DNA of 64,000 nt from Verrucomicrobiia bacterium (lineage in GTDB: Bacteria > Verrucomicrobiota > Verrucomicrobiia > Limisphaerales > UBA1319). Positions 1 through 64,000 of the stretch are shown piece by piece. Made by a program: the position numbers and the translations under genes. Numbering within the stretch: position 1 is the first letter of the stretch; every line of letters starts with the position of its first letter. The stretch covers positions 288,001-352,000 of the forward strand of contig OY760937.1 in the NCBI GenBank assembly GCA_963664225.1. The letters run 5' to 3'. The notes under the pieces were generated by a model. It had not been told where the DNA came from. It saw only the letters and a list, made by a program, of their open reading frames with translations, and made no database searches.

Positions 1-414
1 TATCCCGAGGCCGGGAAAATGCAAAATCCCCTGGTGGACCCGATGAGCTGGATGACGGGATACGGAACACCTGCCGGGAAGAAGTCTCCGTGGGGCAATG
101 GGGATGGACGCTTTATTTATCCTCCTTTGGCGGCGGCTTCCGGCAACCCTGCCAGCCCCGTGATGGAGGAGCCGGTCGATTCGATTCGTTGGGAACAACT
201 GCGCGATGGCATTGAAGACTATGAGTATCTGACGATCCTTCGGAACAAATTGAATCAGCGCCGCGCGACCTTGAGCGCTGAAAAGGCGCAGGAATATGAA
301 AAGCTGCTCGAGGTTCCGGAAAACATCACGAAGAGCATGACCGAGTTCACCCCTGATGGTGGGCCGATTGAAATGCGCCGCGACCAGATTGCCCGGGCGA
401 TTGAGACGATGTAG
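1..414 (+). CDS. DUF4091/GH123-like C-terminal domain protein, 5'-truncated by the window edge
   Basis: Frame is open from base 1. GDGRFIYPP...SIRWEQLRDGIEDYEYL resembles the DUF4091 C-terminal motif. Confidence 0.6.
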   Translation, partial: YPEAGKMQNPLVDPMSWMTGYGTPAGKKSPWGNGDGRFIYPPLAAASGNPASPVMEEPVDSIRWEQLRDGIEDYEYLTILRNKLNQRRATLSAEKAQEYEKLLEVPENITKSMTEFTPDGGPIEMRRDQIARAIETM

Positions 415-435
415 GAATTCCAGTTCGATCGAATT

Positions 436-1713
436 ATGAAGAAATCAGTATTTATCAACCCAAAGCGCATTATTGCTTTACTTGGTGTTGCGGTCCTGTC
501 AGCCACGGTGCTGGCCCAGGAAACCATTTTACAACCACAGGCCAAGCCGGGACAAGCCGCGGTTGGGAGCAATGCCTTCGACTGGCCAAACTGGCGGGGA
601 CCGACCCATGACGGCGTTTCACACGAAACCAAGCTGAATTGGAAGTGGTCGTCAGAGGGACCAAAGAAATTGTGGCAAACGACGGTGGGGAAGGGGATGT
701 CCTCCTTCGCCGTGGCGCAGGGCAGGGCTTATGCCATGGGCAATCGGGAGGACGTGGATACGGTCTATTGTTTCGACGCTGAGACGGGGAAAGAGATTTG
801 GAAACATCCCTATCCATGCCCGCTGAACCCGCTGGCATACGAGGGTGGTCCCAGTTCGACTCCCGCTGTGGAGGACGGCCGGGTTTATACATTGAGCAAG
901 GCTGGAGATTGTTTTTGTCTGGATGCCGCGACTGGAAAAGTGATCTGGTCCAAAAAGTTCGATGCGCCCCCAACCACCAAGGAGGATTACAAAGTATGGT
1001 GGGGGTTTGCGGGTTCACCGTTGATCGAAGGCACTCAACTGATCCTGTCCGTCGGAACCGCGGGTGTGGCCCTCAACAAGATGACCGGCGATGTCCTTTG
1101 GGATAATGGACCTGGTCGTGCGGGTTATTCGTCGCCGGTGCCTTTTGTTATGGGCGCGGAACGGTTATTTGCAAAACTGAGCGGGCATGAAATCGTGGTC
1201 GCGAAAATGAGCGACGGCAAAGTATTATCGCGGACCTTGTGGCGGACCACGTGGGATCAAAATGCGCCGGATGTTCTTGTCTCAGGAGGGAAGATGCTGG
1301 TTGCCACAGGACATGGAGTGGGCGCTGCGCTGTTCAATGTCACCACAAACGCTCTGGTTCCGCTTTGGAATGTTAAGAGCCTGCGCACCGAACTTTCGAC
1401 GCCGGTGCTCTGGAAAAATCATGTTTATGGATTCGATAAGAATCAATTGGTCTGCCTGGACTGGGAAAGTGGCGCCGTAAAGTGGGCGGCGGAAGAGACC
1501 CGGCAGGGTTCATTGATAGTGGCGGATCAAAAACTCATCGTGATGCAGGAGGACGGAACATTGCTTATTGCCGAGGCCACCCCGGAGGCGTTCAAGCCCG
1601 TGGCCAAGGCACAGGTTCTGGACGGTAGGTGCTGGTCTGTCCCTGTTCTTTCCAATGGAAAAATGTTCTTGCGCAACGCTGCGGGAATCGTGGTCTGTCT
1701 GGACTTGCGGTAA
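436..1713 (+). CDS. Secreted PQQ-binding-like (BamB-type) beta-propeller protein
   Basis: Signal peptide, DWPNWRGP motif, repeated CxDAxTGKxxW blades, C-terminal WSVPVLSNGKMFLRN. Confidence 0.85.
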   Translation: MKKSVFINPKRIIALLGVAVLSATVLAQETILQPQAKPGQAAVGSNAFDWPNWRGPTHDGVSHETKLNWKWSSEGPKKLWQTTVGKGMSSFAVAQGRAYAMGNREDVDTVYCFDAETGKEIWKHPYPCPLNPLAYEGGPSSTPAVEDGRVYTLSKAGDCFCLDAATGKVIWSKKFDAPPTTKEDYKVWWGFAGSPLIEGTQLILSVGTAGVALNKMTGDVLWDNGPGRAGYSSPVPFVMGAERLFAKLSGHEIVVAKMSDGKVLSRTLWRTTWDQNAPDVLVSGGKMLVATGHGVGAALFNVTTNALVPLWNVKSLRTELSTPVLWKNHVYGFDKNQLVCLDWESGAVKWAAEETRQGSLIVADQKLIVMQEDGTLLIAEATPEAFKPVAKAQVLDGRCWSVPVLSNGKMFLRNAAGIVVCLDLR

Positions 1714-1850
1714 GACGGCAATGAACACAGTGGGGTGTTTGCCTGGCATGCAGATGGATGCGGAGTAGATGTGAAAATGTATTGTTTGGTCGGGGCGTTT
1801 TTTCAAGTGCTCACTGGATGTTTCTTATCGTCACGCCAGCTTTTTAAGCC

Positions 1851-4800
1851 ATGAATTACACTATGAAAACCTGGGGATGCCTCTTTGCCGGGTTGCTGGC
1901 AGGCCTTGTCTTTTTGGGCAAGCCCGTTTCCGCGGCGAATGTCCTATCGGCAAACGATATCACAACAAACCGGCAACCCGCTAAATTTGCCGCGTTCCAA
2001 TTCGGCACACCAACCTCGGCTCATCGTCCTGGATTTACCAAGGTCACGATCAAAGACGCGTTCACGACTGAAAAGGGCTATGGTTTCCAGTCAACGGAGG
2101 GATTGCTGGAGTATGATCGCGGCGGCTCCGAAATTGTCCGTCCCAACGATGAATACACCGCCAGCGTGTATGGCGCATACCGATTCACCTCGGATATCAC
2201 ATGCGCCCTGGTCGAAGGAACCAAAGGCAATGCCTTCATGGTGGCCATGCCCGATGGAGATTATACGGTGTGGTTAATTGCAGGCGACGCCGAATGGGAA
2301 CCGCCGTTGTTCGAGGTTTGGGCAAACGGCCAGAAGAAAGTCGGAGTGAACATCCCGCGCGCGCGTTTTATTTTCATGGAGCCGTTTCAAGCGCGCGCGA
2401 CCAACGGACTATTGCAGATCGATTTGAAAGGGGAGCATGGTTGGGTTCTCAATGGTTTGGTGGTGGGCAGGGAAGGCCCTGAACTTGCCGAAACCGTCGC
2501 AAAACTGCAGCGCGACATTTTCTTCCTAACCGGGCAGGAGCTGCCGAGTTGGAAGGAGCGCAAATCCGCCTCACCCAATCCGCCTCTGGAATGGACTTCC
2601 GCCGAACAACAACAGGGCTACGTCGTCTTCCCAGTCGATTACACCGAATTGATTCTCCCAAGCTTCACGCCAACCCGCGCCATGATCGGCCAGCCGTTAA
2701 CCGCGTTTGCCACACCCGGGGAAATCGAGCCTGCGACATTCTGTGTTTCTGCCGGCAAGAATTTGGGAGAAGTCCGCGTGGAATACTCCGGCTTCGTGGG
2801 GGAACAAGGCAATCAAACCATCGCACGCACCAACGTGAGCATCCGCACTGTCCGTTGCTGGCCTCAACGCTTGAGCGGCTGGGGAGGCAATGGCGATTAC
2901 AGCGTGGTGCCGGAGGTCCTCGATCCCGTGGGCGGTCGGGCTTCTCGTGTGCAAGAGGGCCAGGTCAAGCAATGGTGGCTCACGGTAAATGTGCCGCAGG
3001 ATACCCCTGCGGGACGTTATCGCATGACACTGACGGTTCAGCCCGAGAATGCACCACCGACGGTTCTGGAGTGGAAGCTGCTTATTCTGCCCTTCTCGCT
3101 CAGCCGTCCCGCTGACAGGCATTGGGGCACATGGCTCGATACCTTCCCGCCGGTCGGAGGTTTGTCTGGCCCGGAACGGCGTGGACGCAATCTGCCTTCG
3201 GAAAGGGACCGCCTGGCCCGCGCCGACATGGCAGACTATCGGGAGCACGGTTTCGATCTGGTTCTGTTGAATTATTACTTTGGCGCGCAGGAGAATCCGG
3301 ATGGCAGCTTCACCTATGACACCTCGCAGCTTGCGCGCGATCTGGAGTACTGCAAACTCCTTGGCACCCGCGCGCCAGTGGTGCTGACCATTGAATACGC
3401 CTGCCGGGATTTCGAATATCGCTTCGCGGAGCCGGGGCAAAAACATGTTCCTGGCACCTTCAGTCCCAAGGCGCACAAGGCCATTGTTGGCCTGGTAAAG
3501 CACATCCGGGACGACGCGCAACGCCACGACTGGCCCAAGCTATACTTTTTCCCAATAGATGAACCGGGCAACAATAAAACGGATAACCGGATGCTGTTCG
3601 CCCAAAACGTGTTGGATTTCGTCCATGAAGTCCCCGGCTGTCAGACGGCCACCACGCTGACCGCAGGTGAAGTACAGCGCCTGGGCGACCGTGTGGATGT
3701 CCGGATTTACGCCTACGGAAATTACAATCGCACCAAGGTTCTGGAAGAAACCCGGCACGGTCATCCATTCTGGTATTACGAAAATGGCATGTTTTACGCA
3801 CACAGCCCCACCGCCTCGCGCAACATGACGGGATTTGAGTTTCTGAGATCAGGCGCGGAAGTGGCCACAGCGTGGGGTTTCTCCGCCACCCAGGCCAATC
3901 CTGAAAATGACTTCGATGGCGGGCATAAGGACTGGAACGTGATCTTCCCTGGCGTGGACAGGCCAACGCCGACCATTTACTGGGAGCTATGTCGCGAAGG
4001 GGTGGATGATTACCGCTATGTGACAACGCTCCAGGAGAAAATTCGCCAGGCCAGAGAAAGCGGGCAGATTGAATCCGCACGACGCGCAGAAGCCGTCCTG
4101 GCGCCGATCATCGATCCCAAAGCAACTGCGGTCAGTCAACCACAGGCCTTTGCCCGATACCGTTGGCGCATTGCGCGTGAGATTCTGAATCTGATGGGTC
4201 ACCAAAAGCTGGCCCTCTCATTCCCCGCCGTGGTCAAAAACTCGGCGGCTCCTGAAAAAACAGGGCCAAACCTCATTGAAGACCCTTCTTTTGAGAAGGG
4301 TCCGCAAGACGACAGGTTTCCGAGTCCGAACTATCAGATCGCCGACCGTTATTCGAAACTGGAATCCAAACCAGTGGACGCATTGAGCGTGACAGACGAA
4401 TCAGCGCATACAGGACGGTATTCCTTGAAATGGGATTTCAGCAAGGCCGCAGGCAAAGGCTCCCTCTATGACCGGAATCGTTACCTCATTGTCAATGTCC
4501 AGGTGCCGGCTGAGGCGGCGATCAAGCTGAGAGGCAAGCGCGTAAAAGTGGGCTGCTGGTTCAGGATCGGCAGCGGTTCACTCGTGCCTGGCATGAACCT
4601 CCGTCAGTCCGGAAAGGGCGCCTACCTGGCCGGAATTGAATACAGGGGAGGTGTGGCGGATCCAGCCGTGTGGAACCTCTTCCTGTCCGAAGGCCGCCTG
4701 CGCACTGATTTCGAGAACCTCGATATTCACATCTCCTGCCGCATTCCCGAAGACGATGTTGAGTTAGCCCAGAAATCCCACTTCTACATCGACGACGTCT

Positions 4801-5117
4801 TTCTCCAGGCCATCGAGGAACCGGTGCTTGCTGTAGCGACACCACTCGATGAGTATTATTCGGGCGAAACCGTTCCGTGGAATGTCAAAGCGGCTTCCGC
4901 GGCCCCGGTGAAGGTGCAGCTTGTGTCCCCGGAACGAATCGCCGCCGAGTGGACGGGTGAAATCGCAAACGGATCGCTGAACGGCTCTTTCGAAACCCGC
5001 AAAATAAAAGCCGGAATTTATACTCTGCGAGGGGTCATCGATTCACCACAAGGATCGCAAACCGCGGAGCAGCAGATCATTCTCTCTCCGGATCCATTTG
5101 GGCAGTTGGAGCCTTGA
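1851..5117 (+). CDS. Large secreted putative glycoside hydrolase (GH123/DUF4091-like) with accessory carbohydrate-binding-like modules
   Basis: Signal peptide, FPIDEP catalytic-like motif, TIYWELCREGVDDYRY (DUF4091-like), NLIEDPSFE CBM-like start in the C-terminal part. Confidence 0.6.
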   Translation: MNYTMKTWGCLFAGLLAGLVFLGKPVSAANVLSANDITTNRQPAKFAAFQFGTPTSAHRPGFTKVTIKDAFTTEKGYGFQSTEGLLEYDRGGSEIVRPNDEYTASVYGAYRFTSDITCALVEGTKGNAFMVAMPDGDYTVWLIAGDAEWEPPLFEVWANGQKKVGVNIPRARFIFMEPFQARATNGLLQIDLKGEHGWVLNGLVVGREGPELAETVAKLQRDIFFLTGQELPSWKERKSASPNPPLEWTSAEQQQGYVVFPVDYTELILPSFTPTRAMIGQPLTAFATPGEIEPATFCVSAGKNLGEVRVEYSGFVGEQGNQTIARTNVSIRTVRCWPQRLSGWGGNGDYSVVPEVLDPVGGRASRVQEGQVKQWWLTVNVPQDTPAGRYRMTLTVQPENAPPTVLEWKLLILPFSLSRPADRHWGTWLDTFPPVGGLSGPERRGRNLPSERDRLARADMADYREHGFDLVLLNYYFGAQENPDGSFTYDTSQLARDLEYCKLLGTRAPVVLTIEYACRDFEYRFAEPGQKHVPGTFSPKAHKAIVGLVKHIRDDAQRHDWPKLYFFPIDEPGNNKTDNRMLFAQNVLDFVHEVPGCQTATTLTAGEVQRLGDRVDVRIYAYGNYNRTKVLEETRHGHPFWYYENGMFYAHSPTASRNMTGFEFLRSGAEVATAWGFSATQANPENDFDGGHKDWNVIFPGVDRPTPTIYWELCREGVDDYRYVTTLQEKIRQARESGQIESARRAEAVLAPIIDPKATAVSQPQAFARYRWRIAREILNLMGHQKLALSFPAVVKNSAAPEKTGPNLIEDPSFEKGPQDDRFPSPNYQIADRYSKLESKPVDALSVTDESAHTGRYSLKWDFSKAAGKGSLYDRNRYLIVNVQVPAEAAIKLRGKRVKVGCWFRIGSGSLVPGMNLRQSGKGAYLAGIEYRGGVADPAVWNLFLSEGRLRTDFENLDIHISCRIPEDDVELAQKSHFYIDDVFLQAIEEPVLAVATPLDEYYSGETVPWNVKAASAAPVKVQLVSPERIAAEWTGEIANGSLNGSFETRKIKAGIYTLRGVIDSPQGSQTAEQQIILSPDPFGQLEP

Positions 5118-5174
5118 ATGCAATGTTTTTTCAAGCTGGTCAAAAGGACCAGCTCAACCTATTGGGATTCCACA

Positions 5175-5220
5175 GTTACCAACATTATTATCTGGTTACA
5201 AAGTTTATTATCCGAGTACA
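5175..5220 (-). mobile_element. Tn7-like transposon end (right-end-like) of a second element extending leftwards
   Basis: Minus strand reads TGTACTCG (8-bp terminus), then GATAATAAACTTTGTAAC, CA, GATAATAATGTTGGTAAC. These two 18-bp repeats at 20-bp period resemble Tn7 TnsB sites. Confidence 0.7.
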
Positions 5221-5222
5221 AA

Positions 5223-5296
5223 TATCCGTCCGTAATTAAGGATGTCACAAATCGTGCCTGGAGCATGGGCTCAATTCGTAATTAAGGACTGTCACA
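5223..5296 (+). repeat. Left end of the Tn7-like element: terminal 8-mer plus two spaced TnsB-like sites
   Basis: TATCCGTC + CGTAATTAAGGATGTCACA (5231-5249), and CGTAATTAAGGACTGTCACA (5277-5296). Confidence 0.8.
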
Positions 5297-5428
5297 ATAT
5301 TTTGCTTTTCAATTTCTGGTCCGAATCGACCTCACGGCCGTAATAATTTGATTGAATCTTAGGCGTGTCCACGATCCCGTGAAAAGTGTGTTTAGGTTTC
5401 GGGTCGTCTTTTTCGGTTGTTTCCGTGA

Positions 5429-8400
5429 TCATGGTATTTCAAACAACCGATAAAACTTGGAAATGTCCGACAAACCATTCGTGTCGGTGATAAACGTTGG
5501 TCCACCTGTGCCAGGGATTTTATCGCTCACCGGAACCCAATCTTGAGCTGGCAGATTCGTTGACATTTCCAGGCGATAAAAAGCTCCCGCAGCACCAGGG
5601 AACTGCAAAACGACATTCCGGTCTTTCACTTCCATTCCACTGATTAAAAGTTGAGGACGAGGACTCATGTTTAGGATCGACGCTGAAGCCTTGGTCGTGT
5701 TCAAAACGGCGTTCACTGGATTGGCCAAGTTTAGATAGAAGTTTTTGACCGCAGCCGAATCGGGAATTCCATATATTGGGATCGAAACGCATGCGTTTGT
5801 AACCCCGGGTGGCAAAACGAGGGTTCCTGACTTGCCCAGATAATCGCGGCCCGCAGCCGCGTTGCCATTTTGGGTGAAATAATCCACACTGGTTTGTGCG
5901 GCGTTGGTTCCAGACATTTGAATATTAAACAGTGCGTTGGTGATGCTGTCGGAAGCCATGGCCAGCGAGACATTGGTGACTGTAATGCCGCGCAAATTGC
6001 ATTCGAGGAGCGTGCAAGTGGCTGACGCAATTGGAGTTGATGTTGGCGAGCCAAGACTGACATTCAGATAAAATTCCAGGTTGGACCTTATGAGACCTTT
6101 ATCAATAATTACAACCGAATAGGTTTTTCCGGTTGCCCCAGGCTCGAATGTCAGCATTCCTATCAAAGGTGACATATAATCTTGAGAAGAAAGAGCTGTC
6201 CCGTTGATAGTGCGACAATACAGAGTGATTGGCTTAGTGCCAGGCACGTCAAGCATAACGTTAAAGTTGGCCTTAATACCGTTTTGGCGAGGGACAATCA
6301 GATTGCTTACGGATACGGAGGGCATTGGATAAATTGTTTCGGTGGAAACGATTTGGTTATTGGATGGATCGATATCCGGTTCGTTTTGCGAAATCGACGC
6401 CATGAATGGGATCGTCCCGGCTGTTGGAACCGTCGATACAACTGTGATCCCAACACTCGAACCGGACGCCATTGTCCCAACGTTGCAAATGACAACTCCG
6501 TTGGTTTGTGTGAAGGATCCCTGGGTCGAGCGGTTCGTGACAAGCGTTGAGCCATTGGCCAAAATATTGCTGAATGTAACCCCGGTGGCGGTTAAAGGCC
6601 CATCATTCGAAATCTTAAATGTGTTGGTTAGAGTGCCTCCGGCGATTGCCCAATTGTTGGTGGTTTCCAAAATGAGATCGCCCACAGCGGGGATTTTTGA
6701 AGTGCGTAGTAAGAAAAATTGGCAACGGAGTGAGGGAAAAGGGATATTGTAAGGATTTTCTGAAGTGGCAAAAGCCAGGGTTCCGGCCCCGCAACGGGTT
6801 AAGCTGTGAGCGATGCCTGATGCCCCGGGAATGGTGATTTGCCAAAGAACATTGCTCATATTTGTAGAGCAGGCGGCCAGCGTATAATTTGGATAGGGCG
6901 CATAACCGCCCTGGCCGAGGAAATAAGCTCGTCCATTTTCCACATCGGAGGCAACCAAACCAGATGCGGGATATACGCCCAGGTTAGTATTATTTAAAAG
7001 ATCCAGCGCATGTCCATTCGCTGCAATCAACAGATTGTCCTCTGTTTGGAAGTCACCCGCAAAACCGGCAAGATTAGTCAACACACCACCGATGCCAGAG
7101 GCATCAATGCCATATGCGGTAAAGGTCCCATTGACGGCATACAAGGTGGAACCATCTGGAGAGGCCTGAATTTGAAATGGACTTCCAAGGACAGGCCCGA
7201 TCACTTGCGGACGCTTGATCCCATCGTCAAATATGGCCACCTGCTGGCTGTAACTTCCATACCAAGGAGCCATGGACACAGTGATCGAGCGAGGTCGGTC
7301 AGGCAGGGGAGCAAAATCGGCCACGATGTAATTGACATCCATTCCAATATCGAATTGAAAATCGTTCGTCCAGGTCTGAATGTTAATTCGCGCAACGAAT
7401 CTCAGTTGGGTGGTTCCAACATACAAGAATTGGCTGTCGCTGGTTATTGCGATTTTGCCGGGTTCGAAGCCTGTGGGGAGGGATTTCTCCACAGTCCCAG
7501 TTTGCGGATCGATTTGAACAATGCTATTGCTGTAGGCTCCGGTGTTTAGCACTGTGGCGAACAGCTTATCTCTGATCGGATCGTAAACCATATCCCCGAT
7601 GCTCAGGTCGATTTTCTGATAAAACTGGACAAGGCTCGATTGCGCTGCCGAATTGTCAGCCATATCAAGATCCGGCTCATTGGCGGCCACGCGGACATAA
7701 TTCGAGAATGAACCAACGACATCCGGTCGCAGCAGAATGGAGATTTGTGCTGAGGCGCCAGGGGCCAATGTGCCCAATTGTGCCATCACGGTGCCATTAT
7801 TGTTGGAAATGGAGCCTTGGGTTGATGATGTCGATACGAATCTGGCTCCGGCAGGCAGGATGTCCCGCGCAACAATGCCAGTGGCCACGCCAGGGCCTTT
7901 ATTGCTGATGGTAAGGGTGATCGTATAATTCGTCATCAGGGTCGTTAAAGTCGGCGCCGATTGTGTGACCATCAGATCCGCAGGTTGATTGGTTGGCACC
8001 AATGGTGTTTGGATGGAAAATAGCTGCCCTCCTGTGGTGGCAAATGCCAGACCACGATCCCCCCATCGAACCAATTGTTCGGGCGCTCCAATTATGCCTG
8101 TCACCAACATGGATCCCATCAACTCATAGTTGTTCAAGGAATAGGCGGTAATCGTCGTCATGGAGTCATTTGGGATCACTTTCATGTAAAATACGCGGCC
8201 CGAAGCCATATCAGGACAGAGATGATTTGCATTCCTAGCCAGCCCCGGGAAAGTGGCCACATGTATCATTGATTCCGGATCCACTACCTCGCCCCATGCA
8301 AAAAACAGCAGACCACCGCCAGACCGCATCTCGGGCCCTCCGTCATACGTCAGCACATTAGCGGTTGAGGACACCGCATTGGTGCCATCCAATTGCACGC

Positions 8401-11400
8401 GAGTGATGCCTCCATTGTAGCCATAGAAAACATTGGGAGAAAGGGATGGCTGAATTAGAGAAATCTCAGGCGAAATGTTTAGTGCGGTGGCGATGCCGTT
8501 AGAAATGATTTTAACCCCGCGCCCGCTGGGAGTTCCGTAATTATAATGTTGTGAGAGCAGAACTGACTGGGCCTGATCCTGAAGAACAATCATTTCGCTC
8601 AGGTCATAGCTGTAAATCGAGTCTTGAAATGTGACGGCACTCGTCTTCAGGTCCACTTGCACGATGGTTGCTGTGCTTTGGAGATACGCATAAAGGTAGC
8701 GGCCGTCTGGGGAGATCGCCAGGGCGCCAGGTTCTGATCCCACCGCAATGGGATTGCCGGGATGCAGGCTCTCGGGATCGATCTTGACGATGCAGTTTCC
8801 ATAGGTTGTATCAGAGCCAGAAACGCTGGCATAAAGCATGCGATCGACGGGATTATAAATAAGATCATTGGCCTTAAGCAGCAGGTGGGCAACGGAGTTG
8901 GAGGCTGTGGAATCAAGGACCGTGGTCAACCAGCCAGACTCTTTATGCGCCAAATTTGAAGAATCCGACGTTGAGGCAATGCTCACGACATTGGTCAACA
9001 CCCCAAGGTCCTTGGTTCGGACGGTCACTTTCAGTGATGTTTCGCCATGAGGTGGAATTGCGCCGAACAAGGCGACGAGGATGCCGTTATTGTTTTGTGC
9101 TGTGCCCTGGCTGGGTGTGGCGTTCACCAGTGCTGCTCCGGCAGGCAATAGATCAGTCAAGATCACATCCTGAGCGCTCATGCTCCCGGAATTGGTTACG
9201 AGGATGCTATACGATATATCGCTTCCGGGTGTGGCGAGCGCCGGGCCGCTCTGGGTTACGGCCAATTGTGCTGAAGTTGAATCCGCGGCAAACGGGGAGC
9301 GAATCAAAAAGATTTGACCGCCCGTGGTGGCAAAAGCCAGTCCATTTGTTCCCCATCGCACAAGGTTTTTTGCACTGCCAACGATTCCAGGGATTGTTTG
9401 GGATCCTTGCAGAGTGAATGTCTCGATATCGCACGCATAAATGGCCGTTTGGTTTCCTTGTTGTGTTAAAAAGTAAATGATTCCTGCATCCGGATCGGGT
9501 GCGGGTGCTCCGCTGGCCAGTTTTCCCGGAACAGGGTATTGCCCGATGGGTTTCTGTTTCGCAGGGTTAAATGCAGTTCCATTGGAAACGTACATTGACC
9601 CTCCGCTGAGAATGCCGCCAGTTTCAAATCCTGGAACCAAAGCCAGGTCAGCGAGATTTGTCCGTGCAACCTCTCCATCATAAATGAAATCTAGAGGCCC
9701 GAATTGGCATTGTCCGGCAATGGCCAGGCTGGCGGGGCTGTTTGGCAAACCAATCAAGCTGATTGCATAAAAATTATAAGGGTTTTGAGGTAAAGAAAAT
9801 TCCAGGTCGGGCATTTGTGATGCCAGATTCAAGCGCTGGACGGAATAGCCGTTTTTTACGGCGATGTAGATAAATTGATTACTGGCCGAAAGGGCCATTA
9901 AGCCTGGGGCCGTGTCCACGGGGATGAAAGCCTCCACGGTGGCGGAGTAGGGATTGAGCCGCATCACTGTGTTTGATTCGACTGCAGCAGTTGCCGGGAC
10001 GGTCGCGTAAATCCGGTCTGTTCCCGGATCATACACGAGGTTGCTGACAGTGGCATTGAGGGACACAATGGATACAAATCCTACATTAAACGGGTTGCTT
10101 TGCCCCAATGTCTGGCCGCTTTGGGCGCGCACAGCAACATTTGTTGCGGCAGTGTTTATCATGATTGTTCCACTCCACCGCCCATTGGTAAAATGATCTG
10201 TTTGCGTTGGAACCAAGCTGTCCAGTGGCAACCCGATTGGAGATAGCGATGCAATGCCGGAAAAACCATCCAATGTGTCACCGCTTTTGTTCTGCGCCAG
10301 AATCGTAGCCGCAAATGGTTGATTGGCGGTTTGATTCAATGGAATTCGGGCAAAGGCGAAATGATCCAAATGTGTGTCGTGGATCAAAATCGTGCCGCTG
10401 GCATTGACGAAGCCTGATGCGGACGCGGAGACTGTGACCAATTGGTTTTGCCTGGGGCTGGAGCCAGGCGGGACGGTCAATTGGATCACGACCGAAGTCT
10501 GACCGGCTGGCAAGACCACAGTGACTGGAACCTGCAAGAAGCTGGAATCGCTGCCGGCCAGATTGATCACTAAATTGGTTTCGAGAGATCCTGCAATCAT
10601 GATCGTCGCATTGGTTGCATCTCCTGAACCTTCGAATAAACGATCAGGCACCTGCAGAACCAGATCATTTGCCTTGGCGCCAGAGATTGTGATCGATCCA
10701 CTTGCAGTTCCTTCGGAACCCGCGGATGCCGTCACCGTTAACTTTCTGCTGCCTAATATGACAGGGGCATTGGGCGCGTTGAGACTAAAACGGACATTGG
10801 TTTGGCCTGCCGGAATTCGAACATAAAGCGGCACATCCAACAAACTGGGATCGCTTGAACGCAATTCCGCCTGGAAATTCGAACCTGCGGGGACGCCTAT
10901 CGAGAGTTGGGCCTGGTTAGTGATTGTGCCTCCTTGCGGGATTATTTCCGACGGCAAGGTCAATTGCGGCAGCATGGGTGCGCTAAGATTTGTAATGAGG
11001 CCTTGTGTCATCAACGAAAGGGAATTCGAGGCTGTAATGGTGACAAACTGAATGCCGTCGATAACTGAATCGTTAAAATTTGTGAGGTTAAAACGGGCCG
11101 AAACATTGCCAGCCGGAATGGTAACCGTGGACGGTCCACCAATCTTCGATGGATTGTCAGAATTGAGATTGAAAACCAAATCAAAATCAATAGCGCGTGA
11201 AATGGCAATTGTTGCCGGGTGAATTTCCGACACAGTGCTCAAGGTCGTCGGCGGCAATGTCAGCATGACAGATGTGTTCAGGGTCTCGAATGGATTGCTG
11301 TTTCCAGGATGGCCATTCTCATCATCCACATGCAGGAACACATTGCTGGCGGAAGCGTTGACAGCCAAAAAGCCGCTCCAAACACCGTTCGTCAAGTTGA

Positions 11401-12298
11401 CCGCAGCCGGGTAAATCTGAACCGGTGTATAATTGGCAGCAAATGGAAGGCTGAGTTGTGAATTCAAAACACCGAACGACGGGAAAGCTTGAATCCAATC
11501 CATAGCCTGCCGATGGTTAAAGTTGCCTTGCCGTTGATACGACTTATACGCGATTCGAGCCGAAGTTGGCATGCCAATCCAATCGGACGATCGTATAGGA
11601 ACAGGATTGGTTATAAAAAACGGATAGCCCGTTGATGCGCAGAAGAAATCGATCAGCCCATTCGTATGGTTTAGCAAAGACATCGCAATCGGGCTGAGAT
11701 TATTTGGGTTTTCCATTATCGGCCCATCCGACGAGAAATTTGGATAGACTCCAGGGGGGACACCTCCTGGTATTATCGTGAAAACCGATTGGGGTGCGCA
11801 TATTGTGCCGGCGGGAAAAATAAAAGTCCTGACTGGCTGGGGCCAGTGTTCCAAATCATAATAGACTGCCTTCCAGCCAGAGATATCGACTGGGTTTGTG
11901 GATGGATTTGTGAATTCAACTCTCGAGTAATTGCCATTGTCCACTTCTGAAATAACCAGTGGCGGGATCGACAAGATTTGCGCGGAGACAGACACGCTGC
12001 CGTTGAAATCTGCAACTACTTGCTCTGCGCTGTCCCGGGCAGTTATTGTTGCTTTAATTGGAGCGCCCGCTACTTGAGGTGATTCAATGGGATTCCACGA
12101 AAAATGATCGAGCGAGGTAGCCTCCGTGTGCGAACAGATGGCCGACACCAAGACGCTCAACAGGACCGGAAAAATGAATGACTTTCGGCTTGTTTTGATA
12201 ATCTGGGAGAAATCAACGTTCTGGTTGCCAGACTCCGTTTTAAGGCCAGCCTGGCCGCCAATATTAAGCAATTTTTCCTCGCGAAATGAATGCTCCAT
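5429..12298 (-). CDS. Giant secreted/surface protein: lamin-tail-like domain, Ig-like repeats, 3x (beta-propeller + DUF11-like), 2x Calx-beta-like
   Basis: ORF is open to 12466; the ATG at 12298 has GAAGGA upstream. Hydrophobic signal ends SHTEA. LVISEVD...VDISGW motif, three LVYDP...RWGxxGLAFAT propellers each followed by a DUF11-like unit, T.NG.A...DY Calx-beta motifs, C-terminal FYRL. Confidence 0.8.
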   Translation of the reverse strand: MEHSFREEKLLNIGGQAGLKTESGNQNVDFSQIIKTSRKSFIFPVLLSVLVSAICSHTEATSLDHFSWNPIESPQVAGAPIKATITARDSAEQVVADFNGSVSVSAQILSIPPLVISEVDNGNYSRVEFTNPSTNPVDISGWKAVYYDLEHWPQPVRTFIFPAGTICAPQSVFTIIPGGVPPGVYPNFSSDGPIMENPNNLSPIAMSLLNHTNGLIDFFCASTGYPFFITNPVPIRSSDWIGMPTSARIAYKSYQRQGNFNHRQAMDWIQAFPSFGVLNSQLSLPFAANYTPVQIYPAAVNLTNGVWSGFLAVNASASNVFLHVDDENGHPGNSNPFETLNTSVMLTLPPTTLSTVSEIHPATIAISRAIDFDLVFNLNSDNPSKIGGPSTVTIPAGNVSARFNLTNFNDSVIDGIQFVTITASNSLSLMTQGLITNLSAPMLPQLTLPSEIIPQGGTITNQAQLSIGVPAGSNFQAELRSSDPSLLDVPLYVRIPAGQTNVRFSLNAPNAPVILGSRKLTVTASAGSEGTASGSITISGAKANDLVLQVPDRLFEGSGDATNATIMIAGSLETNLVINLAGSDSSFLQVPVTVVLPAGQTSVVIQLTVPPGSSPRQNQLVTVSASASGFVNASGTILIHDTHLDHFAFARIPLNQTANQPFAATILAQNKSGDTLDGFSGIASLSPIGLPLDSLVPTQTDHFTNGRWSGTIMINTAATNVAVRAQSGQTLGQSNPFNVGFVSIVSLNATVSNLVYDPGTDRIYATVPATAAVESNTVMRLNPYSATVEAFIPVDTAPGLMALSASNQFIYIAVKNGYSVQRLNLASQMPDLEFSLPQNPYNFYAISLIGLPNSPASLAIAGQCQFGPLDFIYDGEVARTNLADLALVPGFETGGILSGGSMYVSNGTAFNPAKQKPIGQYPVPGKLASGAPAPDPDAGIIYFLTQQGNQTAIYACDIETFTLQGSQTIPGIVGSAKNLVRWGTNGLAFATTGGQIFLIRSPFAADSTSAQLAVTQSGPALATPGSDISYSILVTNSGSMSAQDVILTDLLPAGAALVNATPSQGTAQNNNGILVALFGAIPPHGETSLKVTVRTKDLGVLTNVVSIASTSDSSNLAHKESGWLTTVLDSTASNSVAHLLLKANDLIYNPVDRMLYASVSGSDTTYGNCIVKIDPESLHPGNPIAVGSEPGALAISPDGRYLYAYLQSTATIVQVDLKTSAVTFQDSIYSYDLSEMIVLQDQAQSVLLSQHYNYGTPSGRGVKIISNGIATALNISPEISLIQPSLSPNVFYGYNGGITRVQLDGTNAVSSTANVLTYDGGPEMRSGGGLLFFAWGEVVDPESMIHVATFPGLARNANHLCPDMASGRVFYMKVIPNDSMTTITAYSLNNYELMGSMLVTGIIGAPEQLVRWGDRGLAFATTGGQLFSIQTPLVPTNQPADLMVTQSAPTLTTLMTNYTITLTISNKGPGVATGIVARDILPAGARFVSTSSTQGSISNNNGTVMAQLGTLAPGASAQISILLRPDVVGSFSNYVRVAANEPDLDMADNSAAQSSLVQFYQKIDLSIGDMVYDPIRDKLFATVLNTGAYSNSIVQIDPQTGTVEKSLPTGFEPGKIAITSDSQFLYVGTTQLRFVARINIQTWTNDFQFDIGMDVNYIVADFAPLPDRPRSITVSMAPWYGSYSQQVAIFDDGIKRPQVIGPVLGSPFQIQASPDGSTLYAVNGTFTAYGIDASGIGGVLTNLAGFAGDFQTEDNLLIAANGHALDLLNNTNLGVYPASGLVASDVENGRAYFLGQGGYAPYPNYTLAACSTNMSNVLWQITIPGASGIAHSLTRCGAGTLAFATSENPYNIPFPSLRCQFFLLRTSKIPAVGDLILETTNNWAIAGGTLTNTFKISNDGPLTATGVTFSNILANGSTLVTNRSTQGSFTQTNGVVICNVGTMASGSSVGITVVSTVPTAGTIPFMASISQNEPDIDPSNNQIVSTETIYPMPSVSVSNLIVPRQNGIKANFNVMLDVPGTKPITLYCRTINGTALSSQDYMSPLIGMLTFEPGATGKTYSVVIIDKGLIRSNLEFYLNVSLGSPTSTPIASATCTLLECNLRGITVTNVSLAMASDSITNALFNIQMSGTNAAQTSVDYFTQNGNAAAGRDYLGKSGTLVLPPGVTNACVSIPIYGIPDSAAVKNFYLNLANPVNAVLNTTKASASILNMSPRPQLLISGMEVKDRNVVLQFPGAAGAFYRLEMSTNLPAQDWVPVSDKIPGTGGPTFITDTNGLSDISKFYRLFEIP

Positions 12299-12872
12299 AA
12301 TGAGTCCTTCAGAAATGTATGTCACGGCCTGCTTGTGGAGGATTGTATGCTTTTCGTTATTCAAGTCAATTATAATACTCCGGCAAAAATTCAAGAAAAG
12401 TGCGGTCTGACAGAGGTCATGAGAAAACATGGAGGCAAAGAGCGTCAAAAAGTGAACTCCTCTCATCGTGATTTGTGACTTTTATGCCCGCTGATGTGTT
12501 TCTGGGGCGTCATTGCAGATTCTTGCTTTAAAGTTTCTTAAAGATGTACGCAAGTTGAGCGGTAATTTTCCTGCCTCTTCCTTCACTTCCTGGGGACTAT
12601 TTACTGGGCCATACGGAAATTGCTACTCTGTGGAAGTCGCAAATGCGTGGGAAAATCTGGTTTTTCGCCAATACAAGTGGATTCGTAAGCGAGTTAAGTG
12701 AGCGGGGAGATGTGTTCCGATACTTCAGATCGTGCCTCCCTGCAGTAAGATGGTCTTGCCGTTTACCTGAGCTCATTTCCAGCCTGTGAATAATCATCAG
12801 AAGATTCCGGAGGAACCTCAAAATAAACCAGGTGTATTTGTGAATTGCGCCATGCCTGGCCCAATCCAGATT

Positions 12873-12919
12873 TGTGACATACCTCAATTAAATGTGACAT
12901 CCATAATTACGGACGGACA
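12873..12919 (-). repeat. Right (glmS-proximal) end of the Tn7-like element: TGT terminus plus two contiguous TnsB-like sites
   Basis: Minus strand reads TGTCCGTC CGTAATTATGGATGTCACA TTTAATTGAGGTATGTCACA. Confidence 0.85.
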
Positions 12920-12943
12920 AAGGCACTGTTAACTTCATTTCAT

Positions 12944-14803
12944 TTATTCGACGGTGACGCTTTTGGCCAGGTTGCGGGGCTTATCCACGTCACAGCCGCG
13001 CGCGACGGCGATGTGATAGGCCAGGAGTTGGAGCGGCACGATGGCGAGCAACGGGAACACGGGATCCATGGTGGCGGGAATGGAGATGACGTGATCGGCC
13101 AGGCGCGCCACGTGTTCGTTGCCTTCTGTGGCCAGGGCGATGATGGGGCCTTTGCGGGCTTTGATTTCCTGGAGATTGCTCAGTGTCTTATCATACCAAG
13201 TGCCTGAAGGAGTGAGAATGACCGAGGGTGTGTGCTCGTCGATCAGGGCGATGGGGCCGTGTTTCATTTCCGCAGCGGGATAGCCTTCGGCGTGGATGTA
13301 AGAGATTTCCTTGAGCTTGAGGGCTCCTTCGAGGGAAGCGGGAAAGCAGTATTGTCGGCCGAGAAAGAAGAAGTTTTGGGCGTCCTTGAATTTCAAGGCC
13401 ACGGTTTTAATTTCTTCGGACAGGGTGAGGACTTTTTGAAGTTGCTCGGGGACAGCTTCCAAGGCGTGAATCAGTTCGGCGCCGCGGCCTGATGCAAGCA
13501 TCCGCATGCGTCCCATGAACAGGGCCAGCAGGGCCAGGACGGTGACCTGGGAGGTGAAGGCCTTCGTGGAGGCGACACCGATTTCCGGGCCCGCATGGAG
13601 GTAAATGCCGCCATCGGCTTCGCGTGCGATGGTGCTGCCGACGACGTTGCAAATGGAGAGGACCTTGTGCCCCCGCCTTTTGGATTCGCGCAGGCCGGCG
13701 AGTGTGTCGAGTGTTTCCCCGGATTGTGTAATGGCCAGGACGAGGGTGCTTTTGTCGATGGGCGCGTTGCGGTAGCGAAATTCGCTGGCGTATTCGACTT
13801 CGACCGGGATGTGGGCAAATTCTTCAATGAGGTATTCGCCAAGAAGTGCGGCGTGCCAGCTTGTGCCGCAGGCGATGAGGACGATGCGGTCCACGGCGCG
13901 CAACTCGGCGGCGGTGAGATTTAAACCGCCGAATTTGGCTGTGGCTTCGTCGTGATCGATGCGTCCGCGCAGGGCGTTGGCGACGGTCTGGGGTTGCTCA
14001 AAGATTTCCTTGAGCATGAAATGCGGGAATGCGCCCCGTTCGATGGCCTCGGCGCCGTATTCGATCTGGCTGATCTGGACCTTGGCGGTGTCGGAGCCCA
14101 GGCTGGTGACGTTGAAACGCTCGCGGGTGAGGGTGACGACGTCGTAGTCGTTGAGATAGACCACCTGGCGGGTGTGGGCGACCATGGCACTCGCGTCGCT
14201 GGCCAGAAAGTATTCACCCTGACCCACGCCGACGATGAGCGGGGAACCGCGGCGGGCGCCGACCATGATTCCGGGATGATCGGCGCTGATGACGGCCAGG
14301 CCATAGGTGCCAATCACGTCACGAAGGGCGTCCATGACGGCTTGTGTGAGAATGGCATCCTCCGAAGCGCCTGCGGCTTTGAGTTTTTGATAGCACTCGC
14401 CAATCAAATGGGCCAGGACTTCGCTGTCCGTTTGAGAATGGAAAATGTGTCCAGCCTTGAGCAGACGTTCCTTGAGACGCTCGAAATTCTCAACCACTCC
14501 GTTATGGACCACGGCAATGCGGCCCGATTGGTCGAGATGCGGATGGGCGTTTTCGTCAGACGGTGGTCCGTGCGTGGCCCAGCGGGTATGCCCCAGACCC
14601 AGGGAACCGGTCGGGGAACCAAGCGCCAGACTGCGTGCCAGACCCTCGTCGATTTTTCCGCGTTTTTTGACGGTTTCCAGCCGACTATCTTCGAGCACGG
14701 TGATGCCCGCGCTATCGTAGCCCCGGTATTCGAGCCGTCGGAGGCCTTCCAGCAGGATTGGAGAGGCCGATTTGCTGCCAATATAGCCAACGATTCCGCA
14801 CAT
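12944..14803 (-). CDS. glmS: Glutamine--fructose-6-phosphate transaminase (isomerizing)
   Basis: N-terminal MCGIVG, LEYRGYDSAG, GHTRWATHG, C-terminal DKPRNLAKSVTVE. Confidence 0.99.
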   Translation of the reverse strand: MCGIVGYIGSKSASPILLEGLRRLEYRGYDSAGITVLEDSRLETVKKRGKIDEGLARSLALGSPTGSLGLGHTRWATHGPPSDENAHPHLDQSGRIAVVHNGVVENFERLKERLLKAGHIFHSQTDSEVLAHLIGECYQKLKAAGASEDAILTQAVMDALRDVIGTYGLAVISADHPGIMVGARRGSPLIVGVGQGEYFLASDASAMVAHTRQVVYLNDYDVVTLTRERFNVTSLGSDTAKVQISQIEYGAEAIERGAFPHFMLKEIFEQPQTVANALRGRIDHDEATAKFGGLNLTAAELRAVDRIVLIACGTSWHAALLGEYLIEEFAHIPVEVEYASEFRYRNAPIDKSTLVLAITQSGETLDTLAGLRESKRRGHKVLSICNVVGSTIAREADGGIYLHAGPEIGVASTKAFTSQVTVLALLALFMGRMRMLASGRGAELIHALEAVPEQLQKVLTLSEEIKTVALKFKDAQNFFFLGRQYCFPASLEGALKLKEISYIHAEGYPAAEMKHGPIALIDEHTPSVILTPSGTWYDKTLSNLQEIKARKGPIIALATEGNEHVARLADHVISIPATMDPVFPLLAIVPLQLLAYHIAVARGCDVDKPRNLAKSVTVE

Positions 14804-14973
14804 AATTATTCAACGCGAGAGTTATTTTGTCAGATTCCGTTTATCCGGCTCCATCATGCCAGACGACGCTGTTATAGGATATGGGGGCAGGTCCTGTTTT
14901 ATTGATGATTCTTGCCCTCAACACCCATCTCATGATAGAGTGTGACCAACGATTTGCAAGCGACCAAAATTTT

Positions 14974-16278
14974 ATGCCAAATTCCATTTCTCAATCTGGA
15001 GGGGGCCGGGTACTCAGCATCATCATGGGAGGCGGGCAGGGCAGCAGGCTCTTCCCGTTGACAAAGGAACGCGCAAAGCCCGCAGTGCCGCTGGCGGGAA
15101 AATATCGTCTTGTGGACATCCCCATCTCCAATTGCATTAATTCAGGTTTAAAGCAGATTTATCTGCTGACCCAGTTTAATTCCGCCTCCCTGCATCGGCA
15201 CATTTCCCAGTCCTATAAGTTCGACCAGTTCACCAATGGTTTTGTGGAGATTCTCGCGGCCGAACAGACCTTCTCCGATTCCTCATGGTATCAGGGAACG
15301 GCCGATGCCGTGCGCAAGAACCGGATGCACTTCATGAATCAGGATTTTGAATATGCCCTGATTCTCAGCGGCGACCAGCTTTACCGCATGGATTACCGGA
15401 AAATCCTGGCCCGGCATATCGAGAATAAGGCGGATTTGACCGTGTCCACGATTCCAGTGACCCGTCAAAACGCGCAGGGTCTGGGTATCATGCAAGTCGG
15501 ACCTGATTATCGCATCACGCGTTTTGTCGAGAAACCGACCGATCCGCAGGTCCTGGATACTTTACGGATCCCGCCGGACCTGTATAAAGGTTTGGGGATA
15601 GAGGGCACCGAGGAGTTGTTTCTGGCGTCAATGGGTATTTACGTGTTCAACCGGGAAGTGATGTTTCAACTGCTTGATAACACGTTAACGGATTTTGGAA
15701 AACATATTATACCAAACGTCATCAACACGCACCGTGTCTTTTCCGATGTGTTTCAAGGCTATTGGGAGGATATTGGAACGATCCGCTCGTTTTTTGAGGC
15801 AAATATCGAGCTGACCGAGGAATTGCCCCGATTCAACTTTTTCGACATGGATTCGCCCATCTTCACCCGGCCCCGTTTTTTGCCGGCGTCGAAAATAAAC
15901 GGAGCGCACGTCGATCATGCGATCATTTCCGACGGGTGCATCATTAATTACGCGCACATCAGCCGGAGCATTGTTGGTTTGCGCAGTCTGGTGGATCGGG
16001 GCAGTTCGCTGCATCGCGTGGTGATGCTCGGAGGCGATTATTTCGAGAGCCAGGCTTCGATTGCCAAAAGCATGGCTGAGAACATCCCGCGCATCGGCAT
16101 TGGACGCAACACACGGATTGAAAACGCCATCATTGATAAGAACGCCCGTATTGGAAACAATTGTGTGATCTCACCTGCAGGCAAGCCCGATCAGGTCACC
16201 GAGGACAAGTTTTACATTCGCGATGGGATTGTCATTATTCCAAAAAACGGAGTGATCCCCGACGGAACGGTCATTTGA
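14974..16278 (+). CDS. glgC: Glucose-1-phosphate adenylyltransferase
   Basis: GGGQGSRLFPLTKERAKPAVP, WYQGTADAV, LSGDQLYRMDY, YWEDIGT. Start moved to ATG 14974. Confidence 0.97.
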   Translation: MPNSISQSGGGRVLSIIMGGGQGSRLFPLTKERAKPAVPLAGKYRLVDIPISNCINSGLKQIYLLTQFNSASLHRHISQSYKFDQFTNGFVEILAAEQTFSDSSWYQGTADAVRKNRMHFMNQDFEYALILSGDQLYRMDYRKILARHIENKADLTVSTIPVTRQNAQGLGIMQVGPDYRITRFVEKPTDPQVLDTLRIPPDLYKGLGIEGTEELFLASMGIYVFNREVMFQLLDNTLTDFGKHIIPNVINTHRVFSDVFQGYWEDIGTIRSFFEANIELTEELPRFNFFDMDSPIFTRPRFLPASKINGAHVDHAIISDGCIINYAHISRSIVGLRSLVDRGSSLHRVVMLGGDYFESQASIAKSMAENIPRIGIGRNTRIENAIIDKNARIGNNCVISPAGKPDQVTEDKFYIRDGIVIIPKNGVIPDGTVI

Positions 16279-16330
16279 TCCGCCGGGAAGATACCGCATT
16301 CTGGCGCTGGGTCTGAAAAGACCTGGTGAC

Positions 16331-16358
16331 TTGCGAATTCAGGATTTTAACTTATACT
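16331..16358 (+). promoter_or_regulatory. Putative sigma70 promoter for the SOD gene
   Basis: TTGCGA-16 bp-TATACT. Confidence 0.5.
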
Positions 16359-16473
16359 GCCGGGTATTATGAGAGCCGTCAGGGCAGCAGACAAAACAGG
16401 GTCGCAAATCATCCAATGAATTGCGACAGGGAAGCCCGAACGGCGGATGACAATGAAAATCGAGGATACCAAA

Positions 16474-17088
16474 ATGGCATATCAGCACGCGAATAAGCAG
16501 GAAGCATTGCTTGCAAAAGTCAAAGGCAAAACCGGCAAGATCTCTGACAAAACCCACGAGGAGCATCTGAAGCTCTACACGGGCTACGTCAACAAAACCA
16601 ACGCAATCCTCAAGGAGTTGGAGGAACTATCCAAAACACTGGATCCGGCCAATGTGGCCCACGCCAACCAGATTTACAGCGTCATGCGCACCCTGAAGCT
16701 GGAGTATTCCTTCGCTCTGGGTGGCATCGTCAATCATGAGATTTACTTTGGCATCATGGGCGGCAAAGGTGGTCCGGCCACCGGCAAGGTGGCTCGCCTG
16801 ATCGAGAAGAGCTTCGGTTCCTTCGATGCTTATAAAAAGGATTTGAAGGCCACCGCCATCTCGGCGCGCGGATGGGCCTGGACGATTTACGATCCCAAGT
16901 CTGACCTGCTTTTCAACCACCTGGGTGATTCACAGAGCACTTACTCCGTCTGGGGAGTCACTCCGATTCTCGCCCTGGACACTTACGAGCACGCCTATTA
17001 CGCGGATTTCTTTACCGCGCGCGGCGCCTACATCGATGAATTTCTGAACATCGTCGATTGGGATCAGGTCAACGCCAATTTGAAATAA
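16474..17088 (+). CDS. Fe/Mn superoxide dismutase family protein
   Basis: Metal-ligand motifs THEEH, NHEIYF, DTYEHAYY; GAGGA upstream of ATG 16474. Confidence 0.9.
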   Translation: MAYQHANKQEALLAKVKGKTGKISDKTHEEHLKLYTGYVNKTNAILKELEELSKTLDPANVAHANQIYSVMRTLKLEYSFALGGIVNHEIYFGIMGGKGGPATGKVARLIEKSFGSFDAYKKDLKATAISARGWAWTIYDPKSDLLFNHLGDSQSTYSVWGVTPILALDTYEHAYYADFFTARGAYIDEFLNIVDWDQVNANLK

Positions 17089-17104
17089 CCGCGCTTGGGG
17101 TCAT

Positions 17105-17806
17105 TCATTTCGCTTTGTCAACGACTCCTTCGGGAGTCGTTTTTTTTGCAGTTTGAGTTTCTTTTTTGCGCCACGCTCTTTCGGTCTTGTTTAGCTCGCG
17201 GCGCAGGGCGTCCTCCGCGGACCACCCTTTGCTCTGTGCATATTGGACGAGTGCCAGCAATGAAGGCCCCAACTGCGCCTTGGTGGGTGAGAAGGGTGGT
17301 GGCACGATTTTTTCGGCCGCGTTCAACCCGGCTTTGCGGGCTTTCTTGAGGAGTTTTTCCGCGCGCATCAAGGAGGGCAGGTGACGGGGGACGCCATCCA
17401 GCGCGGAGGGACGTTCATGAACGGTCCCTTTTTTCTCGGTTTTCTTGATTTGATCCCATTGAGTCCAGATGGCATCGATGGTTTTGACCTTGGAATCGCC
17501 AAAGACATGGGGATGGCGGCGGATTAATTTATCGACCAGTTGCCGGGCCACGGTTTCGAAGTCAAAGGCCTTCCGCTCCCGGGCCATCTGACAATGAAAG
17601 ACCACCTGGAGGAGCAAGTCGCCCAGTTCCTCCGCCATTTCCACGTCATCACCGGCTTCAATGGCATCGATCAATTCGTAAACCTCCTCGATGGTATGAA
17701 GGCTGATGGAGCGGTGGTCCTGTTCGCGATCCCAGGGGCAGCCATCGGGCGCGCGCAAACGGGCCATTACTTCCAACAATTGATCGATGGCTTTTTTCTT
17801 TTTCAT
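17105..17806 (-). CDS. mazG: MazG family nucleoside triphosphate pyrophosphohydrolase
   Basis: LRAPDGCPWDREQ, EEVYE, EELGDLLLQVVFH, KLIRRHPHVF. Start overlaps the proB stop (TGATG). Confidence 0.92.
   Translation of the reverse strand: MKKKKAIDQLLEVMARLRAPDGCPWDREQDHRSISLHTIEEVYELIDAIEAGDDVEMAEELGDLLLQVVFHCQMARERKAFDFETVARQLVDKLIRRHPHVFGDSKVKTIDAIWTQWDQIKKTEKKGTVHERPSALDGVPRHLPSLMRAEKLLKKARKAGLNAAEKIVPPPFSPTKAQLGPSLLALVQYAQSKGWSAEDALRRELNKTERAWRKKETQTAKKTTPEGVVDKAK
17120..17147 (+). terminator. Rho-independent terminator for sod
   Basis: AACGACTCC-TTCG-GGAGTCGTT hairpin followed by a T run. Confidence 0.85.
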
Positions 17807-18888
17807 CAGAGAATGACCAGGTTGTCGCGGTGAACGATTTCGGTGCGACCGGTCTTGCGGGCGGTCAATGCGGCGGCGCTGAAATCCGTGATGCCGCGCG
17901 CGAATTCGGTGCCGTCCAGGTCGCAAATGCGGACGATATCTCCGGCTTCGAACGCGCCGTCAAATCGAGAGATTCCCACAGGCAGCAGGCTTTTTCCGCC
18001 TTCGCGCAGGGCCTTTCTGGCCCCGTCATCCACATAGAGCAATCCCTTGGGGTTGTGGAAAAATGCGATCCAACGTTTGCGTCCGTGCATCTTATTGGGT
18101 CGGGGCACGAAGAGCGTGCCGGTTTCCGCGCCTTTGAGGATATTCTCCAGAACCGTTTTTTTGCGACCGGGAGCGATCACCATCGGGATACCGGAGCGAA
18201 TCACAATTTTGGCGGCTTGAACCTTGGAGTGCATGCCTCCGATGGCCGTGACGCTCGTGGTGCCTCCCGCCATTCTTTCGATGGCGGCGTCAATTTTTTC
18301 AACCAGCGGGATCACGCGGGATTGTGGGGTGCCATAGTTTTCGACCAGCCCATCCACCGTGGTCAGAATGACCAATAAATCCGCAGGCAGCAATGAAGCG
18401 ACCAGGGCAGAGAGGCGGTCGTTGTCCCCGAATTTCAATTCGGTTACCGAAACAGCGTCGTTTTCATTGATGATGGGAATGACGCCGCGCTGGAGGAGGG
18501 CCAGCAGGGTGTGGCGCGCGTTGAGATGGCGGTCGTGATGCTCGAGATCGTCATGAGTGAGCAAGACCTGGGCGACATGGAGGCCGTATCTGGCGAAGAG
18601 CTGCTCGTAGATGGCCATGAGCCGGCATTGGCCGACGGCGGCGCAGGCCTGCATTTCAGCTAGATCGGTCGGGCGTTTCTCAAAGCCGAGCGTGCCCATG
18701 CCGGCGCCGACCGCGCCTGAGGTGACGAGGAGAATTTCCTTGCCGGCCTTGCGTTGGGCGGACATCTGGGCGACCAACTGTTCCATTTGGGCCAAATCGG
18801 GCTGCTTGCGACTGTCGGTGAGGACGCCGGTGCCCAATTTGACCACGATACGCGTGACATCTTTTAATAATTTCTGCCGCATTACCAT
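17806..18888 (-). CDS. proB: Glutamate 5-kinase
   Basis: RIVVKLGT, TSGAVGAG, IINEND, FGDNDRLSA, C-terminal PUA domain ending VHRDNLV. Confidence 0.97.
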   Translation of the reverse strand: MVMRQKLLKDVTRIVVKLGTGVLTDSRKQPDLAQMEQLVAQMSAQRKAGKEILLVTSGAVGAGMGTLGFEKRPTDLAEMQACAAVGQCRLMAIYEQLFARYGLHVAQVLLTHDDLEHHDRHLNARHTLLALLQRGVIPIINENDAVSVTELKFGDNDRLSALVASLLPADLLVILTTVDGLVENYGTPQSRVIPLVEKIDAAIERMAGGTTSVTAIGGMHSKVQAAKIVIRSGIPMVIAPGRKKTVLENILKGAETGTLFVPRPNKMHGRKRWIAFFHNPKGLLYVDDGARKALREGGKSLLPVGISRFDGAFEAGDIVRICDLDGTEFARGITDFSAAALTARKTGRTEIVHRDNLVIL

Positions 18889-18966
18889 CGGTAGGTAGCA
18901 TGGGAGGGCGGATCGAGTCAATGACGCGGAGGGCGTAACGACTTGAGAGGGTTCCAATTTGCGCGT

Positions 18967-19197
18967 CTAACCTCCGGCCACAATGCGCACAATTTCGAGG
19001 CGATCGCCGTCATTCAGTGGACGGCCGCCAAACTCGGATGGCGAAACAGCCTCGCCATTCTGCTCCACAACCACCGCGCGCGGGAAAAGTTTTTGAGCGA
19101 CCAGAAATTGCTCCAGCGTGCAGGGCAGGGCAATGGGAATGGACAGGCCATTGGCCGTGACGTGCCCCGCCGTTTGGGAATGAGTATTTCGAATCAT
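18967..19197 (-). CDS. thiS: Sulfur carrier protein ThiS
   Basis: VVVEQNGEAV...LNDGDRLEIVRIVAGG with C-terminal GG; start at ATG 19197. Confidence 0.9.
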   Translation of the reverse strand: MIRNTHSQTAGHVTANGLSIPIALPCTLEQFLVAQKLFPRAVVVEQNGEAVSPSEFGGRPLNDGDRLEIVRIVAGG

Positions 19198-19217
19198 AAA
19201 CAATGGGATGCAGCTTG

Positions 19218-20372
19218 TCAGTGGTCGCCGACGGTCAAGGTGATGGGCGCATTGGTTCCCGCAGCCAGAATGCGGACCGAATCCGGCTTGATTTCCAGAC
19301 ACTTGACGAGGATTGTGCGCGAACCAAGCGTCAGCTCTTTTTCCTCGTTTTCGAAAAACTGGCGGTTGTTGATCAGGGCGCAACGGTTGGTTTTTGATCC
19401 AATGATTCCCAGGAGTCTCAACGTTTGGACCGGCTCCTGAACGCGCACGGCCCAGTTGGCATTAGGGACTGGGACCGGGCTGATCCTTGGCGAACCGAGT
19501 TGGGACAGAGTCTGCGCGTCGATAACAGCATTCGTTGCACGCTTGACCCAATCCAATATGGCCGGGAAGCCGTAATCCGTTTCCAAACCGATCAACACCT
19601 TGATTTTGCCATGTGTATAGACGTTCTCGAGGATGTTTTGCTGCTGAGTGCGGTCTTCAGTGGAGACCATCCATTTATAGGCGGTGAGTTCACAAAGCGC
19701 CTCCAGGGTGTCCCCTTCGATGCTCCGGTTGCGCGCCTTGTTTTCGTTAATCCACAAATGCATGAATTCGTGGGCGCAGACCGATGTGGTGTCGCTCTTA
19801 AGCTGGCCACTGAGCAATACAACGCTGTGGGCCAGCGTTTCGCCTGTGCGGCGGCTCTGTGAAAAACCGAGGCGTCGCATGGTTTCCGGCACGGGATTGC
19901 CATCCCGATAGTTCCAGTAATCGATATCAAATAGGGATACGGCCACTGCCGTATTCTTCAATTTCAGTTCGCCGCCGGTCAGTCGATAAAGGCCGTTATG
20001 AACATCTTCGAACAGGCGCTGGGCCTCGGCTTCGGACTTGACGGTGTTGGGCAGATCGAATTTGCAAATGAAACGTCCGTCGGACGTCTTTCCGAATTTA
20101 TCCTTGATGGGCAGCCCGCAGAGCGAACATCGGTTGGGAAGTTCGACGCAGATTTCGCAGACCGGACCCGCGGGATGGCGGTAAGCTTTGCCGGAGAGCA
20201 ACCGCTTCCCACAAACGACGCAGGTGAACGCTTCATCATCAGATTGACAGGATGGTGTGCCGAACCAAAGCAGACTGAGAAATAGCGCCAAGGGCAACGC
20301 ATGGAACCAGAACATGCGGCGGCCTTTCAGCCTGGGCGCTGGACGTTCGAACATGCCGCCTGACAAATTCAT
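19218..20372 (-). CDS. Exported DA1-like zinc metallopeptidase with LIM-like Cys-rich region
   Basis: N-terminal hydrophobic segment; CxxC clusters including CSLC...SDGRFIC; AHEFMHLW (HExxH) with downstream EALCEL. Confidence 0.65.
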   Translation of the reverse strand: MNLSGGMFERPAPRLKGRRMFWFHALPLALFLSLLWFGTPSCQSDDEAFTCVVCGKRLLSGKAYRHPAGPVCEICVELPNRCSLCGLPIKDKFGKTSDGRFICKFDLPNTVKSEAEAQRLFEDVHNGLYRLTGGELKLKNTAVAVSLFDIDYWNYRDGNPVPETMRRLGFSQSRRTGETLAHSVVLLSGQLKSDTTSVCAHEFMHLWINENKARNRSIEGDTLEALCELTAYKWMVSTEDRTQQQNILENVYTHGKIKVLIGLETDYGFPAILDWVKRATNAVIDAQTLSQLGSPRISPVPVPNANWAVRVQEPVQTLRLLGIIGSKTNRCALINNRQFFENEEKELTLGSRTILVKCLEIKPDSVRILAAGTNAPITLTVGDH

Positions 20373-20466
20373 ATCGATACACTTCCATTAAACAGGATTT
20401 TTGCGACGTTGCCAATCCGTTAGATGGGAAATGCAGGACACCGATTTGGCCTCTGCGCCTCCCTGA

Positions 20467-21921
20467 TCATTCTTTGCGCAAGGTGATCGGCCCAAGCCGG
20501 TAGCATCGTTGTCCGTCATCGCCAGCCATGGGCAGCGCGATCCGTGGGGTGCCATCCCGTTGGCCAACAGAAACGAAAACTGTGTAATCGCCCGGCCTGG
20601 TGACTGGCGCGATCTGGCCGATCACGAATTTGCATTCATTGGTTTGCGTGGGGATTTCGTCGGGCGCGCCAACCGGCAAATTACGGACATTAAACTGCTC
20701 GTCGGCCAAGACGGAAACGATACCTCCAGCGTCGTCCTTGATTGTCAGGGTTACAAAACCACCGGCGTAGCAAGGGGCCACGCCTGCATTGGCCCAAACA
20801 CTGCGCACCGCAAAAGGCTGGCCGATGACGACCGCCTTGGGCCATGCGATTTCGCGCAGTTGCAGCCGATAACCCATGCGGCGGTTGATGCGTTCGATGA
20901 GCGCCTTGTTTTCGTTCAGTTCGATGCGTGGCCACCAATGGATCGACATGTAGCTGGCGTGGTAATCCTCGACCGCTTTGAGCAGCAGGGAGCCGTCCCC
21001 CCAGGCGCCGCGTTCCCTGGAACTACCATAATGCTCATGCTCAAGGATCACCGGCCAGTGAGGCCAGAATGCCTGAGCCATTCCTGCGTGGTACCACGCG
21101 TTCGGCGCGGGCTGAACGAGGATGCTGTCGTCGCGCAAGGTAACCCCGTTGGCAATGGCATAATCGGTTTCGGGGAAATGCAGGCCGGGTTTGTTATGCC
21201 CGGCCACGTCATCGCTGATGCAAAGCAGGGTATGCTTGAAGAGTTTTACATGAAGATCGATGTGCTTTTTGACGATGGGCAGCGCCTCCGCGTCGGGCAC
21301 CTGGCTGCTCATCATGGTATGACCTTCGCCCCACATTCCATATGTGCCGATATCGACAAATGAGACATTGGGATTGCCGTCGTAGCGGGCGGCCATGGCC
21401 GTGAGGAATTTCTCGAGTTTTGCCAGGAAAATGGGATCGCCGAAATCCGGATCCCAACTGCCGCCGGTCTCGGAGCGGCCCTTTCCAAATTGATAGAACC
21501 ATCCCCTGGCGCCCGCGTTTTTCACCCATTCGGGCGTGGCGAAGCGCGTCCAATTTTCCGAGCAGGTGATCCGGAAGGCCACGCGCTTGCCCTTGGAAAT
21601 CCACCGTTGGGCCGGTGTGTCCAGCAAAGCCCAATTATATCGCCCCTCCTCCGGTTCGAGAAAGGCCCAAGGCACGCGCAGGTACACTGTGGATAGACCG
21701 GGGAAATCATCGAGCGTGTCTGAAGGCTCAAACTTCGAGCCGTAGTTCTGCGGAATGTTCGAGTAAAAATGCATCGTCCATCCCATTTCTGGATTGACCA
21801 GAGCCGCGCCGGTGTCCGCTGGCCGCACGGTTACCAGATCGTCATCCGCTTTCAGGGCCGGGATTGCGATGGCAAGCCCGGCCAGAAGAACCAGAGTGAT
21901 GAGGTGTTTCGGGGGGTTCAT
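20467..21921 (-). CDS. Secreted DUF4832-containing / GH42-like glycoside hydrolase
   Basis: Signal peptide, LVNPEMGW, PWAFLEPEEGRYNW, GMWGEGH, RMGYRL. Confidence 0.7.
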   Translation of the reverse strand: MNPPKHLITLVLLAGLAIAIPALKADDDLVTVRPADTGAALVNPEMGWTMHFYSNIPQNYGSKFEPSDTLDDFPGLSTVYLRVPWAFLEPEEGRYNWALLDTPAQRWISKGKRVAFRITCSENWTRFATPEWVKNAGARGWFYQFGKGRSETGGSWDPDFGDPIFLAKLEKFLTAMAARYDGNPNVSFVDIGTYGMWGEGHTMMSSQVPDAEALPIVKKHIDLHVKLFKHTLLCISDDVAGHNKPGLHFPETDYAIANGVTLRDDSILVQPAPNAWYHAGMAQAFWPHWPVILEHEHYGSSRERGAWGDGSLLLKAVEDYHASYMSIHWWPRIELNENKALIERINRRMGYRLQLREIAWPKAVVIGQPFAVRSVWANAGVAPCYAGGFVTLTIKDDAGGIVSVLADEQFNVRNLPVGAPDEIPTQTNECKFVIGQIAPVTRPGDYTVFVSVGQRDGTPRIALPMAGDDGQRCYRLGPITLRKE

Positions 21922-24305
21922 TCGTATTGCGCTTTGAATTTCCAGTGGCCGGGGACCACTTCAAACCGGCCGGAATGTTCGCTTTCAGGCAAATACTTCA
22001 CACCCTTGAGGTGGGTGGTGTCGTTCTCTTTTAGTTTGCGTCCGTTGATGGACAGACTTGCGAGTCGCTTTCCGGGTATTTGAGGCATGCAAACTTGAGC
22101 GATGGTTCCTTGAGGGGAATTCAGATCCAGCTCGAAAGCGTTGTCCTTATGCTTGAGAGTGAGTTGGATATTGCCTTTGGCCGTTGCGACCAGGGTGGAG
22201 ATGTTCTGCAAGGATCCCATTTGAGGGCGGACCTGGTAGAGCGCATAGGCGGGTTCGATGGGGGAAATACCGGCAGCATATTGCGAGAGCACGGTGAGCG
22301 GACCACCGCTCCAGGCGTGGTTGTAAGTGCCGCCACCAAAGCCATCGCTGCCCAGGCCCCATCCTTCCCAAAGCGTGGTGAGTTCGCTGGCGACCTGTTT
22401 CTGATAACGCGTCTTCATCCGTTCCAAGGCCTGATCCGGCGCATGCATGAGGAACAGCGCTTCGAGAACGTATTTTTCCATGTAGGGGCTGGCATTGCGG
22501 TGTTTGGCGAAAACCTCCTTCAAAGCGGCGAACTTATCCGGACCCGCCAGGCCGGAAATCACCGCCATGGCATTGGCGCGGTCATCTGTATCGCCTTTGT
22601 AGCTTGGAGTGCGGTATTCCGTTCCAGTCCAGAATTTGGTGTTAAAGCCACCCTTGATGGTTTTCATGCGCGATTCCCATTCGGGTATGTCCTTCTCGTT
22701 ACCTGATAGGCGGGCCATGTTGATGGCGGCTTCAAGTGCCAGACTGTACCAGGCGCTGTCGAGCACGCGCTCGTCAATATTCTCGCCCCAATCCTCCCAG
22801 TCCCAATCGCCTTTGCGGTGGATAACGAGACCGTCGGCATCCAGCTTCCACACGTTCAAGTAGCCGCGCACATGGGGATAAACAGTGGCAATGGTCTCGC
22901 GGTCGCCGCTGTAAAGGTAATAGGTCCAAAAGCCGTATTTGCCAACGCTCGCGAGCATCTGGGGCGGCAACTCGCAATTCCAGGTGCCGTCTCCCGCATC
23001 CTGACGATTGAGGTCGTTGGCGGGCCTGCCGGAGGGCACCGGAGAATAGAGCGTATTGTCCGAACGCTGCCAGCGCGCAAGTTCCAGCATGGCCTTGCGT
23101 GTCAGGGAGGCTGCGGAAGGATCGAAGGCATAGAAGACCTCCCCAAGTTCATTGGCAGCATCGCCCCACCACTGGGAGCGTTCGCGGTCCGGGCAATCCA
23201 TGTAACTATCCCGCATGGTCACATAGAGCGTGCGTCGTGATTTCTCCCAAAGTGTATTGTAAAACGGATCGTCGCATTGGAACCGGCCTGTGAACTCGGT
23301 GTTGAATCCCGTTTCGCGATATTTCAGCGTGATCGGTTTCACCCCAGCCGGAAGCGTGTAGAGGACCTCGTGGCCATTCATCCAACCCAGGGCCTCGAAT
23401 TCCTGGGCGCCGTCGCGCGTGACATACTCGGCGTGAACGTTGGCTTCGCCGCCGCCCATGAAGTTGTCCGTGCGCAGATCGATGGTTTTGCCTGCGGGGG
23501 CTTCTATTTTAATCCATGGCGTGACGTGCGCGTTGTACGGTAGTTTCGCGGCGATCACCTGGCCGCCGTCAGGGGTGTTGGTCAGTACGCGTGTGCTGAC
23601 ATAATCCTTGAGTCCGTAATCCTTCCAGAACTTCGTCGGGCGTTTTTCCAAGGATCCCCAAGGCGCGGCTGGAGGAATTGGGCCCACTACCGGCGAACTC
23701 CAACTGGAGTCGTCAAACCGGCGGCTGGTCCAATCCGCCAGATCCTTCCGGGCATCGAAAAGGATGCTCGACTCCGGCAGTCGGCGATTGGGTTGCACAC
23801 CGCCCGCCTTTCCAAACGCAGGATGCCGGATTGTTTTCCAAGTCGCGTCCGAAGCGAGGGTGTGATCACCCAGGTCCGCCTCAAACACCAGACCCGCTCG
23901 ACCACTGCTGTTGTGCGAAAAACCGTTCTTGCCAAAATACCACGCCAGCACGGCGATGCTGTTCGATCCCCTGGTCAGATAAGGCGCCAGATCGAGTTCG
24001 TCGTAATAAGTCGCGGTGGGTGTGGGTCCGCGCTTGAGACCGCCTTCGCGCACCACAAGCTTGTCGTTGATCCAGAGCCAGTATTTGGAGTCCACCGCGA
24101 TGCGCGCGATGGCGTGCGCAGGGACCTTGGTCACCTCAAAGGTTTTGCGGTAACAGGTCCACGAATTGGGGGACGTTTCCGTCGGACTAAGCCACTGGGC
24201 GGTCCAGACCGGGTTGGTGGACGCATCGGCGCGAACAATTGATGTGGAGACGGCCGCCAATAAAAGGCCGGCTAAAAGACCAACGCTGGATGATCGCAGG
24301 TTCAT
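21918..24305 (-). CDS. Alpha-L-rhamnosidase (GH78-like), secreted
   Basis: MDCPDRERSQWWGD, TTLWEGW, NHAWSGGP, signal peptide. Confidence 0.85.
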   Translation of the reverse strand: MNLRSSSVGLLAGLLLAAVSTSIVRADASTNPVWTAQWLSPTETSPNSWTCYRKTFEVTKVPAHAIARIAVDSKYWLWINDKLVVREGGLKRGPTPTATYYDELDLAPYLTRGSNSIAVLAWYFGKNGFSHNSSGRAGLVFEADLGDHTLASDATWKTIRHPAFGKAGGVQPNRRLPESSILFDARKDLADWTSRRFDDSSWSSPVVGPIPPAAPWGSLEKRPTKFWKDYGLKDYVSTRVLTNTPDGGQVIAAKLPYNAHVTPWIKIEAPAGKTIDLRTDNFMGGGEANVHAEYVTRDGAQEFEALGWMNGHEVLYTLPAGVKPITLKYRETGFNTEFTGRFQCDDPFYNTLWEKSRRTLYVTMRDSYMDCPDRERSQWWGDAANELGEVFYAFDPSAASLTRKAMLELARWQRSDNTLYSPVPSGRPANDLNRQDAGDGTWNCELPPQMLASVGKYGFWTYYLYSGDRETIATVYPHVRGYLNVWKLDADGLVIHRKGDWDWEDWGENIDERVLDSAWYSLALEAAINMARLSGNEKDIPEWESRMKTIKGGFNTKFWTGTEYRTPSYKGDTDDRANAMAVISGLAGPDKFAALKEVFAKHRNASPYMEKYVLEALFLMHAPDQALERMKTRYQKQVASELTTLWEGWGLGSDGFGGGTYNHAWSGGPLTVLSQYAAGISPIEPAYALYQVRPQMGSLQNISTLVATAKGNIQLTLKHKDNAFELDLNSPQGTIAQVCMPQIPGKRLASLSINGRKLKENDTTHLKGVKYLPESEHSGRFEVVPGHWKFKAQYE

Positions 24306-24514
24306 TTTATGATTGAATGAGACGGTTCATGTTCAAGTGAGTTCCAATCCATCGCATGGCTGAGATTCTGAATGCCTGGCAAAACGGACCGCCATCTTAC
24401 GGACACCACTTGGAACAATGCCCGAACGGCGCAATGCGTTTACGCACCGTTACTGAGGCATGAGGTGGATCGTAAATCCACTTGCGAATCAGGTCAATGC
24501 GAGATGAATTGAAA

Positions 24515-25717
24515 TCAACTGGTCAACGCGGCATCCCAGTCTTTCCACACGGGTTCGAGGCGATTCTTCATGAGCATCATGGATATTTCGGCTGGACTGC
24601 GATGATCGGCAATTTCGAACTGACCCGTGGCCGATGTTAATGGCGCGATGGTGAACGGCTCGAGGATTGGTGTGACAGCCGACACATGAGCCGGCGAACC
24701 TTTTGTGAGATGGATATGTTCCCGACCCGCGCCCGTGTAACCGCCCGGTTCGGTGTGGCTGCCAGCGCTCATGTGGGTGAATCCCACGCGCACCAGGCCA
24801 TCGCGTAATGCAGGAGCCTCCCGGGTGGAAAGCACCAGGCCCGCATCGGGGAAACAAATGCGGAAGGCGGCGGTTAATTGGACCAGCGCCCGGTCGCTCA
24901 ACGGGGCGGTGGGTTCGTAAGAACCGGCGTTCGGACGCAATCGCGGCATGGAGATGGTGAGGAAGGATTTCCAGCAGTGGCGCAGCAAATATTGGGCGTG
25001 CGCGGCCACACAGATGGATTCTGACTGCCAATCGAAGAGGCCGTAGAGCGCGCCAATCCCAATCCTGCGGAATCCGGCGGCGTAACCGCGCTCTGGAGCT
25101 TCAAGCCGCCATGCGAAATCACGCTTGGGTCCAGCCGTATGCACCTGCGCATAGACGTCGGGATTGTAGGTTTCCTGATATAGAGTCAAACCTTCCGCTC
25201 CGGCTTCGACCATCGAGCGGTAAGGCCCGGTTTCCATGGGCGCGACTTCAATGGATAGACTGGGCCATTCAGGGCGCAACGCGCGCAGGCAATCTTGAAG
25301 GTAGTTTGTGGAAACAAACTTGGGATGTTCGCCGGCGACGAGCAGCAAGTTGCGGAATCCTTGAGCGCGCAATGCGCGGGCTTCCGTGAGGGTTTCTTCG
25401 ATCGAAAGTGTGACGCGAAAGATGGGGTTGTCCCGTGAAAAACCGCAATATTTGCAGTTGTTGACGCATTCATTGGAGAGATAGAGCGGGGCAAAGAGCC
25501 GGATGGTGTTTCCGAAGCGCTGGCGGGTGAGCAATTCCGCCTTGCGGCACATCGATTCCAAATACGGGACTGCCGCAGGGGAGATGAGATGGGCGAAATC
25601 CCAAAGCGAGGATGTTGTTTTTCGCAAGCTGGCTTCCACCATTGCCGAAGAGGCGGATGCCGCAACGGCTCGCAAATCGCTCAGTGGCAGGCGCTCGAAT
25701 TCATTCAAAAATCCCAT
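24515..25717 (-). CDS. thiH: 2-iminoacetate synthase (radical SAM)
   Basis: FAPLYLSNECVNNCKYCGF, YQETY, LSTRE, SAGSHTEPGGY, QFEIADHRS. Confidence 0.92.
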   Translation of the reverse strand: MGFLNEFERLPLSDLRAVAASASSAMVEASLRKTTSSLWDFAHLISPAAVPYLESMCRKAELLTRQRFGNTIRLFAPLYLSNECVNNCKYCGFSRDNPIFRVTLSIEETLTEARALRAQGFRNLLLVAGEHPKFVSTNYLQDCLRALRPEWPSLSIEVAPMETGPYRSMVEAGAEGLTLYQETYNPDVYAQVHTAGPKRDFAWRLEAPERGYAAGFRRIGIGALYGLFDWQSESICVAAHAQYLLRHCWKSFLTISMPRLRPNAGSYEPTAPLSDRALVQLTAAFRICFPDAGLVLSTREAPALRDGLVRVGFTHMSAGSHTEPGGYTGAGREHIHLTKGSPAHVSAVTPILEPFTIAPLTSATGQFEIADHRSPAEISMMLMKNRLEPVWKDWDAALTS

Positions 25718-25807
25718 GCGATTTTACACTAACAGAAGATCGCATCGGGACAAGCGACGTGGGGCCTCCCAACCGGGAATAAAAGCGGCGTGATTACGAG
25801 AAGGACG

Positions 25808-26119
25808 TCAGCTTTTCTTCATGAACTGCCAGAAACTTTGAACCCGTTTGACGGTTTGCCACAGCAGCATCCCTTTAACGAAGAGGCCTTTTGAGGAAAC
25901 CCAGCGGCGGACGAGGAAGAAGCCAAGGACAGGGGCCAGACCAATGCCCCATTTGCGAAGGGAACCTGCCAGGCCGGAGCCAATATGAGTGACGGAAGAA
26001 CGGGCCGTGCCTTTAAGCTCGCTCCAATCCAGCTCAAGGGTGCGGCGGTTAAGCTCGCTCTCCATCAGCAGGACTTGCTTGCGAAGTTGAAGATGGTCTA
26101 TTTCCGAGGAGATAAACAC
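25808..26119 (-). CDS. YqjK-like small membrane protein
   Basis: LRKQVLLMESELNR motif; follows yqjD/yqjE-like genes; GTG start overlaps the upstream gene. Confidence 0.6.
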   Translation of the reverse strand: MFISSEIDHLQLRKQVLLMESELNRRTLELDWSELKGTARSSVTHIGSGLAGSLRKWGIGLAPVLGFFLVRRWVSSKGLFVKGMLLWQTVKRVQSFWQFMKKS

Positions 26120-26484
26120 TCTCGATCCTTTTGAAGTTCGTGAATTGTGGATCCGAACGGGGAGGGCCATTCCCGGATGCGTTTCTTGAGTGAAAGCACC
26201 AAAATTCCGGTCCCCAGGAGGAATGCCACAGCCAATGCGGAGAGAACGTAAATTCGGTATTCCCAAAAAACGGCCACGATGGTCAAAGAGAGGAACACCA
26301 CGGCCATGGCTGCAAGAAAACAAACAGCCAGCGCGAGGACCAGAGCTTGAATAAAACGCAGCTTGGACTCGTGCAGTTCGACGCCGACCAACTCAAGACG
26401 ATTCTGGAGGATGGCGAGAATCGTTCCCGCCATCCGCCGAAATGCTTTTGCCGGGCCGTCCGGGCCTGGCTCTGTCTGGGGCAT
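26098..26484 (-). CDS. YqjE / phage holin family membrane protein
   Basis: RLELVGVELHE, two TM helices, TIHELQKDRE. Confidence 0.8.
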   Translation of the reverse strand: MPQTEPGPDGPAKAFRRMAGTILAILQNRLELVGVELHESKLRFIQALVLALAVCFLAAMAVVFLSLTIVAVFWEYRIYVLSALAVAFLLGTGILVLSLKKRIREWPSPFGSTIHELQKDRECLSPRK

Positions 26485-26487
26485 GGG

Positions 26488-26808
26488 TTATTTACGGTTG
26501 ACCAGAACCCCGATGACAATGCCCAACCCAAAGGCCACGCCAATGGATTGATAAGGGTGCTCGCGAATGACTTTGTCGGTCACTTTTGCTCCGGCCACCG
26601 CCTTATCCTGCATGGTGCGGCAGGTTTCCTTGGCGCGATCCAAAGCGGAGCTGAGGCGCGCACGGGCTTCCTTGGTTTTTTCACCCATGTCGGATGCGGT
26701 CGCCCGAATGAGTTCCTCCGCGTCCTTGGCCACAGTTTTGAGGTCGCTCACCAGTTTTTCCTTGGTGACGTCTTCCATCTCGATGTTGTTGGTATCAGCA
26801 GTGTCCAT
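26488..26808 (-). CDS. ElaB/YqjD/DUF883 family membrane-anchored protein
   Basis: DKVIREHPYQSIGVAFGLGIVIGVLV C-terminal anchor. Confidence 0.9.
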   Translation of the reverse strand: MDTADTNNIEMEDVTKEKLVSDLKTVAKDAEELIRATASDMGEKTKEARARLSSALDRAKETCRTMQDKAVAGAKVTDKVIREHPYQSIGVAFGLGIVIGVLVNRK

Positions 26809-26953
26809 AATATGCTTGCTCCATGTTCTTAATGTTACGACGGAATCCAGACCCGGCGCATTCATTGTGACACCGGAAATCAAAGATTTAATGCTGGCTC
26901 ACGGTCGCCAACCACATGCTTGAATATAATGGCGCAGTTACAAAACACAATAA

Positions 26954-27664
26954 TTATCTATTGGATTCCGCTTTCCTGGTTCCGCAGGAACACGACGCCG
27001 GGGTTTGAACCGCTTTTTCTGCGGCCCCGCGCATCTTTCGGATGGCGTTTCGCAAGTTCCGACTTGCAAAGAGGGTTGTCCCGCTGACAAAGGTATCGGC
27101 TCCAGCCTGGGCGCAAAACGCCGTCGTTTCGTAATCAATGCCTCCATCGACTTCGATTCGAAATTTGAGATCTTTGGCGCGGCGCCATTTCTGGATTTGC
27201 TGGATTTTGGGAATCATCTCATCTATGAAGCTCTGTCCTCCGTATCCAGGATTGACGGTCATGACGAGGATCATGTCCAAATGCCGCAGGAAGGGTGTCA
27301 AGGCATTGACGTTTGTGGCGGGATTGATTGCGAGGCCAACCTTTTTTTTCAAAGCCCTGATTTTCCAGATCAGGTCATTGACCCGGGCGCCCAACTCGAC
27401 GTGAACGGTCATGCTATCCGCGCCGGCTTTTGCAAAAGGCTCCAAAAGGATTTCCGGTTGCGTGCACATCAGATGCACATCGAACGGTTTGGAAACGACT
27501 TTTCGAATGAATGAAACCACTCGGGGACCATAGGAGAGATTGGGCACAAAGTGCCCGTCCATGACGTCCCAATGAATCCAATCTGCCCCGGCGCGAACGG
27601 CCCGCCGGGCTTCGTCAGCCAGGCGTCCCGCGTTCGCAGCCAACATTGATGGCGCTATAATCAT
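26954..27664 (-). CDS. rpe: Ribulose-phosphate 3-epimerase
   Basis: IAPSML, HWDVMDGHFVPN, DVHLM, MTVNPGYGGQ, EVDGG. Confidence 0.97.
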   Translation of the reverse strand: MIIAPSMLAANAGRLADEARRAVRAGADWIHWDVMDGHFVPNLSYGPRVVSFIRKVVSKPFDVHLMCTQPEILLEPFAKAGADSMTVHVELGARVNDLIWKIRALKKKVGLAINPATNVNALTPFLRHLDMILVMTVNPGYGGQSFIDEMIPKIQQIQKWRRAKDLKFRIEVDGGIDYETTAFCAQAGADTFVSGTTLFASRNLRNAIRKMRGAAEKAVQTPASCSCGTRKAESNR

Positions 27665-27823
27665 CGGAAACAAGGGTAATCTGCTAAAGCCCAGAGTCAA
27701 CGTCGCATGAATTTATCGTAAATGAGCCAGTTGACTTAAATTACGCAAACCGGCGATTGGCGTGGATGAGGATGCGCAGCATGTTTTTAACCGTTGGTGC
27801 GGATTTCCTATGAATAGAACCAC

Positions 27824-28008
27824 TCACGATTGCGGTATTTCGAGTTGCTGGCAGATGCGGCGGGCCAAATGATCTTTGATCTCTCGATGTCGGGGAACTG
27901 TGGTCCATGCACCGTTGGTTGGATTTAACCAGATTGCATGAGAAGCCCCATGGCGCTTCAAAACGCAACCATTTGTGCGAAGTGCCGTTCCAGATCGGCA
28001 AGCTTCAT
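27824..28008 (-). pseudogene. hicA: HicA family toxin with a 1-nt frameshift
   Basis: The ATG at 28008 gives MKLADLERH, then the frame shifts. The alternative frame continues LRTNGCVLKRHGASHAIW...TVPRHREI...ICQQLEIP. Length is 185 nt (not a multiple of 3). Confidence 0.85.
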
Positions 28009-28223
28009 GCGGTTGGCAATTCGACTGTTTCTCGCAGCGATTGGGGTGATCTTTCGTGTCGGGCTCGATCACGGAGATATTCCACCGATAACTTAAGGGC
28101 ATCCAGCAGATTGGTGCGGGCTTCATCCAGCGTGTCGCCCTGACTTTGCACTCCGGGCATTTCCTCAAGCCAGCAAACGTAACCGCCTTCTTGCGCCGGT
28201 TCGAATACCGCAGTCAGTTTCAT
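28005..28223 (-). CDS. hicB: HicB family antitoxin (short form)
   Basis: EGGYVCWLEEMPGVQSQGDTLDEARTNLLDAL; ATGA overlap with hicA. Confidence 0.9.
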   Translation of the reverse strand: MKLTAVFEPAQEGGYVCWLEEMPGVQSQGDTLDEARTNLLDALKLSVEYLRDRARHERSPQSLRETVELPTA

Positions 28224-28282
28224 ATCCGCGCCAATATGCCATCTGGATGGGACATCGGCAATACGCCGTTTTTTGGAGTTTT

Positions 28283-29368
28283 TCAGCAGGCTCCCAAGAT
28301 TTTTTTGGTGGGTTCCTGCTGGCTGATGCAGTGGAAGGATCCCAAGCCCCAGATCAGTTCGGTGGAATCGATGCCCACGACTTTTCGATCAGGAAACTCG
28401 GCCTGCAGGATACGGATGGCCTGGGCGTCATTCGGATGCCTAAAGATTGGAACCACAACGACTTGGTTGGCGATATAGAAGTTGGCGTAGCTGGCGGGCA
28501 GGCGCTGACCCTGGTATTCCACGGTGCCTGGGGTGGGTAGGTGAACGATCTTAAAGTGCTGGCCATCAATATCTTTGAGAGTGTGCAAGCGTTTCAGGTT
28601 TTCCTGGAGCACTGCGTAATTGGGATCCTGCGGGTCTTTTTCGACCACGGTGGCGATGGTGGTGGGATTGATGAATCGCGCCAGGTCGTCGATGTGGCCA
28701 TCCGTATCGTCCCCGGCAATGCCATCGCCAAGCCATAGAATGTGATTGACGCCAAAGTAGTTACGCAAGGCCTGCTCGATCTGAGTTTTGGTGAGATTTG
28801 GGTTTCGATTGGGGTTCAGCAGGCAGGACTCCGTGGTCAGCAGGCAGCCGCGACCGTTCACATCGATAGAACCGCCCTCCATGATGACATGCGGAGAGAA
28901 AAATGGCAGATTTCGATAATGCGCAACATGTTGCGGAACAGCATCATCAAGATCGAATGGAGGGTATTTTCCGCCCCATGCGTTGTAGTCCCAATCGACC
29001 ACGGCGCGTTCACGTCCGTGCGCTGTATCTTTTACGAGGAAGATGGGACCGTGATCGCGGCACCAGGGTTCGTAGGCGGGGAAATGGTGGAAAAATACCT
29101 TATCCAGAGGGACTTCCAGATCGGTGAGTAAGCCCCGAACCCAGGCTTCCTTGTCGGCATTCCAGACGTTGATGTGGACTTCTTCGTGGGGGACGAGATG
29201 TCGAATGAATTCCCCGTAAACGGGTGGCACGGTGTCGTACTTGTCGGGAAAACTTATTCCCTCGGGTCTTGGCCACGTAAGCCACGTGGCCGCATGGGGT
29301 TCCCACTCGGCTGGCATGCGAAAGCCGAGGGTGGCTGGGAGCCCTGTGGCATGGTTGTTGCTTAACAT
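28283..29368 (-). CDS. aguA: Agmatine deiminase family protein
   Basis: RMPAEWEPH, WCRDHGP, EGGSIDVNG, DDTDGHIDD, ASYANFY, GSFHCISQQEP. Confidence 0.9.
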   Translation of the reverse strand: MLSNNHATGLPATLGFRMPAEWEPHAATWLTWPRPEGISFPDKYDTVPPVYGEFIRHLVPHEEVHINVWNADKEAWVRGLLTDLEVPLDKVFFHHFPAYEPWCRDHGPIFLVKDTAHGRERAVVDWDYNAWGGKYPPFDLDDAVPQHVAHYRNLPFFSPHVIMEGGSIDVNGRGCLLTTESCLLNPNRNPNLTKTQIEQALRNYFGVNHILWLGDGIAGDDTDGHIDDLARFINPTTIATVVEKDPQDPNYAVLQENLKRLHTLKDIDGQHFKIVHLPTPGTVEYQGQRLPASYANFYIANQVVVVPIFRHPNDAQAIRILQAEFPDRKVVGIDSTELIWGLGSFHCISQQEPTKKILGAC

Positions 29369-29383
29369 GGACCAAATAGAGAT

Positions 29384-30331
29384 TTAGGGCAGTTTTTCAC
29401 CCCGTGCGGCGAGCAAGAGGCGGTACCATTCATCCCGGCTCAGGTCGATATTGTCCGCTTGAACGGATTCCCGAATGCGCTCCGGTTTGGTGGAGCCGAC
29501 GATGGGGACGATTTTTGCCGGGTGCTTCATGAGCCAGGCCAGGGCGATCACCGTCCGGGTGGTCGAGCGCTCTTTGGCGATGGTGTCCAGCGTTTGCTGG
29601 AGGTCGATGATTCTGGCCTGACGCGGGTCGTTGTTTTCTGGCGCTGCGGCGCCGGTGCCCAGGAGGCCGCCGGTCAGGGGACTCCAGGCCAGAGGCGTGA
29701 TCTGCTGGGCGAGGCATTGGTCGAGGGTGCCATCGTTGAAGCAATCGAGTTTGCCAAGGCTGATTTCGACCTGGTTGACGAGCAGCGGCATGGGACAGGC
29801 GCTTTGAAGCGCGGTGACCTGGGAGGGACGAAAATTGCTGACGCCGAAGTAGCGGGCCTTGCCGGCACTCTTGAGCTGGCAGAATGCGGAAGCGACTTCC
29901 TCGGGGTCCATGAGGTAATCGGGCCGATGCAGTTGATAGAGGTCGATCGTCTCGATGCCCAGACGCTTCAGGGACTGGTCGCAGGAATTAAGAATGTGAC
30001 TGGCGGAGAAATCGAAGCGATGCGGGCTGGAGGGCGCGGGGTCTCCGGGCCAGCGAATGCCGCATTTGGTTGCGATGAGGATTTCGCTCCGTTTGGATGG
30101 GACTTGCTTGAGGGCCTTGCCAAAAATGGTTTCCGCAGCGCCGTTGCAATAGATGTCGGCGTGATCGTAGAGGGTGTATCCGGCGTCGAAGGCGGCCAGA
30201 ACGGCTTTGATGCCGGCCTCTTCGTGGCTGGCCGTAACGAGGGAAGGGTTTTTGACGCCTGCCAGCCGCCAGCAACCGTAGGCCAGCCGGGTGGTGAGCA
30301 ATCCGCTTTTTCCAATGGGAATGGTTTTCAT
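29384..30331 (-). CDS. Aldo/keto reductase (YdhF-like)
   Basis: GCWRL, DHADIY, IATKCGI, LYQLHRPD, GVSNF, AWSPL. Confidence 0.92.
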   Translation of the reverse strand: MKTIPIGKSGLLTTRLAYGCWRLAGVKNPSLVTASHEEAGIKAVLAAFDAGYTLYDHADIYCNGAAETIFGKALKQVPSKRSEILIATKCGIRWPGDPAPSSPHRFDFSASHILNSCDQSLKRLGIETIDLYQLHRPDYLMDPEEVASAFCQLKSAGKARYFGVSNFRPSQVTALQSACPMPLLVNQVEISLGKLDCFNDGTLDQCLAQQITPLAWSPLTGGLLGTGAAAPENNDPRQARIIDLQQTLDTIAKERSTTRTVIALAWLMKHPAKIVPIVGSTKPERIRESVQADNIDLSRDEWYRLLLAARGEKLP

Positions 30332-30593
30332 AAATGTGCCACGTTTAATCGTCTCAAGAGGGTATCATGGATGGCAAATGCAGGCTTTCGCAAGCGCAAA
30401 TCGGAGGCGCGAAGGCGTGATCTGGAAGGGGCTGGTAACATGGATGGAAAGGATGGACAGGATTGGGGCGGGAAGAAAAACCGTTTCAGGCACGGAGGAG
30501 GAAAAACGGGTCAAAATAACATGGATGGACAGGGCGGAAAACCGCTTTTTTTTTAAGGAGACTTTGGGGGATGAAAACCTCACATTCAAGGGC

Positions 30594-31841
30594 GTGAAGG
30601 CGTGTGATATCGTGATTGTGGGTGGTGGGGCCGCAGGTTTTTTTGCGTCGATTGTGTGCGCGGAGGCCTGCAAGGGAGCTTCGGTGACGTTGCTCGAGGC
30701 GGGCGCGCAGTTTTTATCGAAGGTGCGCATTTCGGGTGGCGGTCGCTGCAATGTGACGCACGCTTGTTTCGATGCGAGGCAGCTTGCGGAGAGTTATCCC
30801 CGGGGCGGTCAGGCGCTCATTGGTCCGTTCCAGCGATTCCAACCAAGGGATGTCACGGCGTGGTTTTCGGGGCGGGGTGTGGCGTTGAAGACCGAGGGTG
30901 ACGGGCGGATGTTTCCAGTCACGGATTCTTCGCAGACGATTATCGATTGTCTGGTGGGAGCGGCCCGGGACGCCGGTGTGAAAACGCGTCTCCAGGCGGG
31001 AATTAAAAGTGTGACTCGCACGGCGGATTCCCGTTTTCAGTTGTTGCTGGCCAATGGGGAAACGCTGACCTGTGATTTGTTGCTGCTGGCCACGGGCGGA
31101 TGCCGTTCGGGTGAAGCGGTTCAACTGGTGGAGTCGCTGGGGCATCATGTGGAAGCGCCGGTTCCTTCGCTGTTCACTTTTAATTTGGATTGCGGATGGG
31201 TCAAGAAACTCTCCGGCGTATCCCTCGAGACAGTGGAGGTCACGGTGGCGGGAACGAGTTTGCGCGAACAAGGCCCGGTTTTGATGACGCATTGGGGTTT
31301 GAGCGGACCGGTGATTCTGCGGTTGTCGGCCTGGGGCGCACGGATTCTGCAGGGTTTGGATTACCGGTTTTCAGCGCAAATCAATTGGCTGCCAAAAATG
31401 AATGCCGAAACCATCACCACAGAGTTATCCAAGCGAGCGGAGCGGGATGGAGCCCGGCGTGTTGTGAACACACCGCTGACACCGTTGACGGCGCGTTTGT
31501 GGGAGCAACTGGTGCTGGCGGCCGGTGTGCCGTTGGATACGCGCTGGCAGGCGCTGGGAAGAGCTGCGCGCCATCGGTTGGTGCAGCAGTTGATTCGCAC
31601 GGAGCTGCCGGTGACGGGCAAGAGCACGAACAAGGATGAGTTTGTGACGTGCGGAGGGGTCCGGCTCAATGAGGTGAATTTCAAGACAATGGAGAGCCGC
31701 CTGTGTCCGGGGCTCTATTTTGCGGGTGAACTGCTGGACATCGATGGAATTACGGGTGGTTTCAATTTTCAGGCGGCCTGGACCACGGGCTGGCTGGCCG
31801 GATGCGCCATGGCGGAAGCCGCAAAATCACGGATGACCTGA
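30594..31841 (+). CDS. HI0933/YhiN family NAD(P)/FAD-dependent oxidoreductase
   Basis: GGGAAG, KVRISGGGRCNVT, VTCGGV, GELLDIDGITGGFNFQAAW. Start moved to GTG 30594. Confidence 0.92.
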   Translation: MKACDIVIVGGGAAGFFASIVCAEACKGASVTLLEAGAQFLSKVRISGGGRCNVTHACFDARQLAESYPRGGQALIGPFQRFQPRDVTAWFSGRGVALKTEGDGRMFPVTDSSQTIIDCLVGAARDAGVKTRLQAGIKSVTRTADSRFQLLLANGETLTCDLLLLATGGCRSGEAVQLVESLGHHVEAPVPSLFTFNLDCGWVKKLSGVSLETVEVTVAGTSLREQGPVLMTHWGLSGPVILRLSAWGARILQGLDYRFSAQINWLPKMNAETITTELSKRAERDGARRVVNTPLTPLTARLWEQLVLAAGVPLDTRWQALGRAARHRLVQQLIRTELPVTGKSTNKDEFVTCGGVRLNEVNFKTMESRLCPGLYFAGELLDIDGITGGFNFQAAWTTGWLAGCAMAEAAKSRMT

Positions 31842-32004
31842 ACCGTGTTGGCCTTGCCTGCCGCAAAATCTTGGGGGAAATGGGAATCGCTCCTGTGTCC
31901 GTCAAATCGGGGCAACCTCAAAAGTGCATGCGAGTCCATAGGACTTGATCGATTTAAAACGAGATGACTGAGGACCTTGGATTAAACAAAAAGGGAAAAA
32001 ATCT

Positions 32005-32044
32005 CCCTCACCCTTTCCCTCTCCCTCTGCCGAGGGCGAGGGGA
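32005..32044 (+). repeat. CCCTCACCC..CCCTCTCCC..GAGGG REP-like dispersed repeat
   Basis: ccctcaccctttccctctccctctgccgagggcgagggga has the form of a common intergenic palindromic repeat. Confidence 0.55.
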
Positions 32045-32242
32045 TAAACATTTCCCGCACTGGGACCATGCGAAACCGCAGGATTCATGAACACCCACGA
32101 CTTATTGGGCTTTTCAGTATTGCAGAAGAAATTTGTCGAGCATTCGAATCACTCCTCAAGCGTTTTTACCATTATACGCAGAGGTGGATTCGAGACGACC
32201 TCAGAAAGGCGTCATCGGTGTAAAGGCCGGGGCCGGCACCAG

Positions 32243-32746
32243 TTACGGGGTTGCCGGGCTTTTCAGGAATGCGGCGACCAGAGCGGCAATGATGATCAGC
32301 CCAAGGGTGATGCCGACGATCATGAAAATCTTGTTAACCTTGTTGCTCTTCTTTTTGAAGACGCCATCGACCGCGGCGCTTTTGGAGCGCGGACCGGTCT
32401 CCAATTCGTTGAGTTTGATGCCAGCCGGGGCAGGGGAGGCCTTGGTTTGAGCGGCGGTGGCGCCGTTCTCCAGACGCAGTTCGATCTGACCCAAACGCAG
32501 GGTCTGGCCTGATTTGAGCACCTTCTCTGTGACGGGATCGCCATCTATGAAGGTGCCGTTGGTGGAATCCAGGTCTTTAATGGTTACAACAGTGCCAAGG
32601 ACGGAGACCTCGCAATGGTGGCTCGAGACCGATGGCTCCGGGATTTGGAAAGCATTGTCCTCCACGCGACCGATGGTGGTTTTTCCCACCTTCAGTTCGC
32701 AGGAGCGCTCTTTAAACCCTTCAGTGAGCACAACAAGTCTGGGCAT
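32243..32746 (-). CDS. FHA domain protein with C-terminal TM helix
   Basis: TIGR...SVSSHHC...DLDSTNGTF FHA signature. Confidence 0.9.
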   Translation of the reverse strand: MPRLVVLTEGFKERSCELKVGKTTIGRVEDNAFQIPEPSVSSHHCEVSVLGTVVTIKDLDSTNGTFIDGDPVTEKVLKSGQTLRLGQIELRLENGATAAQTKASPAPAGIKLNELETGPRSKSAAVDGVFKKKSNKVNKIFMIVGITLGLIIIAALVAAFLKSPATP

Positions 32747-32926
32747 ATCTTGGTTAAATTGAATGCATTATCTTCACTAACCGGGCCAAGTCAAACGGTT
32801 TTGTAGAGATTTTTTTGTTTATTACTCCACACCCCTTAGGCCGATCAGGACGCGTGATCGACCCCCTGTGCGTTGAAACGCACGCGGGGGGTGTATTTTG
32901 TGGCTTTTTCGGGGTTGAACTCCGCT

Positions 32927-34084
32927 TTAGTGGCTTTCGATCAGTTGCCGAAACTCATCGAAGAGCGGGGTCGAATCGTGGGGGCCGGGTGAGGCTTCCG
33001 GGTGGTATTGGACGCAGAAAATGGGTTTTTTCTTGTGGCGCATGCCTTCCACGGTCTGATCGTTGAGGTTGATGCGGTCCACGAGCACACTCGAGGGAAG
33101 GCTGGCGGGATCCACGGCGAAACCGTGGTTCTGCGAGGTGATTTCCACACGGCCGCTGGTCAGGTCCTTGACGGGCTGATTGGCGCCCCGGTGACCGAAC
33201 TTCAGTTTAAAGGTCTTGCCACCAAAGGCTTGGCCGAGAATTTGATGGCCCAGACAGATGCCAAAAATGGGAACGCCATTTTTGACCAGGTCGGCAATGG
33301 CCTGCACCGCATAACCCAACGCGGAGGGATCGCCCGGTCCGTTCGAGAGAAAAATGCCCGCAGGTTTGTATTTCAGGGCCTCTGCGGCGGTGGTGGTGGC
33401 GGGAACGACCTGGACCTTGAAGCCCTTCTGGCGCAACCGCCTAAGAATATTATACTTGATGCCGAAATCATACGCCACGATGGGGAGACTGGCTTTGGGC
33501 AGGGGCGAGCCCAAGTTTTCCGGGGTCGCGAGCTGGCTGCCCGTTGGCAGGCGAAAGCTTTTGCTATCCAAATCCTTCTGATCCCATGCGAAGGCGCTTT
33601 TGTGGGTCACCTCTTTCACGTAATCCACGCCAATGAGGCCATGCCACTTTTGCGCCATGTCGATGGCGGCTGCGTCGCTCATTTCCTCCGTGGTGATGAC
33701 GCCCTTCATGGAACCGCGCACGCGGAGTTTCTTGGTGAGTGCCCGGGTGTCGATACCTTGAATGCCGGGAATGCCGTTCTTGAGGAGGTATTCATCCAGC
33801 GACATCGTTGCGCGCCAATTACTGACCACGGGGGAGAGTTCACGCACCACAAAGCCATGCACATGAGGCTTCCAGGACTCGACGTCCTGAAGATTGATTC
33901 CGTAATTGCCGATGAGCGGATAGGTCATCGTGACGATCTGTCCCTTGTAGGAGGGATCGGTCAGGATTTCCTGATAACCGGTCATTGAAGTATTAAAGCA
34001 GACCTCGCCGCAAAAGGTGGCTTTTGCGCCGAATGCCTGCCCGTGATACACGGTGCCGTCTTCCAATGCCAGGATGGCTTTCAT
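32927..34084 (-). CDS. carA: Carbamoyl-phosphate synthase small subunit
   Basis: FNTSMTGYQEILTDPSY, LSNGPGDP, GICLGHQ, QYHPEASPGPHD. Confidence 0.98.
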   Translation of the reverse strand: MKAILALEDGTVYHGQAFGAKATFCGEVCFNTSMTGYQEILTDPSYKGQIVTMTYPLIGNYGINLQDVESWKPHVHGFVVRELSPVVSNWRATMSLDEYLLKNGIPGIQGIDTRALTKKLRVRGSMKGVITTEEMSDAAAIDMAQKWHGLIGVDYVKEVTHKSAFAWDQKDLDSKSFRLPTGSQLATPENLGSPLPKASLPIVAYDFGIKYNILRRLRQKGFKVQVVPATTTAAEALKYKPAGIFLSNGPGDPSALGYAVQAIADLVKNGVPIFGICLGHQILGQAFGGKTFKLKFGHRGANQPVKDLTSGRVEITSQNHGFAVDPASLPSSVLVDRINLNDQTVEGMRHKKKPIFCVQYHPEASPGPHDSTPLFDEFRQLIESH

Positions 34085-34192
34085 GTCTTTCAATCTTGGC
34101 GAGGGATGCTAGGTTGGCAAGCCCAAGGGTCAAGAATTATCACACGGGAAGCGAAATATTGATCCTGGATTGAATTTGAGGCGGTACTGGCT

Positions 34193-34561
34193 ATGATGGC
34201 CCCGATGAAGCTTTACGGGCGGAAGTTTTGTGTGTTGCAATGCGTTCTGACGGGGATTCTGGTTGCGTGCTGGTGCGCGGGGTGCGTCACGCAGAAGGTC
34301 AACTGGGACAATCGAGTGGGGGCGTTCACCTTCGATCAGGTGGTGCTGGAAATGGGGCCGCCGGATCGATCCGCCAAGCTGCAGGACGGGGTGACGGTGG
34401 CGGAGTGGTTGACGCAGCGGGGATTCGCGCGGGGATCCGTGCAGAATACTTCCGGGATGTGGGTGGAGCACTATTATGAGCCGCCGATGCCGGATTTTTA
34501 TTTGCGCCTGACATTTGGACCCGATGGAAAATTGCAGGCGTGGAAACGCATTGCAAAATGA
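34193..34561 (+). CDS. Hypothetical lipoprotein (start uncertain)
   Basis: Lipobox-like CAGC after a hydrophobic stretch; MGPPD and LTFGPDGKL motifs. Confidence 0.65.
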   Translation: MMAPMKLYGRKFCVLQCVLTGILVACWCAGCVTQKVNWDNRVGAFTFDQVVLEMGPPDRSAKLQDGVTVAEWLTQRGFARGSVQNTSGMWVEHYYEPPMPDFYLRLTFGPDGKLQAWKRIAK

Positions 34562-34602
34562 GGTGGCGCTCCTTATAGGTGGGTTGTGAGCAAAGTGAAG
34601 GC

Positions 34603-34926
34603 ATGAGTGCGGATACCGGAATTTGGGAAAAGCTGACCAAGGTGTTTGTGATCCTGGTGCTGGCGGCCGCTTTTTTGGCGGTGGTGGTCAGCTATGGCCC
34701 GCTGATTCAGCAGAATCAACGCGTGCGCGAGGAGAACGGGCGGCTGGACCGGGAGATTGAGAAAGAGGAGGCCACGGGACGGCAGTTGAAGGCGAACATC
34801 AACGCGCTGCAAAAGGATCCCAGAACGGTGGAGCGCATGGTGCGTGAGAAGCTGGGTTATGCAAAGCCGGGTGAAACGGTGATCCGGTTCGAAGGCACGA
34901 ACACGGCTCCAACGCCCATTCGCTGA
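34603..34926 (+). CDS. ftsB: Septum formation initiator (FtsB/DivIC family)
   Basis: Single TM helix, coiled coil, VERMVREKLGYAKPGE. Confidence 0.8.
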   Translation: MSADTGIWEKLTKVFVILVLAAAFLAVVVSYGPLIQQNQRVREENGRLDREIEKEEATGRQLKANINALQKDPRTVERMVREKLGYAKPGETVIRFEGTNTAPTPIR

Positions 34927-35061
34927 TTTAGATGATCACGGTGATCGCGTTGATCTAGGCGATCGATCCGATTTGTTTCTGACCAGGGCCTTCCCCGGGT
35001 TCTCATTTTCAATGGCGCCTAATGGGAATGGGGCGAAGCGTATTTTCTTCGGAACCAGCGT

Positions 35062-36141
35062 GTGCATTTAGCGAATTTAAGATTACGGGATTTTCGGAAT
35101 TACCAGAAGTTGGACGCGGAATTTACGCCGGGTTTTCATCTGTTTTTGGGCCATAACGCGCAGGGAAAAACCAATTTGCTGGAGGCCGTGTATTTGCTGG
35201 CCACACTACGATCCTTCCGCGGGGTGGGCGGGGCGCAGTTGGTGCGTCATGATGCGGCGGGTTATTTTGTGGGCGCGCGGGTGGTCGGGCGGCAGACGAG
35301 CGAGATCAAAGTCTATTGGTCGTCCAAAAAACGTTCGGTGGCGGTCGATCAGCAACCGGTGCGACGACTGGTGGATTACCTGGGGCTTCTGCGGGCGGTG
35401 GTGTTTTGCACGGAGGACATGCAGTTGGTCAAGGGCACCAGCCGTGTGCGGCGAAGATTCCTGGATCTCCTGCTTTCGCAGACGCATGCGGCCTATTTGC
35501 CCGCGTTGCAGCGTTACATGCACGCGCTGCGTTCTCGCAACGCCCTTTTAAAGAATCCCCATGCCGATCCCAAAACACTGGAGAGTTTCACCGCCATGCT
35601 TGTCGAGGCCGGAACACCTCTGTGGCGGATGCGCACGGAATTCATTCCCCGTTTCGAGCCATTGGTGCGGGAGGCGTGCGGGAAAATCGCCATCGATGCG
35701 GACGAAGTCCGACTCAGCTATCGCCCGGGAGTGAAACAGGACTTCACGGTGGAACTGGCGCAGGCAAGGTCCCGCGAGGCGGTATATCGGTCCACGTTGA
35801 TTGGTCCGCACCGGGACGATCTGGATTTGCTGCTCAATGGGCGCGATGCCGCGCAGTTCGCCAGCGAAGGCCAGAAACGCACCTTCGCCATTGCCCTGAA
35901 AATGGCCCAGGCCCAGTATTTCACGACCGTGCATGGACAGCCCCCGGTGCTGCTGATTGACGATGTGATGGGGGAGTTGGACGCGCGGCGACGCGGCGGT
36001 CTGCTGCCGTTGCTCGAGCGGGCGCACCAGGCTCAGGGCCAGGTTTTCATGACCTGCACGGAGGAAAATTGGCCGCGTGAGTTGGGTCGCGACCTGATCC
36101 GGTGGTCGGTCGATAATGGGCATTTACAGCGAGCCCCATAG
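35062..36141 (+). CDS. recF: DNA replication/repair protein RecF
   Basis: FRNY, GHNAQGKTNLLEA, GPHRDDL, SEGQKR, LLIDDVMGELD. Confidence 0.97.
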   Translation: MHLANLRLRDFRNYQKLDAEFTPGFHLFLGHNAQGKTNLLEAVYLLATLRSFRGVGGAQLVRHDAAGYFVGARVVGRQTSEIKVYWSSKKRSVAVDQQPVRRLVDYLGLLRAVVFCTEDMQLVKGTSRVRRRFLDLLLSQTHAAYLPALQRYMHALRSRNALLKNPHADPKTLESFTAMLVEAGTPLWRMRTEFIPRFEPLVREACGKIAIDADEVRLSYRPGVKQDFTVELAQARSREAVYRSTLIGPHRDDLDLLLNGRDAAQFASEGQKRTFAIALKMAQAQYFTTVHGQPPVLLIDDVMGELDARRRGGLLPLLERAHQAQGQVFMTCTEENWPRELGRDLIRWSVDNGHLQRAP

Positions 36142-36164
36142 TTCGCGCGCCACCAAAGGCGAAC

Positions 36165-38249
36165 TCAGCGGGAGTCTCCCACGATGTTCAGATTGCGCCG
36201 GGCTTCAGCGTTGCCAGGGTCCAGAACCAAAATCCTGTTATAAATGCGGACGGCAGGCTGATGGCGATCCAATTGCTCCAAAGTGCGGGCGACATTCAGG
36301 AGGGACGGCACGGAATCCGGGGCCAGTTCGGCCGCCTTTTGATAATAGACCAGGGCCTGCTTGAATTGCCGGTGTTTGGTGAGCAAGGCTCCCAAACTGT
36401 TGAGAGCTTCGGGAAATTCCGGACATAGCTCCAACGCGGTGCGCAACTCGAACAGCGCCTCCTCATAGCTGTCATTGGCGGCGAGTAACATGCCCAGGTT
36501 GCAATGGGCCTGTGGATGTTCGGGCGCCAACCGCATCGTTTCGCACCACTGCGCCATGGCATTGGTTGCATTATCCGAGTATTGCAGCAGTCGGGCATAA
36601 GCGGCGCGGAGGTTCCAATCCTCAGGGGAATGTTCCACAGCCTGGCGGTAAGTTTCGGCGGATTTCTTCAGTGCATAGGTTTTTATCTGTGGCTTTAAAT
36701 CATTCAGCTCAGCCTGCCAGTGCGCGATGGTGCGCTTCCAATCGGATTGTTCTGTGAATGGGGGGCGTTTCATGCGTTCGCACATGACTTCCGCATTTTG
36801 GTAACGGTCAAAGGAAGTGTAAGCCATGCGCCGGGAGCATTCCTCCTGGCTCAACCACGGCAGGGCGGGTTCGGCCAGCGCTTGAAGCCGGGGAGGCAGG
36901 CTGGTCTCAATGTTTGTGGCCATGGCCATGGCGAGAACGTAATTGCCGTCAAACGTGAAATGGACATGGTCATAGAGCAGTTCCCAACCGGACAAGCCAT
37001 TTGGGCTGGCTTGGGCCACAGCGGCCTCGGTATCCACCCAGCGAAGATTTTTTGAGGCAAAAGATTCGGCCATTTCGCGGTAAATGGAGTGGATCTGGTG
37101 GTCTGGTCGGAACCGCAGGGCGTCCAGGTCCCGGGCGCGTTCCAGGTAAGCGCGCGCCTGATCCAAGCGACCTTGGTTTAAATGGATCGTCCCCTGACGA
37201 TAGGCCAGGTCGGCATACTTCGGATCGATGGCTTCCGCTTTTTTATAAAATTCCAATGCCTGCGCTTCATTGGTCGTACCTGCCGCAACGGCCTGGTCAA
37301 ACCATCGAGTCCACTGGGCCAGATCGTCCGCACTTAATCGGGGATCGTGTAGCGATGCGAAAGGGGCGCAATTTCGGATGTTATTGGCTGGTGGACATAG
37401 CAGGACAGTAGTCCCGGAAGTGATGCCTAATTGCACGATGTCCTGCAAATTGCCACGAAAATTGCTGTAAACCCGCGTCATGCGCGGATCGTCGGCGCTC
37501 ACCAGATTATGGATGAACATTTCCATGCCATGCCAGGATTCTTGCGCGCTGGAGCCGTGAGGCAGCGCCGCGGTCAGTCGTTCAGCGCATTGACCCAGGC
37601 GGGTTTGTTTCAAGGCGAGTTGCGCGCGGATGAGCCAGAGGGGTGGAACGGTGGTCTTGTTGAAAACGGTGCCTGCGCCGTAGGGTCCCACCACTTCGTT
37701 ATTGCCCATGTAAACGATCCAGAAATCGCCTTCTTTGGAGGCGCAATCTTTGGCGATGGCCCGCACCGTGTGGGAATTGATGGCCGTGACTCCCGTATTG
37801 ACCACTTCGACCTTCAGCCGGGGATGGCGCTCCCTGAGCAACACTTCCAGAATTCGCGCAAATCCAAAGCAGGGATCGGGATCGCCCATGGCGGCGGATT
37901 CACCCATGACGAAGAGGCGAAGAGTATTTGTGGTTTTAACGGCATCGAATTGAAGCGGCGCGGGATGACGAACCATCGATGGGGAGAAAAAAAGATGACC
38001 GAAACGCTGGTTATCCACAAAGACCGCGCGACGATCGACCTTGCTTTTCAGGAAAAACGAAGGATTAAAACCGACACCCAACAACCGCAAAGACAGCTCC
38101 GCAAACGCTAGAAGGAAGCAGGGAACCAGAATGGCAGCCGCAAATTTAAACCACCATGGGCGGCGGGGTAAGGGAAGGGAAACCGTCTTCTCAGCAGGAA
38201 CAGTGGCTGCCGACGTCTGGCCAGGCGGATTTTTGTGGTGCTTTTTCAA
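36165..38249 (-). CDS. Membrane-anchored SGNH-like + TPR protein
   Basis: GESAAMG, YMGNNE, DHVH (SGNH-like blocks); C-terminal TPR repeats. Confidence 0.75.
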   Translation of the reverse strand: MKKHHKNPPGQTSAATVPAEKTVSLPLPRRPWWFKFAAAILVPCFLLAFAELSLRLLGVGFNPSFFLKSKVDRRAVFVDNQRFGHLFFSPSMVRHPAPLQFDAVKTTNTLRLFVMGESAAMGDPDPCFGFARILEVLLRERHPRLKVEVVNTGVTAINSHTVRAIAKDCASKEGDFWIVYMGNNEVVGPYGAGTVFNKTTVPPLWLIRAQLALKQTRLGQCAERLTAALPHGSSAQESWHGMEMFIHNLVSADDPRMTRVYSNFRGNLQDIVQLGITSGTTVLLCPPANNIRNCAPFASLHDPRLSADDLAQWTRWFDQAVAAGTTNEAQALEFYKKAEAIDPKYADLAYRQGTIHLNQGRLDQARAYLERARDLDALRFRPDHQIHSIYREMAESFASKNLRWVDTEAAVAQASPNGLSGWELLYDHVHFTFDGNYVLAMAMATNIETSLPPRLQALAEPALPWLSQEECSRRMAYTSFDRYQNAEVMCERMKRPPFTEQSDWKRTIAHWQAELNDLKPQIKTYALKKSAETYRQAVEHSPEDWNLRAAYARLLQYSDNATNAMAQWCETMRLAPEHPQAHCNLGMLLAANDSYEEALFELRTALELCPEFPEALNSLGALLTKHRQFKQALVYYQKAAELAPDSVPSLLNVARTLEQLDRHQPAVRIYNRILVLDPGNAEARRNLNIVGDSR

Positions 38250-38308
38250 TCAGATATTTTTGTGGATGGGGGTCGGCAGACTGATTGGAATATTGTGGTT
38301 TGTTCAAT

Positions 38309-39235
38309 TCATGGGGGTGTGGGGGCCAATGGGCCATTGCCGCTGTTTTGCAGGGCGGCGGCTTGTTCACGGGCCGCTGCCAGTGACTTGGTGGCCTGTT
38401 GGAAATCCGGTTGAAGGCGCAACACTTGTTCGTATTCGCGTATGGCCGCCAGCGGATTGCGCTCACGCATCAGCGAGTTGCCCAGGTTATAATGCGCGGC
38501 GGCATAGTCGGGCGAAGCCTTCACCGCTTTTTCGAACGATTCCCTGGCTTGATCGAATTGCCCCTGGCGCGCCAGCACCGTGCCCAAATTGTTAAAGGCG
38601 GAGGCGTAATCCGGGTTGATTTTAAGGGCGGTTTGGAAGTGTTCGATGGCGTCCGTGAGCTTGCCCTGTTTGGCCAGTAAATTGCCCAGGTTATTATGAA
38701 CCTCAGCGTAATTGGGCATCAACCTCAAGGCTTCCTCATACTCCTGAACGGCTTCATCCTCCCGGCCTTGCCGAGCGAGGGAAAGGGCCAGGCCGAAGTG
38801 GGCGTCCTCATTGGATGGATTGCTTTCCAATGCCTTCCGATATTGCGTGGCCGCCTCTTCGAATTGGCCTGAATCCAGGGCTTTTCTGGCGTTTATTTGA
38901 AGTTCGTGGAGATCGGAGGGGTTGACGGAGTTGACGCTGTTAGGATTGGATTGGGAATCTGTGAGGGTTTGGTCGGCAGCGCGGGCATTGCCGGGCGCGC
39001 GCACAGACTGGGAGTTTCTTTCCCAAGTGAGAATTGCGCCGCCCACAACCAATGCGAGCGCCGTCACAAGTGCCAGCAGCGCATATCTTTTCCACGCGGA
39101 CCAGTGGGACCAAAAAGCATAAGGACTTTTGGCGATGGAGCGCCCGCCGGGATTCCGGCCATTCTCATTTCCACCCACGTAACGGGGTCGGCCCGATTTC
39201 AGGGGGCCACGGTATGATGGCTTAGATTTGGGCAT
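38309..39235 (-). CDS. Membrane-anchored tetratricopeptide repeat protein
   Basis: TM helix followed by tandem A.NNLG..LA..G....A TPR units. Confidence 0.9.
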   Translation of the reverse strand: MPKSKPSYRGPLKSGRPRYVGGNENGRNPGGRSIAKSPYAFWSHWSAWKRYALLALVTALALVVGGAILTWERNSQSVRAPGNARAADQTLTDSQSNPNSVNSVNPSDLHELQINARKALDSGQFEEAATQYRKALESNPSNEDAHFGLALSLARQGREDEAVQEYEEALRLMPNYAEVHNNLGNLLAKQGKLTDAIEHFQTALKINPDYASAFNNLGTVLARQGQFDQARESFEKAVKASPDYAAAHYNLGNSLMRERNPLAAIREYEQVLRLQPDFQQATKSLAAAREQAAALQNSGNGPLAPTPP

Positions 39236-39429
39236 AACGTTGCCAACGCACGACTTACAAGCCTTTAGTCTGCTGATAGGTTTGAGCCAAAAAGGTTTGA
39301 GACAAACTGCATGTGCCTGTGAATCTGGTCAACTATGATTTTTTCTTATTCCGCTGCTTGACCCCTGGCGAGGTATTCAGGCAATATTTATTGAATTTAT
39401 AAAAATCGTTGAATCAAGAAAGGCAATCA

Positions 39430-39963
39430 ATGCACCCCAATGTTGCATATAGAAAACGCAAGCCGGAGCCTGCGGCGCCACCCAGCAATGGGGCCGATAA
39501 ACGTTACAAGATTCTGGAAACGGCCATGAAGCGGCATCAGCACAAGGCCGATGCATTGATCGAAATTCTTCATACGGCGCAGGAACTTTTCGGCTATCTC
39601 GATAACGCCCTGCTCGTGCATGTCGCCCAACGCTTGAAGCTGCCTTTGAGCCGCGTCTATGGAGTGTCCACTTTTTACCATTTCTTCAAACTCAAGCCCA
39701 ACGGCAAACACACCTGCGTGGTGTGCATGGGGACGGCCTGTTACGTCAAGGGCGCCAACAATCTGCTGTCCGCCATCGAGGGCTTTGCAAAAATCAAATC
39801 GGGTGAGACCACGCCGGACAACGAGCTGTCATTATTGACGGCCCGATGCATCGGCGCCTGCGGTATTGCCCCCGCAGTGGTTTGCGACAATGTCGTCATG
39901 GCACGTCAAACGCCTGAGACAGTGCTCGGTCAGGTGAAAGGATGGATGCAACATGGTTCTTAA
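39430..39963 (+). CDS. hoxE: Bidirectional hydrogenase subunit HoxE (NuoE-like)
   Basis: [36 protein letters not shown]. Confidence 0.92.
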
Positions 39964-41587
39964 TGATTTATTGGAAATAGCCGAGAAGGAACGCAAGGCT
40001 CGCAAGCCTGTGGTCATCAACTGCTGCGTTGCGGCCGGTTGCGCCTCTTCGGGATCCCAGGCCGTCAAAGAGGGTCTGGAAAAGGCGGTTAAAGACGGCA
40101 AATTGGAGGACAAGGTCGAGATTCGTGGAGTGGGTTGCATGCGGCTCTGTTGTCAGGGGCCCCTGGTTGAAATCTCGCCCAAAGGTGAACTGTTCCAGAA
40201 GGTCACCCCCCAGCAGGCCACTTCGGTCGTCGGCACGCTCAATGGTGGAAAAACCGATGCGATGAAGGGCAACCTCCAGCATCCGTTCTTTACCAAGCAG
40301 ATGTCCATTGTGCTGGAGAACAGCGGCCGGATCGATCCTGAGCGGATTGAGGCCTATATCGCCGAGGAGGGTTATCAAGCCCTTCACCATGCCCTTTTTG
40401 AGATGAAGCCCAACGACGTGGTGGATACCATGATCAAGAGCGGGCTGCGGGGGCGGGGCGGCGCGGGTTATCCCACCGGTTTGAAGTGGGCGACGGTTGC
40501 GAAAACCCAAAACGAGCGCAAATACGTGGTTTGCAACGCGGACGAGGGAGATCCCGGAGCGTTCATGGACCGCAGTGTTCTCGAGAGCGATCCGCATCGT
40601 GTGCTCGAGGGCATGGCCATCGCCGCTTACGCGGTCGGGGCTTCCCAGGGCTATATCTATGTGCGCGCGGAGTATCCGCTGGCGATCACGCGGTTGCAAA
40701 CGGCAATCCGGCAGGCCAAGCAGATGGGTTTGCTGGGCATGGGCATTTTCGAATCTCCATTCAATTTCAATATCGACATTCGCATTGGCGCGGGCGCGTT
40801 CGTTTGCGGCGAGGAAACCGCACTGATGGCTTCAGTCGAGGGCAAGCGCGGGACGCCGCGGCCCCGTCCTCCATTCCCGGCCGAGAGCGGTCTTTGGGGT
40901 TTCCCCACCTTGATCAACAACGTGGAGACCTTTGCCAACATCGGTCCCATCGTTCGCAAGGGGGCGGAATGGTTTGCCTCCATTGGCACCGAAAAGAGCA
41001 AGGGGACCAAGGTGTTCGCCCTGGCGGGCAAGATTGAAAACACCGGCCTGATCGAAGTGCCCATGGGCACGACGCTGCGGCAGATCGTCGAGGAAATGGG
41101 CGGCGGCGATGAAAATGTGAAGGCCGTGCAGACGGGCGGTCCCTCCGGCGGTTGCATTCCGGCGGCGGCGCTGGATACCCCGGTCGATTACGATTCCCTG
41201 ATGAAAGTGGGATCGATCATGGGTTCGGGCGGCATGATCGTCATGGACCAGGAGACGAACATGGTGGACGTGGCCAAGTTCTTCATGGAATTTTGCAAGG
41301 ACGAGTCCTGCGGCAAATGCATTCCCTGCCGCACGGGCACGGTGCAAATGCACCATCTGCTCGAGAAAATTCTGGGGCGCAAAGCCACACAGAAGGACAT
41401 CGACAAGCTCGAAGAGTTGTGCGATGTGGTCAAAAACACCAGCCTCTGCGGCCTGGGCCAGACGGCCCCCAATCCTGTCTTGAGCACCTTGCGCTTTTTC
41501 CGGCATGAATATCTGGAGTTGCTGCGCGCTTCAGTGGATGAGGCTCCCGCAAAACCCAATCCACCCGCCAATCCCGTAACGGCCTAA
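39953..41587 (+). CDS. hoxF: Bidirectional hydrogenase diaphorase subunit HoxF (NuoF-like)
   Basis: [45 protein letters not shown]. Confidence 0.93.
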
Positions 41588-41628
41588 ACAGAGACACCAG
41601 CGACCCCTGCGACTAGAAGGCATATCAC

Positions 41629-42345
41629 ATGGCTGTAAAAACTTTAACGATTGACGGACAACAAGTCAGCGCCTCGGACGACCAAACGGTGCTTCAGGCG
41701 GCAACGGACGCGGGCATCAACATTCCCACGCTCTGCCATTTGGACGGATTGTCGGACATTGGCGCCTGCCGTTTGTGTCTGGTGGAGGTGGTGGGCCTGA
41801 ACCGTCTGCTGCCGGCGTGCGTTTTGAAGGTGGCCGAGGGCATGGAGGTAAAAACCCAGACCGACCGCCTCAAGAAATACCGCAGACAGATTCTGGAACT
41901 GCTCTTTGCTGAGCGAAATCACGTCTGCTCGGTCTGCGTGTCCAACTGCCATTGCGAACTGCAGGACATGGCCATTAACCTGGGCATGGATCATGTGCGT
42001 TACGATTACCAGTTCAACGCCTTTGAAATGGACATCACGCACCGGTTGTTTGGTCTGGACCACAACCGCTGCATCCTGTGCGCCCGCTGTGTGCGTGTGT
42101 GCAGTGAGGTCGAGGGAGCCCATACCTGGGACATCTCGGGCCGCGGCGCCAATGCGCGGGTCATTACCGATTTACAGCAGCCCTGGGGCGAGGCTGAGAG
42201 TTGCACTTCCTGCGGCAAGTGCGTTCAAGGGTGCCCAACCGGCGCATTATTCATGCAGGGCGCCACTGTCGGAGAAATGGAGCGCGACCGCACGCGCCTG
42301 GAATTTATCGTAACCGCACGGGAGAAGAAACAATGGATCGTTTAA
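41629..42345 (+). CDS. hoxU: Bidirectional hydrogenase subunit HoxU
   Basis: [43 protein letters not shown]. Confidence 0.93.
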
Positions 42346-42875
42346 GAATCGCCACAGCGTGGCTCGGCGGCTGTTCGGGCTGCCACATGTCTTTTTTGGA
42401 CCTCGACGAATGGCTCGTGGATCTGGCTGGCAAGGTCCAGTTGGTCTATAGCCCGATCATGGACATCAAGGTCTATCCGGAGAATGTCGATGTGGCGCTG
42501 GTCGAGGGAGCCATTGCCAACGAGGATCACATGGAGATGATCCATCGCATTCGCCGCAACACCAAGGTGCTCGTTTCCTTTGGCGATTGCGCCGTGACCG
42601 GCAATGTGACCGCCATGCGCAACGGTTTGGGCACGCCCGAATCCTGCCTGCAAAGGGCTTATCTGGAAGGGGCCGACATAGCGGCCCAGATACCCCAGGA
42701 AGCGGGGATTGTGCCGGTGCTTCTGGACCAGGTGCGTCCCATCCATGAAGTGGTGCCGGTGGATCTTTACCTGCCCGGTTGTCCGCCTCCCGCGGACCGG
42801 ATTCGTAAAATATTCGAGCAGTTGCTTGCCGGGGGGGAGATTGGGTTGACCGGCAGGGATATCAAATTCGGTTAA
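42333..42875 (+). CDS. hoxY: [NiFe] hydrogenase small subunit HoxY
   Basis: [24 protein letters not shown] 42333 overlaps the hoxU end. Confidence 0.93.
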
Positions 42876-42970
42876 GACGTTATTATTGATTTTCTGGCGG
42901 CCTGTTTTCCGTGGGGATTTGACGTCGCGGATTTTAGAAACAGGGCTGGAGCAAGTATCAGGTAAAATTT

Positions 42971-44395
42971 ATGGCGCAGAGGATTGTTATTGATCCAGTG
43001 ACCCGGATTGAAGGGCACGCGAAGATCACCATTCATTTAGACGATGAAGGCAACGTGAGCGATGCCCGTTTTCACGTCACGGAGTTTCGCGGTTTCGAGC
43101 GATTCTGTGAAGGGCGTCCCTTGTGGGAAATGGCGGCGATCACCGCGCGGGTGTGCGGGATTTGCCCGGTCAGCCATTTGCTGGCCTCGGCCAAGGCGGG
43201 AGATCAGATTCTCGCGGTCACCATTCCGCCCGCGGCGGAGAAGTTGCGCCAGCTCATGAACCTGGGCCAGATCGTCCAGTCCCATGCCCTGAGCTTCTTC
43301 CATCTCAGCGCGCCGGATTTGCTGCTGGGCATGGATTGCGAACCGGCCAAACGCAACGTGATTGGCCTGATCATGGCGGATCCCGCGCTGGCCCGCAGCG
43401 GCATTCGTCTGCGTCAATTCGGCCAGGAGATCATCCAGATTCTTGGCGGCTCCAAAATTCATCCTGCCTGGGCCGTGCCTGGCGGTGTGCGTTCAGGTCT
43501 TTCCAAAGAGGGTCGTGACCACATTCTCGAGCGGTTGCCCGAAGCCAAGACCACGGCGGCCAACGCGCTGGCGATTTTCAAGAAGCTCCTGAAGAAATAC
43601 AAACGGGAAGCCCAGATTTTTGGCAATTTCCCGACGCTCTTCATGGGGTTGGTCGGGCCGGATGGCGAATGGGAACATCACATTGGCAAACTGCGCTTCT
43701 CAGACGCCGCAGGCAACGTGATCGACGATCAAATCGAGGCCTCCCGCTACCAGGAGGTGATTGGTGAAGCCTCTGAGTCGTTCTCTTATCTCAAGTCGCC
43801 CTATTATAAGCCCCTGGGTTATCCGGATGGCATTTACCGTGTGGGACCGCTGGCCCGCCTCAATGTGTGCAGCAAGTTCGGCACGCCGCAGGCGGATGCG
43901 GAACTGGCCATTTTCCGCGGGATGAGCGATGGCGCGGTGACCAGTTCGTTCATGTATCATTACGCCCGATTGATCGAAATCATCGGATCCCTGGAGCGCA
44001 TCGAGCAATTTCTGGGAGATTCCGACCTGATGTCCGACCGTTTGCGCGCGGACGCGGGCATCAACAAGCTCGAGGGTGTGGGCGTGAGCGAAGCTCCGCG
44101 TGGCACGTTGTTCCACCACTATCAGGTGGACGAAACGGGCCTCATCAAGAAGGTGAACCTCGTCATTGCCACCGGCCAAAATAATCTGGCCATGAACCGC
44201 ACCGTGGCGCAGATCGCCAGGCACTACATTCATGGCCCGGAAATCCCCGAGGGAATGCTCAATCGCGTCGAGGCGGGTATTCGCGCCTTCGATCCGTGCC
44301 TGAGCTGTTCCACCCATCAGGCGGGACGCATGCCCATGGAAATCGAGCTCTGCAACGTGCAGGGTGAGATCGTGGACCGCGTCGCCAGGTCGTAA
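42971..44395 (+). CDS. hoxH: [NiFe] hydrogenase large subunit HoxH
   Basis: TRIEGH, L1 motif [11 protein letters not shown]2 motif DPCLSCSTH with a cleavable C-terminal extension. Confidence 0.95.
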
Positions 44396-44418
44396 AAAGA
44401 CTGTTTTCCCGACGGCGC

Positions 44419-44865
44419 ATGAGCGCTCGCGCAATTCTTATTGTTGGTTACGGCAATGAATTGCGCGGGGATGACGGCCTGGGTCCGCGCCTGGCCCGCG
44501 AAATTCGCGCCCTGAATCTACCCGATGTTCACTGCATCGAGGCGCATCAATTGCTGCCCGAGCTGGCTCTGGACCTGGCTGCGCACGATGCCGTTTTGTT
44601 TGTCGATGCGATTCAAATCAACGCGGACGCGCCGGTTCAATCGACCCCATTGACCCCTGCCGCCGCATTCACCGGTCCGCATGTCAGCGATCCCGCGGGG
44701 CTGCTGGCGTTGACACGGGACCTGTATCAAAAATGCCCAACCGCCTGGCTGGTTGCCATCCCAGGCACCCAATTCAACTTCAGCGACTCCCTTTCTCCCC
44801 AAGCCGAAACAGCCCTGTCCCGTGCCATTGAAACGGTGAAAGCGTTGATTGCGTCGTTACGCTGA
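44419..44865 (+). CDS. hoxW: Hydrogenase maturation protease
   Basis: GYGNELRGDDGLG, HQLLPELA, FVDA; immediately follows hoxH. Confidence 0.85.
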   Translation: MSARAILIVGYGNELRGDDGLGPRLAREIRALNLPDVHCIEAHQLLPELALDLAAHDAVLFVDAIQINADAPVQSTPLTPAAAFTGPHVSDPAGLLALTRDLYQKCPTAWLVAIPGTQFNFSDSLSPQAETALSRAIETVKALIASLR

Positions 44866-45026
44866 CGCCTGACCCGGAGGGAGTAGGACAGGATGGGAAG
44901 TGGTGTGTTCGCAGATGGCGCGGAGTAATGCAGTTGGGGTGACCCGCCTGCCTGCACCCTCGCTGGAATTCCCTTGCAGGTATTCTTGACGCGGGCGGGG
45001 TGGAGGGGTATCGGTAACAGCATCAC

Positions 45027-46361
45027 ATGACCGATTACTTTATGAAAAACCCAATCATTACCCCCGATGGCTCTGCGCTCAGAACACGCCGCCAATTCAT
45101 CAAAACCTCCAGCGCCGCGGCAATGGCCGGTATTTTTGCCGCCAATTTGAGTTTTCCTGAAAAGACCTTCGCGGCCAATACGGACACGATCAAAATCGGT
45201 CTCGTTGGTTGCGGTGGACGCGGATCGGGCGCGGCGCTGAATGCGCTCATGGCGGATCCCAATGTCGTTTTGGTCGCGATGGGGGATGCGTTCGAGGATC
45301 GCTTGAAAAGCAGCCTGGCCAATTTGAAGGGCAACAAGGAGGCGGGCGCCCGGGTGCAGGTGGATCCGGACCATTGCTTTGTCGGTTTGGACGCCTACAA
45401 GAAGGTGTTGGACAGCGGAATCGACCTGATCATCCTCGCCACTCCTCCCGGTTTCCGGCCCATGCACCTCAAGGCCGCCGTGGAAGCGAATAAACACATT
45501 TTCACCGAAAAACCGATGGCCACCGATGCGGCGGGTGTGCGCTCGGTCATGGAGACGGTCAAGTTGGCCAAAGAGAAGAAACTGGCGATGGTGGCGGGTT
45601 TTTGCTGGCGCTATAACTACGGCGAACGCGCCGGTGTAAAACTGATTCACGAGGGGGCCATCGGCGATATTCGCGCCATTTATTCCACCTACAACACCGG
45701 CACCCTGTGGTGCTATCCGCGCAAAGAGGGTTGGACCGATTTGGAATCCCAGATGCGCAACTGGTATTATTTCACTTGGCTGGGCGGCGATCATCTCGTC
45801 GAACAGGCCGTGCACAGCGTCGATAAAATGATCTGGGCCATGAACGATGTGGCGCCCGTGCGCGCGGTGGCTCATGGTGGCCGCCAGGTCCGCACCGGTG
45901 CGGATTTCGGTCATATTTACGACCATTTCGAGGTGGTTTATGATTTCCCCAACGGCGCCAAGGGCTTCATGTTCTGCCGCCAGATGGATAATTGTTCCAA
46001 TGACAATTCGGACACCATCATGGGCACCAAAGGCGTGGCGCGCATCAACGGCTTCCGCAAGGGACCGGACATTCGCGGCGAGAAGAATTGGGATTTCGAA
46101 GGGCCGCGCCCGGACATGTATCAGGTCGAGCACAACGAGCTGTTTGCCTCGATTCGCGCCGGCAAGCCGAACTTCGACGGTGATTGGATGATCCAGACCA
46201 CGCTCATGGCGATCATGGGACGCATGGCCGCTTATACCGGCCAATCGATCACCTGGGAGGAGGCGCTCAATTCGAAGGAAAGCCTCATGCCTGAGTTGGA
46301 TTGGAACGCGAAAATCCCGACGCCAGCCGTGGCCATGCCCGGCAAATATCCGTTGATCTAA
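45027..46361 (+). CDS. Tat-exported Gfo/Idh/MocA oxidoreductase
   Basis: TRRQFIK signal, GLVGCGGRG, ATPPGFRP, EKP, EQAVHSVD. Confidence 0.9.
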   Translation: MTDYFMKNPIITPDGSALRTRRQFIKTSSAAAMAGIFAANLSFPEKTFAANTDTIKIGLVGCGGRGSGAALNALMADPNVVLVAMGDAFEDRLKSSLANLKGNKEAGARVQVDPDHCFVGLDAYKKVLDSGIDLIILATPPGFRPMHLKAAVEANKHIFTEKPMATDAAGVRSVMETVKLAKEKKLAMVAGFCWRYNYGERAGVKLIHEGAIGDIRAIYSTYNTGTLWCYPRKEGWTDLESQMRNWYYFTWLGGDHLVEQAVHSVDKMIWAMNDVAPVRAVAHGGRQVRTGADFGHIYDHFEVVYDFPNGAKGFMFCRQMDNCSNDNSDTIMGTKGVARINGFRKGPDIRGEKNWDFEGPRPDMYQVEHNELFASIRAGKPNFDGDWMIQTTLMAIMGRMAAYTGQSITWEEALNSKESLMPELDWNAKIPTPAVAMPGKYPLI

Positions 46362-46390
46362 TGCGTGTCATCGCCTGATTAAAAAAGCGT

Positions 46391-47323
46391 ATGAAACAAA
46401 CCAATCAAACCATTTGTCGGCGTGATTTTATCCGGTCTGGAAGCGTGGCGCTCGCGGCAGCGACGCTGGCTCCATTCGCGATGGATTCCGCCAGTCCCGC
46501 ATTGGCCCAAACCGCCAAAAAACGGACGCTTAAAAAAGCCATCCACCTGGGGATGATCTCCGGGGATCAATCAGTGCTGGATAAATTCAAACTGGCCAAG
46601 GACCTGGGCTTCGATGGCCTGGAGGTCAACGGCCCGAACGATCCGCAGAAGGCGGAGATCCTCAAGGCGTGCGAGGCGACGGGCCTGGAGATTGCCAGCG
46701 TGATGGATTCCGTGCACTGGGCTGACACACTGTCCGATCCCGATGCGGCGGTGCGCGCCCGCGGTCTTGAGGGATTGAAGAATTGCCTGAGGGATTGCAA
46801 GGCTTACGGCTGCTCCTCGGTGCTGCTGGTGCCTGGTGTTGTCAATAAAAATGTGAGTTACGACCAGGTCTATGAGCGCTCGCAAGCGGAGATTCGCAAG
46901 GCCGTGCCGCTGGCCGAGGAACTCGGAGTCCGGATCGCCATCGAAAACGTGTGGAATCAATTTCTGCTCAGCCCGATGGAAGCGGCCCGGTATGTCGATG
47001 ACTTCAAGAGCGCCGCGGTGGGCTGGCATTTCGATGTGGGCAACATCATCAATTACGGATGGCCGGAGCAATGGATTCACATTCTGGGAAAACGCATTGA
47101 GAAAATCCACGTCAAGGAATTCAGCCGCGCCAAACGCGACAAGGAAGGCCTGTGGAAGGGCTTTGGCGTTGAATTGCTCGAAGGCGACAACGACTGGCCG
47201 GCCGTCATGAAGGCGTTGGATGACGTGGGTTATCACGGCTGGATGATTGCCGAAATCGGTGGCGGAGGCGCGGAGCGTCTCAAGGACATCGCAGCGCGCA
47301 TGGATAAAATCAACGCGCTCTAA
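46391..47323 (+). CDS. Tat-exported sugar phosphate isomerase/epimerase (TIM barrel)
   Basis: CRRDFIR signal, GFDGLE, IENVWN, FDVGN, HVKEF. Confidence 0.88.
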   Translation: MKQTNQTICRRDFIRSGSVALAAATLAPFAMDSASPALAQTAKKRTLKKAIHLGMISGDQSVLDKFKLAKDLGFDGLEVNGPNDPQKAEILKACEATGLEIASVMDSVHWADTLSDPDAAVRARGLEGLKNCLRDCKAYGCSSVLLVPGVVNKNVSYDQVYERSQAEIRKAVPLAEELGVRIAIENVWNQFLLSPMEAARYVDDFKSAAVGWHFDVGNIINYGWPEQWIHILGKRIEKIHVKEFSRAKRDKEGLWKGFGVELLEGDNDWPAVMKALDDVGYHGWMIAEIGGGGAERLKDIAARMDKINAL

Positions 47324-47358
47324 GCCCCGGTTGCGTTTAACCACAATTCAACCTCCGC

Positions 47359-48921
47359 ATGGCGACTGACATTTCCGGCAGGAATGGAGCGGGCCTCATG
47401 CGGAGGTTTTTGCGTTTTGGTTTTTGGTGTTTTGTTTGCGTGGGGGTGGCGATCGTGGTTTTGGTGGCCGCGTTCTATCTTCTGATGCAGCGGGCGCCTT
47501 CGTCCTACTCATTGTCAAGCCGCCCAATCCCACCCCCCAGCGCGGAGCCGTCGAGGGCATTGGGTGGGGGACTGGACGGCTTCGGTTCGCCTTATATCGG
47601 GCACACCGGGAGCTGGGACGGCAAGGGTGGGGGATTCGGCGGGTCTTCGAAAAATTCATCCATGGATTGCGAACGGGACATGGGCCTGCGCTGGACCTTC
47701 ATGCCGGTCTATTGGCGCGCCTTGGAGCCGGAGGGGCCTGTGGATCCCGCTCAAAATACGCCCGCCGCATGGCAGGAGTTGGACTCCTTTGTCATTGCCG
47801 CTCACGCCCGTGGTTTGAATGTCCTCATGCAGGCGCCCGTGGTGGGCGGTAACGCGGGGGGACCCCCTCGCTGGGCCGGGCGCCGCGAACCGGGCAAGTC
47901 CGCGCCAACGAACATGGTCGCGCTGGCCGATTTTGCGGGCAAACTCGCGCATCGGTATGCCCCCGGGGGAACGCTGGCCCAAGCCCAGGGCTGGGGCACG
48001 CGTTACGGGGTACGGGCCTGGGAAATGGATAACGAGCCGGAAGGTTACTTTACCAGTTGGACCGGGCAGTCTGGGGATTATGCGGAATTTGTCACGCTCG
48101 CTGCCGCGCGAATCAAAGCCGAGGATCCGCAGGCGGTGATCGTCGCGCCGGGCATGGCCTCTGGAAAAAACGGCCCGCCATGGCTCGAGGCCGCGCTCGA
48201 TGCCCAATCCAGGAAGGGTTCGCCCGCGTATCGCGCCGCCGCACGCGAATACTCCATTGGCCCGGTACTGGACGTGATCAGCATTCACAATTACGAGGGC
48301 CTGGATTCGGCATTCGGCGACGGTTCGCGCACGATTGGCCGGATCTTCGATGAAGTGCGCGCGGTGGTCGGACACTGGGAAGAGAGTCATCCCGATGCCT
48401 CCCGCGCCCGCAAGGAGGAATACTGGCACACGGAGGGCAATTACGATTTCTTGGGCATCCTGTCCTCGAGTCGGCGCGCGGCCTGGCGGTTCCAATTTTT
48501 CACACGCGCCTTTGCCTGCGGCATTCGGAAGGTCTGCGTGATGGACGCTTCCCCGCTGGAACAAGTCGCGGTGAAGGCCTACGTATCCACTTTGCAAAAT
48601 CCGTTTCCAATGATTTCGGCAGATCGTGAGGTCACTGTCCTTCAGGGTCAGCCTGTAGCCTTCAGGCATAGTGACGGTCCGAGGCCCAACGATGGGCGGG
48701 TATGGGTGATTTGGGCTGCCGCCAATACAGGGGATGCCGAGGTGGAGATTCCCGTTGTGCGTCCGCGCGTGACGGTGATTTCGGTGGACGGCTCCCAACA
48801 GACACTCGAAGCCAGCGGTGGACGCGTGCAACTGAACCTCAAAGGCGATGCGAAAATGGCGCCGGGTGTTCTGGTGGTGGACAGGATTGGGAAAAGGGCG
48901 GAATGGATGATGGATAATTGA
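47359..48921 (+). CDS. Membrane-anchored putative clan-A glycoside hydrolase (GH39/GH5-like)
   Basis: N-terminal TM helix, WEMDNEPE, ISIHNY, WHTEG. Confidence 0.6.
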   Translation: MATDISGRNGAGLMRRFLRFGFWCFVCVGVAIVVLVAAFYLLMQRAPSSYSLSSRPIPPPSAEPSRALGGGLDGFGSPYIGHTGSWDGKGGGFGGSSKNSSMDCERDMGLRWTFMPVYWRALEPEGPVDPAQNTPAAWQELDSFVIAAHARGLNVLMQAPVVGGNAGGPPRWAGRREPGKSAPTNMVALADFAGKLAHRYAPGGTLAQAQGWGTRYGVRAWEMDNEPEGYFTSWTGQSGDYAEFVTLAAARIKAEDPQAVIVAPGMASGKNGPPWLEAALDAQSRKGSPAYRAAAREYSIGPVLDVISIHNYEGLDSAFGDGSRTIGRIFDEVRAVVGHWEESHPDASRARKEEYWHTEGNYDFLGILSSSRRAAWRFQFFTRAFACGIRKVCVMDASPLEQVAVKAYVSTLQNPFPMISADREVTVLQGQPVAFRHSDGPRPNDGRVWVIWAAANTGDAEVEIPVVRPRVTVISVDGSQQTLEASGGRVQLNLKGDAKMAPGVLVVDRIGKRAEWMMDN

Positions 48922-48950
48922 AAATGGATTTGCGAAATACGCAAAAAGGG
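48901..48950 (+). repeat. ~50-bp direct repeat, copy A
   Basis: gaatggatgatggataattgaaaatggatttgcgaaatacgcaaaaaggg; near-identical copy at 52260-52308. Confidence 0.75.
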
Positions 48951-49000
48951 TGCGTCGCTCCCAGAGAAATTCCGACGCTGCAGACGGTGAATCAAATTCG

Positions 49001-49159
49001 CATCCGGCATTGCAGCACGATCCGAATAGGCCCGAGGACGTGCTGAAGGTCGATGTGGACGAAGACGGCAACGGCGGTGATGATACGGCCGATGCGCTAC
49101 GATACCTGATTGCGAGCAAGGGGAGGGCGATGGCGGTCAGGAAACTGATAGGGGTGTGA
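49001..49159 (+). pseudogene. C-terminal remnant of a phage terminase large subunit
   Basis: PALQHDPNRPEDVLKVD...GGDDTADALRYL resembles the terminase nuclease DxxxDAxRY motif; no N-terminal part upstream. Confidence 0.6.
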
Positions 49160-49256
49160 TCAATGCAAAGGTCGGCGAATGGAGGCTGCCGATGATGTTC
49201 GATTTGTTTCCTGCGCTGAACGGCTGGCTCCCGTTCGCTGGACCGTATGGTTCGGC
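49158..49256 (-). other. Degenerate attC site of cassette 2
   Basis: GCCGAAC-5nt-GGTCCAGCGAACGGGAG...CTCCATTCGCCGACC-5nt-ATTGATC; the R' GTT reads ATT. Confidence 0.6.
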
Positions 49257-49627
49257 CCTGTCTTGTGCTTCCAGAACTTGAAGCATCTCCAGTAGAATAT
49301 CTCGTTGTCGATCTTCACGCCCCACCAGTATGGTTTCAATTCGCAGATTGTCACGGGCAGATTATCATTCCTCGGACTAGTCGCCAGAACCCATGTGCGG
49401 TTTGTACGGTAAAAACTGCCGATGAAGTCACGGTACGATTCATCCTCGATTACAAGATCCAAGCTACCATGGGAAAAGTCCCAGCAGACATGGCCAATAG
49501 CCCCTACGCGGCCATCGTCTTCGTAGCGACCCACCGGTGACGGTGGTCCAAGCAACAACGCCAGCAGCGTGGCCGCAGCCAGTGACAGGGCTACGGCAAA
49601 TTTAACACGTTTGCGGTCTGAATACAC
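49160..49627 (-). CDS. Cassette-borne hypothetical exported/membrane protein (reads through its attC)
   Basis: GTG start lies 15 bp after GTTAGGC; N-terminal hydrophobic helix; the last ~30 codons are attC sequence. Confidence 0.6.
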   Translation of the reverse strand: MYSDRKRVKFAVALSLAAATLLALLLGPPSPVGRYEDDGRVGAIGHVCWDFSHGSLDLVIEDESYRDFIGSFYRTNRTWVLATSPRNDNLPVTICELKPYWWGVKIDNEIFYWRCFKFWKHKTGPNHTVQRTGASRSAQETNRTSSAASIRRPLH

Positions 49628-49642
49628 AGGTTGTGCGAATGC

Positions 49643-49740
49643 GCCTAACGCCAGAACTCACACACGCCGGGCCAATGACGTGAACCGGGAAGCGGAACTG
49701 CGACGGCCATCCGGCGTTGTGTGCAGTGATTTAGTTATGT
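49643..49740 (-). other. attC site of cassette 1
   Basis: R'' ACATAAC overlaps the stop codon. CT[G]CACAC[A]ACGCCGG pairs with CCGGCGTGTGTGAG, leaving two extrahelical bases. R' is GTTAGGC; length 98 bp. Confidence 0.85.
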
Positions 49741-50184
49741 CTTGTCCCCATTTGAAAAATAAACGTCCCACCAAACTCCAATGCCGAGTTTTCCAAGACT
49801 AAGCATCTGCTGCGGGTTCAAACAGGGACCACCCTGTCCGCTGGATAGCCAGTATGAAGTGATGTCGATTTTGCAGCCGCGGCGGTGAATCTCCTCAACC
49901 CCTGCGGTCCTTCCTTCCAGCGAAGTTGCGATCATGTCAATGTGGCGGCGCGTATCCTTCGAGTCGCATAAATTCTTTGTGGTGTTAAACCACCCATTGG
50001 CTTTTCGGCGGAGTCGTCCCTGAAAATGGCTCTCTCCCTTCCGAAAACTGTCCGTTGGTTCGATCTGCAAAAGTTTGGTGATCTCCTCTGGGGCAAGATC
50101 GTCTGAAAATACTCGAAGTGTCGAATATGTCTCGATACACGTCGGATACGAATCGTCGTAGTCAGTGTGATGCGCTTCAGACAT
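49735..50184 (-). CDS. DUF4279-like protein, gene cassette 1
   Basis: LAPEEITKLLQIEPT..RKGE and LGKLGIGVWWDVY; the ATG lies within the GTTATGT core site. Confidence 0.75.
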   Translation of the reverse strand: MSEAHHTDYDDSYPTCIETYSTLRVFSDDLAPEEITKLLQIEPTDSFRKGESHFQGRLRRKANGWFNTTKNLCDSKDTRRHIDMIATSLEGRTAGVEEIHRRGCKIDITSYWLSSGQGGPCLNPQQMLSLGKLGIGVWWDVYFSNGDKT

Positions 50185-50325
50185 AACTTTGATAATGCGA
50201 CCAGCAGTCCGTAGCTTGGACCGGTCTGAACCCATTCTTAATTCGTCGCATATACGGGGTTTAAACCCTTTACCACTGCTGGTCAACATCAGAGGTTCGC
50301 CCCCGCTGCCTGGCCGGTGCGACAG
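50181..50325 (-). promoter_or_regulatory. Pc-like promoter + attI-like site, copy 1
   Basis: TTGACC(50286-50281)-17 bp-TAAACC(50263-50258); ends GGTCGCATTATCAAAG/TTATGT. Confidence 0.7.
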
Positions 50326-50433
50326 CGTGAGAAAAGGCTGAGAGCTGAGGGCAGAGGGCAGTAGTCAGGCCAACACGCCATTTCCAATGGCATGGGCACG
50401 AGATTAATGACTCCATGAGGGAGTGATGTTGTT

Positions 50434-51765
50434 CTATTTCCCGGTGTTTTCGATCCGGTAGAGGTGCGTCTTTGTTCTCAGGTAAATGGCTTTATCCTGG
50501 ACGGCTGGTGAGGCAAGGGAGCCTGTATCGAGAATGTTGGTGGCCAGAAGTTCGTAGGTGCGGCCTGGTTTAACGACAAAGGTTTTTCCCTGCTGATTGC
50601 AGAAATAGATGCGGCCATCGGCGTATATTGGAGATGAAGCATAGGCGCCAGCGATGCGTTCGCGCCAGACCTGGACCCCGGTTTCGGGTTCCAGGCAGGT
50701 GATCATGCCATCATCGCTGATCATGTAGAGGAGGCCATTGACGAGGATGGGCGACGCGGTTTTTGAAACCATCTTGTCATATCTCCACGCGACGTGCGTT
50801 TGGGTCACGTCCCCCTGGCCATCTGTTTTAACAGCCAGCATTTCTGTTTTACCGCCAAATCCCGAGATGAATATGGCCAGACCTTTTGTGCACACAGCCA
50901 TGGAGGATGCCGACCAGGCATCGTATTGAACACGCCAGAGTTCCCTGCCGGTGCGTGGGTCGTAGGAGTAAGCCGCCTTGGCCCCGGGAATCAGCATCTG
51001 TAATTTGTCATCGGTCCTGATGATGATCGGCGTGCTGTGGGCCTTGCGGCGGTCCCCGTCGCGAGTCATCTGGTCCGTGGCATTCTCGTCATTCCAAGCC
51101 ACAGAACGGTCCGTTTTCCACACGGTTTTTCCGGTGGTTTTGTCCAGGGCCACCATGTACTGGAGATCCACGCCGTCCATGGTCAGGATGAGCAGATTTT
51201 CGAAAATAATGGGGGAGGATGCGGGTCCGCGGTAGTGGCGGCATTTCAGGTCGGTGCGTTCCCAGATGGTCTTGAAGCTGGTGGAATCGATGCAGGCAGT
51301 GCCGTAGCTCCCAAAATGAATATAAACGCGGCCAGCTTCGATGGCTGGGGAAGGGGTCGCATAGCTGTTGACGGAGTTACCCTGGGACTCCGGGTTGTCG
51401 CAATGAAACAGTTTGTTGGTGAAAAGGACCTTGCCAGAATCGGCATCCAGGCAGAAGACATAAAAATCATGGCCGTCCACCGGCGCGGTTGTCAGCCAGA
51501 CCTGCTTGTTCATGATGGCCGGGGTGGACCAGCCGCGGTCGGGGATTTCCGTTTTCCAACTGATATTATTGGTTTCACTCCAGGTCAATGGAAGGCCGAT
51601 GGCCGGAGCATTTTCCAATGCCAGAACATGGCCATCACCCGTGGGACCGCGGAATTGCGGCCAGTCGGCCTGCAATTGGGCGCCACCCGCCAGGGTCAGG
51701 AGCAGGAATGCCATACAACCGGCTGTGGAGTAACCGTTTGAAGGTTGAACTGTGTCGTTTTTCAT
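50434..51765 (-). CDS. Secreted PQQ-binding-like beta-propeller protein
   Basis: Signal peptide, ADWPQFRGP, NSYATPSP, ASPA...IYLRT. Confidence 0.88.
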   Translation of the reverse strand: MKNDTVQPSNGYSTAGCMAFLLLTLAGGAQLQADWPQFRGPTGDGHVLALENAPAIGLPLTWSETNNISWKTEIPDRGWSTPAIMNKQVWLTTAPVDGHDFYVFCLDADSGKVLFTNKLFHCDNPESQGNSVNSYATPSPAIEAGRVYIHFGSYGTACIDSTSFKTIWERTDLKCRHYRGPASSPIIFENLLILTMDGVDLQYMVALDKTTGKTVWKTDRSVAWNDENATDQMTRDGDRRKAHSTPIIIRTDDKLQMLIPGAKAAYSYDPRTGRELWRVQYDAWSASSMAVCTKGLAIFISGFGGKTEMLAVKTDGQGDVTQTHVAWRYDKMVSKTASPILVNGLLYMISDDGMITCLEPETGVQVWRERIAGAYASSPIYADGRIYFCNQQGKTFVVKPGRTYELLATNILDTGSLASPAVQDKAIYLRTKTHLYRIENTGK

Positions 51766-51802
51766 ATGTTAAAAAGTGATAGCGATGCCTGGCATGACGT
51801 GA

Positions 51803-51919
51803 TCAGCCGCCAAAGCCAACGTCTCCAAGCTGCGCGCCGTAAAAATGAATGACCAGCAAAACGAGAACGACAGGATTCGCCAGTGCAACCGCGCGCTTCA
51901 ATTGTGGCGTTGGATTCAT
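51803..51919 (-). pseudogene. 38-codon ORF directly after attI-like copy 2; probable truncated cassette gene
   Basis: MNPTPQLKRAVALANPVVLVLLVIHFYGAQLGDVGFGG begins 10 bp after G/TT; no attC follows. Confidence 0.45.
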
Positions 51920-51925
51920 GGTTTG

Positions 51926-52075
51926 CTCGAACTTTGCTTATGCGACCAGTGGTCCAGATCTTGGACCGGGCAGAATCCATTAATAAATCGTCGCATGTAC
52001 GAGGTTTAGAGCCTTTTCCACTGGGGGTCAACACCAGAGGTTCTGTCCGCCCCGCTGCCTGGCCGGTTCGAGATC
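51926..52075 (-). promoter_or_regulatory. Pc-like promoter + attI-like site, copy 2
   Basis: TTGACC(52031-52026)-17 bp-TAAACC(52008-52003); ends GGTCGCATAAGCAAAG/TTCGAG. Similarity to copy 1 stops at the GTT. Confidence 0.7.
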
Positions 52076-52259
52076 GTGATGGGAGAAGAGGCCAGAGGGC
52101 AGAATGGATAATGGCAAGAATGGAAAATGGATAATGGAATAAAAAAGGCATTGACGCACGTCATCATAATGACCTTATTCCAAAGGAGCAGGGGTGTTGC
52201 GAGCGCCGGATTTATTGAAAGGTTTGAGAGGTGGTGCCGCGTGGGGTTGGCGCAAGGAG

Positions 52260-52308
52260 GAATGGATGATGGATTTGACAATGGATTTGCGAAATATGCG
52301 AAAAAGGG
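52260..52308 (+). repeat. ~50-bp direct repeat, copy B
   Basis: gaatggatgatggatttgacaatggatttgcgaaatatgcgaaaaaggg. Confidence 0.75.
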
Positions 52309-52407
52309 CGGGGTCTCACGCGAAGGCGCGAAGAGAAAAGTGATTGTTAATATGGATAAACAACTTGGGACTTCCTGAGAGTGGGGCTTGGGCGTAGGCT
52401 GTCAGGC

Positions 52408-53268
52408 ATGGCCATCATTGGCAAACGCAATATTTTGACGGTTGTCCGGGATTCGACTCCGGGCATCTATCTGGACGACGGTGAGAATGGGGAGATTCTC
52501 CTGCCCAATCGCTATGTGCCGCGCGGGCTGGGAAGGGGCGACCGGATCGAGGTGTTCGTTTACCGCGATTCGGAGGATCGATTGGTGGCGACGACTGAAA
52601 CACCCCTCGCTGAGGTGGGGGAGGTGGCCACGTTGAAGGTGATCAGTGTCAACCGACAGGTGGGCGCTTTTCTGGACTGGGGGCTGGCCAAGGATTTGCT
52701 GCTGCCTTTCCGGGAGCAGACCGGTCCGGTGCGCGTGGGTCAGGAGGTGCTGGTGCGGGTTTACGTGGACGAAAACACCCATCGCATTGTGGCCACGATG
52801 AAGCTGGACAAGTATTCAAAGATCGAGCCGCCCTGTTACCGGACCGGTGAGCGGGTGGAGTTTGTGATCGGTGAGAAGACGCCGTTGGGCTACAAGGTCG
52901 TGGTGGAAGGTCTGCATTCCGGGATGCTCTACAACGATGGCATTCATGTTCCGGTGAAGATCGGGCAGAAACTCAAGGGTTTTGTGCGGGCGATCCGGCC
53001 CGACGGTAAAATTGATTTGAGTCTCGACCAGGCGGGTTATCAGCGCGTCGTGCCGCTGGCCCTGCGAATTGTTCAGGCGCTCGAACGGGGCGGAGGCAAG
53101 CTGGGCTTCGACGACGACAGCGCGCCTGATGATATTCGGAAGGAATTTGGCGCGAGCAAGAAGGCCTTCAAACAAGCCCTGGGCACGCTTTACAAAACCC
53201 GGCGCATCCGTTTTACAAATCCGGGCATCGAGTTGCTGGATAATACGACCTGGTCGCCGGGGAGTTAG
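52408..53268 (+). CDS. cvfB: CvfB/YitL family S1 RNA-binding protein
   Basis: VFVYRDSEDRLVATT, GAFLDWGLAKDLLLP, SKKAFKQALGTLYK. Confidence 0.88.
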   Translation: MAIIGKRNILTVVRDSTPGIYLDDGENGEILLPNRYVPRGLGRGDRIEVFVYRDSEDRLVATTETPLAEVGEVATLKVISVNRQVGAFLDWGLAKDLLLPFREQTGPVRVGQEVLVRVYVDENTHRIVATMKLDKYSKIEPPCYRTGERVEFVIGEKTPLGYKVVVEGLHSGMLYNDGIHVPVKIGQKLKGFVRAIRPDGKIDLSLDQAGYQRVVPLALRIVQALERGGGKLGFDDDSAPDDIRKEFGASKKAFKQALGTLYKTRRIRFTNPGIELLDNTTWSPGS

Positions 53269-53294
53269 CCAGGCGACCACATGTCGGCCGAAAA

Positions 53295-54527
53295 TTACGG
53301 TTTGGCGCCGATGCAGTAAAGGTTGGCGAAGGTTCGCAGGAAGATCTGGCCGTCGCAGATCGCAGGAGAGGCGAAGGTTTTTTCGCCAAGTTCGTTGCGG
53401 GCAGCCAATTCGAATTTGGGCCCCGCCTTGACGACGGTCATCACGCCTTCGTCGTTCAGGAAATAGACCAAGCCATTGGCGACGACCGGCGAGGCGTGAT
53501 AAGCGCCTGTTTTTTCCTTCCACAGGAGATTGCCCGTCGCGGCGTCGAGACAGCAGGTGTCCCGGCCTGAGAAACTGCAGGTGAAGAACCAATCGCCGAC
53601 GCTGATGGGAGAGGGGACGTAGGGGGCGTTGGGTTCGTTTTTCCACGCAACTTTGGTGGCGGTGATGTCGCCTTCGCCGTCCGGTTTGATGGCGACGAGG
53701 ACTTTCTTGGGCCAACTGCTGCTGGTCAGGACCAGGCCGGTTTTTTCGTTATAGGCGGCTGTGACGACGGAGTCTTCCGAATGACCTTTGAACACCCACA
53801 GCTTGCGGCCGGTTTTGGGATCGTAGCTGGTCACCGTTTGATTGCCCGCAACGACCATTTGCATGCGTCCGGCCATTTCGCGGATCAGCGGGGGGCTGTA
53901 GCTCTGGGTGGGATTTTCCGCCTGGACCTTCCAGGCCACTTTCCCATCCGCCTGGTTCAGCGCGACGATGAAGTTTTCGCCCTTGCTGTAGCAGACGATG
54001 ATGACCTTGTCCTCGAACAGGGTGGGTGTGTGGCTGAAACCGTGCTGGCTGTAGAAGAGGCCGGGACGCGCCTGCCAGACCTGTTTACCGGAAAAATCGT
54101 TCGCGGTCACGACGACATTGGAGACGTCCAGGAATGTCGTATAAAGCAATTTGCCATCGGTGGCCACGCTGGAGGATGCGTAGCTGTTTTCCGAATTTTT
54201 GGCTTCCAGCGGGGCTTTCAACACGGTTTGCTGCCAGAGCAACTTGCCGCTCTTGCGGTCAAAGCTTAACAAAGCGCGCTCCTGGGTTTCTTTGAAGGCG
54301 GTGGTCAGGAAAATGCGGTCGTCCCAGATGATCGGGGAGGAATGGCCTTCGCCGGGAACGGCGGTTTTCCACACCACATTGCTGGTGGCGCTCCATAGAA
54401 CTGGAGGATTTTTCTCGAGGCTGGTGCCGTCACCGCGCGGTCCGCGCCAGACAGGCCAGTTTTCCGCATGAGCGAATGCAGCCGAGGAGGCGAGCAATCC
54501 TGCAAAAAGTAATTGTCGTAAAATCAT
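53295..54527 (-). CDS. Secreted PQQ-binding-like beta-propeller protein
   Basis: AENWPVWRGP, GHSSPI, ASPA...IFLRT. Confidence 0.88.
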   Translation of the reverse strand: MILRQLLFAGLLASSAAFAHAENWPVWRGPRGDGTSLEKNPPVLWSATSNVVWKTAVPGEGHSSPIIWDDRIFLTTAFKETQERALLSFDRKSGKLLWQQTVLKAPLEAKNSENSYASSSVATDGKLLYTTFLDVSNVVVTANDFSGKQVWQARPGLFYSQHGFSHTPTLFEDKVIIVCYSKGENFIVALNQADGKVAWKVQAENPTQSYSPPLIREMAGRMQMVVAGNQTVTSYDPKTGRKLWVFKGHSEDSVVTAAYNEKTGLVLTSSSWPKKVLVAIKPDGEGDITATKVAWKNEPNAPYVPSPISVGDWFFTCSFSGRDTCCLDAATGNLLWKEKTGAYHASPVVANGLVYFLNDEGVMTVVKAGPKFELAARNELGEKTFASPAICDGQIFLRTFANLYCIGAKP

Positions 54528-54648
54528 GATGCCAAAGGCTAGACCAAACAGGACGCAACTCAATCCTGAATAACATCAAAACGAATCGGAAATGGGGAAA
54601 CGTATTTCCTTTTCATCGGCTTTCCAATAGGCCAGTTCTAGTGGAGTC

Positions 54649-55545
54649 ATGTTCCGACTGGATCCATTTACCATAGGCGCGATTATAATTTGGATTTTTC
54701 TGGCGGTGCCGCCGGCATTGAAAAGAAAATCCATTGTGTGGTTTTTTGTGGCGCTGGCGATGTCATTCGCGGTGGTGGTGCTTCCGTTATTTGTTTTTTT
54801 CATGAGCGGTTTGCTGAAGCCGGATTGGAAAGGGGGATGTCAATACGGCTGGCTGGATTGCTTTTTCGTGGGCAAGTTCGCCCTCACGCCGATGGTGCTG
54901 TGGGCAACGGCGGCGTTGTATTCGGTGGTGGTCTTGCGCGTTGAGAAACGCACCCGGGCATGGATCGTTTTGGGAATATTCATTGGGGCGGTCACATCGA
55001 CTGTCTGCTTCGTGCATGGAATGATTTATTTTATCTGGCCAAAGGACAGATTCGTGTTGTGGATGCTGGTGCCGCTTTATGTTTCGGTGTGGTATTGGGT
55101 CCGCGCGGTTCAATTGATCAGGGAATCGAAGCTGGGATTGAAAAACTATCTGTGGGCCATGGCGGGCTCGCTTCCGTTTTGGATTGGAAGCGTGTGGTGG
55201 TCCAAACAAACCTATGCTGCGTTGCCGGACGTGGCGCCGGGCTGCTTCATTGTTACTGCGGCCGGTCGCGGTCACAGGAAACTGGTGGGGCCGTTTTTTG
55301 AAATCGAACGCAAAGGCCATTGCCTTCGCGCCAATCGACAACTCATCACGCTCTGGCAGTTTGAAAAACTTTGGCAAAAAAAGTCGCCGCAGAGTCACCG
55401 GAGTTTTCGCCGCATCTACAACCGGTTCGGCCCGATCGTTGCGGCGCAAATCCAATCGCCCTGGCTTGCGGATATTGCCTACATGGCCATCAAACCGGTG
55501 GAACTTGCGGCGAGGATGGTCACCTCGAGTTCCAAGGAACACTGA
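54649..55545 (+). CDS. Multi-pass membrane protein with CFIVTAA motif (DUF6688-like)
   Basis: About 6 TM helices followed by GCFIVTAAGRGH...YNRFGP...AYMAIKPVE. Confidence 0.6.
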   Translation: MFRLDPFTIGAIIIWIFLAVPPALKRKSIVWFFVALAMSFAVVVLPLFVFFMSGLLKPDWKGGCQYGWLDCFFVGKFALTPMVLWATAALYSVVVLRVEKRTRAWIVLGIFIGAVTSTVCFVHGMIYFIWPKDRFVLWMLVPLYVSVWYWVRAVQLIRESKLGLKNYLWAMAGSLPFWIGSVWWSKQTYAALPDVAPGCFIVTAAGRGHRKLVGPFFEIERKGHCLRANRQLITLWQFEKLWQKKSPQSHRSFRRIYNRFGPIVAAQIQSPWLADIAYMAIKPVELAARMVTSSSKEH

Positions 55546-55630
55546 GCGGCGTTCAGAATTATCAGCGCAAAAACGTCAACGCGATGCCTTTGCGTTTGAC
55601 TTGAACGCCGGTCCGGCGTAAGTCGAGGGC

Positions 55631-56971
55631 ATGATAAATCCAAACCTTTCGCGTCGTCGGTTTTTAAAGCAAACCGCCATCCTTGCCGGAGCTGTTGCCG
55701 GTTTTCCCTATCTGGCCCGATGCGCCAGTCCCAACAGCATGGTCCAGGTGGCCGTCATTGGCGTTAATGGCCAGGGATTGTCCGATCTGGCCGAGATTGG
55801 ATCGCATCCCAAAGTCAAATTTGTCGGCTTTTGCGACATCGACAAGAACCGGTTTCAGGACGCGGATACGCGGTTTCCCAATGTGCCGCATTATGCGGAT
55901 TACCGTGAAATGCTGGCCACCCTCGGGGACAAGTGCGACGCGGTGCAGGTTTCCACGCCCGATCACACGCACGCGCCTGCGGCGATGACCGCGATGCGGC
56001 TGGGCAAACATGTGTATTGCGAAAAGCCCCTGGCCCACACCGTGTGGGAGGTGCGTCAGATGCGCCTGCTGGCCGAGAAGAAAGGCCTGATCACCCAGAT
56101 GGGTAATCAAATCCATTCGAGGATGGAATATCAATTGGGCGCCTTGCTGATGCGCGAGGGGGCCATTGGCAAGATCAAGGAAGTGCATTCCTACATCGGC
56201 GCGTTTGGCCGCGGTTACGCCAGCCAGACCGAGCGTCCGCCGGAAGCGCCGGTGCCCGCGAATGTGGATTGGAATTTGTGGATCGGATCAGCCCCCATGC
56301 GGCCTTATGCCGCGGATGCCTATCATCCGTTTAAATGGCGCACCTGGCAGGATTTCGGTGGCGGCGGCCTCGGCGATTTCGGCTGTCACGTGATGGACCC
56401 GGTCTTCATGGGCCTGGGAATCACGGCGCCGTCGTCCATCCGTGCCGAACACGCGGGCACCAATCACGAAGTCTGGCCGGGACCCGAAACGGTTTATTAC
56501 ACGTTCCCCGGGACGCAGTATACGGCGGACAAACAAATCGTGGTGACCTGGCGCGACGGTGGTTTGTTGCCGCCGTTGGACCATCCGTTTGTGGCCGGGG
56601 CGCTCAAGCTGCCCAAAGGCTCTGGCGGTTCGCTCATCATCGGCGAAACGGGGGCGATGCTGCTGCCGCATTGGGCCGCGCCGCGTCTCTATCCCGAGAA
56701 CAAGTTCGCCCAGTTTAAATTCCCCGAAGTGGCGAGCCGCAGCCATTATCATGCGTGGATCGATGGCATCCTCGCGAACAAGAAGACCAGCGATGGTTTC
56801 CATTACGCGGGGCCGCTGGCCGAGACGGTCCAACTGGGCAATATCGCCGCGCGCATGCCGGGCAAGGAATTGCAGTGGGACGCCAAGGCTCTTAAAATCA
56901 CGAACTCATCCGAGGCCAACGCGCTGGTGACGAAATCGTACCGCGCCGGGTGGGAAGTGAAGCCGGCGTAA
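55631..56971 (+). CDS. Tat-exported Gfo/Idh/MocA oxidoreductase
   Basis: SRRRFLK signal, STPDHTHA, KHVYCEKPL, GDFGCH. Confidence 0.92.
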   Translation: MINPNLSRRRFLKQTAILAGAVAGFPYLARCASPNSMVQVAVIGVNGQGLSDLAEIGSHPKVKFVGFCDIDKNRFQDADTRFPNVPHYADYREMLATLGDKCDAVQVSTPDHTHAPAAMTAMRLGKHVYCEKPLAHTVWEVRQMRLLAEKKGLITQMGNQIHSRMEYQLGALLMREGAIGKIKEVHSYIGAFGRGYASQTERPPEAPVPANVDWNLWIGSAPMRPYAADAYHPFKWRTWQDFGGGGLGDFGCHVMDPVFMGLGITAPSSIRAEHAGTNHEVWPGPETVYYTFPGTQYTADKQIVVTWRDGGLLPPLDHPFVAGALKLPKGSGGSLIIGETGAMLLPHWAAPRLYPENKFAQFKFPEVASRSHYHAWIDGILANKKTSDGFHYAGPLAETVQLGNIAARMPGKELQWDAKALKITNSSEANALVTKSYRAGWEVKPA

Positions 56972-57002
56972 GATTCAGACGGTTTTTTAGAGTTTGCGCG
57001 CG

Positions 57003-57033
57003 AGCGGCCCAATTCGTCATCGAGTTGGGCCGC
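57003..57033. terminator. Hairpin between convergent genes (putative bidirectional terminator)
   Basis: AGCGGCCCAATTCG-TCAT-CGAGTTGGGCCGCT. Confidence 0.6.
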
Positions 57034-57106
57034 TTTCGCATTTGAACCGGAGCGCCAGTCCGGTCAACAACCGCATTCAGTCGAACAAAGCTTCAATTCA
57101 AGGGAA

Positions 57107-57730
57107 TCAGGGTCTTTTGTTATACTGCGGAAAGTGGGCCTTGGAGCAGTCCGGGCAGATGCCGTGGCTGAAATCCGAATTGGTGTGTTCCCGGATGTAG
57201 GATTCGAGCTTCTCCCAGTCGCCTTCGGTATTGCGGATTTTTTTGCAGTAGGAGCAAATTGGAATAAGACCGGACAAGGTCCTTACATTGGCGAGAGCCT
57301 CCTCCAATTCACTATTCCGCTTTTTCAAATCCTGCTGCAATCTCATCAAGGTGATATGGGTTTGAATGCGGGCCAGCAGTTCCTTGGCTCGAAAGGGCTT
57401 GGTGACGAAATCCGCGGCGCCCAAATCGAAACCCTTGACGATATCCTCCGTATCGTTCTTGACGGTCAGGAAGATGATGGGGATGTCCCGGAAGGACGGG
57501 TTTGTCTTGAGCGTTTTGCAAACTTGATAACCGTCCATTTCAGGCATCATGATGTCGAGCAGGATCAAGTCCGGTTGCACTTTTGGAAGCATGTCGAGCA
57601 CAAGTCGGCCCTCGCGGGCAATTGCCACGCGATATTTTGCGTCCATCAGAATGGTTCCAAGTACCTGGACACTGTTCAAGTTGTCTTCAACGATCAGAAT
57701 GGTGGGGGAATTTTTCGGCGAGTCTGTCAT
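57107..57730 (-). CDS. Response regulator with C-terminal Cys-rich domain
   Basis: ILIVED, LLDIMMPEMDG, TKPF; C-terminal IPICSYCKKIR...SHGICPDC. Confidence 0.9.
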   Translation of the reverse strand: MTDSPKNSPTILIVEDNLNSVQVLGTILMDAKYRVAIAREGRLVLDMLPKVQPDLILLDIMMPEMDGYQVCKTLKTNPSFRDIPIIFLTVKNDTEDIVKGFDLGAADFVTKPFRAKELLARIQTHITLMRLQQDLKKRNSELEEALANVRTLSGLIPICSYCKKIRNTEGDWEKLESYIREHTNSDFSHGICPDCSKAHFPQYNKRP

Positions 57731-60492
57731 GGTGTGTGGCCTTTTTCACTGGATTGCCGCCGGCCTGGGCGGAAAAAAAATTTGGGGAATTGCGCCAGGG
57801 TCTGTTCCATGTTGGCCATGTCAAAGTGAATGGCCTCGTTGCGCAGTTTGTCACCCCAGGCCGCCAGTCTTGAAGCTTGGTGCATGCTGGCGACGGCGAT
57901 TGTATTTTCGGCGAATTCGAGCACTTGATTGATAATGACGGTGCGTTGAGCCTCTTTCCACAACGGAGCCAGCTCTGTTTCCAGCCTCCGCTTCAATCCT
58001 TCTGCATCGTGCAAGTCGGTTGGGTCGAATTCGAACAAAGAATCCTCCTGGCCCGGTTTGTTCGGTTGGGATGAGTCTTTCCTGGAATGCTTCAGAAATC
58101 GGGCAAGGACTTTCATCAATTCAGCCCGGCTGATCGGTTTGCTCAGGAAACCCTCACAGGTCGCTGTGATTTGAGCCTCTTCGGATTTCATGGCGGACGC
58201 GGTCACCGCCACGATGGGAATGGAACGTGTTTTGGGATCGTTCTTGAGAATGCGACTGGCTTCCGCGCCATTCATGCCAGGCATCATGATATCCATCAGG
58301 ATCAGGGCCGGCTGCTTATCGCGGGCCAGTGCGACAGCCTCACGTCCATCCATGGCTTCCAGAATCTCGAGCTTGGAACCTTCAAGATAACCTTTGATGA
58401 GTTCTCGGTTCAGGCTGACATCTTCCGCCACAAGGACGGAGGCAGGTTCAAATACGATTGTGGCACGGTTGTCTGGAGATTCCTGGCTGGTAACTTCTCC
58501 CTGGGCTGTCTCTTCGACATCCCGAAAGGTGACGCTAAAGACGGAACCTTTTCCCAGCTCACTTTCCACGGTGATTGTTCCGCACATCAGTTCGGCCAGA
58601 TGTTTGCTGATGGCAAGGCCCAGTCCGGCGCTTCCCTGTTTGGCGAGGTTTTGGCCTTTTTTTCGGTCAAAGCCCTTAAAAATGGCATCCAACTGGTCGC
58701 CCGGGATGCCCACACCCGAATCATGCACTTCAAAGACAAGTGTGCGTCGTGCGTCCGGGGACAAGGGCAGGGCCCGCGCCACAACCCGCACAAAGCCGTG
58801 GTCAGTGAATTTAACCGCATTGCCCACCAGATTGAGCAGAATCTGACGCAGGCGCGTTTCATCCAGAAACACCGATGTTGGAAATCCATCCTCGATTTCC
58901 GTAAAATAAGTCAGCTTTTTCTCATCAATCTTTCGGACAAAGATCCTCTCCAATTCCTTGAGAACACTGCCGGGATTGATTGTGGAATATTCCAACTGCA
59001 GATTGCCAGCCTCCACCTTGCTCAAATCCAGACCGTCGTTGATCATGGCGAGGAGGGATTTGGCGCTGGAGTGAATCGCGTGAATATACTGCTGGTGCCG
59101 GGGTTCCTGAATCTGATTTTCCAGAATCTCCGAGAAGCCAAGAATGGCATTCATCGGGGTGGGAATGTCATGCGACATGATCGATAGAAATTCACTCCTC
59201 GCCTGATTGGCCGCCCGGGCTGCCTCCTCAGCCTTCTGACGCGCTCTGACTGCGGTATCAAGTTCATTTGTGCGCTCCTGAATGCGATGTTCCAGTTCAT
59301 CGCTCTTCAGTTTCAGAGCGCGCGCGTTGCTTTTAATGGCATCAAGCATGGAATTAAAGGCCTGGATCAAGTCGCCAAATTCATCCTTCCGCAACGCCAT
59401 GGCGCGAACGGAATAGTCCCCCGCAGCGATGGATCGCGCCGTGGCTGTGAGTTGGCTCAAAGGCGTGAGGATCGTATGATTGATCAGCAGGGTGAGGGTC
59501 ACCATCAGGACGCCCAGGGCCAAAAGGATCAGCAGGCCCAGGGGTGCAAACCTGGCCATCTGGCTTGCCTTGGACAGGTCGATCAACGAAACCAGATACC
59601 AATCGATCTCCGGCAGATAGGCCACGGATACCTGGCGGCGCCTGCCTTCGATCACGAATGAAAGTGCGGCCACAGAGTCCGGGGATGACTTGAGCGAAAC
59701 AAACGCTTTGCGCAAATCTTCACGGTCTCGTTCATTGGGCATCAAACGGTATATTGTGCTCCGGTCCTCGACCTTCTTTGAAAGGGTGTTCTGATCGATC
59801 AGATTGGTATTCGAGTGGGCGAGGATGGCTCCCGTGGAATCGACCAGGATCGGGGTGGCGGATTTGTTTTGCGAATTCACCAACCGGTCGATGAACGTTT
59901 TTAGACTCAGTCCGCTACCCGCCACGGCAACCGGCTCATTGCCGATGCGCATCACTGTGTTGATCCAGACCATCGATTTGCCGGGCACCACGTTTTGGTC
60001 CAGGCTTGCGAGAGGCCGGTCTTTTTTCTTGAGGGCGGAATAGAACCAGGCATCCCGGGCACCTTGAGGGCTCAAGGTGTATGCCGGTCGATCTCCATTG
60101 GTCCCGGTCGAGTCGTCGCGGAAATAATAGTTGCCCGAAGTTCGAATCGCGAAAAAGTAACTTTTGTCGCTGAACTCCTTGCGAAAGCTTTCCAACTCCC
60201 GCAAGGCAGCGGCTTTCAACGCCGGATTGTTCTCGTCCTGGACCCAATCGGTGAGGACGGGGTTCTTCGTTAAAGCCTCACAAAGAGCTGCTTCACGTTC
60301 CAGAGGCGCGAGAATACGCCCTTTTTCCCGCAGGGTAATTTGTTCCGCAAAATCGGAGCCGATATCACTGAGCATCCGGCTCAAAGTGAGATAAAACAAC
60401 CCGGCGCCCAGAACGCAGATGGAAATGGCCAACACCGCAGTCCATCCGATAAACTTGGCTCGAATTCTCTCGCTATGGCCGTCGAACTTCAT
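57727..60492 (-). CDS. Hybrid sensor histidine kinase (periplasmic Cache-like, HAMP, HisKA, HATPase, REC)
   Basis: Two TM helices, HAMP DEFGDL, SHDIPTPMN, NLVGNAVKFT, DSGVGI, GLGLAI, LMDIMMP. Confidence 0.92.
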   Translation of the reverse strand: MKFDGHSERIRAKFIGWTAVLAISICVLGAGLFYLTLSRMLSDIGSDFAEQITLREKGRILAPLEREAALCEALTKNPVLTDWVQDENNPALKAAALRELESFRKEFSDKSYFFAIRTSGNYYFRDDSTGTNGDRPAYTLSPQGARDAWFYSALKKKDRPLASLDQNVVPGKSMVWINTVMRIGNEPVAVAGSGLSLKTFIDRLVNSQNKSATPILVDSTGAILAHSNTNLIDQNTLSKKVEDRSTIYRLMPNERDREDLRKAFVSLKSSPDSVAALSFVIEGRRRQVSVAYLPEIDWYLVSLIDLSKASQMARFAPLGLLILLALGVLMVTLTLLINHTILTPLSQLTATARSIAAGDYSVRAMALRKDEFGDLIQAFNSMLDAIKSNARALKLKSDELEHRIQERTNELDTAVRARQKAEEAARAANQARSEFLSIMSHDIPTPMNAILGFSEILENQIQEPRHQQYIHAIHSSAKSLLAMINDGLDLSKVEAGNLQLEYSTINPGSVLKELERIFVRKIDEKKLTYFTEIEDGFPTSVFLDETRLRQILLNLVGNAVKFTDHGFVRVVARALPLSPDARRTLVFEVHDSGVGIPGDQLDAIFKGFDRKKGQNLAKQGSAGLGLAISKHLAELMCGTITVESELGKGSVFSVTFRDVEETAQGEVTSQESPDNRATIVFEPASVLVAEDVSLNRELIKGYLEGSKLEILEAMDGREAVALARDKQPALILMDIMMPGMNGAEASRILKNDPKTRSIPIVAVTASAMKSEEAQITATCEGFLSKPISRAELMKVLARFLKHSRKDSSQPNKPGQEDSLFEFDPTDLHDAEGLKRRLETELAPLWKEAQRTVIINQVLEFAENTIAVASMHQASRLAAWGDKLRNEAIHFDMANMEQTLAQFPKFFFRPGRRQSSEKGHTP

Positions 60493-60897
60493 TTCAGAAA
60501 CCTGCAGATAAGAAAATACCAGCCGCCAAAGCTTGGGTTGGTGCGTCTGAAATGGTTATCAATGGATGTGCGCGTTTAATTGCTGGGAATCGCCGCACAT
60601 TCATCAACGCATGAAAGCATTGTCCCAATTTAACCATGATTCAATTTGTAACTCTCTATATCCAAGGTCATTAAATGTATTCTAGGTTTTCCCAATTGCC
60701 ATTGCAGGCATTTTAAATTTTCTTCCGCATTTCAATTCGTGCCGCAGTGTTACCGGAGGAATCAAAAACAGCAAGTCTGAGATGGAAGGCGTCAGACAAA
60801 AGCGACCTGCATCGCATTTGACCGGTGCCGATGGGGTCGGGCATACTCGGTGGCATTTAATGAGAGACGGCATCCATAGAGACGGCAGGCGGACGCA

Positions 60898-63800
60898 ATG
60901 AGCGCGGTGGAATTAACCGACGCGTTCCTGGCAAAAATAGCAGGCTGGGAGGCCATGAAACGGGCACGCGCGTTGCTGGAATCGGGCAAGGTGCTCAGTT
61001 CGAATTGGACGCCACCCATCCTGAGGGGCGTGGTGCAGGAGGGCAGCATTTCCTACCGCGCCGGGCTGGCCATCAAGGACGCAATCGATCTGGAAAACAT
61101 GTGCGGCTGCCGGGAGTCGCGTCAGTGGGGAACGATCTGCGCGCATTCGGTGGCGGTGGGGCTGCATCACTTGCACCGCAACGATCCGGTTCCAGACAAG
61201 GGCCTGGCCACGGCGGTGACGTCCACCCTGTTGAAAGGCCCCACTGCGACAGTCGGGATGCCTGCGCGCACAGGGGAGCGAATTGGTCGGCGTTTGCGGC
61301 GCGTGAAGAGCGGTGGCGAGCCGTTGGAAATCTCAGTCATACTGCCGCCCAATCTTGCGCAGGCGATGGCCAAAGGGGTCATCATGGTCTGTTTCGAGGG
61401 GGCATGGAGGCGAGGGCGGGGACCGCTGAACGGCCTGGATCGCAATGCGAGTTTCGAGTTGGATGCCAAGGACGAGGCTCTGCTTGCTTACATCGAAGAA
61501 GCGGCCGGGGAGGTTCCAGGGCTCATGCAGTTGCGGGGGGAGGCCTTTGGAACGTTGCTCAAACATTTGGTGGGCCATTCACGGGTCACGCTGGGAAAAG
61601 CGCGGTCGTTGCAGGTTTCGAATGAGCCCTGGTTTCCACCACTGCAGGCGCAGTTGCAGACCAATGGGGAGATACGTCTCCAATGGCGCGGTGCATCATC
61701 CGGCGCCGCCGTGGTGATGGCGGGGGAGCGTCAGGGATGGGTGTTGCAGGGGGATGTCGTGGAGCCGATTGGTCTGCCAGAACGTTATTTGGGATTATTG
61801 CGTGCGCCGTTGACGCTGACCCGCGCGCAGGTGCCCTATTTTCTGGGTCAGGATTGGCCGATCTTCCTGCAGAGCGGGAAGGTGGAGGCGAATTTCAAAC
61901 TCGAGGATTTCTCGTTCGCTCCAGAAGCGCCGCGGTTCATATTGTCGCTGGAAGGGGGATTGGCGCAACTGGGCGCGTTGCTTCAATGCAGGTATGGACA
62001 GCGCATCATGACGCTGGGGCTGACGAGTGCGGACGAGACATTGTGGCTGCAGGATCCATCCTCGCCCACGCGTTATTCGACGCGGGATCTGACGGCGGAA
62101 CAGGCGGCACAGGCCCGGCTGGCGCGGTCTGGTTTTGCGCGACCGGATCCGCAGGATGTCAAGGGCCGCTGGCGTCTGACAGGCCAGGATGCGGTGCTGA
62201 CTTTCTTTGCGCGGGAATATCCACGGCTGCAGGCGATCTGGGAGGTGACGCTGGAGGAGCGCCTGGGGCAAAGCGCGGCGCGGAATATCGAGCGGATCGA
62301 ACCGGAGATGGAAATCATTTCATCCGGGGAAAACTGGTTTGAAATGCGGTTGGATTACAAGTCGTCCTCGGGTGGCACATTTTCGCCAGCGGAGATCCAG
62401 CGGCTGCTGCTGTCGGGTCAGAGTCATCGGCGGCTGGCCAACGGGAAGTTTGCGATCATCGACACCGGCGCGGTGGAGGAATTGCAGGAAGTCTTGGTGG
62501 ACTGCGCGCCGGAGCAGAATTCCGGGGCCTACCGTTTTTCAAGCGCGCATGCGGGTTTTCTCACATCGACCCTGCGCGAGCAGACGGGCTGGGAATTGAA
62601 AGCGCCGGAAGCGTGGAAGAAGCGTTTTCAACCGGGCGGAGGAGCCGCGGGAGTCTGTCCGGCGCTGGGGGAATTGGAAACGACCCTCCGGCCGTATCAA
62701 AAGAACGGTGTGGCGTGGCTCGATTTTCTGCAACGCAACGGCTTTGGCGGGATTCTTGCGGACGAAATGGGTCTGGGAAAAACGGTGCAAATGCTCGCGT
62801 TCTTAAAAACCATGGCCGGGGAAGCGCGTGGCCCGTCGATCATCGTGTGTCCCACCAGCTTGGTCTTTAACTGGGTTGCGGAGGTGAAAAAATTCACACC
62901 CAGCCTGCGCGTGCTGGCCATCGAAGGACCGAACCGGCGACCGCTTTTCAAGGAGATCGCAAATCACGATCTGATCGTCACCAGCTACGCATTGATCCGG
63001 CGGGATGCGGAACATTACAAGGGGCTGGAATTCGAGGCGGCCGTGTTGGACGAGGCCCAGCACATCAAAAACCGGCAGACTCAAAACGCCCAGGCGGTCA
63101 AAGCGATCCGGGCCAGACGCCGTTTTGTGCTCACGGGAACGCCGATGGAAAACTCCGTTCTGGATTTGTGGTCGATCTTCGATTTTCTGATGCCCGGTTA
63201 TCTGGGGCAGGCAAAGGACTTTCGGGAGCGTTACGAATGGCCCATTGCGCGCGACAAAAGCGCGGCGGCCCAGGCGCGTCTGGCCCGGCGCATCCGGCCA
63301 TTCATCCTGCGGCGTTTGAAAAAGGACGTTCTGCAGGACTTGCCCGAAAAAATGGAGCAGGTCAGCTACTGCGATCTAACCGCGGCCCAGGGCGAACTCT
63401 ATCAGAAGGTGCTTGAGGCGGGTCGGCGTGAAATCACCGAAGCCGTCGGCGCCAACGGCCTGGCGAAAAGCCGGATGCTGGTGTTTACGACGCTGTTGCG
63501 GCTGCGGCAGATTTGCTGCGATCCGCGCCTGCTCAAGCTTGAAGGGATGGATCCAAAAACCACCTCGGGCAAAACGGAGATGTTCGGCGAGTTGCTGGAG
63601 GAGGTTCTGGACGGCGGCCATCGCACGCTGGTCTTCAGCCAGTTTACCAGCATGTTAAGCCTCATTCGCGAGGCGCTGGACGCGGAGGGTGTTACCTATT
63701 GTTATCTGGATGGATCGACGACGAACCGCGCTGAAGTGGTGAGCCAATTTCAAAATGACGCCACGATTCCCGTGTTTCTGCTCAGCCTCAAGGCGGGCGG

Positions 63801-64000
63801 GGTGGGGCTGAATTTAACGGGTGCCGATACGGTGATTCATTTCGATCCGTGGTGGAATCCCGCCGTGGAAGACCAGGCCACCGACCGCGTTCACCGCATG
63901 GGCCAGACCCGCCTGGTGACGAGTTACAAACTGATCACACGGGGGACGGTGGAGGAGAAGATTTTGAATTTGCAGCAGCGCAAACGGGAGTTGATCAAAG
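60898..64000 (+). CDS. SWIM zinc finger + SNF2-family helicase, 3'-truncated by the window edge
   Basis: Translated by eye from ATG 60898: CGC...CAH (SWIM), LRPYQ, ADEMGLGKT, DEAQ, LSLKAGGVGLNL, DPWWNPAVEDQATDRVHRMGQ. No stop before 64000, so it is absent from the ORF track. Confidence 0.93.
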   Translation, partial: MSAVELTDAFLAKIAGWEAMKRARALLESGKVLSSNWTPPILRGVVQEGSISYRAGLAIKDAIDLENMCGCRESRQWGTICAHSVAVGLHHLHRNDPVPDKGLATAVTSTLLKGPTATVGMPARTGERIGRRLRRVKSGGEPLEISVILPPNLAQAMAKGVIMVCFEGAWRRGRGPLNGLDRNASFELDAKDEALLAYIEEAAGEVPGLMQLRGEAFGTLLKHLVGHSRVTLGKARSLQVSNEPWFPPLQAQLQTNGEIRLQWRGASSGAAVVMAGERQGWVLQGDVVEPIGLPERYLGLLRAPLTLTRAQVPYFLGQDWPIFLQSGKVEANFKLEDFSFAPEAPRFILSLEGGLAQLGALLQCRYGQRIMTLGLTSADETLWLQDPSSPTRYSTRDLTAEQAAQARLARSGFARPDPQDVKGRWRLTGQDAVLTFFAREYPRLQAIWEVTLEERLGQSAARNIERIEPEMEIISSGENWFEMRLDYKSSSGGTFSPAEIQRLLLSGQSHRRLANGKFAIIDTGAVEELQEVLVDCAPEQNSGAYRFSSAHAGFLTSTLREQTGWELKAPEAWKKRFQPGGGAAGVCPALGELETTLRPYQKNGVAWLDFLQRNGFGGILADEMGLGKTVQMLAFLKTMAGEARGPSIIVCPTSLVFNWVAEVKKFTPSLRVLAIEGPNRRPLFKEIANHDLIVTSYALIRRDAEHYKGLEFEAAVLDEAQHIKNRQTQNAQAVKAIRARRRFVLTGTPMENSVLDLWSIFDFLMPGYLGQAKDFRERYEWPIARDKSAAAQARLARRIRPFILRRLKKDVLQDLPEKMEQVSYCDLTAAQGELYQKVLEAGRREITEAVGANGLAKSRMLVFTTLLRLRQICCDPRLLKLEGMDPKTTSGKTEMFGELLEEVLDGGHRTLVFSQFTSMLSLIREALDAEGVTYCYLDGSTTNRAEVVSQFQNDATIPVFLLSLKAGGVGLNLTGADTVIHFDPWWNPAVEDQATDRVHRMGQTRLVTSYKLITRGTVEEKILNLQQRKRELIK

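Follow-up and report, generated by a model that had tools for sequence, protein, structure and literature searches.

The 46 bases at positions 5175 to 5220 are best read as the fossil right end of an earlier occupant of the attachment site attTn7, an element that was pushed away from glmS by a later insertion and the rest of which was deleted. We place the probability of this reading at roughly 0.72. Judged by its sequence, the 46-base feature itself is a genuine Tn7-family right end, referred to below as the relic, and it is most probably without present function. The window analysed here is a stretch of 64,000 nucleotides, corresponding to positions 288001-352000 of a single contig of 5.78 Mb, and all positions are those of the window unless stated otherwise.

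Read directly on the minus strand from 5220 to 5175, the relic consists of TGTACTCG, GATAATAAACTTTGTAAC, CA and GATAATAATGTTGGTAAC, exactly as given in the preliminary description of this DNA. It thus comprises an 8-base TGT terminus and two 18-base sites with a 20-base period, and the site pair is also listed as a 20-nt tandem repeat with 80% identity. The terminal TGT (3'-ACA), found at 5220-5218 of the minus strand, forms the outer boundary, and it is followed by directly repeated, adjoining sites that are TnsB-type by sequence; both features are those of a Tn7 right end. A degenerate 18-mer has two matches in the window, both on the minus strand, against a shuffle mean of 0.03, and two matches were seen in 0 of 100 shuffles. 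A position matrix was derived from foreign loci only (24 sites, 8 loci), with the sites of the window left out. When the 5.78 Mb genome was scanned with it, the two relic sites took ranks 1 and 2 of 11,566,818 positions, with the next best position at 19.1 bits. Scored with the same matrix as a tandem at an offset of 20, the relic reaches 51.0 and the runner-up 7.2. There is no third relic site, as the next slot (5155-5172) scores -31.5 bits with this foreign-only matrix. The coordinates of the relic and of the features discussed below are collected in Table 1.

Table 1. Positions of the relic, the neighbouring 7.7-kb unit and glmS in the window, and of regions compared with them in other genomes.
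Feature	Position	Strand	Remarks
Relic, inner TnsB-type site GATAATAATGTTGGTAAC	5175-5192	-	27.1 bits, genome rank 1
Relic, outer TnsB-type site GATAATAAACTTTGTAAC	5195-5212	-	23.9 bits, genome rank 2
Relic, terminal segment TGTACTCG, 8 bases	5213-5220	-	TGT at 5220 faces glmS
AA between the relic terminus and the TAT left start of the 7.7-kb unit	5221-5222	.	5-base duplication expected here
Left end of the 7.7-kb Tn7-like unit	5223-5297	+	Begins TAT instead of TGT; sites 5231-5249 and 5279-5297
Only gene of the 7.7-kb unit	5429-12466	-	2345-residue protein with DUF11, Calx-beta and lamin-tail domains
Right end of the 7.7-kb unit	12872-12919	-	Terminus TGTCCGTC; two adjoining sites, 12893-12911 and 12872-12890
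Spacer from the right terminus of the unit (…GGACA, 12919) to the glmS stop codon	12920-12943	.	24 bases; attTn7-type insertion point
glmS (glutamine-fructose-6-phosphate aminotransferase)	12944-14803	-	SIS domain 7e-60; GATase_6, GATase_7
pilC-associated end, L093	2193-2240		
pilC-associated ends, L106 and L112	9993-10058		
pilC-associated end, L107	9991-10036		
Region downstream of glmS in G001	L158 1300-1541 with L152 1-60		

On the inner side of the relic, 58 bases away, stands the stop codon of a convergent gene for a 1088-residue GH123-like protein. Because the DNA next to the relic on this side is the 3' end of that gene, with its host-like GC content, the interior of the old element is unrecognisable. 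Positions 5134-5160, which lie between this stop codon and the relic, contain a perfect stem of 8 bases (AGCTGGTC / GACCAGCT). Its T run precedes rather than trails it, so that the stem does not qualify as a standard terminator in either direction. Scans of the relic region gave neither an Rfam family nor a terminator-like site.

The right end of Tn7, as read from plasmid R721 (NC_002525), begins TGTGGGCG GACAATAAAGTCTTAAAC, just as stated in the preliminary description, which proposed a Tn7 right-end architecture for the relic. The two ends align in register and agree at 13 of the 18 positions of the first site. Each opens with an 8-base TGT terminus, and the adjoining TnsB-type sites behind it share a GA(C/T)AATAA...AAC core and a period of about 20 bases; the relic end faces glmS as that of Tn7 does, at a short fixed distance in the case of Tn7. 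In contrast to Tn7, which has four sites, the relic has two, and it is not followed by tnsA, has neither a left end nor a 5-base duplication, is found in a genome without tns genes, and now lies 7.7 kb from glmS.

Relatives of the relic end were sought by a pattern scan for two tandem sites in one genome per species of bacteria and archaea, which returned at least 119 stretches, of which 80 were examined. Eleven of these 80 loci have TGT, 5 to 8 bases and 18-base sites placed 2 bases apart, and the other 69 are unrelated AT-rich, coding or simple repeats. The eleven belong to the Acidobacteriota (L033, L036, L090, L093, L106, L107 and L112), the Gammaproteobacteria (L047, L062 and L068) and the Gemmatimonadota (L049). 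The end in the window aligns with its foreign relatives in register and with 15-16 of 18 bases identical per site, the outer site matching that of L112 at 15 of 18 positions. The layout of the terminal segment, TGT plus 5 bases, is that of the Tn7 right end and of L062, L112, L036 and L106, and the TGT itself aligns with the TGT of Tn7 and of five relatives.

The relic resembles, in its site identity, its TGT plus 5 bases and its 2-base spacers, an unnamed Tn7-like family with GACAATAAAGTYGGTAAC sites that is represented by L036, L093, L106, L107, L112, L062 and L049. The likeness extends to the spacing from glmS in L062, provided that the 7.7-kb unit is removed in thought, to the solo two-site remnants exemplified by L093, and to the stacking of a newer element on an older remnant in L062. 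The relic differs from this family in belonging to another phylum, in having T rather than C at position 3 of its sites, and in its association with glmS, as most of the acidobacterial copies are found after pilC.

Two members of the family lie beside glmS. The distance between terminus and glmS stop codon is exactly 24 bases in L062 (Denitrificimonas caeni) and 21 bases in L049. At glmS, the L062 locus (9814-10036) harbors a gene-less, miniature Tn7-like element of 192 bases, and a gap of 5 bases separates it on the left from the remnant of an older right end. The right end of L062, which looks to be a working one, has two sites only, and two sites may thus be the full set of the relic as well. 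Near-identical copies of the miniature element are present on two more gammaproteobacterial contigs (L047 and L068). A comparison of the window with the miniature element gave a similarity that fades after about 51 bases, the 24 of 54 identical bases being no more than a forced alignment yields, and does not show that the relic is a former miniature element or where it was truncated.

In L093, L106, L107 and L112 the end is found about 12-23 bases after the stop codon of pilC (T2SSF), and pilC appears to be a recurrent landing site of this end family in the Acidobacteriota. The first inner gene of the pilC-associated acidobacterial ends encodes an XRE-type regulator. The element in L106 also contains a TnsD fragment (PF15978, E 4e-18) that is broken by an IS. 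A plasmid search with the L062 element returned right-end-like pieces on Nitrosomonas plasmids and left-end-like ones next to SprT-like genes; right- and left-end-like pieces of the family beside SprT-like genes, in Nitrosomonas, Citrobacter and Aeromonas, include L170 (7563-7610) and L171 (9001-9081). The neighborhood of the SprT-like gene may be a plasmid landing site.

At the landing site of Tn7-type elements, which is marked by the 3' end of glmS, a different unit is found today. Between the relic and glmS, and in the same orientation as the relic, lies a 7.7-kb unit with its own inverted ends and its own site repeats, an arrangement that has the form of tandem stacking of different Tn7-like elements. 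The inverted ends of the unit (5225-5249 and 12893-12917) are 96% complementary over 25 nt, and the inner site copies form a second inverted pair (5279-5297 and 12872-12890) that is 84% complementary over 19 nt. The end sites, of the CGTAATTAAGGATGTCACA type, adjoin on the side of glmS and are spaced on the far side, as in Tn7. The unit has a GC content of 46-52% compared with 55-60% in its flanks; its surface-protein gene runs inward from the glmS-side end, and it carries no transposition genes. Its 27-base end sequence does not occur elsewhere in the genome. The older and the newer right ends share 14 of 26 aligned bases, which bears out the earlier statement that their sites differ, and it can reasonably be inferred that the relic and the unit were served by different TnsB proteins.

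At the junction, the relic terminus (plus-strand ACA, 5218-5220) points towards glmS and is followed by AA and then by the left end of the unit, TATCCGTCCG…, which equals TGTCCGTCCG… of the right end apart from the A in TAT. The unit has no 5-base target duplication, as its left flank reads ...ACAAA and its right flank AAGGC, with 2 bases rather than 5 between the termini of relic and unit; the relic, without a left end, offers no pair of flanks in which to look for one. A simple second insertion would give the relic, AAGGC and TGT, and the AA and TAT that are seen instead would call for a small lesion. The sequence ACAAA does occur at both junctions (5218-5222 and 12915-12919), but as a target duplication it would leave the unit with termini that do not end in CA, and the TGT/ACA reading is preferred.

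By binding the end of glmS, TnsD sends Tn7 into a position at a fixed distance from the gene, and the right end of the inserted element faces glmS. If positions 5221-12919 are taken out in thought, the TGT terminus of the relic comes to lie 24 bases from the glmS stop codon, as had been calculated correctly in the preliminary description, and this is also the spacing seen in L062 and in the 7.7-kb unit. No genome or sequencing run shows the relic directly beside glmS, and no contig joins 5220 to 12920, although contigs cannot prove absence.

These observations suggest a history of three steps. In the first, a TnsD-type protein would have directed an element of the GATAATAA type to the 3' end of glmS, where it inserted about 24 bases past the stop codon with its right end towards glmS. 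The 7.7-kb unit, with its different end sites, would then have landed at the same point and shifted the older right end 7.7 kb away from glmS. Either before or after this second insertion, the remaining older element would have been deleted. A resident end should block only those elements whose TnsB binds its sites, and a relic or foreign end would accordingly be no bar to landing. The order of arrival and the escape from target immunity are both inferred, the order from the established fixed-distance targeting by TnsD: as insertion takes place at a fixed distance next to glmS, the element nearest to glmS would be the latest arrival. The orientation of the relic, the 2-base gap, the 24-base spacing and the different end sites all fit an older occupant that was displaced, which is the history that had been proposed from the sequence at the outset.

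Tn7 islands built by repeated insertion were reportedly first described by Parks and Peters in 2007. Comparable arrangements are recounted in passages of a paper on Tn6022 and its relatives in Acinetobacter baumannii, in which several ends share one landing site together with remnants of ancestral insertions (PMC11014353). The same passages state that target immunity depends on TnsB binding sites and can be bypassed, and that alteration of the terminal TGT/ACA immobilises such elements (PMC11014353). The arrangement at glmS resembles these islands in its repeated ends and remnants at one attachment site. It differs from them in that it holds only a 46-base relic and a transposase-less unit, with no resistance genes, in a clade where TnsD-type elements are hardly found.

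The remainder of the older element was sought throughout the genome. No other copies of the relic site cluster at up to one mismatch, and none is found at up to four mismatches, anywhere in the genome; the position matrix likewise reveals no second site cluster. Fuzzy matches at genome positions 4245009 and 4247717 lie inside open reading frames and were dropped as chance. The preliminary description had proposed that a cognate left end, with a 5-base flank matching AAGGC, be looked for upstream, and no such end was found: there is no left-end-like site of at least 4 bits in 4700-5175, and no cognate left end in the genome. The two sets of TnsB and TnsD genes that had been envisaged did not materialise either, as no tnsA-E genes were found in the genome. 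PF09299 and PF06527 (Mu-transpos_C and TniQ) have no match in it, a result that is weak alone as the controls were equally blank. All of the rve matches are of IS size, the sole larger one, of 434 residues, being of IS481 type. A tblastn search of the genome with TnsA-E of Tn7 and the TnsD fragment of L106 gave nothing below E 0.05. A 203-residue TnsA_N-like match was rejected, as it falls below the cut-off and stands alone among unrelated genes.

With no left end for the relic and no tns genes found in the genome, both the relic and the 7.7-kb unit are left as orphans. Neither can move now, since none of TnsA, TnsB, TnsC and TnsD is encoded in the genome and the left terminus of the unit is TAT and not TGT. 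The missing left end, duplication and tns genes are as expected of a relic.

The older element may have had a different fate, namely that it was never deleted and that the DNA to the left of 5175, including the GH123-like gene, a PQQ beta-propeller gene and more, is its cargo, making up a large old island from which the left end and the tns genes have decayed or been lost. We consider this improbable, although it draws some strength from the comparison with G001, a genome of the same genus. The GH123-like protein is not found in G001 at E 1e-20, and the order of genes around glmS is scrambled between G000 and G001, with the consequence that nothing marks the DNA on the left as core and that the borders of an island could not be set. 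In G001, moreover, glmS is followed by about 190 bases and then by the end of a different, unannotated gene, with no Tn7-like end. Set against this, the GC content to the left of the relic is 54-59% and genome-like, compared with the lower value of the unit; no left-end-like site or cluster is found upstream or genome-wide; searches with Pfam and with Tn7 TnsA-E in tblastn bring up no tns remnant; and the gene that comes first on the inner side of the relic reads towards the terminus, unlike tnsA in Tn7. As a separate observation on G001, the end of its contig C41 has the same bases as the start of C3.

Neither end family was met with again among the relatives searched. The older end has no relative in the 400 other genomes of the phylum that were searched, and the newer end has none in 120 other genomes of the order. 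In none of 61 genomes of the order does TnsD exceed the cut-off; three weak matches were obtained, and these three TnsD-like loci have no site of either the relic or the unit type. The junction region has no DNA similarity to 40 relatives save for one chance match of 39 bases. A metagenome scan with a 19-mer from the end of the unit returned 11 loci, none of which has Tn7-like flanks; eight of the 11, with an open reading context in common, look like one conserved coding gene, and the other three have other flanks.

The unit itself does occur elsewhere. Two sequencing runs from different studies, X1 from sludge and X2 from wastewater, contain pieces that share 90-99% identity with the interior of the 7.7-kb unit, and in both runs 4600-5187 is without cover. 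In X1, one contig with a depth of 4.86 matches the window from 5220 rightwards and continues leftwards with 255 unlike letters. The match from 5220 together with the unlike left flank means that, on this one low-depth contig, the left boundary of the unit is real and lies at 5220/5221, and that the relic does not belong to the unit as a constant component. The X1 copy is identical to the window across 5220-5257, and as there is no difference in this interval the TAT terminus is not a private mutation of the present genome. A joint in X1 leads from 5297 back to 5280 with 36 letters between, a joint that amounts to an extra copy of the inner left-end site, and on the right the similarity of the X1 copy ends at 12261. 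Within the X1 left flank, the 30 letters shown include a TGT-led stretch that could be another transposon end, seen on the one low-depth contig. The whole stretch is present in runs X7-X9, which may be its source, and the same strain seems to be present in X10 and X11 as fragmented assemblies.

With copies of 90-99% identity in two runs from different studies and one different left flank, a wider reading of the unit is kept open. The 7.7-kb unit would be a cargo-only Tn7-like element in which working ends enclose nothing but a giant adhesin-like gene. It would still be circulating in bacteria of sludge and wastewater, moved in trans by an unseen autonomous partner; the glmS site would have been hit at least twice from outside the phylum, with the relic as the first footprint. 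This wider reading is tentative, and we think it rather unlikely to hold in full.

The X1 flank also bears on whether the relic preceded the unit at glmS at all. The two might have been transferred together as one block, or an element of the GATAATAA type might have inserted later, and by another route, beside the left end of the unit. Neither insertion can be traced to a simple event by a target duplication, and with neither end family otherwise seen in the clade the import of a single block is conceivable. Both versions are nevertheless distinctly improbable, given that the X1 copy (one contig) has different DNA to the left of 5220, that the relic is spaced from glmS as in L062 once the unit is removed, and that fixed-distance targeting at glmS explains the 2-base proximity of the termini with no extra assumption. 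To our knowledge, moreover, no Tn7 pathway targets the outer face of the left end of another element, which counts against a later insertion.

That the two 18-base repeats are a chance resemblance or a host regulator site, rather than transposon DNA, is very improbable indeed, as the fact that there are only two copies and no protein partner encoded in the genome is outweighed by their top ranks among 11.57 million positions and their tandem score, by a TGT plus 5 bases, a 20-base period and an orientation that are all as in Tn7-family right ends, and by their place between two convergent gene ends rather than upstream of a gene, with no further copy at any promoter of this genome, where the preliminary description had named recurrence at unrelated promoters as the finding that would speak for a regulator. 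None of these alternatives fits as well as the displacement of an older occupant from glmS.

Stacking at attTn7 is a known phenomenon, and repeated insertion and remnants at Tn7-type attachment sites have already been described, at least in the passages of PMC11014353 referred to above. The relic is in this sense an ordinary trace that reveals no new mechanism, and the surprise that it holds is modest. Its value lies elsewhere. It is of use in annotation, where it helps to place a boundary of the 7.7-kb surface-protein unit that was acquired horizontally, and it indicates that earlier insertions can leave lasting, datable footprints in the form of short right-end remnants. Together with L062 and the pilC-associated ends, the relic adds one more case of island building by repeated insertion at a single site, and it points to a glmS landing site that has been used more than once in a lineage where Tn7-type transposons are hardly found.

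Follow-up and report, generated by a model that had tools for sequence, protein, structure and literature searches.

The stretch of DNA analyzed here, which we refer to as the window, comprises 64 kb from a Verrucomicrobiia bacterium of the Limisphaerales (GCA_963664225.1, contig OY760937.1, positions 288,001-352,000) and raises the question of what lies behind its glmS gene and how that segment came to be there. The genome itself is 5.78 Mb in size, is assembled as one contig and is 96.35% complete. The prototype transposon Tn7 inserts a short fixed distance past the glmS stop codon with its right end toward glmS, and it is established for Tn7 that TnsD binds the 3' part of this gene. An initial annotation had described the 7.7-kb segment at 5223-12919 as a non-autonomous Tn7 derivative, a "natural mini-Tn7". 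We find it highly probable that this segment is a non-autonomous Tn7-like transposon that a TnsD-type pathway inserted downstream of glmS, a reading supported by its position, its ends and its composition, by the layout of a complete element in another genome of the order (G148) and by a boundary observed in a sludge metagenome (X1). The part of the proposal that is not supported is the natural mini-Tn7 in the sense of a mobilizable unit, against which stand a TAT left tip, the lack of a target duplication and the lack of a helper in the genome. The locus is arranged as follows:

5164-5220, minus strand: solo right end that derives from an older Tn7-like family, the "classical" one; it has a TGT tip (ACA up to 5220 on the plus strand), a contiguous pair of 20-nt sites and a third site that has decayed
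5223-5249, plus strand: left terminal inverted repeat, consisting of an 8-nt tip that starts with TAT and of site L1 (5230-5249)
5277-5296, minus strand: L2, the second site of the left end, separated from the left terminal repeat by 27 nt and paired in the inverted-repeat search
5429-12466, minus strand: cargo gene, an ORF of 2345 aa for a giant secreted or surface protein with Pfam and NCBIfam domains
12467-12872, no strand: non-coding leader of 406 nt from the right end to the cargo ORF, with no tns remnant
12873-12892, plus strand: R2, the second site of the right end, directly adjoining the terminal one
12893-12919, plus strand: right terminal inverted repeat, consisting of site R1 and an 8-nt tip that ends with ACA (TGT on the other strand)
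12920-12943, no strand: spacer of exactly 24 nt from the right tip to the glmS stop, marking where insertion into the attachment site took place
12944-14803, minus strand: glmS, with Pfam SIS and GATase domains

The position of the element is that of a Tn7-family insertion. The last 119 residues encoded by glmS are 69-83% identical to those of 18 relatives, and the PRNLAKSVTVE codons at 12947-12979, adjoining the stop codon at 12944-12946, are intact as had been noted initially. The right tip indeed lies 24 nt past this stop codon with its contiguous sites facing glmS. Among 19 relatives of the same order, right ends of the classical type are found past the glmS stop in four, at a distance of 23 nt in G148 (which was the source of the query), 20 nt in G031, 23 nt in G020 and 18 nt in G001, the last of these belonging to the same genus as the genome studied here. 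These end remnants are accompanied by tns genes in just one of the four genomes. With 24 nt, as compared with 18-23 nt in the relatives, the element displays the oriented insertion downstream of glmS, right end proximal, that characterizes the Tn7 family. A TnsD-like protein presumably chose the target, and a site- and orientation-specific TnsD-type pathway would have put the element behind glmS.

The ends of the element also conform to this family. The terminal repeats are inverted and identical at 25 of 27 positions, as initially claimed and as borne out by alignment, by a repeat search in which this pair is the top inverted repeat of 4800-13300 (25 nt at 96%), and by a pattern scan. The 24-nt core pattern of the repeat occurs at two places only in the 64-kb window, with two matches in 0 of 100 shuffles, and at two places only in the 5.78-Mb genome, both of them the element ends. 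The second sites were likewise described correctly; they are contiguous at the glmS side, where the step is 20 nt (12873-12912), and spaced at the far side, where the two sites (5230-5249 and 5277-5296) are 47 nt apart. R2 and L2 also pair in inverted orientation in the repeat search; the pattern for the second sites, which matches at 12873-12890 (plus strand) and 5279-5296 (minus strand), was derived from R2 and L2 themselves, and its shuffle test shows only that this pair is non-random. Asymmetric ends with multiple sites of about 20 nt, contiguous on the right and spaced on the left, are a trait of the Tn7 family, and the putative sites of about 20 nt would be bound by a TnsB-like protein.

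Searches for the same ends elsewhere gave no match in a set of 400 further genomes from the order (up to 3 mismatches allowed), in a set of 400 from the phylum (degenerate pattern), in 185,579 species genomes with two exact scans, or in IMG/VR with an exact scan. A degenerate scan of IMG/VR returned 5 matches, which is about the estimated chance number; as judged by eye, these have no second site within 120 nt, and the best looking of them lies inside an 801-aa ORF. PLSDB contained one irrelevant match of 27 nt (E=4). The ends of elements in the genomes G049 and G038 are unlike those in the window, and the ends of the present element agree with those of the classical family of the order at only 13 of 26 positions. 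The predicted transposase-binding sites of about 20 nt, repeated within each end, would constitute an end family unseen elsewhere. The initial annotation had suggested searching for the ends in the genome and its relatives; this yielded two places in the own genome and 0 of 400 genomes in the order. These ends were never found, with tns genes or otherwise, in the other genomes of the order, the phylum, the 185,579 species genomes, IMG/VR or PLSDB, which is one half of the outcome that the initial annotation had named as contrary to its own reading.

The ends could conceivably belong to other DDE transposons with multi-site ends, such as IS21-like or Tn5053/Tn402-like elements, with the position behind glmS being coincidental; multi-site TG/CA ends are not exclusive to Tn7. 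We regard this as very improbable, as a distance of 24 nt from the stop and an orientation like those of the order's own elements (18-23 nt) would be a remarkable coincidence, and since the genome contains these ends at two places only, no resident IS has them. Additionally, Tn5053 and Tn402 target res sites, and IS21-like and Tn5053/Tn402-like ends go with istAB or tniABQ. The element instead has glmS as its target and has its ends only in the two places mentioned, and the TniB matches in the genome are generic ATPases.

The composition and content of the interior point to a foreign origin. As had been stated, the interior is AT-richer, holds one large ORF (2345 aa) and includes no tns gene; GC content is 0.497 as opposed to 0.560 for the genome, which places the element at the 1.7th percentile among 11,552 windows of the same length. 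A paralogue of the cargo gene in the same genome has a GC content of 0.558. DNA matches to the interior were found in 0 of 40 relatives, with glmS alone being matched in 24 of the 40. In the same 40 relatives, the protein closest to the cargo shares 26-35% identity with it over long stretches, and large proteins of the same architecture give a match at E<=1e-20 in 15 of them. The element is of foreign origin, as it combines low GC with an interior that is lacking in the relatives searched. It could be asked whether the cargo is simply a native, non-mobile gene accompanied by chance or regulatory inverted repeats, given how common such large proteins are in the order. The likelihood of this is negligible, since the repeat pair was reproduced in none of the shuffles, the second sites are inverted as well, GC content is extreme, relatives have no orthologue, and similarity to the metagenome copy described below breaks at the tip. 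The 24-nt position, the orientation and the asymmetry of the ends, together with the foreign composition and the lack of the segment in all relatives searched, are in keeping with a Tn7-like insertion that has no transposition genes.

The initial annotation had proposed HMM searches for TnsA/B/C/TniQ elsewhere. Profile searches found none; the genome has no tnsA, tnsB, tnsC or tniQ/tnsD, and Tn7 core genes are found nowhere in its 5.78 Mb, the element itself included, which differs in this from the Tn7 family with its tnsB, tnsC and TniQ/TnsD core genes. Both PF09299 and PF06527 gave 0 matches in this genome; of 150 further genomes from the order, 4 were positive in the same TniQ search. Matches to PF05621 (TniB family) are confined to frames of 861 and 918 aa that are generic ATPases, PF08722 gave a single weak, stand-alone match below the cut-off, and all 18 rve matches lie in frames of 187-442 aa. 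Additionally, 12 Tns proteins of the order gave 0 tblastn matches to the genome at E<=0.01. Trans-acting cognate machinery was found neither in this genome nor, as part of an element with these ends, in the collections searched.

The leader is equally devoid of transposition genes. A tblastn search of 12467-12872 with the 12 Tns proteins, taken from three genomes of this order, was negative even at E<=1, the 96-aa ORF at 12597-12887 matches neither Pfam nor NCBIfam, no Rfam family or tRNA is found in the leader, and promoter and terminator scans returned nothing informative. Regarding how an element without tns genes came about, we give loss of these genes from a full element about an even chance by our own estimate, and rate origin as a cargo-only unit mobilized in trans, again by our own estimate, as less likely.

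Terminal repeats of the Tn7 family have 5'-TGT...ACA-3' tips, and its insertions have a 5-bp target duplication. Here the two tips differ, with TGT at the right and TAT at the left, and a 5-bp target duplication is absent, as ACAAA flanks the element on the left and AAGGC on the right. One study describes how a mini-element was rendered immobile by mutating its TGT/ACA termini (PMC11014353). We conclude that the element is most likely stranded in the present genome, because tnsA, tnsB, tnsC and tniQ/tnsD are missing, the left end starts with TAT and the target is not duplicated. Three models for the left junction were considered, namely a shift of the tip, an end extended by 3 nt and a minor deletion; none explains both the window and the metagenome copy.

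This copy comes from X1, one of four metagenome runs that were compared (X1, X2, X10 and X11). It is roughly 90-99% identical to the element, and the two sequences are common only from 5220 inward, with the X1 contig having 255 unlike letters before this point. The left boundary of the element is thus real, as similarity to X1 starts at 5220. From the tip outward the X1 left flank is different and looks like the end of a related transposon, oriented in tandem. Both copies share the TAT left tip and the AAA + TAT junction. In X1 the L2 sequence occurs twice, 36 nt apart, giving a third left-end site, and L1 and L2 are free of the 10 differences listed for 5220-5400 between X1 and the window. 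Similarity to X1 is also lost at 12261; this was rejected as a structural break, since the loosely aligned letters still give a similar N-terminus, as expected from divergence. X1 coverage excludes 12326-12927, which contains the right end.

The X1 copy bears on whether the element is a true natural mini-Tn7, meaning a cargo-only unit that is itself mobile between glmS sites when provided with a helper of the same family and that is still able to move. Its layout of two ends and cargo without tns genes is that of the laboratory vectors, its leader is free of tns remnants, X1 contains the same cargo and left end next to a different left flank that resembles a tandem related transposon end, and L1 and L2 are unchanged between copies despite the 10 surrounding differences. 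Weighing against this are the TAT left tip in both copies and the missing target duplication, the lack of a helper in this genome or with such ends in the collections searched, and the presence of a single copy in the genome; moreover, the right side of the X1 copy is outside coverage, so that copy may well carry tns genes. We therefore rate a mini-Tn7 still able to move as unlikely. More speculatively, and with a somewhat lower probability still, the element may be a working cargo-only satellite of an unsequenced Tn7-like family, a satellite hopping in trans from one glmS site to another among related environmental bacteria and thereby spreading a 2,300-aa adhesin-like gene; the TnsB of such a family would read TGTGACA...AATTA and tolerate TAT, and the X1 junction would represent a second, independent landing beside a related element.

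The preferred reading of a stranded Tn7-like insertion is complemented by evidence that the same site had been used before. In an ungapped genome-wide scan with the right end of the G148 element, the solo right end at 5164-5220 scores higher than any other place. A 26-mer of that end matches at 21 of 26 positions at 5195-5220, the next match (20 of 26) is the adjoining site at 5175-5200, and there is no other match of at least 20; a 57-mer matches at 43 of 57 positions as compared with 33 for the next best place in the genome. BLAST with the G148 right end ranked the solo end only at E=22, and the ungapped whole-length scan is the test relied on. The solo end was also picked up as a tandem repeat in the repeat search. 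No match of at least 20 of 26 that could be its left-end partner is found anywhere in the genome, and an exact single-site match at C1:110544, which was considered as the partner, has neither a tip nor a neighboring site. Only 2 nt separate the tip of the solo end from the left tip of the element, and because a solo classical right end abuts the left tip in this way, the attachment site must have been used at least twice. The element would have inserted into the stretch between glmS and a remnant right end left behind by an older Tn7-like element, one that belongs to another family. Neither this second transposon end nor the TAT left tip or the missing 5-bp duplication had been mentioned in the initial annotation.

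The element of the classical family in G148 (C11:2026-41159) is complete, spans 39 kb and begins 23 nt after glmS. Its gene order is tnsA-(739-aa ORF)-tnsC-tnsD, where tnsD matches PF15978 at 1.3e-77 and the 739-aa ORF, in the tnsB position, has no Pfam match at E<=1e-4. Right-end sites have a step of 20 nt and left-end sites have steps of 70 and 52 nt, the target duplication is clean (TCTCG on both sides), and its left tip is adjoined by an older solo right end. The element in the window resembles this one in its location behind glmS, the 20-nt step at the right end, the spaced left sites and the older solo end at the left tip, but it differs in that the G148 element has tns genes, a length of 39 kb, the TCTCG duplication and another end family.

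Stacking of this kind, seen both at the window site and in G148, raises the possibility that the element is a hybrid in which the ends of two insertions of the same family were joined by recombination or deletion, with loss of the tns genes and mismatched flanks as a result. Mismatched flanks are what recombination between two copies usually leaves, and the extra site in the X1 left end indicates that ends of this family have been remodelled. However, the genome has no second copy or other end fragment of the element's family, and the AAA + TAT junction is common to X1 and hence older than the split of the copies. On balance, a hybrid origin seems improbable.

No empty-site joint across 5223-12919 is seen in X1, X2, X10 or X11, which is weak evidence as contigs drop rare variants, and X10 and X11 represent the same strain, showing 0 differences, and so are uninformative on the empty site. 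The relatives are too distant to yield a true empty site. For example, the left flank in G001 is unrelated and 5 of 9 of its downstream proteins map far off in the genome studied here, and for these reasons the pre-insertion allele is not reconstructible.

Laboratory mini-Tn7 vectors consist of Tn7L and Tn7R arms around cargo, with the transposase supplied in trans. The element is like them in having two ends and cargo, no transposition genes and a glmS site, but it is natural, has no helper that could be found and has a non-canonical left tip. Islands at Tn7-family attachment sites reportedly form via repeated insertion and decay (Parks and Peters, J Bacteriol, 2007). As in the window, successive insertions at one site leave end remnants and cargo in such islands; those islands, however, are in Proteobacteria and involve known transposase families, whereas here TniQ is found in 4 of 150 sampled genomes and no autonomous member of the younger element's family is known. 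For Tn6022/AbaR islands, PMC11014353 likewise describes repeated insertion at an attachment site. As regards Tn7 in its established form (see also PMC11014353 and PMC9881144), the element shares with it the contiguous right-end sites, the spaced left-end sites and the TGT right tip, and differs in lacking tnsABCDE, in its TAT left tip and in having no 5-bp duplication; the sequence of the sites was compared with the classical family of the order alone.

The locus is a well-delimited case of a known process and involves no new mechanism and no new kind of element. What it does show is repeated use of the glmS site by two or more Tn7-like end families, and this in an environmental order that has been little studied and in which core Tn7 genes are rare. 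No description of a transposase-free Tn7-like element at glmS in such a lineage was found in the literature searched; the supplements of PMC8649781 may list ends from Verrucomicrobia or Planctomycetes. The survey in that paper started from HMMs of core proteins, and surveys seeded with transposases will miss transposase-free elements and solo ends. If a helper of the new end family is found, then the two would form a natural helper/satellite pair and a source of orthogonal Tn7 ends.

The cargo gene has the same orientation as glmS. Its likely start is M57 at 12298, as homologues align from residues 59-62. Homologues that are 54-58% identical are located on four metagenome contigs, which contain neither glmS nor the element ends and have short flanks (753, 17 and 2,864 nt upstream). 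The protein has a hydrophobic stretch at residues 98-111, as judged by eye, and Pfam domains that include LTD at 169-273, three DUF11 domains at about 1070-1169, 1497-1609 and 1937-2038, and two Calx-beta domains in the last 266 residues, with NCBIfam adding beta-propeller-like stretches around residues 1625-1710.

The segment at 5223-12919 is a real, well-delimited and transposase-free Tn7-like element whose end family is unseen elsewhere in the collections searched; it was stacked against another family's solo end and is most likely stranded in its own genome. The features at its boundaries are as follows.

5164-5220, minus strand: second transposon end, tipped TGT, with two 20-nt sites that adjoin each other and a third that has decayed
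5223-5249: left terminal repeat, an inverted copy of 12893-12919 at 25/27 positions
5277-5296: second left-end site of ~20 nt (L2), 27 nt interior to the left terminal repeat
12873-12892: second right-end site of ~20 nt, immediately contiguous with the terminal site
12893-12919: right terminal repeat, an inverted copy of 5223-5249
12944-14803, minus strand: glmS, with its final eleven codons intact

The terminal repeats form the top inverted repeat within window 4800-13300. Their 24-nt core pattern has two matches in the window, both at these repeats, whereas 0 of 100 shuffles gave such a pair; across the 5.78-Mb single-contig genome it has no further match. The right tip lies 24 nt from the glmS stop, the interior is a single 2345-aa ORF, and the GC content of 0.497 versus 0.560 for the genome falls at the 1.7th percentile of 11,552 windows of equal length. 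The repeats, second sites, distance to glmS, AT-richer interior and one large ORF described in the initial annotation are thus confirmed in every detail, as are the intact 3' codons of glmS that it claimed. This anatomy, position and orientation are characteristic of a Tn7-like insertion directed by TnsD. In how it works the element resembles Tn7 at attTn7, and in layout a laboratory mini-Tn7; a TnsB-like transposase would bind the end sites and a TnsD-like protein would have recognized the 3' end of glmS. It differs from a functional Tn7-like transposon on three criteria, namely core genes, target duplication and, at the left end only, the tips. The tips are TAT on the left and TGT on the right, and the flanks (ACAAA on the left versus AAGGC on the right) show no 5-bp target duplication. 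Because of the TAT tip and missing duplication we argue that the element is unable to move now; mutated TGT/ACA termini are described in PMC11014353 as a means of immobilizing a mini-element. The proposal of a non-autonomous Tn7 derivative holds for the ends, the position and the absence of tns genes; the mobilizable unit implied by the name natural mini-Tn7 is less well supported.

The own genome is without transposition genes, so the earlier statement that the element has no recognizable tnsABCD extends genome-wide. Profile searches of this genome gave no match to PF09299 (Mu-transposase C-terminal domain) or PF06527 (TniQ), and matches to PF05621 (TniB) were confined to 861- and 918-aa frames. 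PF08722 (TnsA_N) gave one weak stand-alone ORF of 203 aa (21 bits, under cut-off; C1:4621195-4621806, L004:1339-1950, minus strand) with no transposase gene adjacent. All 18 matches to PF00665 (rve) lie in 187-442-aa frames and are IS copies, none of them near the element; this multi-copy IS population has eleven matches in 323-aa, six in 187-/304-aa and one in 442-aa frames. Twelve Tns proteins from three genomes of the same order (G148, G049 and G038) gave no tblastn match in the own genome at E<=0.01, and against window 1-20000 gave only noise (E>=0.09), none of it in non-coding parts of the element. The TniQ search does work in this lineage, as TniQ-family genes were found in 4/150 other sampled genomes of the order. 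Arrival of a full transposon followed by loss of its genes has about an even chance; movement in trans as a cargo-only unit is a less probable alternative.

Absence from relatives, together with foreign composition and a genuine boundary, is established for the element. With window 4300-13900 as a DNA-level query, 24 of 40 relatives match in glmS only, and none of the 40 matches the interior or ends. The region downstream of glmS differs in each of the 19 relatives examined, four of which carry a classical-type right end 18-23 nt past the glmS stop. One is G148, the source of the query; the other three, set against a background best of 14-17/26, are listed here.

G031 (L024:1063-1108): classical-type right end, 23/26
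G020 (L034:1032-1057): classical-type right end, 19/26
G001, same genus (L023:10296-10321): classical-type right end, 19/26

Among the four, tns genes occur only in G148 in the DNA examined, with none in 7-10 kb of contig from the other three, for which no left end was found either. Solo or decayed ends behind glmS thus seem common in this order. A 513-aa reverse-transcriptase ORF (RVT_1) lies ~4 kb downstream of glmS in another relative (G037, L025:4957-6498).

G148 holds a complete 39-kb Tn7-like element (C11:2026-41159, in the region C11:1991-41164; L054/L057/L058) that lies 23 nt past its glmS stop. A clean 5-bp duplication, TCTCG, flanks this element, whose left-end sites are spaced and whose right-end sites are contiguous. 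It encodes tnsA, tnsC and tnsD (PF15978, 1.3e-77), and where tnsB would be expected it has a 739-aa ORF with no Pfam match at E<=1e-4. Finding it allowed the 5164-5220 end, two nt left of the element's left tip, to be recognized. We scanned both strands of the whole own genome without gaps, using the G148 right end as a 26-mer and a 57-mer. The 26-mer matched best at 5195-5220 (21/26), followed by the adjoining site at 5175-5200 (20/26) with no others at or above 20, and the 57-mer scored 43/57 at 5164-5220 versus 33 for the next best. Since BLAST placed this match no better than E=22, the basis for the claim is position together with the whole-length scan. With no left-end partner in the own genome, 5164-5220 is a solo right end. 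There were, consequently, two insertion events at one site with two different end families. The same stacking occurs in G148, where the left tip of the complete element is separated by 9 nt from an older solo right end of its own family, although target immunity should disfavor such same-family stacking. Immunity is said in PMC11014353 to operate via TnsB-binding sites; a block on a different end family is then not expected, which fits the stacking in the window.

Parks and Peters (2007) reportedly described islands that build up at Tn7 attachment sites as elements insert again and again and decay. The Tn6022 islands described in PMC11014353 are of this kind. The survey of Benler et al. (PMC8649781) was seeded with HMMs of core proteins, and its hosts, as presented there, include few Verrucomicrobia (5 species) or Planctomycetes (1). 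Elsewhere in the order, G049 has a Tn7-like module not adjoining glmS (C7, ~577-584 kb; L055:3131-9907) comprising tnsA, a possible split tnsB in two ORFs, a tnsC of only 367 aa and two TniQ genes side by side; the same genome has a second, fragmented glmS-like copy (C21:43732-45554) containing 2-3 in-frame TGA codons.

The search for these ends elsewhere that had been proposed was run in genomes, IMG/VR and PLSDB, and yielded neither ends nor a tns association. Allowing up to 3 mismatches, 400 genomes from the order gave no match; nor did a degenerate pattern run on 400 genomes from the phylum, a pair of exact scans covering 185,579 species genomes, IMG/VR or PLSDB; five matches from a looser IMG/VR scan were dismissed as chance-level. 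Among public sequencing runs, X7-X9 contain the whole stretch and X10 and X11 contain it in pieces with 0 differences, and are thus the same strain. Contigs from X1 (sludge) and X2 (wastewater) hold parts of the cargo gene at ~90-99% identity. One X1 contig (depth ~5) is similar from window 5220 inward, preceded by 255 unlike letters, the last 30 of which resemble a transposon end related to the element's own and pointing outward, as expected for the right end of an adjacent element. On the evidence of this single contig, the left boundary is a real recombination joint and the TAT tip predates the split of the two copies. Over window 5220-5400 the contig has 10 listed differences, none in L1 (5230-5249) or L2; X1 lacks coverage at 12326-12927, so the comparison takes in the left end, not the right. 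L2 occurs there in two copies 36 nt apart, giving a third left-end site. AAA (5220-5222) outside the left tip is common to both copies and the flanks beyond differ; no model tried for the left junction accounts for both.

The cargo is best read as a putative adhesin-like or other cell-surface protein acquired from a related lineage. M57 is the likely start, since homologues align from residues 59-62, and is followed by a hydrophobic stretch, an LTD domain (residues 169-273), three DUF11 domains each preceded by a beta-propeller-like stretch and, close to the C-terminus, two Calx-beta domains. The closest relatives, 54-58% identical, lie on four metagenome contigs with no glmS beside them, and matches among the 40 relatives reach only 26-35% identity. 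Direct DNA repeats at window 6760-9361, spaced 1272 and 1290 nt, reflect the three tandem modules of beta-propeller-like stretch and DUF11. The own genome also has a paralogue of normal GC (0.558) in a 2386-aa frame (C1:3506754-3510695; 26-31% identical), and G001 has a similar 2358-aa frame.

Follow-up and report, generated by a model that had tools for sequence, protein, structure and literature searches.

The stretch of DNA analysed here, hereafter the window, comprises 64,000 nt of the 5.78-Mb genome of a Verrucomicrobiia bacterium (contig OY760937.1, positions 288,001 to 352,000 of the forward strand). It contains two copies, A and B, of a 114-nt sequence that we call the head, both on the minus strand and each followed by a different ORF. 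The features are listed below in the direction in which they are read, with positions counted from the first letter of the window.

52044..52102, minus strand: upstream extension of head copy B, type I
51930..52043, minus strand: head copy B, 114-nt core, with GTT at 51932-51930
51803..51919, minus strand: 38-codon ORF, hydrophobic, starting 10 nt behind copy B
50434..51765, minus strand: PQQ/BamB-type beta-propeller gene, between copies B and A
50299..50361, minus strand: upstream extension of head copy A, type I, with CCCTCNG repeats and ...CCGGCCAGGCAGCGG..., common to 8 other copies
50281..50286, minus strand: -35-like TTGACC of copy A, invariant in 11 of 11 copies
50258..50263, minus strand: -10-like TAAACC of copy A, 3 of 6 positions as in TATAAT, with TAAA invariant
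50185..50298, minus strand: head copy A, 114-nt core, ending CAAAG/TT, with GTT at 50187-50185
49735..50184, minus strand: cassette 1 behind copy A, a DUF4279 ORF of 149 aa, starting TTATGT directly after the G of the head
49643..49740, minus strand: attC of cassette 1, scoring 94.6 bits, from R'' ACATAAC, which overlaps the stop codon, to R' GTTAGGC
49160..49627, minus strand: cassette 2, an ORF of 155 aa without a Pfam family
49158..49256, minus strand: degenerate attC of cassette 2 (R'' GCCGAAC, R' ATTGATC; 15.6 bits)
48950..49157, minus strand: "Z", a shared sequence that closes arrays at three loci and starts TTGATCACACC at the last junction

The attC of cassette 2 was detected with an E-value of 0.0083 in a search of 3.6 kb. 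The ORF opposite Z matched no Pfam family, which leaves an apparent likeness to a terminase C-terminus unsupported. With tblastn the PQQ-propeller gene matches at 18 sites of the genome, its own included, and the R1 model described below recognised no attC behind copy B or after this gene. When contigs of four sequencing runs were compared with positions 47500-54500, many partial matches came from repeat copies elsewhere; loose contig ends at 50185 fit the junction, with joints not assignable to the copy A locus.

A preliminary description of this DNA had reported a duplicated pair of ~145 bp, 1.75 kb apart. The repeat is real and the spacing is 1745 nt, but the two copies belong to a family rather than forming a pair: genome-wide matching found 11 intact and 2 decayed copies of the head, and these 13 loci are far above chance. 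A second head family (n = 3), two copies of which lead arrays, has only its last ~40 nt in common with the first, giving about 16 heads (13 + 3 copies) in one genome. Each of the 11 full copies is exactly 114 nt long, without indels, at a mean column identity of 88%. Copies A and B are 82% identical over the 114 nt in a repeat search, with two more matching blocks upstream of the core, and 77% identical over ~177 nt. Read on the minus strand, both keep TTGACC-17 nt-TAAACC and the inverted pair ATGCGAC ... GTCGCAT, as had been described, and both end GGTCGCAT(T/A)A(T/G)CAAAGTT. The similarity indeed stops at this GTT, after which come the DUF4279 ORF, its ATG directly abutting the GTT, at copy A and the 38-codon ORF at copy B. 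The same edge was found genome-wide, the 11 copies being alike up to GTT and no further, and GTT stands at the junction in 10 of the 14 full heads. The 5' edge is ragged, with three kinds of upstream sequence, and a fuzzy search for the head 3' end in inverted orientation yielded no partner ends and no paired inverted end.

The heads lie among other repeats, which are abundant beside them, and in the 1736k/1756k duplication the head and the downstream genes were copied together. Some heads are situated inside clusters, behind other cassettes, and the one at c1957k lies 54 nt behind another attC. Most of the 24 head-led ORFs have no Pfam family, and the genes behind different heads are unrelated to one another. 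A BLAST search with one head found no copy in 40 relatives. The head pattern gave 42 single matches in species-representative genomes of unrelated phyla, which by our own arithmetic is about the chance level for 18 fixed bases, and a fuzzy search with ATTGGCCCGGCGT at 2 mismatches gave 296 matches, mostly chance. We also considered that the head codes for protein and rejected this: its frame is open, but variation falls at codon positions 1-2 while position 3 is constant, and only some copies share the frame of the ORF that follows.

The "stand-alone promoter" of the preliminary description survives as a predicted one. About 95 conserved nt precede the junction, and the TTGACC-17-TAAAYC within them agrees with the consensus at 8 of 12 positions, a moderate to weak match that in some copies rises to 9 of 12 through TTAAAT at 16 nt. 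A promoter scan left it out, since its -10 element lacks T at position 6.

The palindromes behind the ORFs are attC sites, as judged by their pairing, their covariation and their place beside intI in relatives. An HMM made from the post-ORF palindromes of this genome alone matched arrays directly beside intI in relatives, and the same attC family makes up arrays beside intI in five of them (G139, G128, G124, G101 and G084). An alignment of 20 sites, 7 from this genome and 13 from relatives, has 93.4% of its cells paired and compensatory changes in 14 of 19 pairs, a result matched by 0 of 500 shuffles; AAC and GTT are nearly invariant. The attC calls rest on R1, a covariance model built in this analysis rather than that of IntegronFinder, and since 7 of the 20 model sequences come from this genome, the R1 scores of those seven are circular. 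The heads resemble the homogeneous attC families of sedentary chromosomal integrons in being ~100-nt repeats that recur among co-oriented small ORFs and end in GTT. Unlike such families, they are not matched by the attC model and do not covary, and the true attC family of this lineage differs from them in sequence. At least one co-oriented attC lies within 2 kb of 9 of the 14 full heads, as compared with about 0.7% estimated for a random place; no attC follows the other five, copy B among them, and several attC sites are degenerate or truncated.

Heads lead arrays of integron cassettes with attC, and the proposal that the module ends at a cassette junction is supported, the start at G/TT being exact. 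Behind copy A, the TTATGT that follows the G is the complement of the R'' ACATAAC of the cassette's own attC at 6 of 6 bases; for the first cassettes behind 10 heads the agreement was 6, 6, 5, 5, 5, 4, 4, 4, 3 and 2 of 6. Over 23 cassettes the first six bases agreed with the complement of their own R'' at a mean of 4.78 of 6, whereas shuffling gave 3.78 +/- 0.16 and none of 2000 shuffles reached 4.78. A metagenome contig of a related strain (L097) carries the head followed by 3 other cassettes with one attC each, and rejoins this genome at the next attC. The arrays at 338k, 846k and 1754k have the distal Z in common and their proximal cassettes not. Such comparisons of arrays indicate that cassette turnover occurs at the head end. 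On another contig (L095) a relative's head abuts the 3' end of miaA, where there is no ORF to serve. That each copy holds a different first cassette, as had been supposed, agrees with the unrelated genes and with the related strain, but does not extend to the heads without attC, and copy B has no recognisable cassette.

No integrase accompanies these arrays. The preliminary description had noted that neither copy A nor copy B has an adjacent intI, and this applies to the whole genome, where no intI exceeded the TIGR02249 cut-off (best 82 bits versus 265); in the order as a whole, 68 of 201 genomes carry an intI over the cut-off. A tblastn search with 9 IntI proteins of relatives hit generic tyrosine recombinases only, none near a head, and showed no intI relic near any head. 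The question whether one copy sits beside intI was thus answered in the negative for all heads, and the proposed loading by an integrase acting in trans is not supported by this genome, where the searches detected neither a cis nor a trans integrase. The window carries two attC sites (49643-49740 and 49158-49256) with cassettes and no integrase nearby, as in a CALIN, and about half of the reported CALINs are described as sitting in genomes without intI, as here (PMC4889954). The definition of a CALIN rests on attC sites alone, of which it needs at least two; in this genome many arrays open with a head that is conserved and repeated, is not an attC, and marks the first junction. The preliminary description set the arrays apart from a simple decayed CALIN, but a decayed CALIN also fits the present state because several attC sites are degenerate or truncated.

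The heads were compared with attI1 from a plasmid locus (L129) and with the attI regions beside intI in five relatives (G059, G043, G084, G124 and G139). The attI1 end given in the preliminary description was checked on the real class 1 integron at that locus, which reads ...GCAGTCGCCCTAAAACAAAG/TTAACC. The attI sites of relatives in the order end ...ATATCTG/TTAGG or ...GCTAATCTAAAGG/TTAGGC, and the head end ...GCATAATCAAAG/TTAGGC resembles them as judged by eye. Also by eye, and over short motifs, head GCATAATC-AAA-G/TTAGGC, which would hold the putative integrase-binding L and R boxes around the crossover, is like GCTAATC-TAAAG-G/TTAGGC of G059 and G043, and the head is like attI1 CCCTAAAAC-AAA-G/TT, the end ...CAAAG/TT being identical to that of attI1 over 7 nt. 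What the heads have in common with an attI and Pc platform is the place at the array start with crossover at G/TT followed by the TTRRRY of the cassette, an A/T-rich box that ends in C and stands 2-6 nt ahead of the crossover, and a predicted TTGAC-type -35, located 55-100 nt upstream and oriented towards the cassettes. They differ in having no adjacent intI, in numbering 13 + 3 copies per genome instead of one, and in occurring also inside clusters behind other cassettes. They are without profile- or BLAST-level similarity to the attI sites compared: a head profile against 18 intI loci of relatives reached a best E of 1.1 with nhmmer, BLAST gave no match between the head and class 1 attI1, and the last 65 nt of the head had no integron match by BLAST among 72,556 plasmids. 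No extra copies of the attI region were found in G001 and G139, the two relatives tested, in which it is single-copy, and a same-genus relative has a different, single-copy attI.

Because cassettes and attC sites follow the heads, which are not attC sites themselves, and no intI is present, the heads behave as attI-type docking sites of CALIN-type arrays, although the defining neighbour of an attI is missing since no intI lies beside any head or elsewhere in the genome. We consider it probable that the heads are array starts acting as double-stranded docking sites of attI type, with the crossover in the last ~20 nt and a predicted promoter upstream.

The heads might instead be a dispersed repeat that carries a promoter (MITE-like or a duplicated regulatory module), supplies transcription to whatever lies downstream, and is gathered with the arrays in variable islands for reasons unrelated to recombination. 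Such a repeat would account for the 5 of 14 full heads without attC, copy B included, for the invariant TTGACC and TAAA, for ~95 conserved nt before the junction, which exceed the need of a simple attI, and for the 1736k/1756k duplication and the richness of the genome in other repeats beside heads. We nevertheless regard it as unlikely: the 3' edge is sharp at G/TT and continues with the cassette's own R' half, the two head families are alike in the junction-proximal ~40 nt only, attC follows 9 of 14 heads against the estimated 0.7%, the 5' edge is ragged without paired inverted ends, and the promoter match is only 8-9 of 12. It is also rather improbable that the head was never an integron platform and is an attI-mimicking repeat, used by an integrase visiting with a mobile element as a preferred secondary target of the attG type so that small CALINs were made at many places. 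Loot et al. (preprint, 10.1101/2022.09.11.507474) describe, in their account of attG, SALIN and CALIN formation, cassettes inserted away from the integrase-linked attI, from which small CALINs may arise and whose expression depends on a nearby promoter, all of which resembles the present case; the lack of an intI relic near any head and the different, single-copy attI of the same-genus relative point the same way. The attG sites in that account are, however, diverse and share little beyond a GWT motif, whereas the heads are a conserved 114-nt family with ~40 nt kept between the two head families, and several cassettes are stacked behind one head, as at attI. In practice this reading departs from attI-type docking in origin only.

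Two further readings concern the structure of the unit. There is little probability that the head is itself the attC of an ORF-less, promoter-carrying cassette. A register can be drawn (R''-like GAAC, 5 nt, ATGTTGACC ... GGTCGCAT, 7 nt, GTT, one additional base being present in the 5' arm), AAC stands at the R'' place in 7 of 11 copies, and the head at c1957k closely follows another attC. Against this, R1 with its filters off matched neither head beyond a 3.2-bit fragment, the drawn pairing is 76.7% paired with a double change in 1 pair, which shuffles equal, the central part is conserved as sequence and not as structure, and DNA folding z-scores are modest (+0.7 to -4.1). A structured 5'-leader RNA, riboswitch-like or an sRNA, is suggested by the 7-bp stem ATGCGAC/GTCGCAT around two small hairpins in most copies; we hold it to be very improbable, as RNAalifold on the 11 copies gave 0 covarying pairs of 17 predicted, changes break pairs without compensation, Rfam had 0 matches in the 64-kb window at the gathering score, and the element was not found in 40 relatives.

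On the attI-type reading, the last ~20 nt of the head (GTCGCATAATC-AAA-G/TT) would hold the crossover point, and the sigma-70-like TTGACC-17-TAAAYC within the ~95 conserved nt before it faces the cassettes. An integron integrase that this genome no longer has, either because it was lost or because it was once supplied from elsewhere, would have inserted circular cassettes at the heads by attI x attC recombination, and the embedded predicted promoter would transcribe the first genes. The heads may have multiplied by segmental duplication, perhaps also by riding inside composite cassettes. Copy A would then head an array of two cassettes, and copy B, with a resident small ORF and the PQQ-propeller gene behind it, would be a head that is unloaded or has decayed. 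A "distributed integron", in which a lineage-specific attI/promoter head at ~16 chromosomal places was loaded separately by an unlinked, now absent integrase, is a tentative extension that we think somewhat doubtful.

In the usual picture an integron has one integrase, one attI, one promoter and one array, and a CALIN counts either as debris or as a product of secondary-site insertion. The present genome has many arrays that open with one and the same conserved unit, which is not an attC and meets them exactly at the cassette junction. If the head is a working docking site, one genome would have many entry points, each with its own promoter, so that several "first cassettes" could be expressed simultaneously; this would also explain how at least some CALINs arose. 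The attI sites are known for very few integron classes. In its account of attI annotation, Cury 2016 (PMC4889954) states that IntegronFinder annotates those of classes 1-3 only, by exact match. The heads provide a 40-nt candidate attI for an environmental integron class. If the distributed integron is true, the capture of cassettes and their expression from the first position would be independent of any single intI-attI platform, and the ~40 nt common to the two head families would be the minimal docking site.

Repeat comparison located two copies of a 114-nt unit, which we call the head, in the window:

Head copy A: window 50185-50298, minus strand
Head copy B: window 51930-52043, minus strand

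As the preliminary description had claimed, both copies carry TTGACC, 17 nt and TAAACC on the minus strand together with ATGCGAC and GTCGCAT, and both end on the 3' side in ...GGTCGCATnAnCAAAGTT, with similarity stopping at the GTT; upstream of each core lies another ~60 nt of similarity. The ORFs that follow are different, again as described: copy A leads straight into a DUF4279 gene at its start codon, while behind copy B a 38-codon ORF begins 10 nt downstream and is followed by a PQQ/BamB-type propeller gene. The modules had been taken for a duplicated pair, a view that has to be given up because a genome-wide search showed the unit to be a family, with 13 + 3 copies. The genome (G000) is a single contig of 5.78 Mb in which the window is G000:C1:288001-352000, and the unit (head1) stands at 13 loci, 11 full and 2 decayed, which are clustered with one orientation per cluster; a second family, head2, has 3 copies and has only its last ~40 nt in common with head1 (...ACCGCTCGTCGCATAATCAAAG/TT).

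head1 loci: 222k; 338k and 340k (window); 846k and 847k; 1736k; 1754k, 1756k and 1757k; four in 1957k-1962k
head2 copy: G000 4881737-4881960, minus strand
head2 copy: G000 1679532-1679753, plus strand
head2 copy: G000 4119665-4119890, minus strand

Each of the 11 full head1 copies is exactly 114 nt long, with no indels and a mean column identity of 88%. Upstream of the core, 9 loci carry a "type I" extension: both decayed copies and 7 of the 11 full ones. Of the other full copies, 2 have a "type II" extension and 2 have none. Because the type II extension of c222k and c1959.1k (copies named by genome position) is similar to the 5' part of head2, the heads appear to be modular or chimeric. The segment pair 1736581-1738076 / 1756606-1755112, comprising a head plus downstream genes, is 97.5% identical; segmental duplication is thus a further way in which heads spread, along with their genes. 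No copy of the unit was found in 40 related genomes, and when species-representative genomes were scanned for the pattern, the only matches were lone ones in unrelated phyla, which we took as chance; the unit is present on three metagenome contigs, all from one sample. A different abundant repeat, in which spurious ORFs read ...IIPKGLNHSDRGCEERATPG..., is often found upstream of heads; it occurs at G000 1734251-1736490, where (1734-1736k) its copies follow one another in tandem every ~296 bp, and at many other places, e.g. 619-622k and 4443-4444k.

Short, co-oriented ORFs stand behind the heads, and most of them match no Pfam family. The 24 head-led ORFs show no mutual similarity, and the sole ones among them with duplicates elsewhere in the genome are three 1736k ORFs, recurring in the 1756k twin segment. 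Directly after the stop codons of many of them lies an imperfect palindrome of 93-108 nt. An HMM built from six G000 palindromes only matched arrays of the same element that directly adjoin, and are divergent from, the integron integrase gene intI in relatives, with five elements in a row beside intI in the related genome G139 and others in G128, G124, G101 and G084. Twenty aligned sites (7 own and 13 from relatives) show an R'' that ends in AAC and, after 5 nt of spacer, an L'' with unpaired extra bases; a variable centre follows, and on its 3' side come L', a spacer of 6-7 nt and R' (GTTRRRY). Of the cells, 93.4% are paired, with compensatory changes in 14 of 19 pairs, a level reached by 0 of 500 shuffles. 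This R''/L''/L'/R' arrangement is the textbook attC layout and the pairing is compensated; therefore, the palindromes are attC sites, the recombination sites of cassettes. They come in three length classes: 93, 98-100 and 108 nt. A search of G000 with R1, a covariance model built from the twenty sites, gave at least 32 places at E <= 10, a lower bound from 150 scored of 1929 candidates. Two sites lie behind copy A:

attC behind the DUF4279 ORF: window 49643-49740, R1 94.6 bits
Degenerate attC at the end of the next ORF: window 49158-49256, R1 15.6 bits

For other attC arrays that likewise lack an integrase, neither head1 nor head2 occurs in the 1.8 kb before the first detected attC; they include those at G000 5221156-5221713, 2225159-2227046, 4933876-4937372, 4158155-4159935 and 2833417-2834073.

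Within a cassette, the six bases that follow the upstream G form the right half of the R' box belonging to that cassette, and complementarity to its R'' is therefore expected. For copy A, the cassette start TTATGT and the attC start ACATAAC are complementary at 6/6 positions, and over 23 cassettes of 10 head-led arrays the mean was 4.78/6 versus 3.78 +/- 0.16 for shuffled pairings, a value that 0 of 2000 shuffles reached. The head is thus where the first cassette junction lies. Of the 14 full heads (11 head1 and 3 head2), 9 are followed within 2 kb by one or more co-oriented attC sites, namely c222k, c338k (copy A), c846k, c1736k, c1756k, c1754k, c1959.1k, h2_1679k and h2_4119k, so that 2 of the 3 head2 copies lead attC arrays; for a random place this is estimated, from the density of R1 matches, in well under 1% of cases. 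The proposal that the heads are loaded with different first cassettes agrees with the unrelated ORFs and with the attC sites behind these nine, but not with copy B, c1957k, c1959.8k, c1962k and h2_4881k, behind which no attC was detected within 2 kb.

On L097, a contig from a relative that is ~93% identical in shared parts, the head is followed by three ORFs absent from G000, each with an attC after it (38.4, 31.9 and 32.8 bits), and the contig rejoins G000 at the R' region of the attC preceding a 138-aa ORF; G000 has two other cassettes (81 aa and 104 aa) at the corresponding place. New content near the head and shared content further off are what insertion at attI, the docking site of an integron platform, predicts. 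The arrays at 338k (window), 846k and 1754k differ in their cassettes and end in a common sequence, Z, which begins TTG(A/C)TCACACC at the last junction:

Z: window 48950-49157
Z: G000 844982-845141
Z: G000 1752870-1752970
Z fragments: G000 1756727-1756801, 1972565-1972927 and 5188317-5188508

On its opposite strand Z has an ORF of 69 codons that matches no Pfam family. A ~64-nt direct repeat (window 48885-48950 and 52244-52307, 66-88% identity in parts), whose left copy includes the 3' end of a 520-aa ORF (window 47359-48921), brackets an island of copy B, the PQQ gene, copy A, two cassettes and Z, and may be a scar of the island's origin.

An attC-like pairing can also be drawn on the head itself (GAAC - 5 nt - ATGTTGACC ... 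GGTCGCAT - 7 nt - GTT), with 76.7% paired. Variation among the heads breaks these pairs uncompensated, the single double-change pair is equalled in shuffles, RNAalifold finds 0 covarying pairs, and folding z-scores of the head as DNA and RNA are modest. R1 with all filters off gave nothing beyond a 3-bit fragment on heads A and B, and with neither a model match nor covariation we rejected the head as an attC. It is kept as sequence, as expected for a site read as double-stranded DNA. The attI1 of a class 1 integron from an E. coli plasmid ends ...GCAGTCGCCCTAAAACAAAG/TTAACC, matching the end given in the preliminary description; in relatives, the attI regions next to intI have the ends ...GAATATCTG/TTAGG, ...CATTATCTG/TTAGGCC and ...GCTAATCTAAAGG/TTAGGC, and head c1957k ends ...GCATAATCAAAG/TTAGGC. 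By eye, heads, attI1 and the relatives' attI regions share an A/T-rich box whose last base is C, 2-6 nt ahead of G/TT, a likeness undetected by nhmmer (best E 1.1) or by BLAST against plasmids. The attI region is single-copy in G001 and G139, so the multiplication of heads is special to this lineage. A full-text literature search, judged by title and the start of the abstract for the papers listed, found no account of repeated attI-type heads; attG sites (Loot et al. preprint) are a precedent for inserting cassettes elsewhere than at a linked attI. All 11 full head1 copies have TTGACC and TAAA without variation. The -10 (TAAACC or TAAATC) matches TATAAT at 3/6 positions, without the final T, and the best promoter scores of 8-9/12 are similar to the best in relatives' attI regions; Pc in the class 1 integron is TGGACA-17-TAAGCT, and a promoter scan does not report TTGACC-17-TAAAYC. 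We infer putative promoter activity for the heads.

That no intI adjoins either copy was borne out for the whole of G000: the best score for TIGR02249 was 82 bits against a cut-off of 265, and tblastn with nine relatives' IntI proteins returned only generic tyrosine recombinases far from heads. Integron integrases abound in the order: an intI above the cut-off is present in 68 of its 201 genomes, several genomes have 2-5 matches, and the IntI of one relative is ~55% identical to IntI1. G001, of the same genus, has a degraded intI (221 bits), an attI of its own in single copy and a cassette whose attC belongs to G000's family.

Behind copy B nothing matches R1. For the PQQ gene, tblastn gives 18 places in G000, itself included, and its codon-position-3 GC is near that of neighbouring core genes; we read it as a probable resident gene, and copy B as a head that is probably unloaded or decayed, with no recognisable cassette. 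The window has two paralogous PQQ/BamB-type beta-propeller genes (50434-51765 and 53295-54563), 1.5 kb apart. Several arrays contain truncated or weak attC sites, and at 3285-3460 of L095, another metagenome contig, a relative's head directly adjoins miaA at the gene's 3' end, where it has nothing to express. The same place in G000 (3751100-3753415) has a 204-codon ORF, a weak match to attC (25 bits) and, 0.5 kb on from there, a tyrosine recombinase of 393 aa, not an IntI.

The preliminary description had favoured solo platforms rather than a simple decayed CALIN. The G000 arrays are CALINs, attC arrays without a nearby integrase, by the definition of Cury 2016 (PMC4889954), and they are decaying, so that decayed CALIN fits their present state as well. 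The central idea of that description is the best-supported reading and one towards which we lean: attI/promoter-type heads without an integrase of their own, loaded with different cassettes. The promoter and any integrase acting in trans are putative parts of it. In G000, this head/cassette system looks inactive and eroding.
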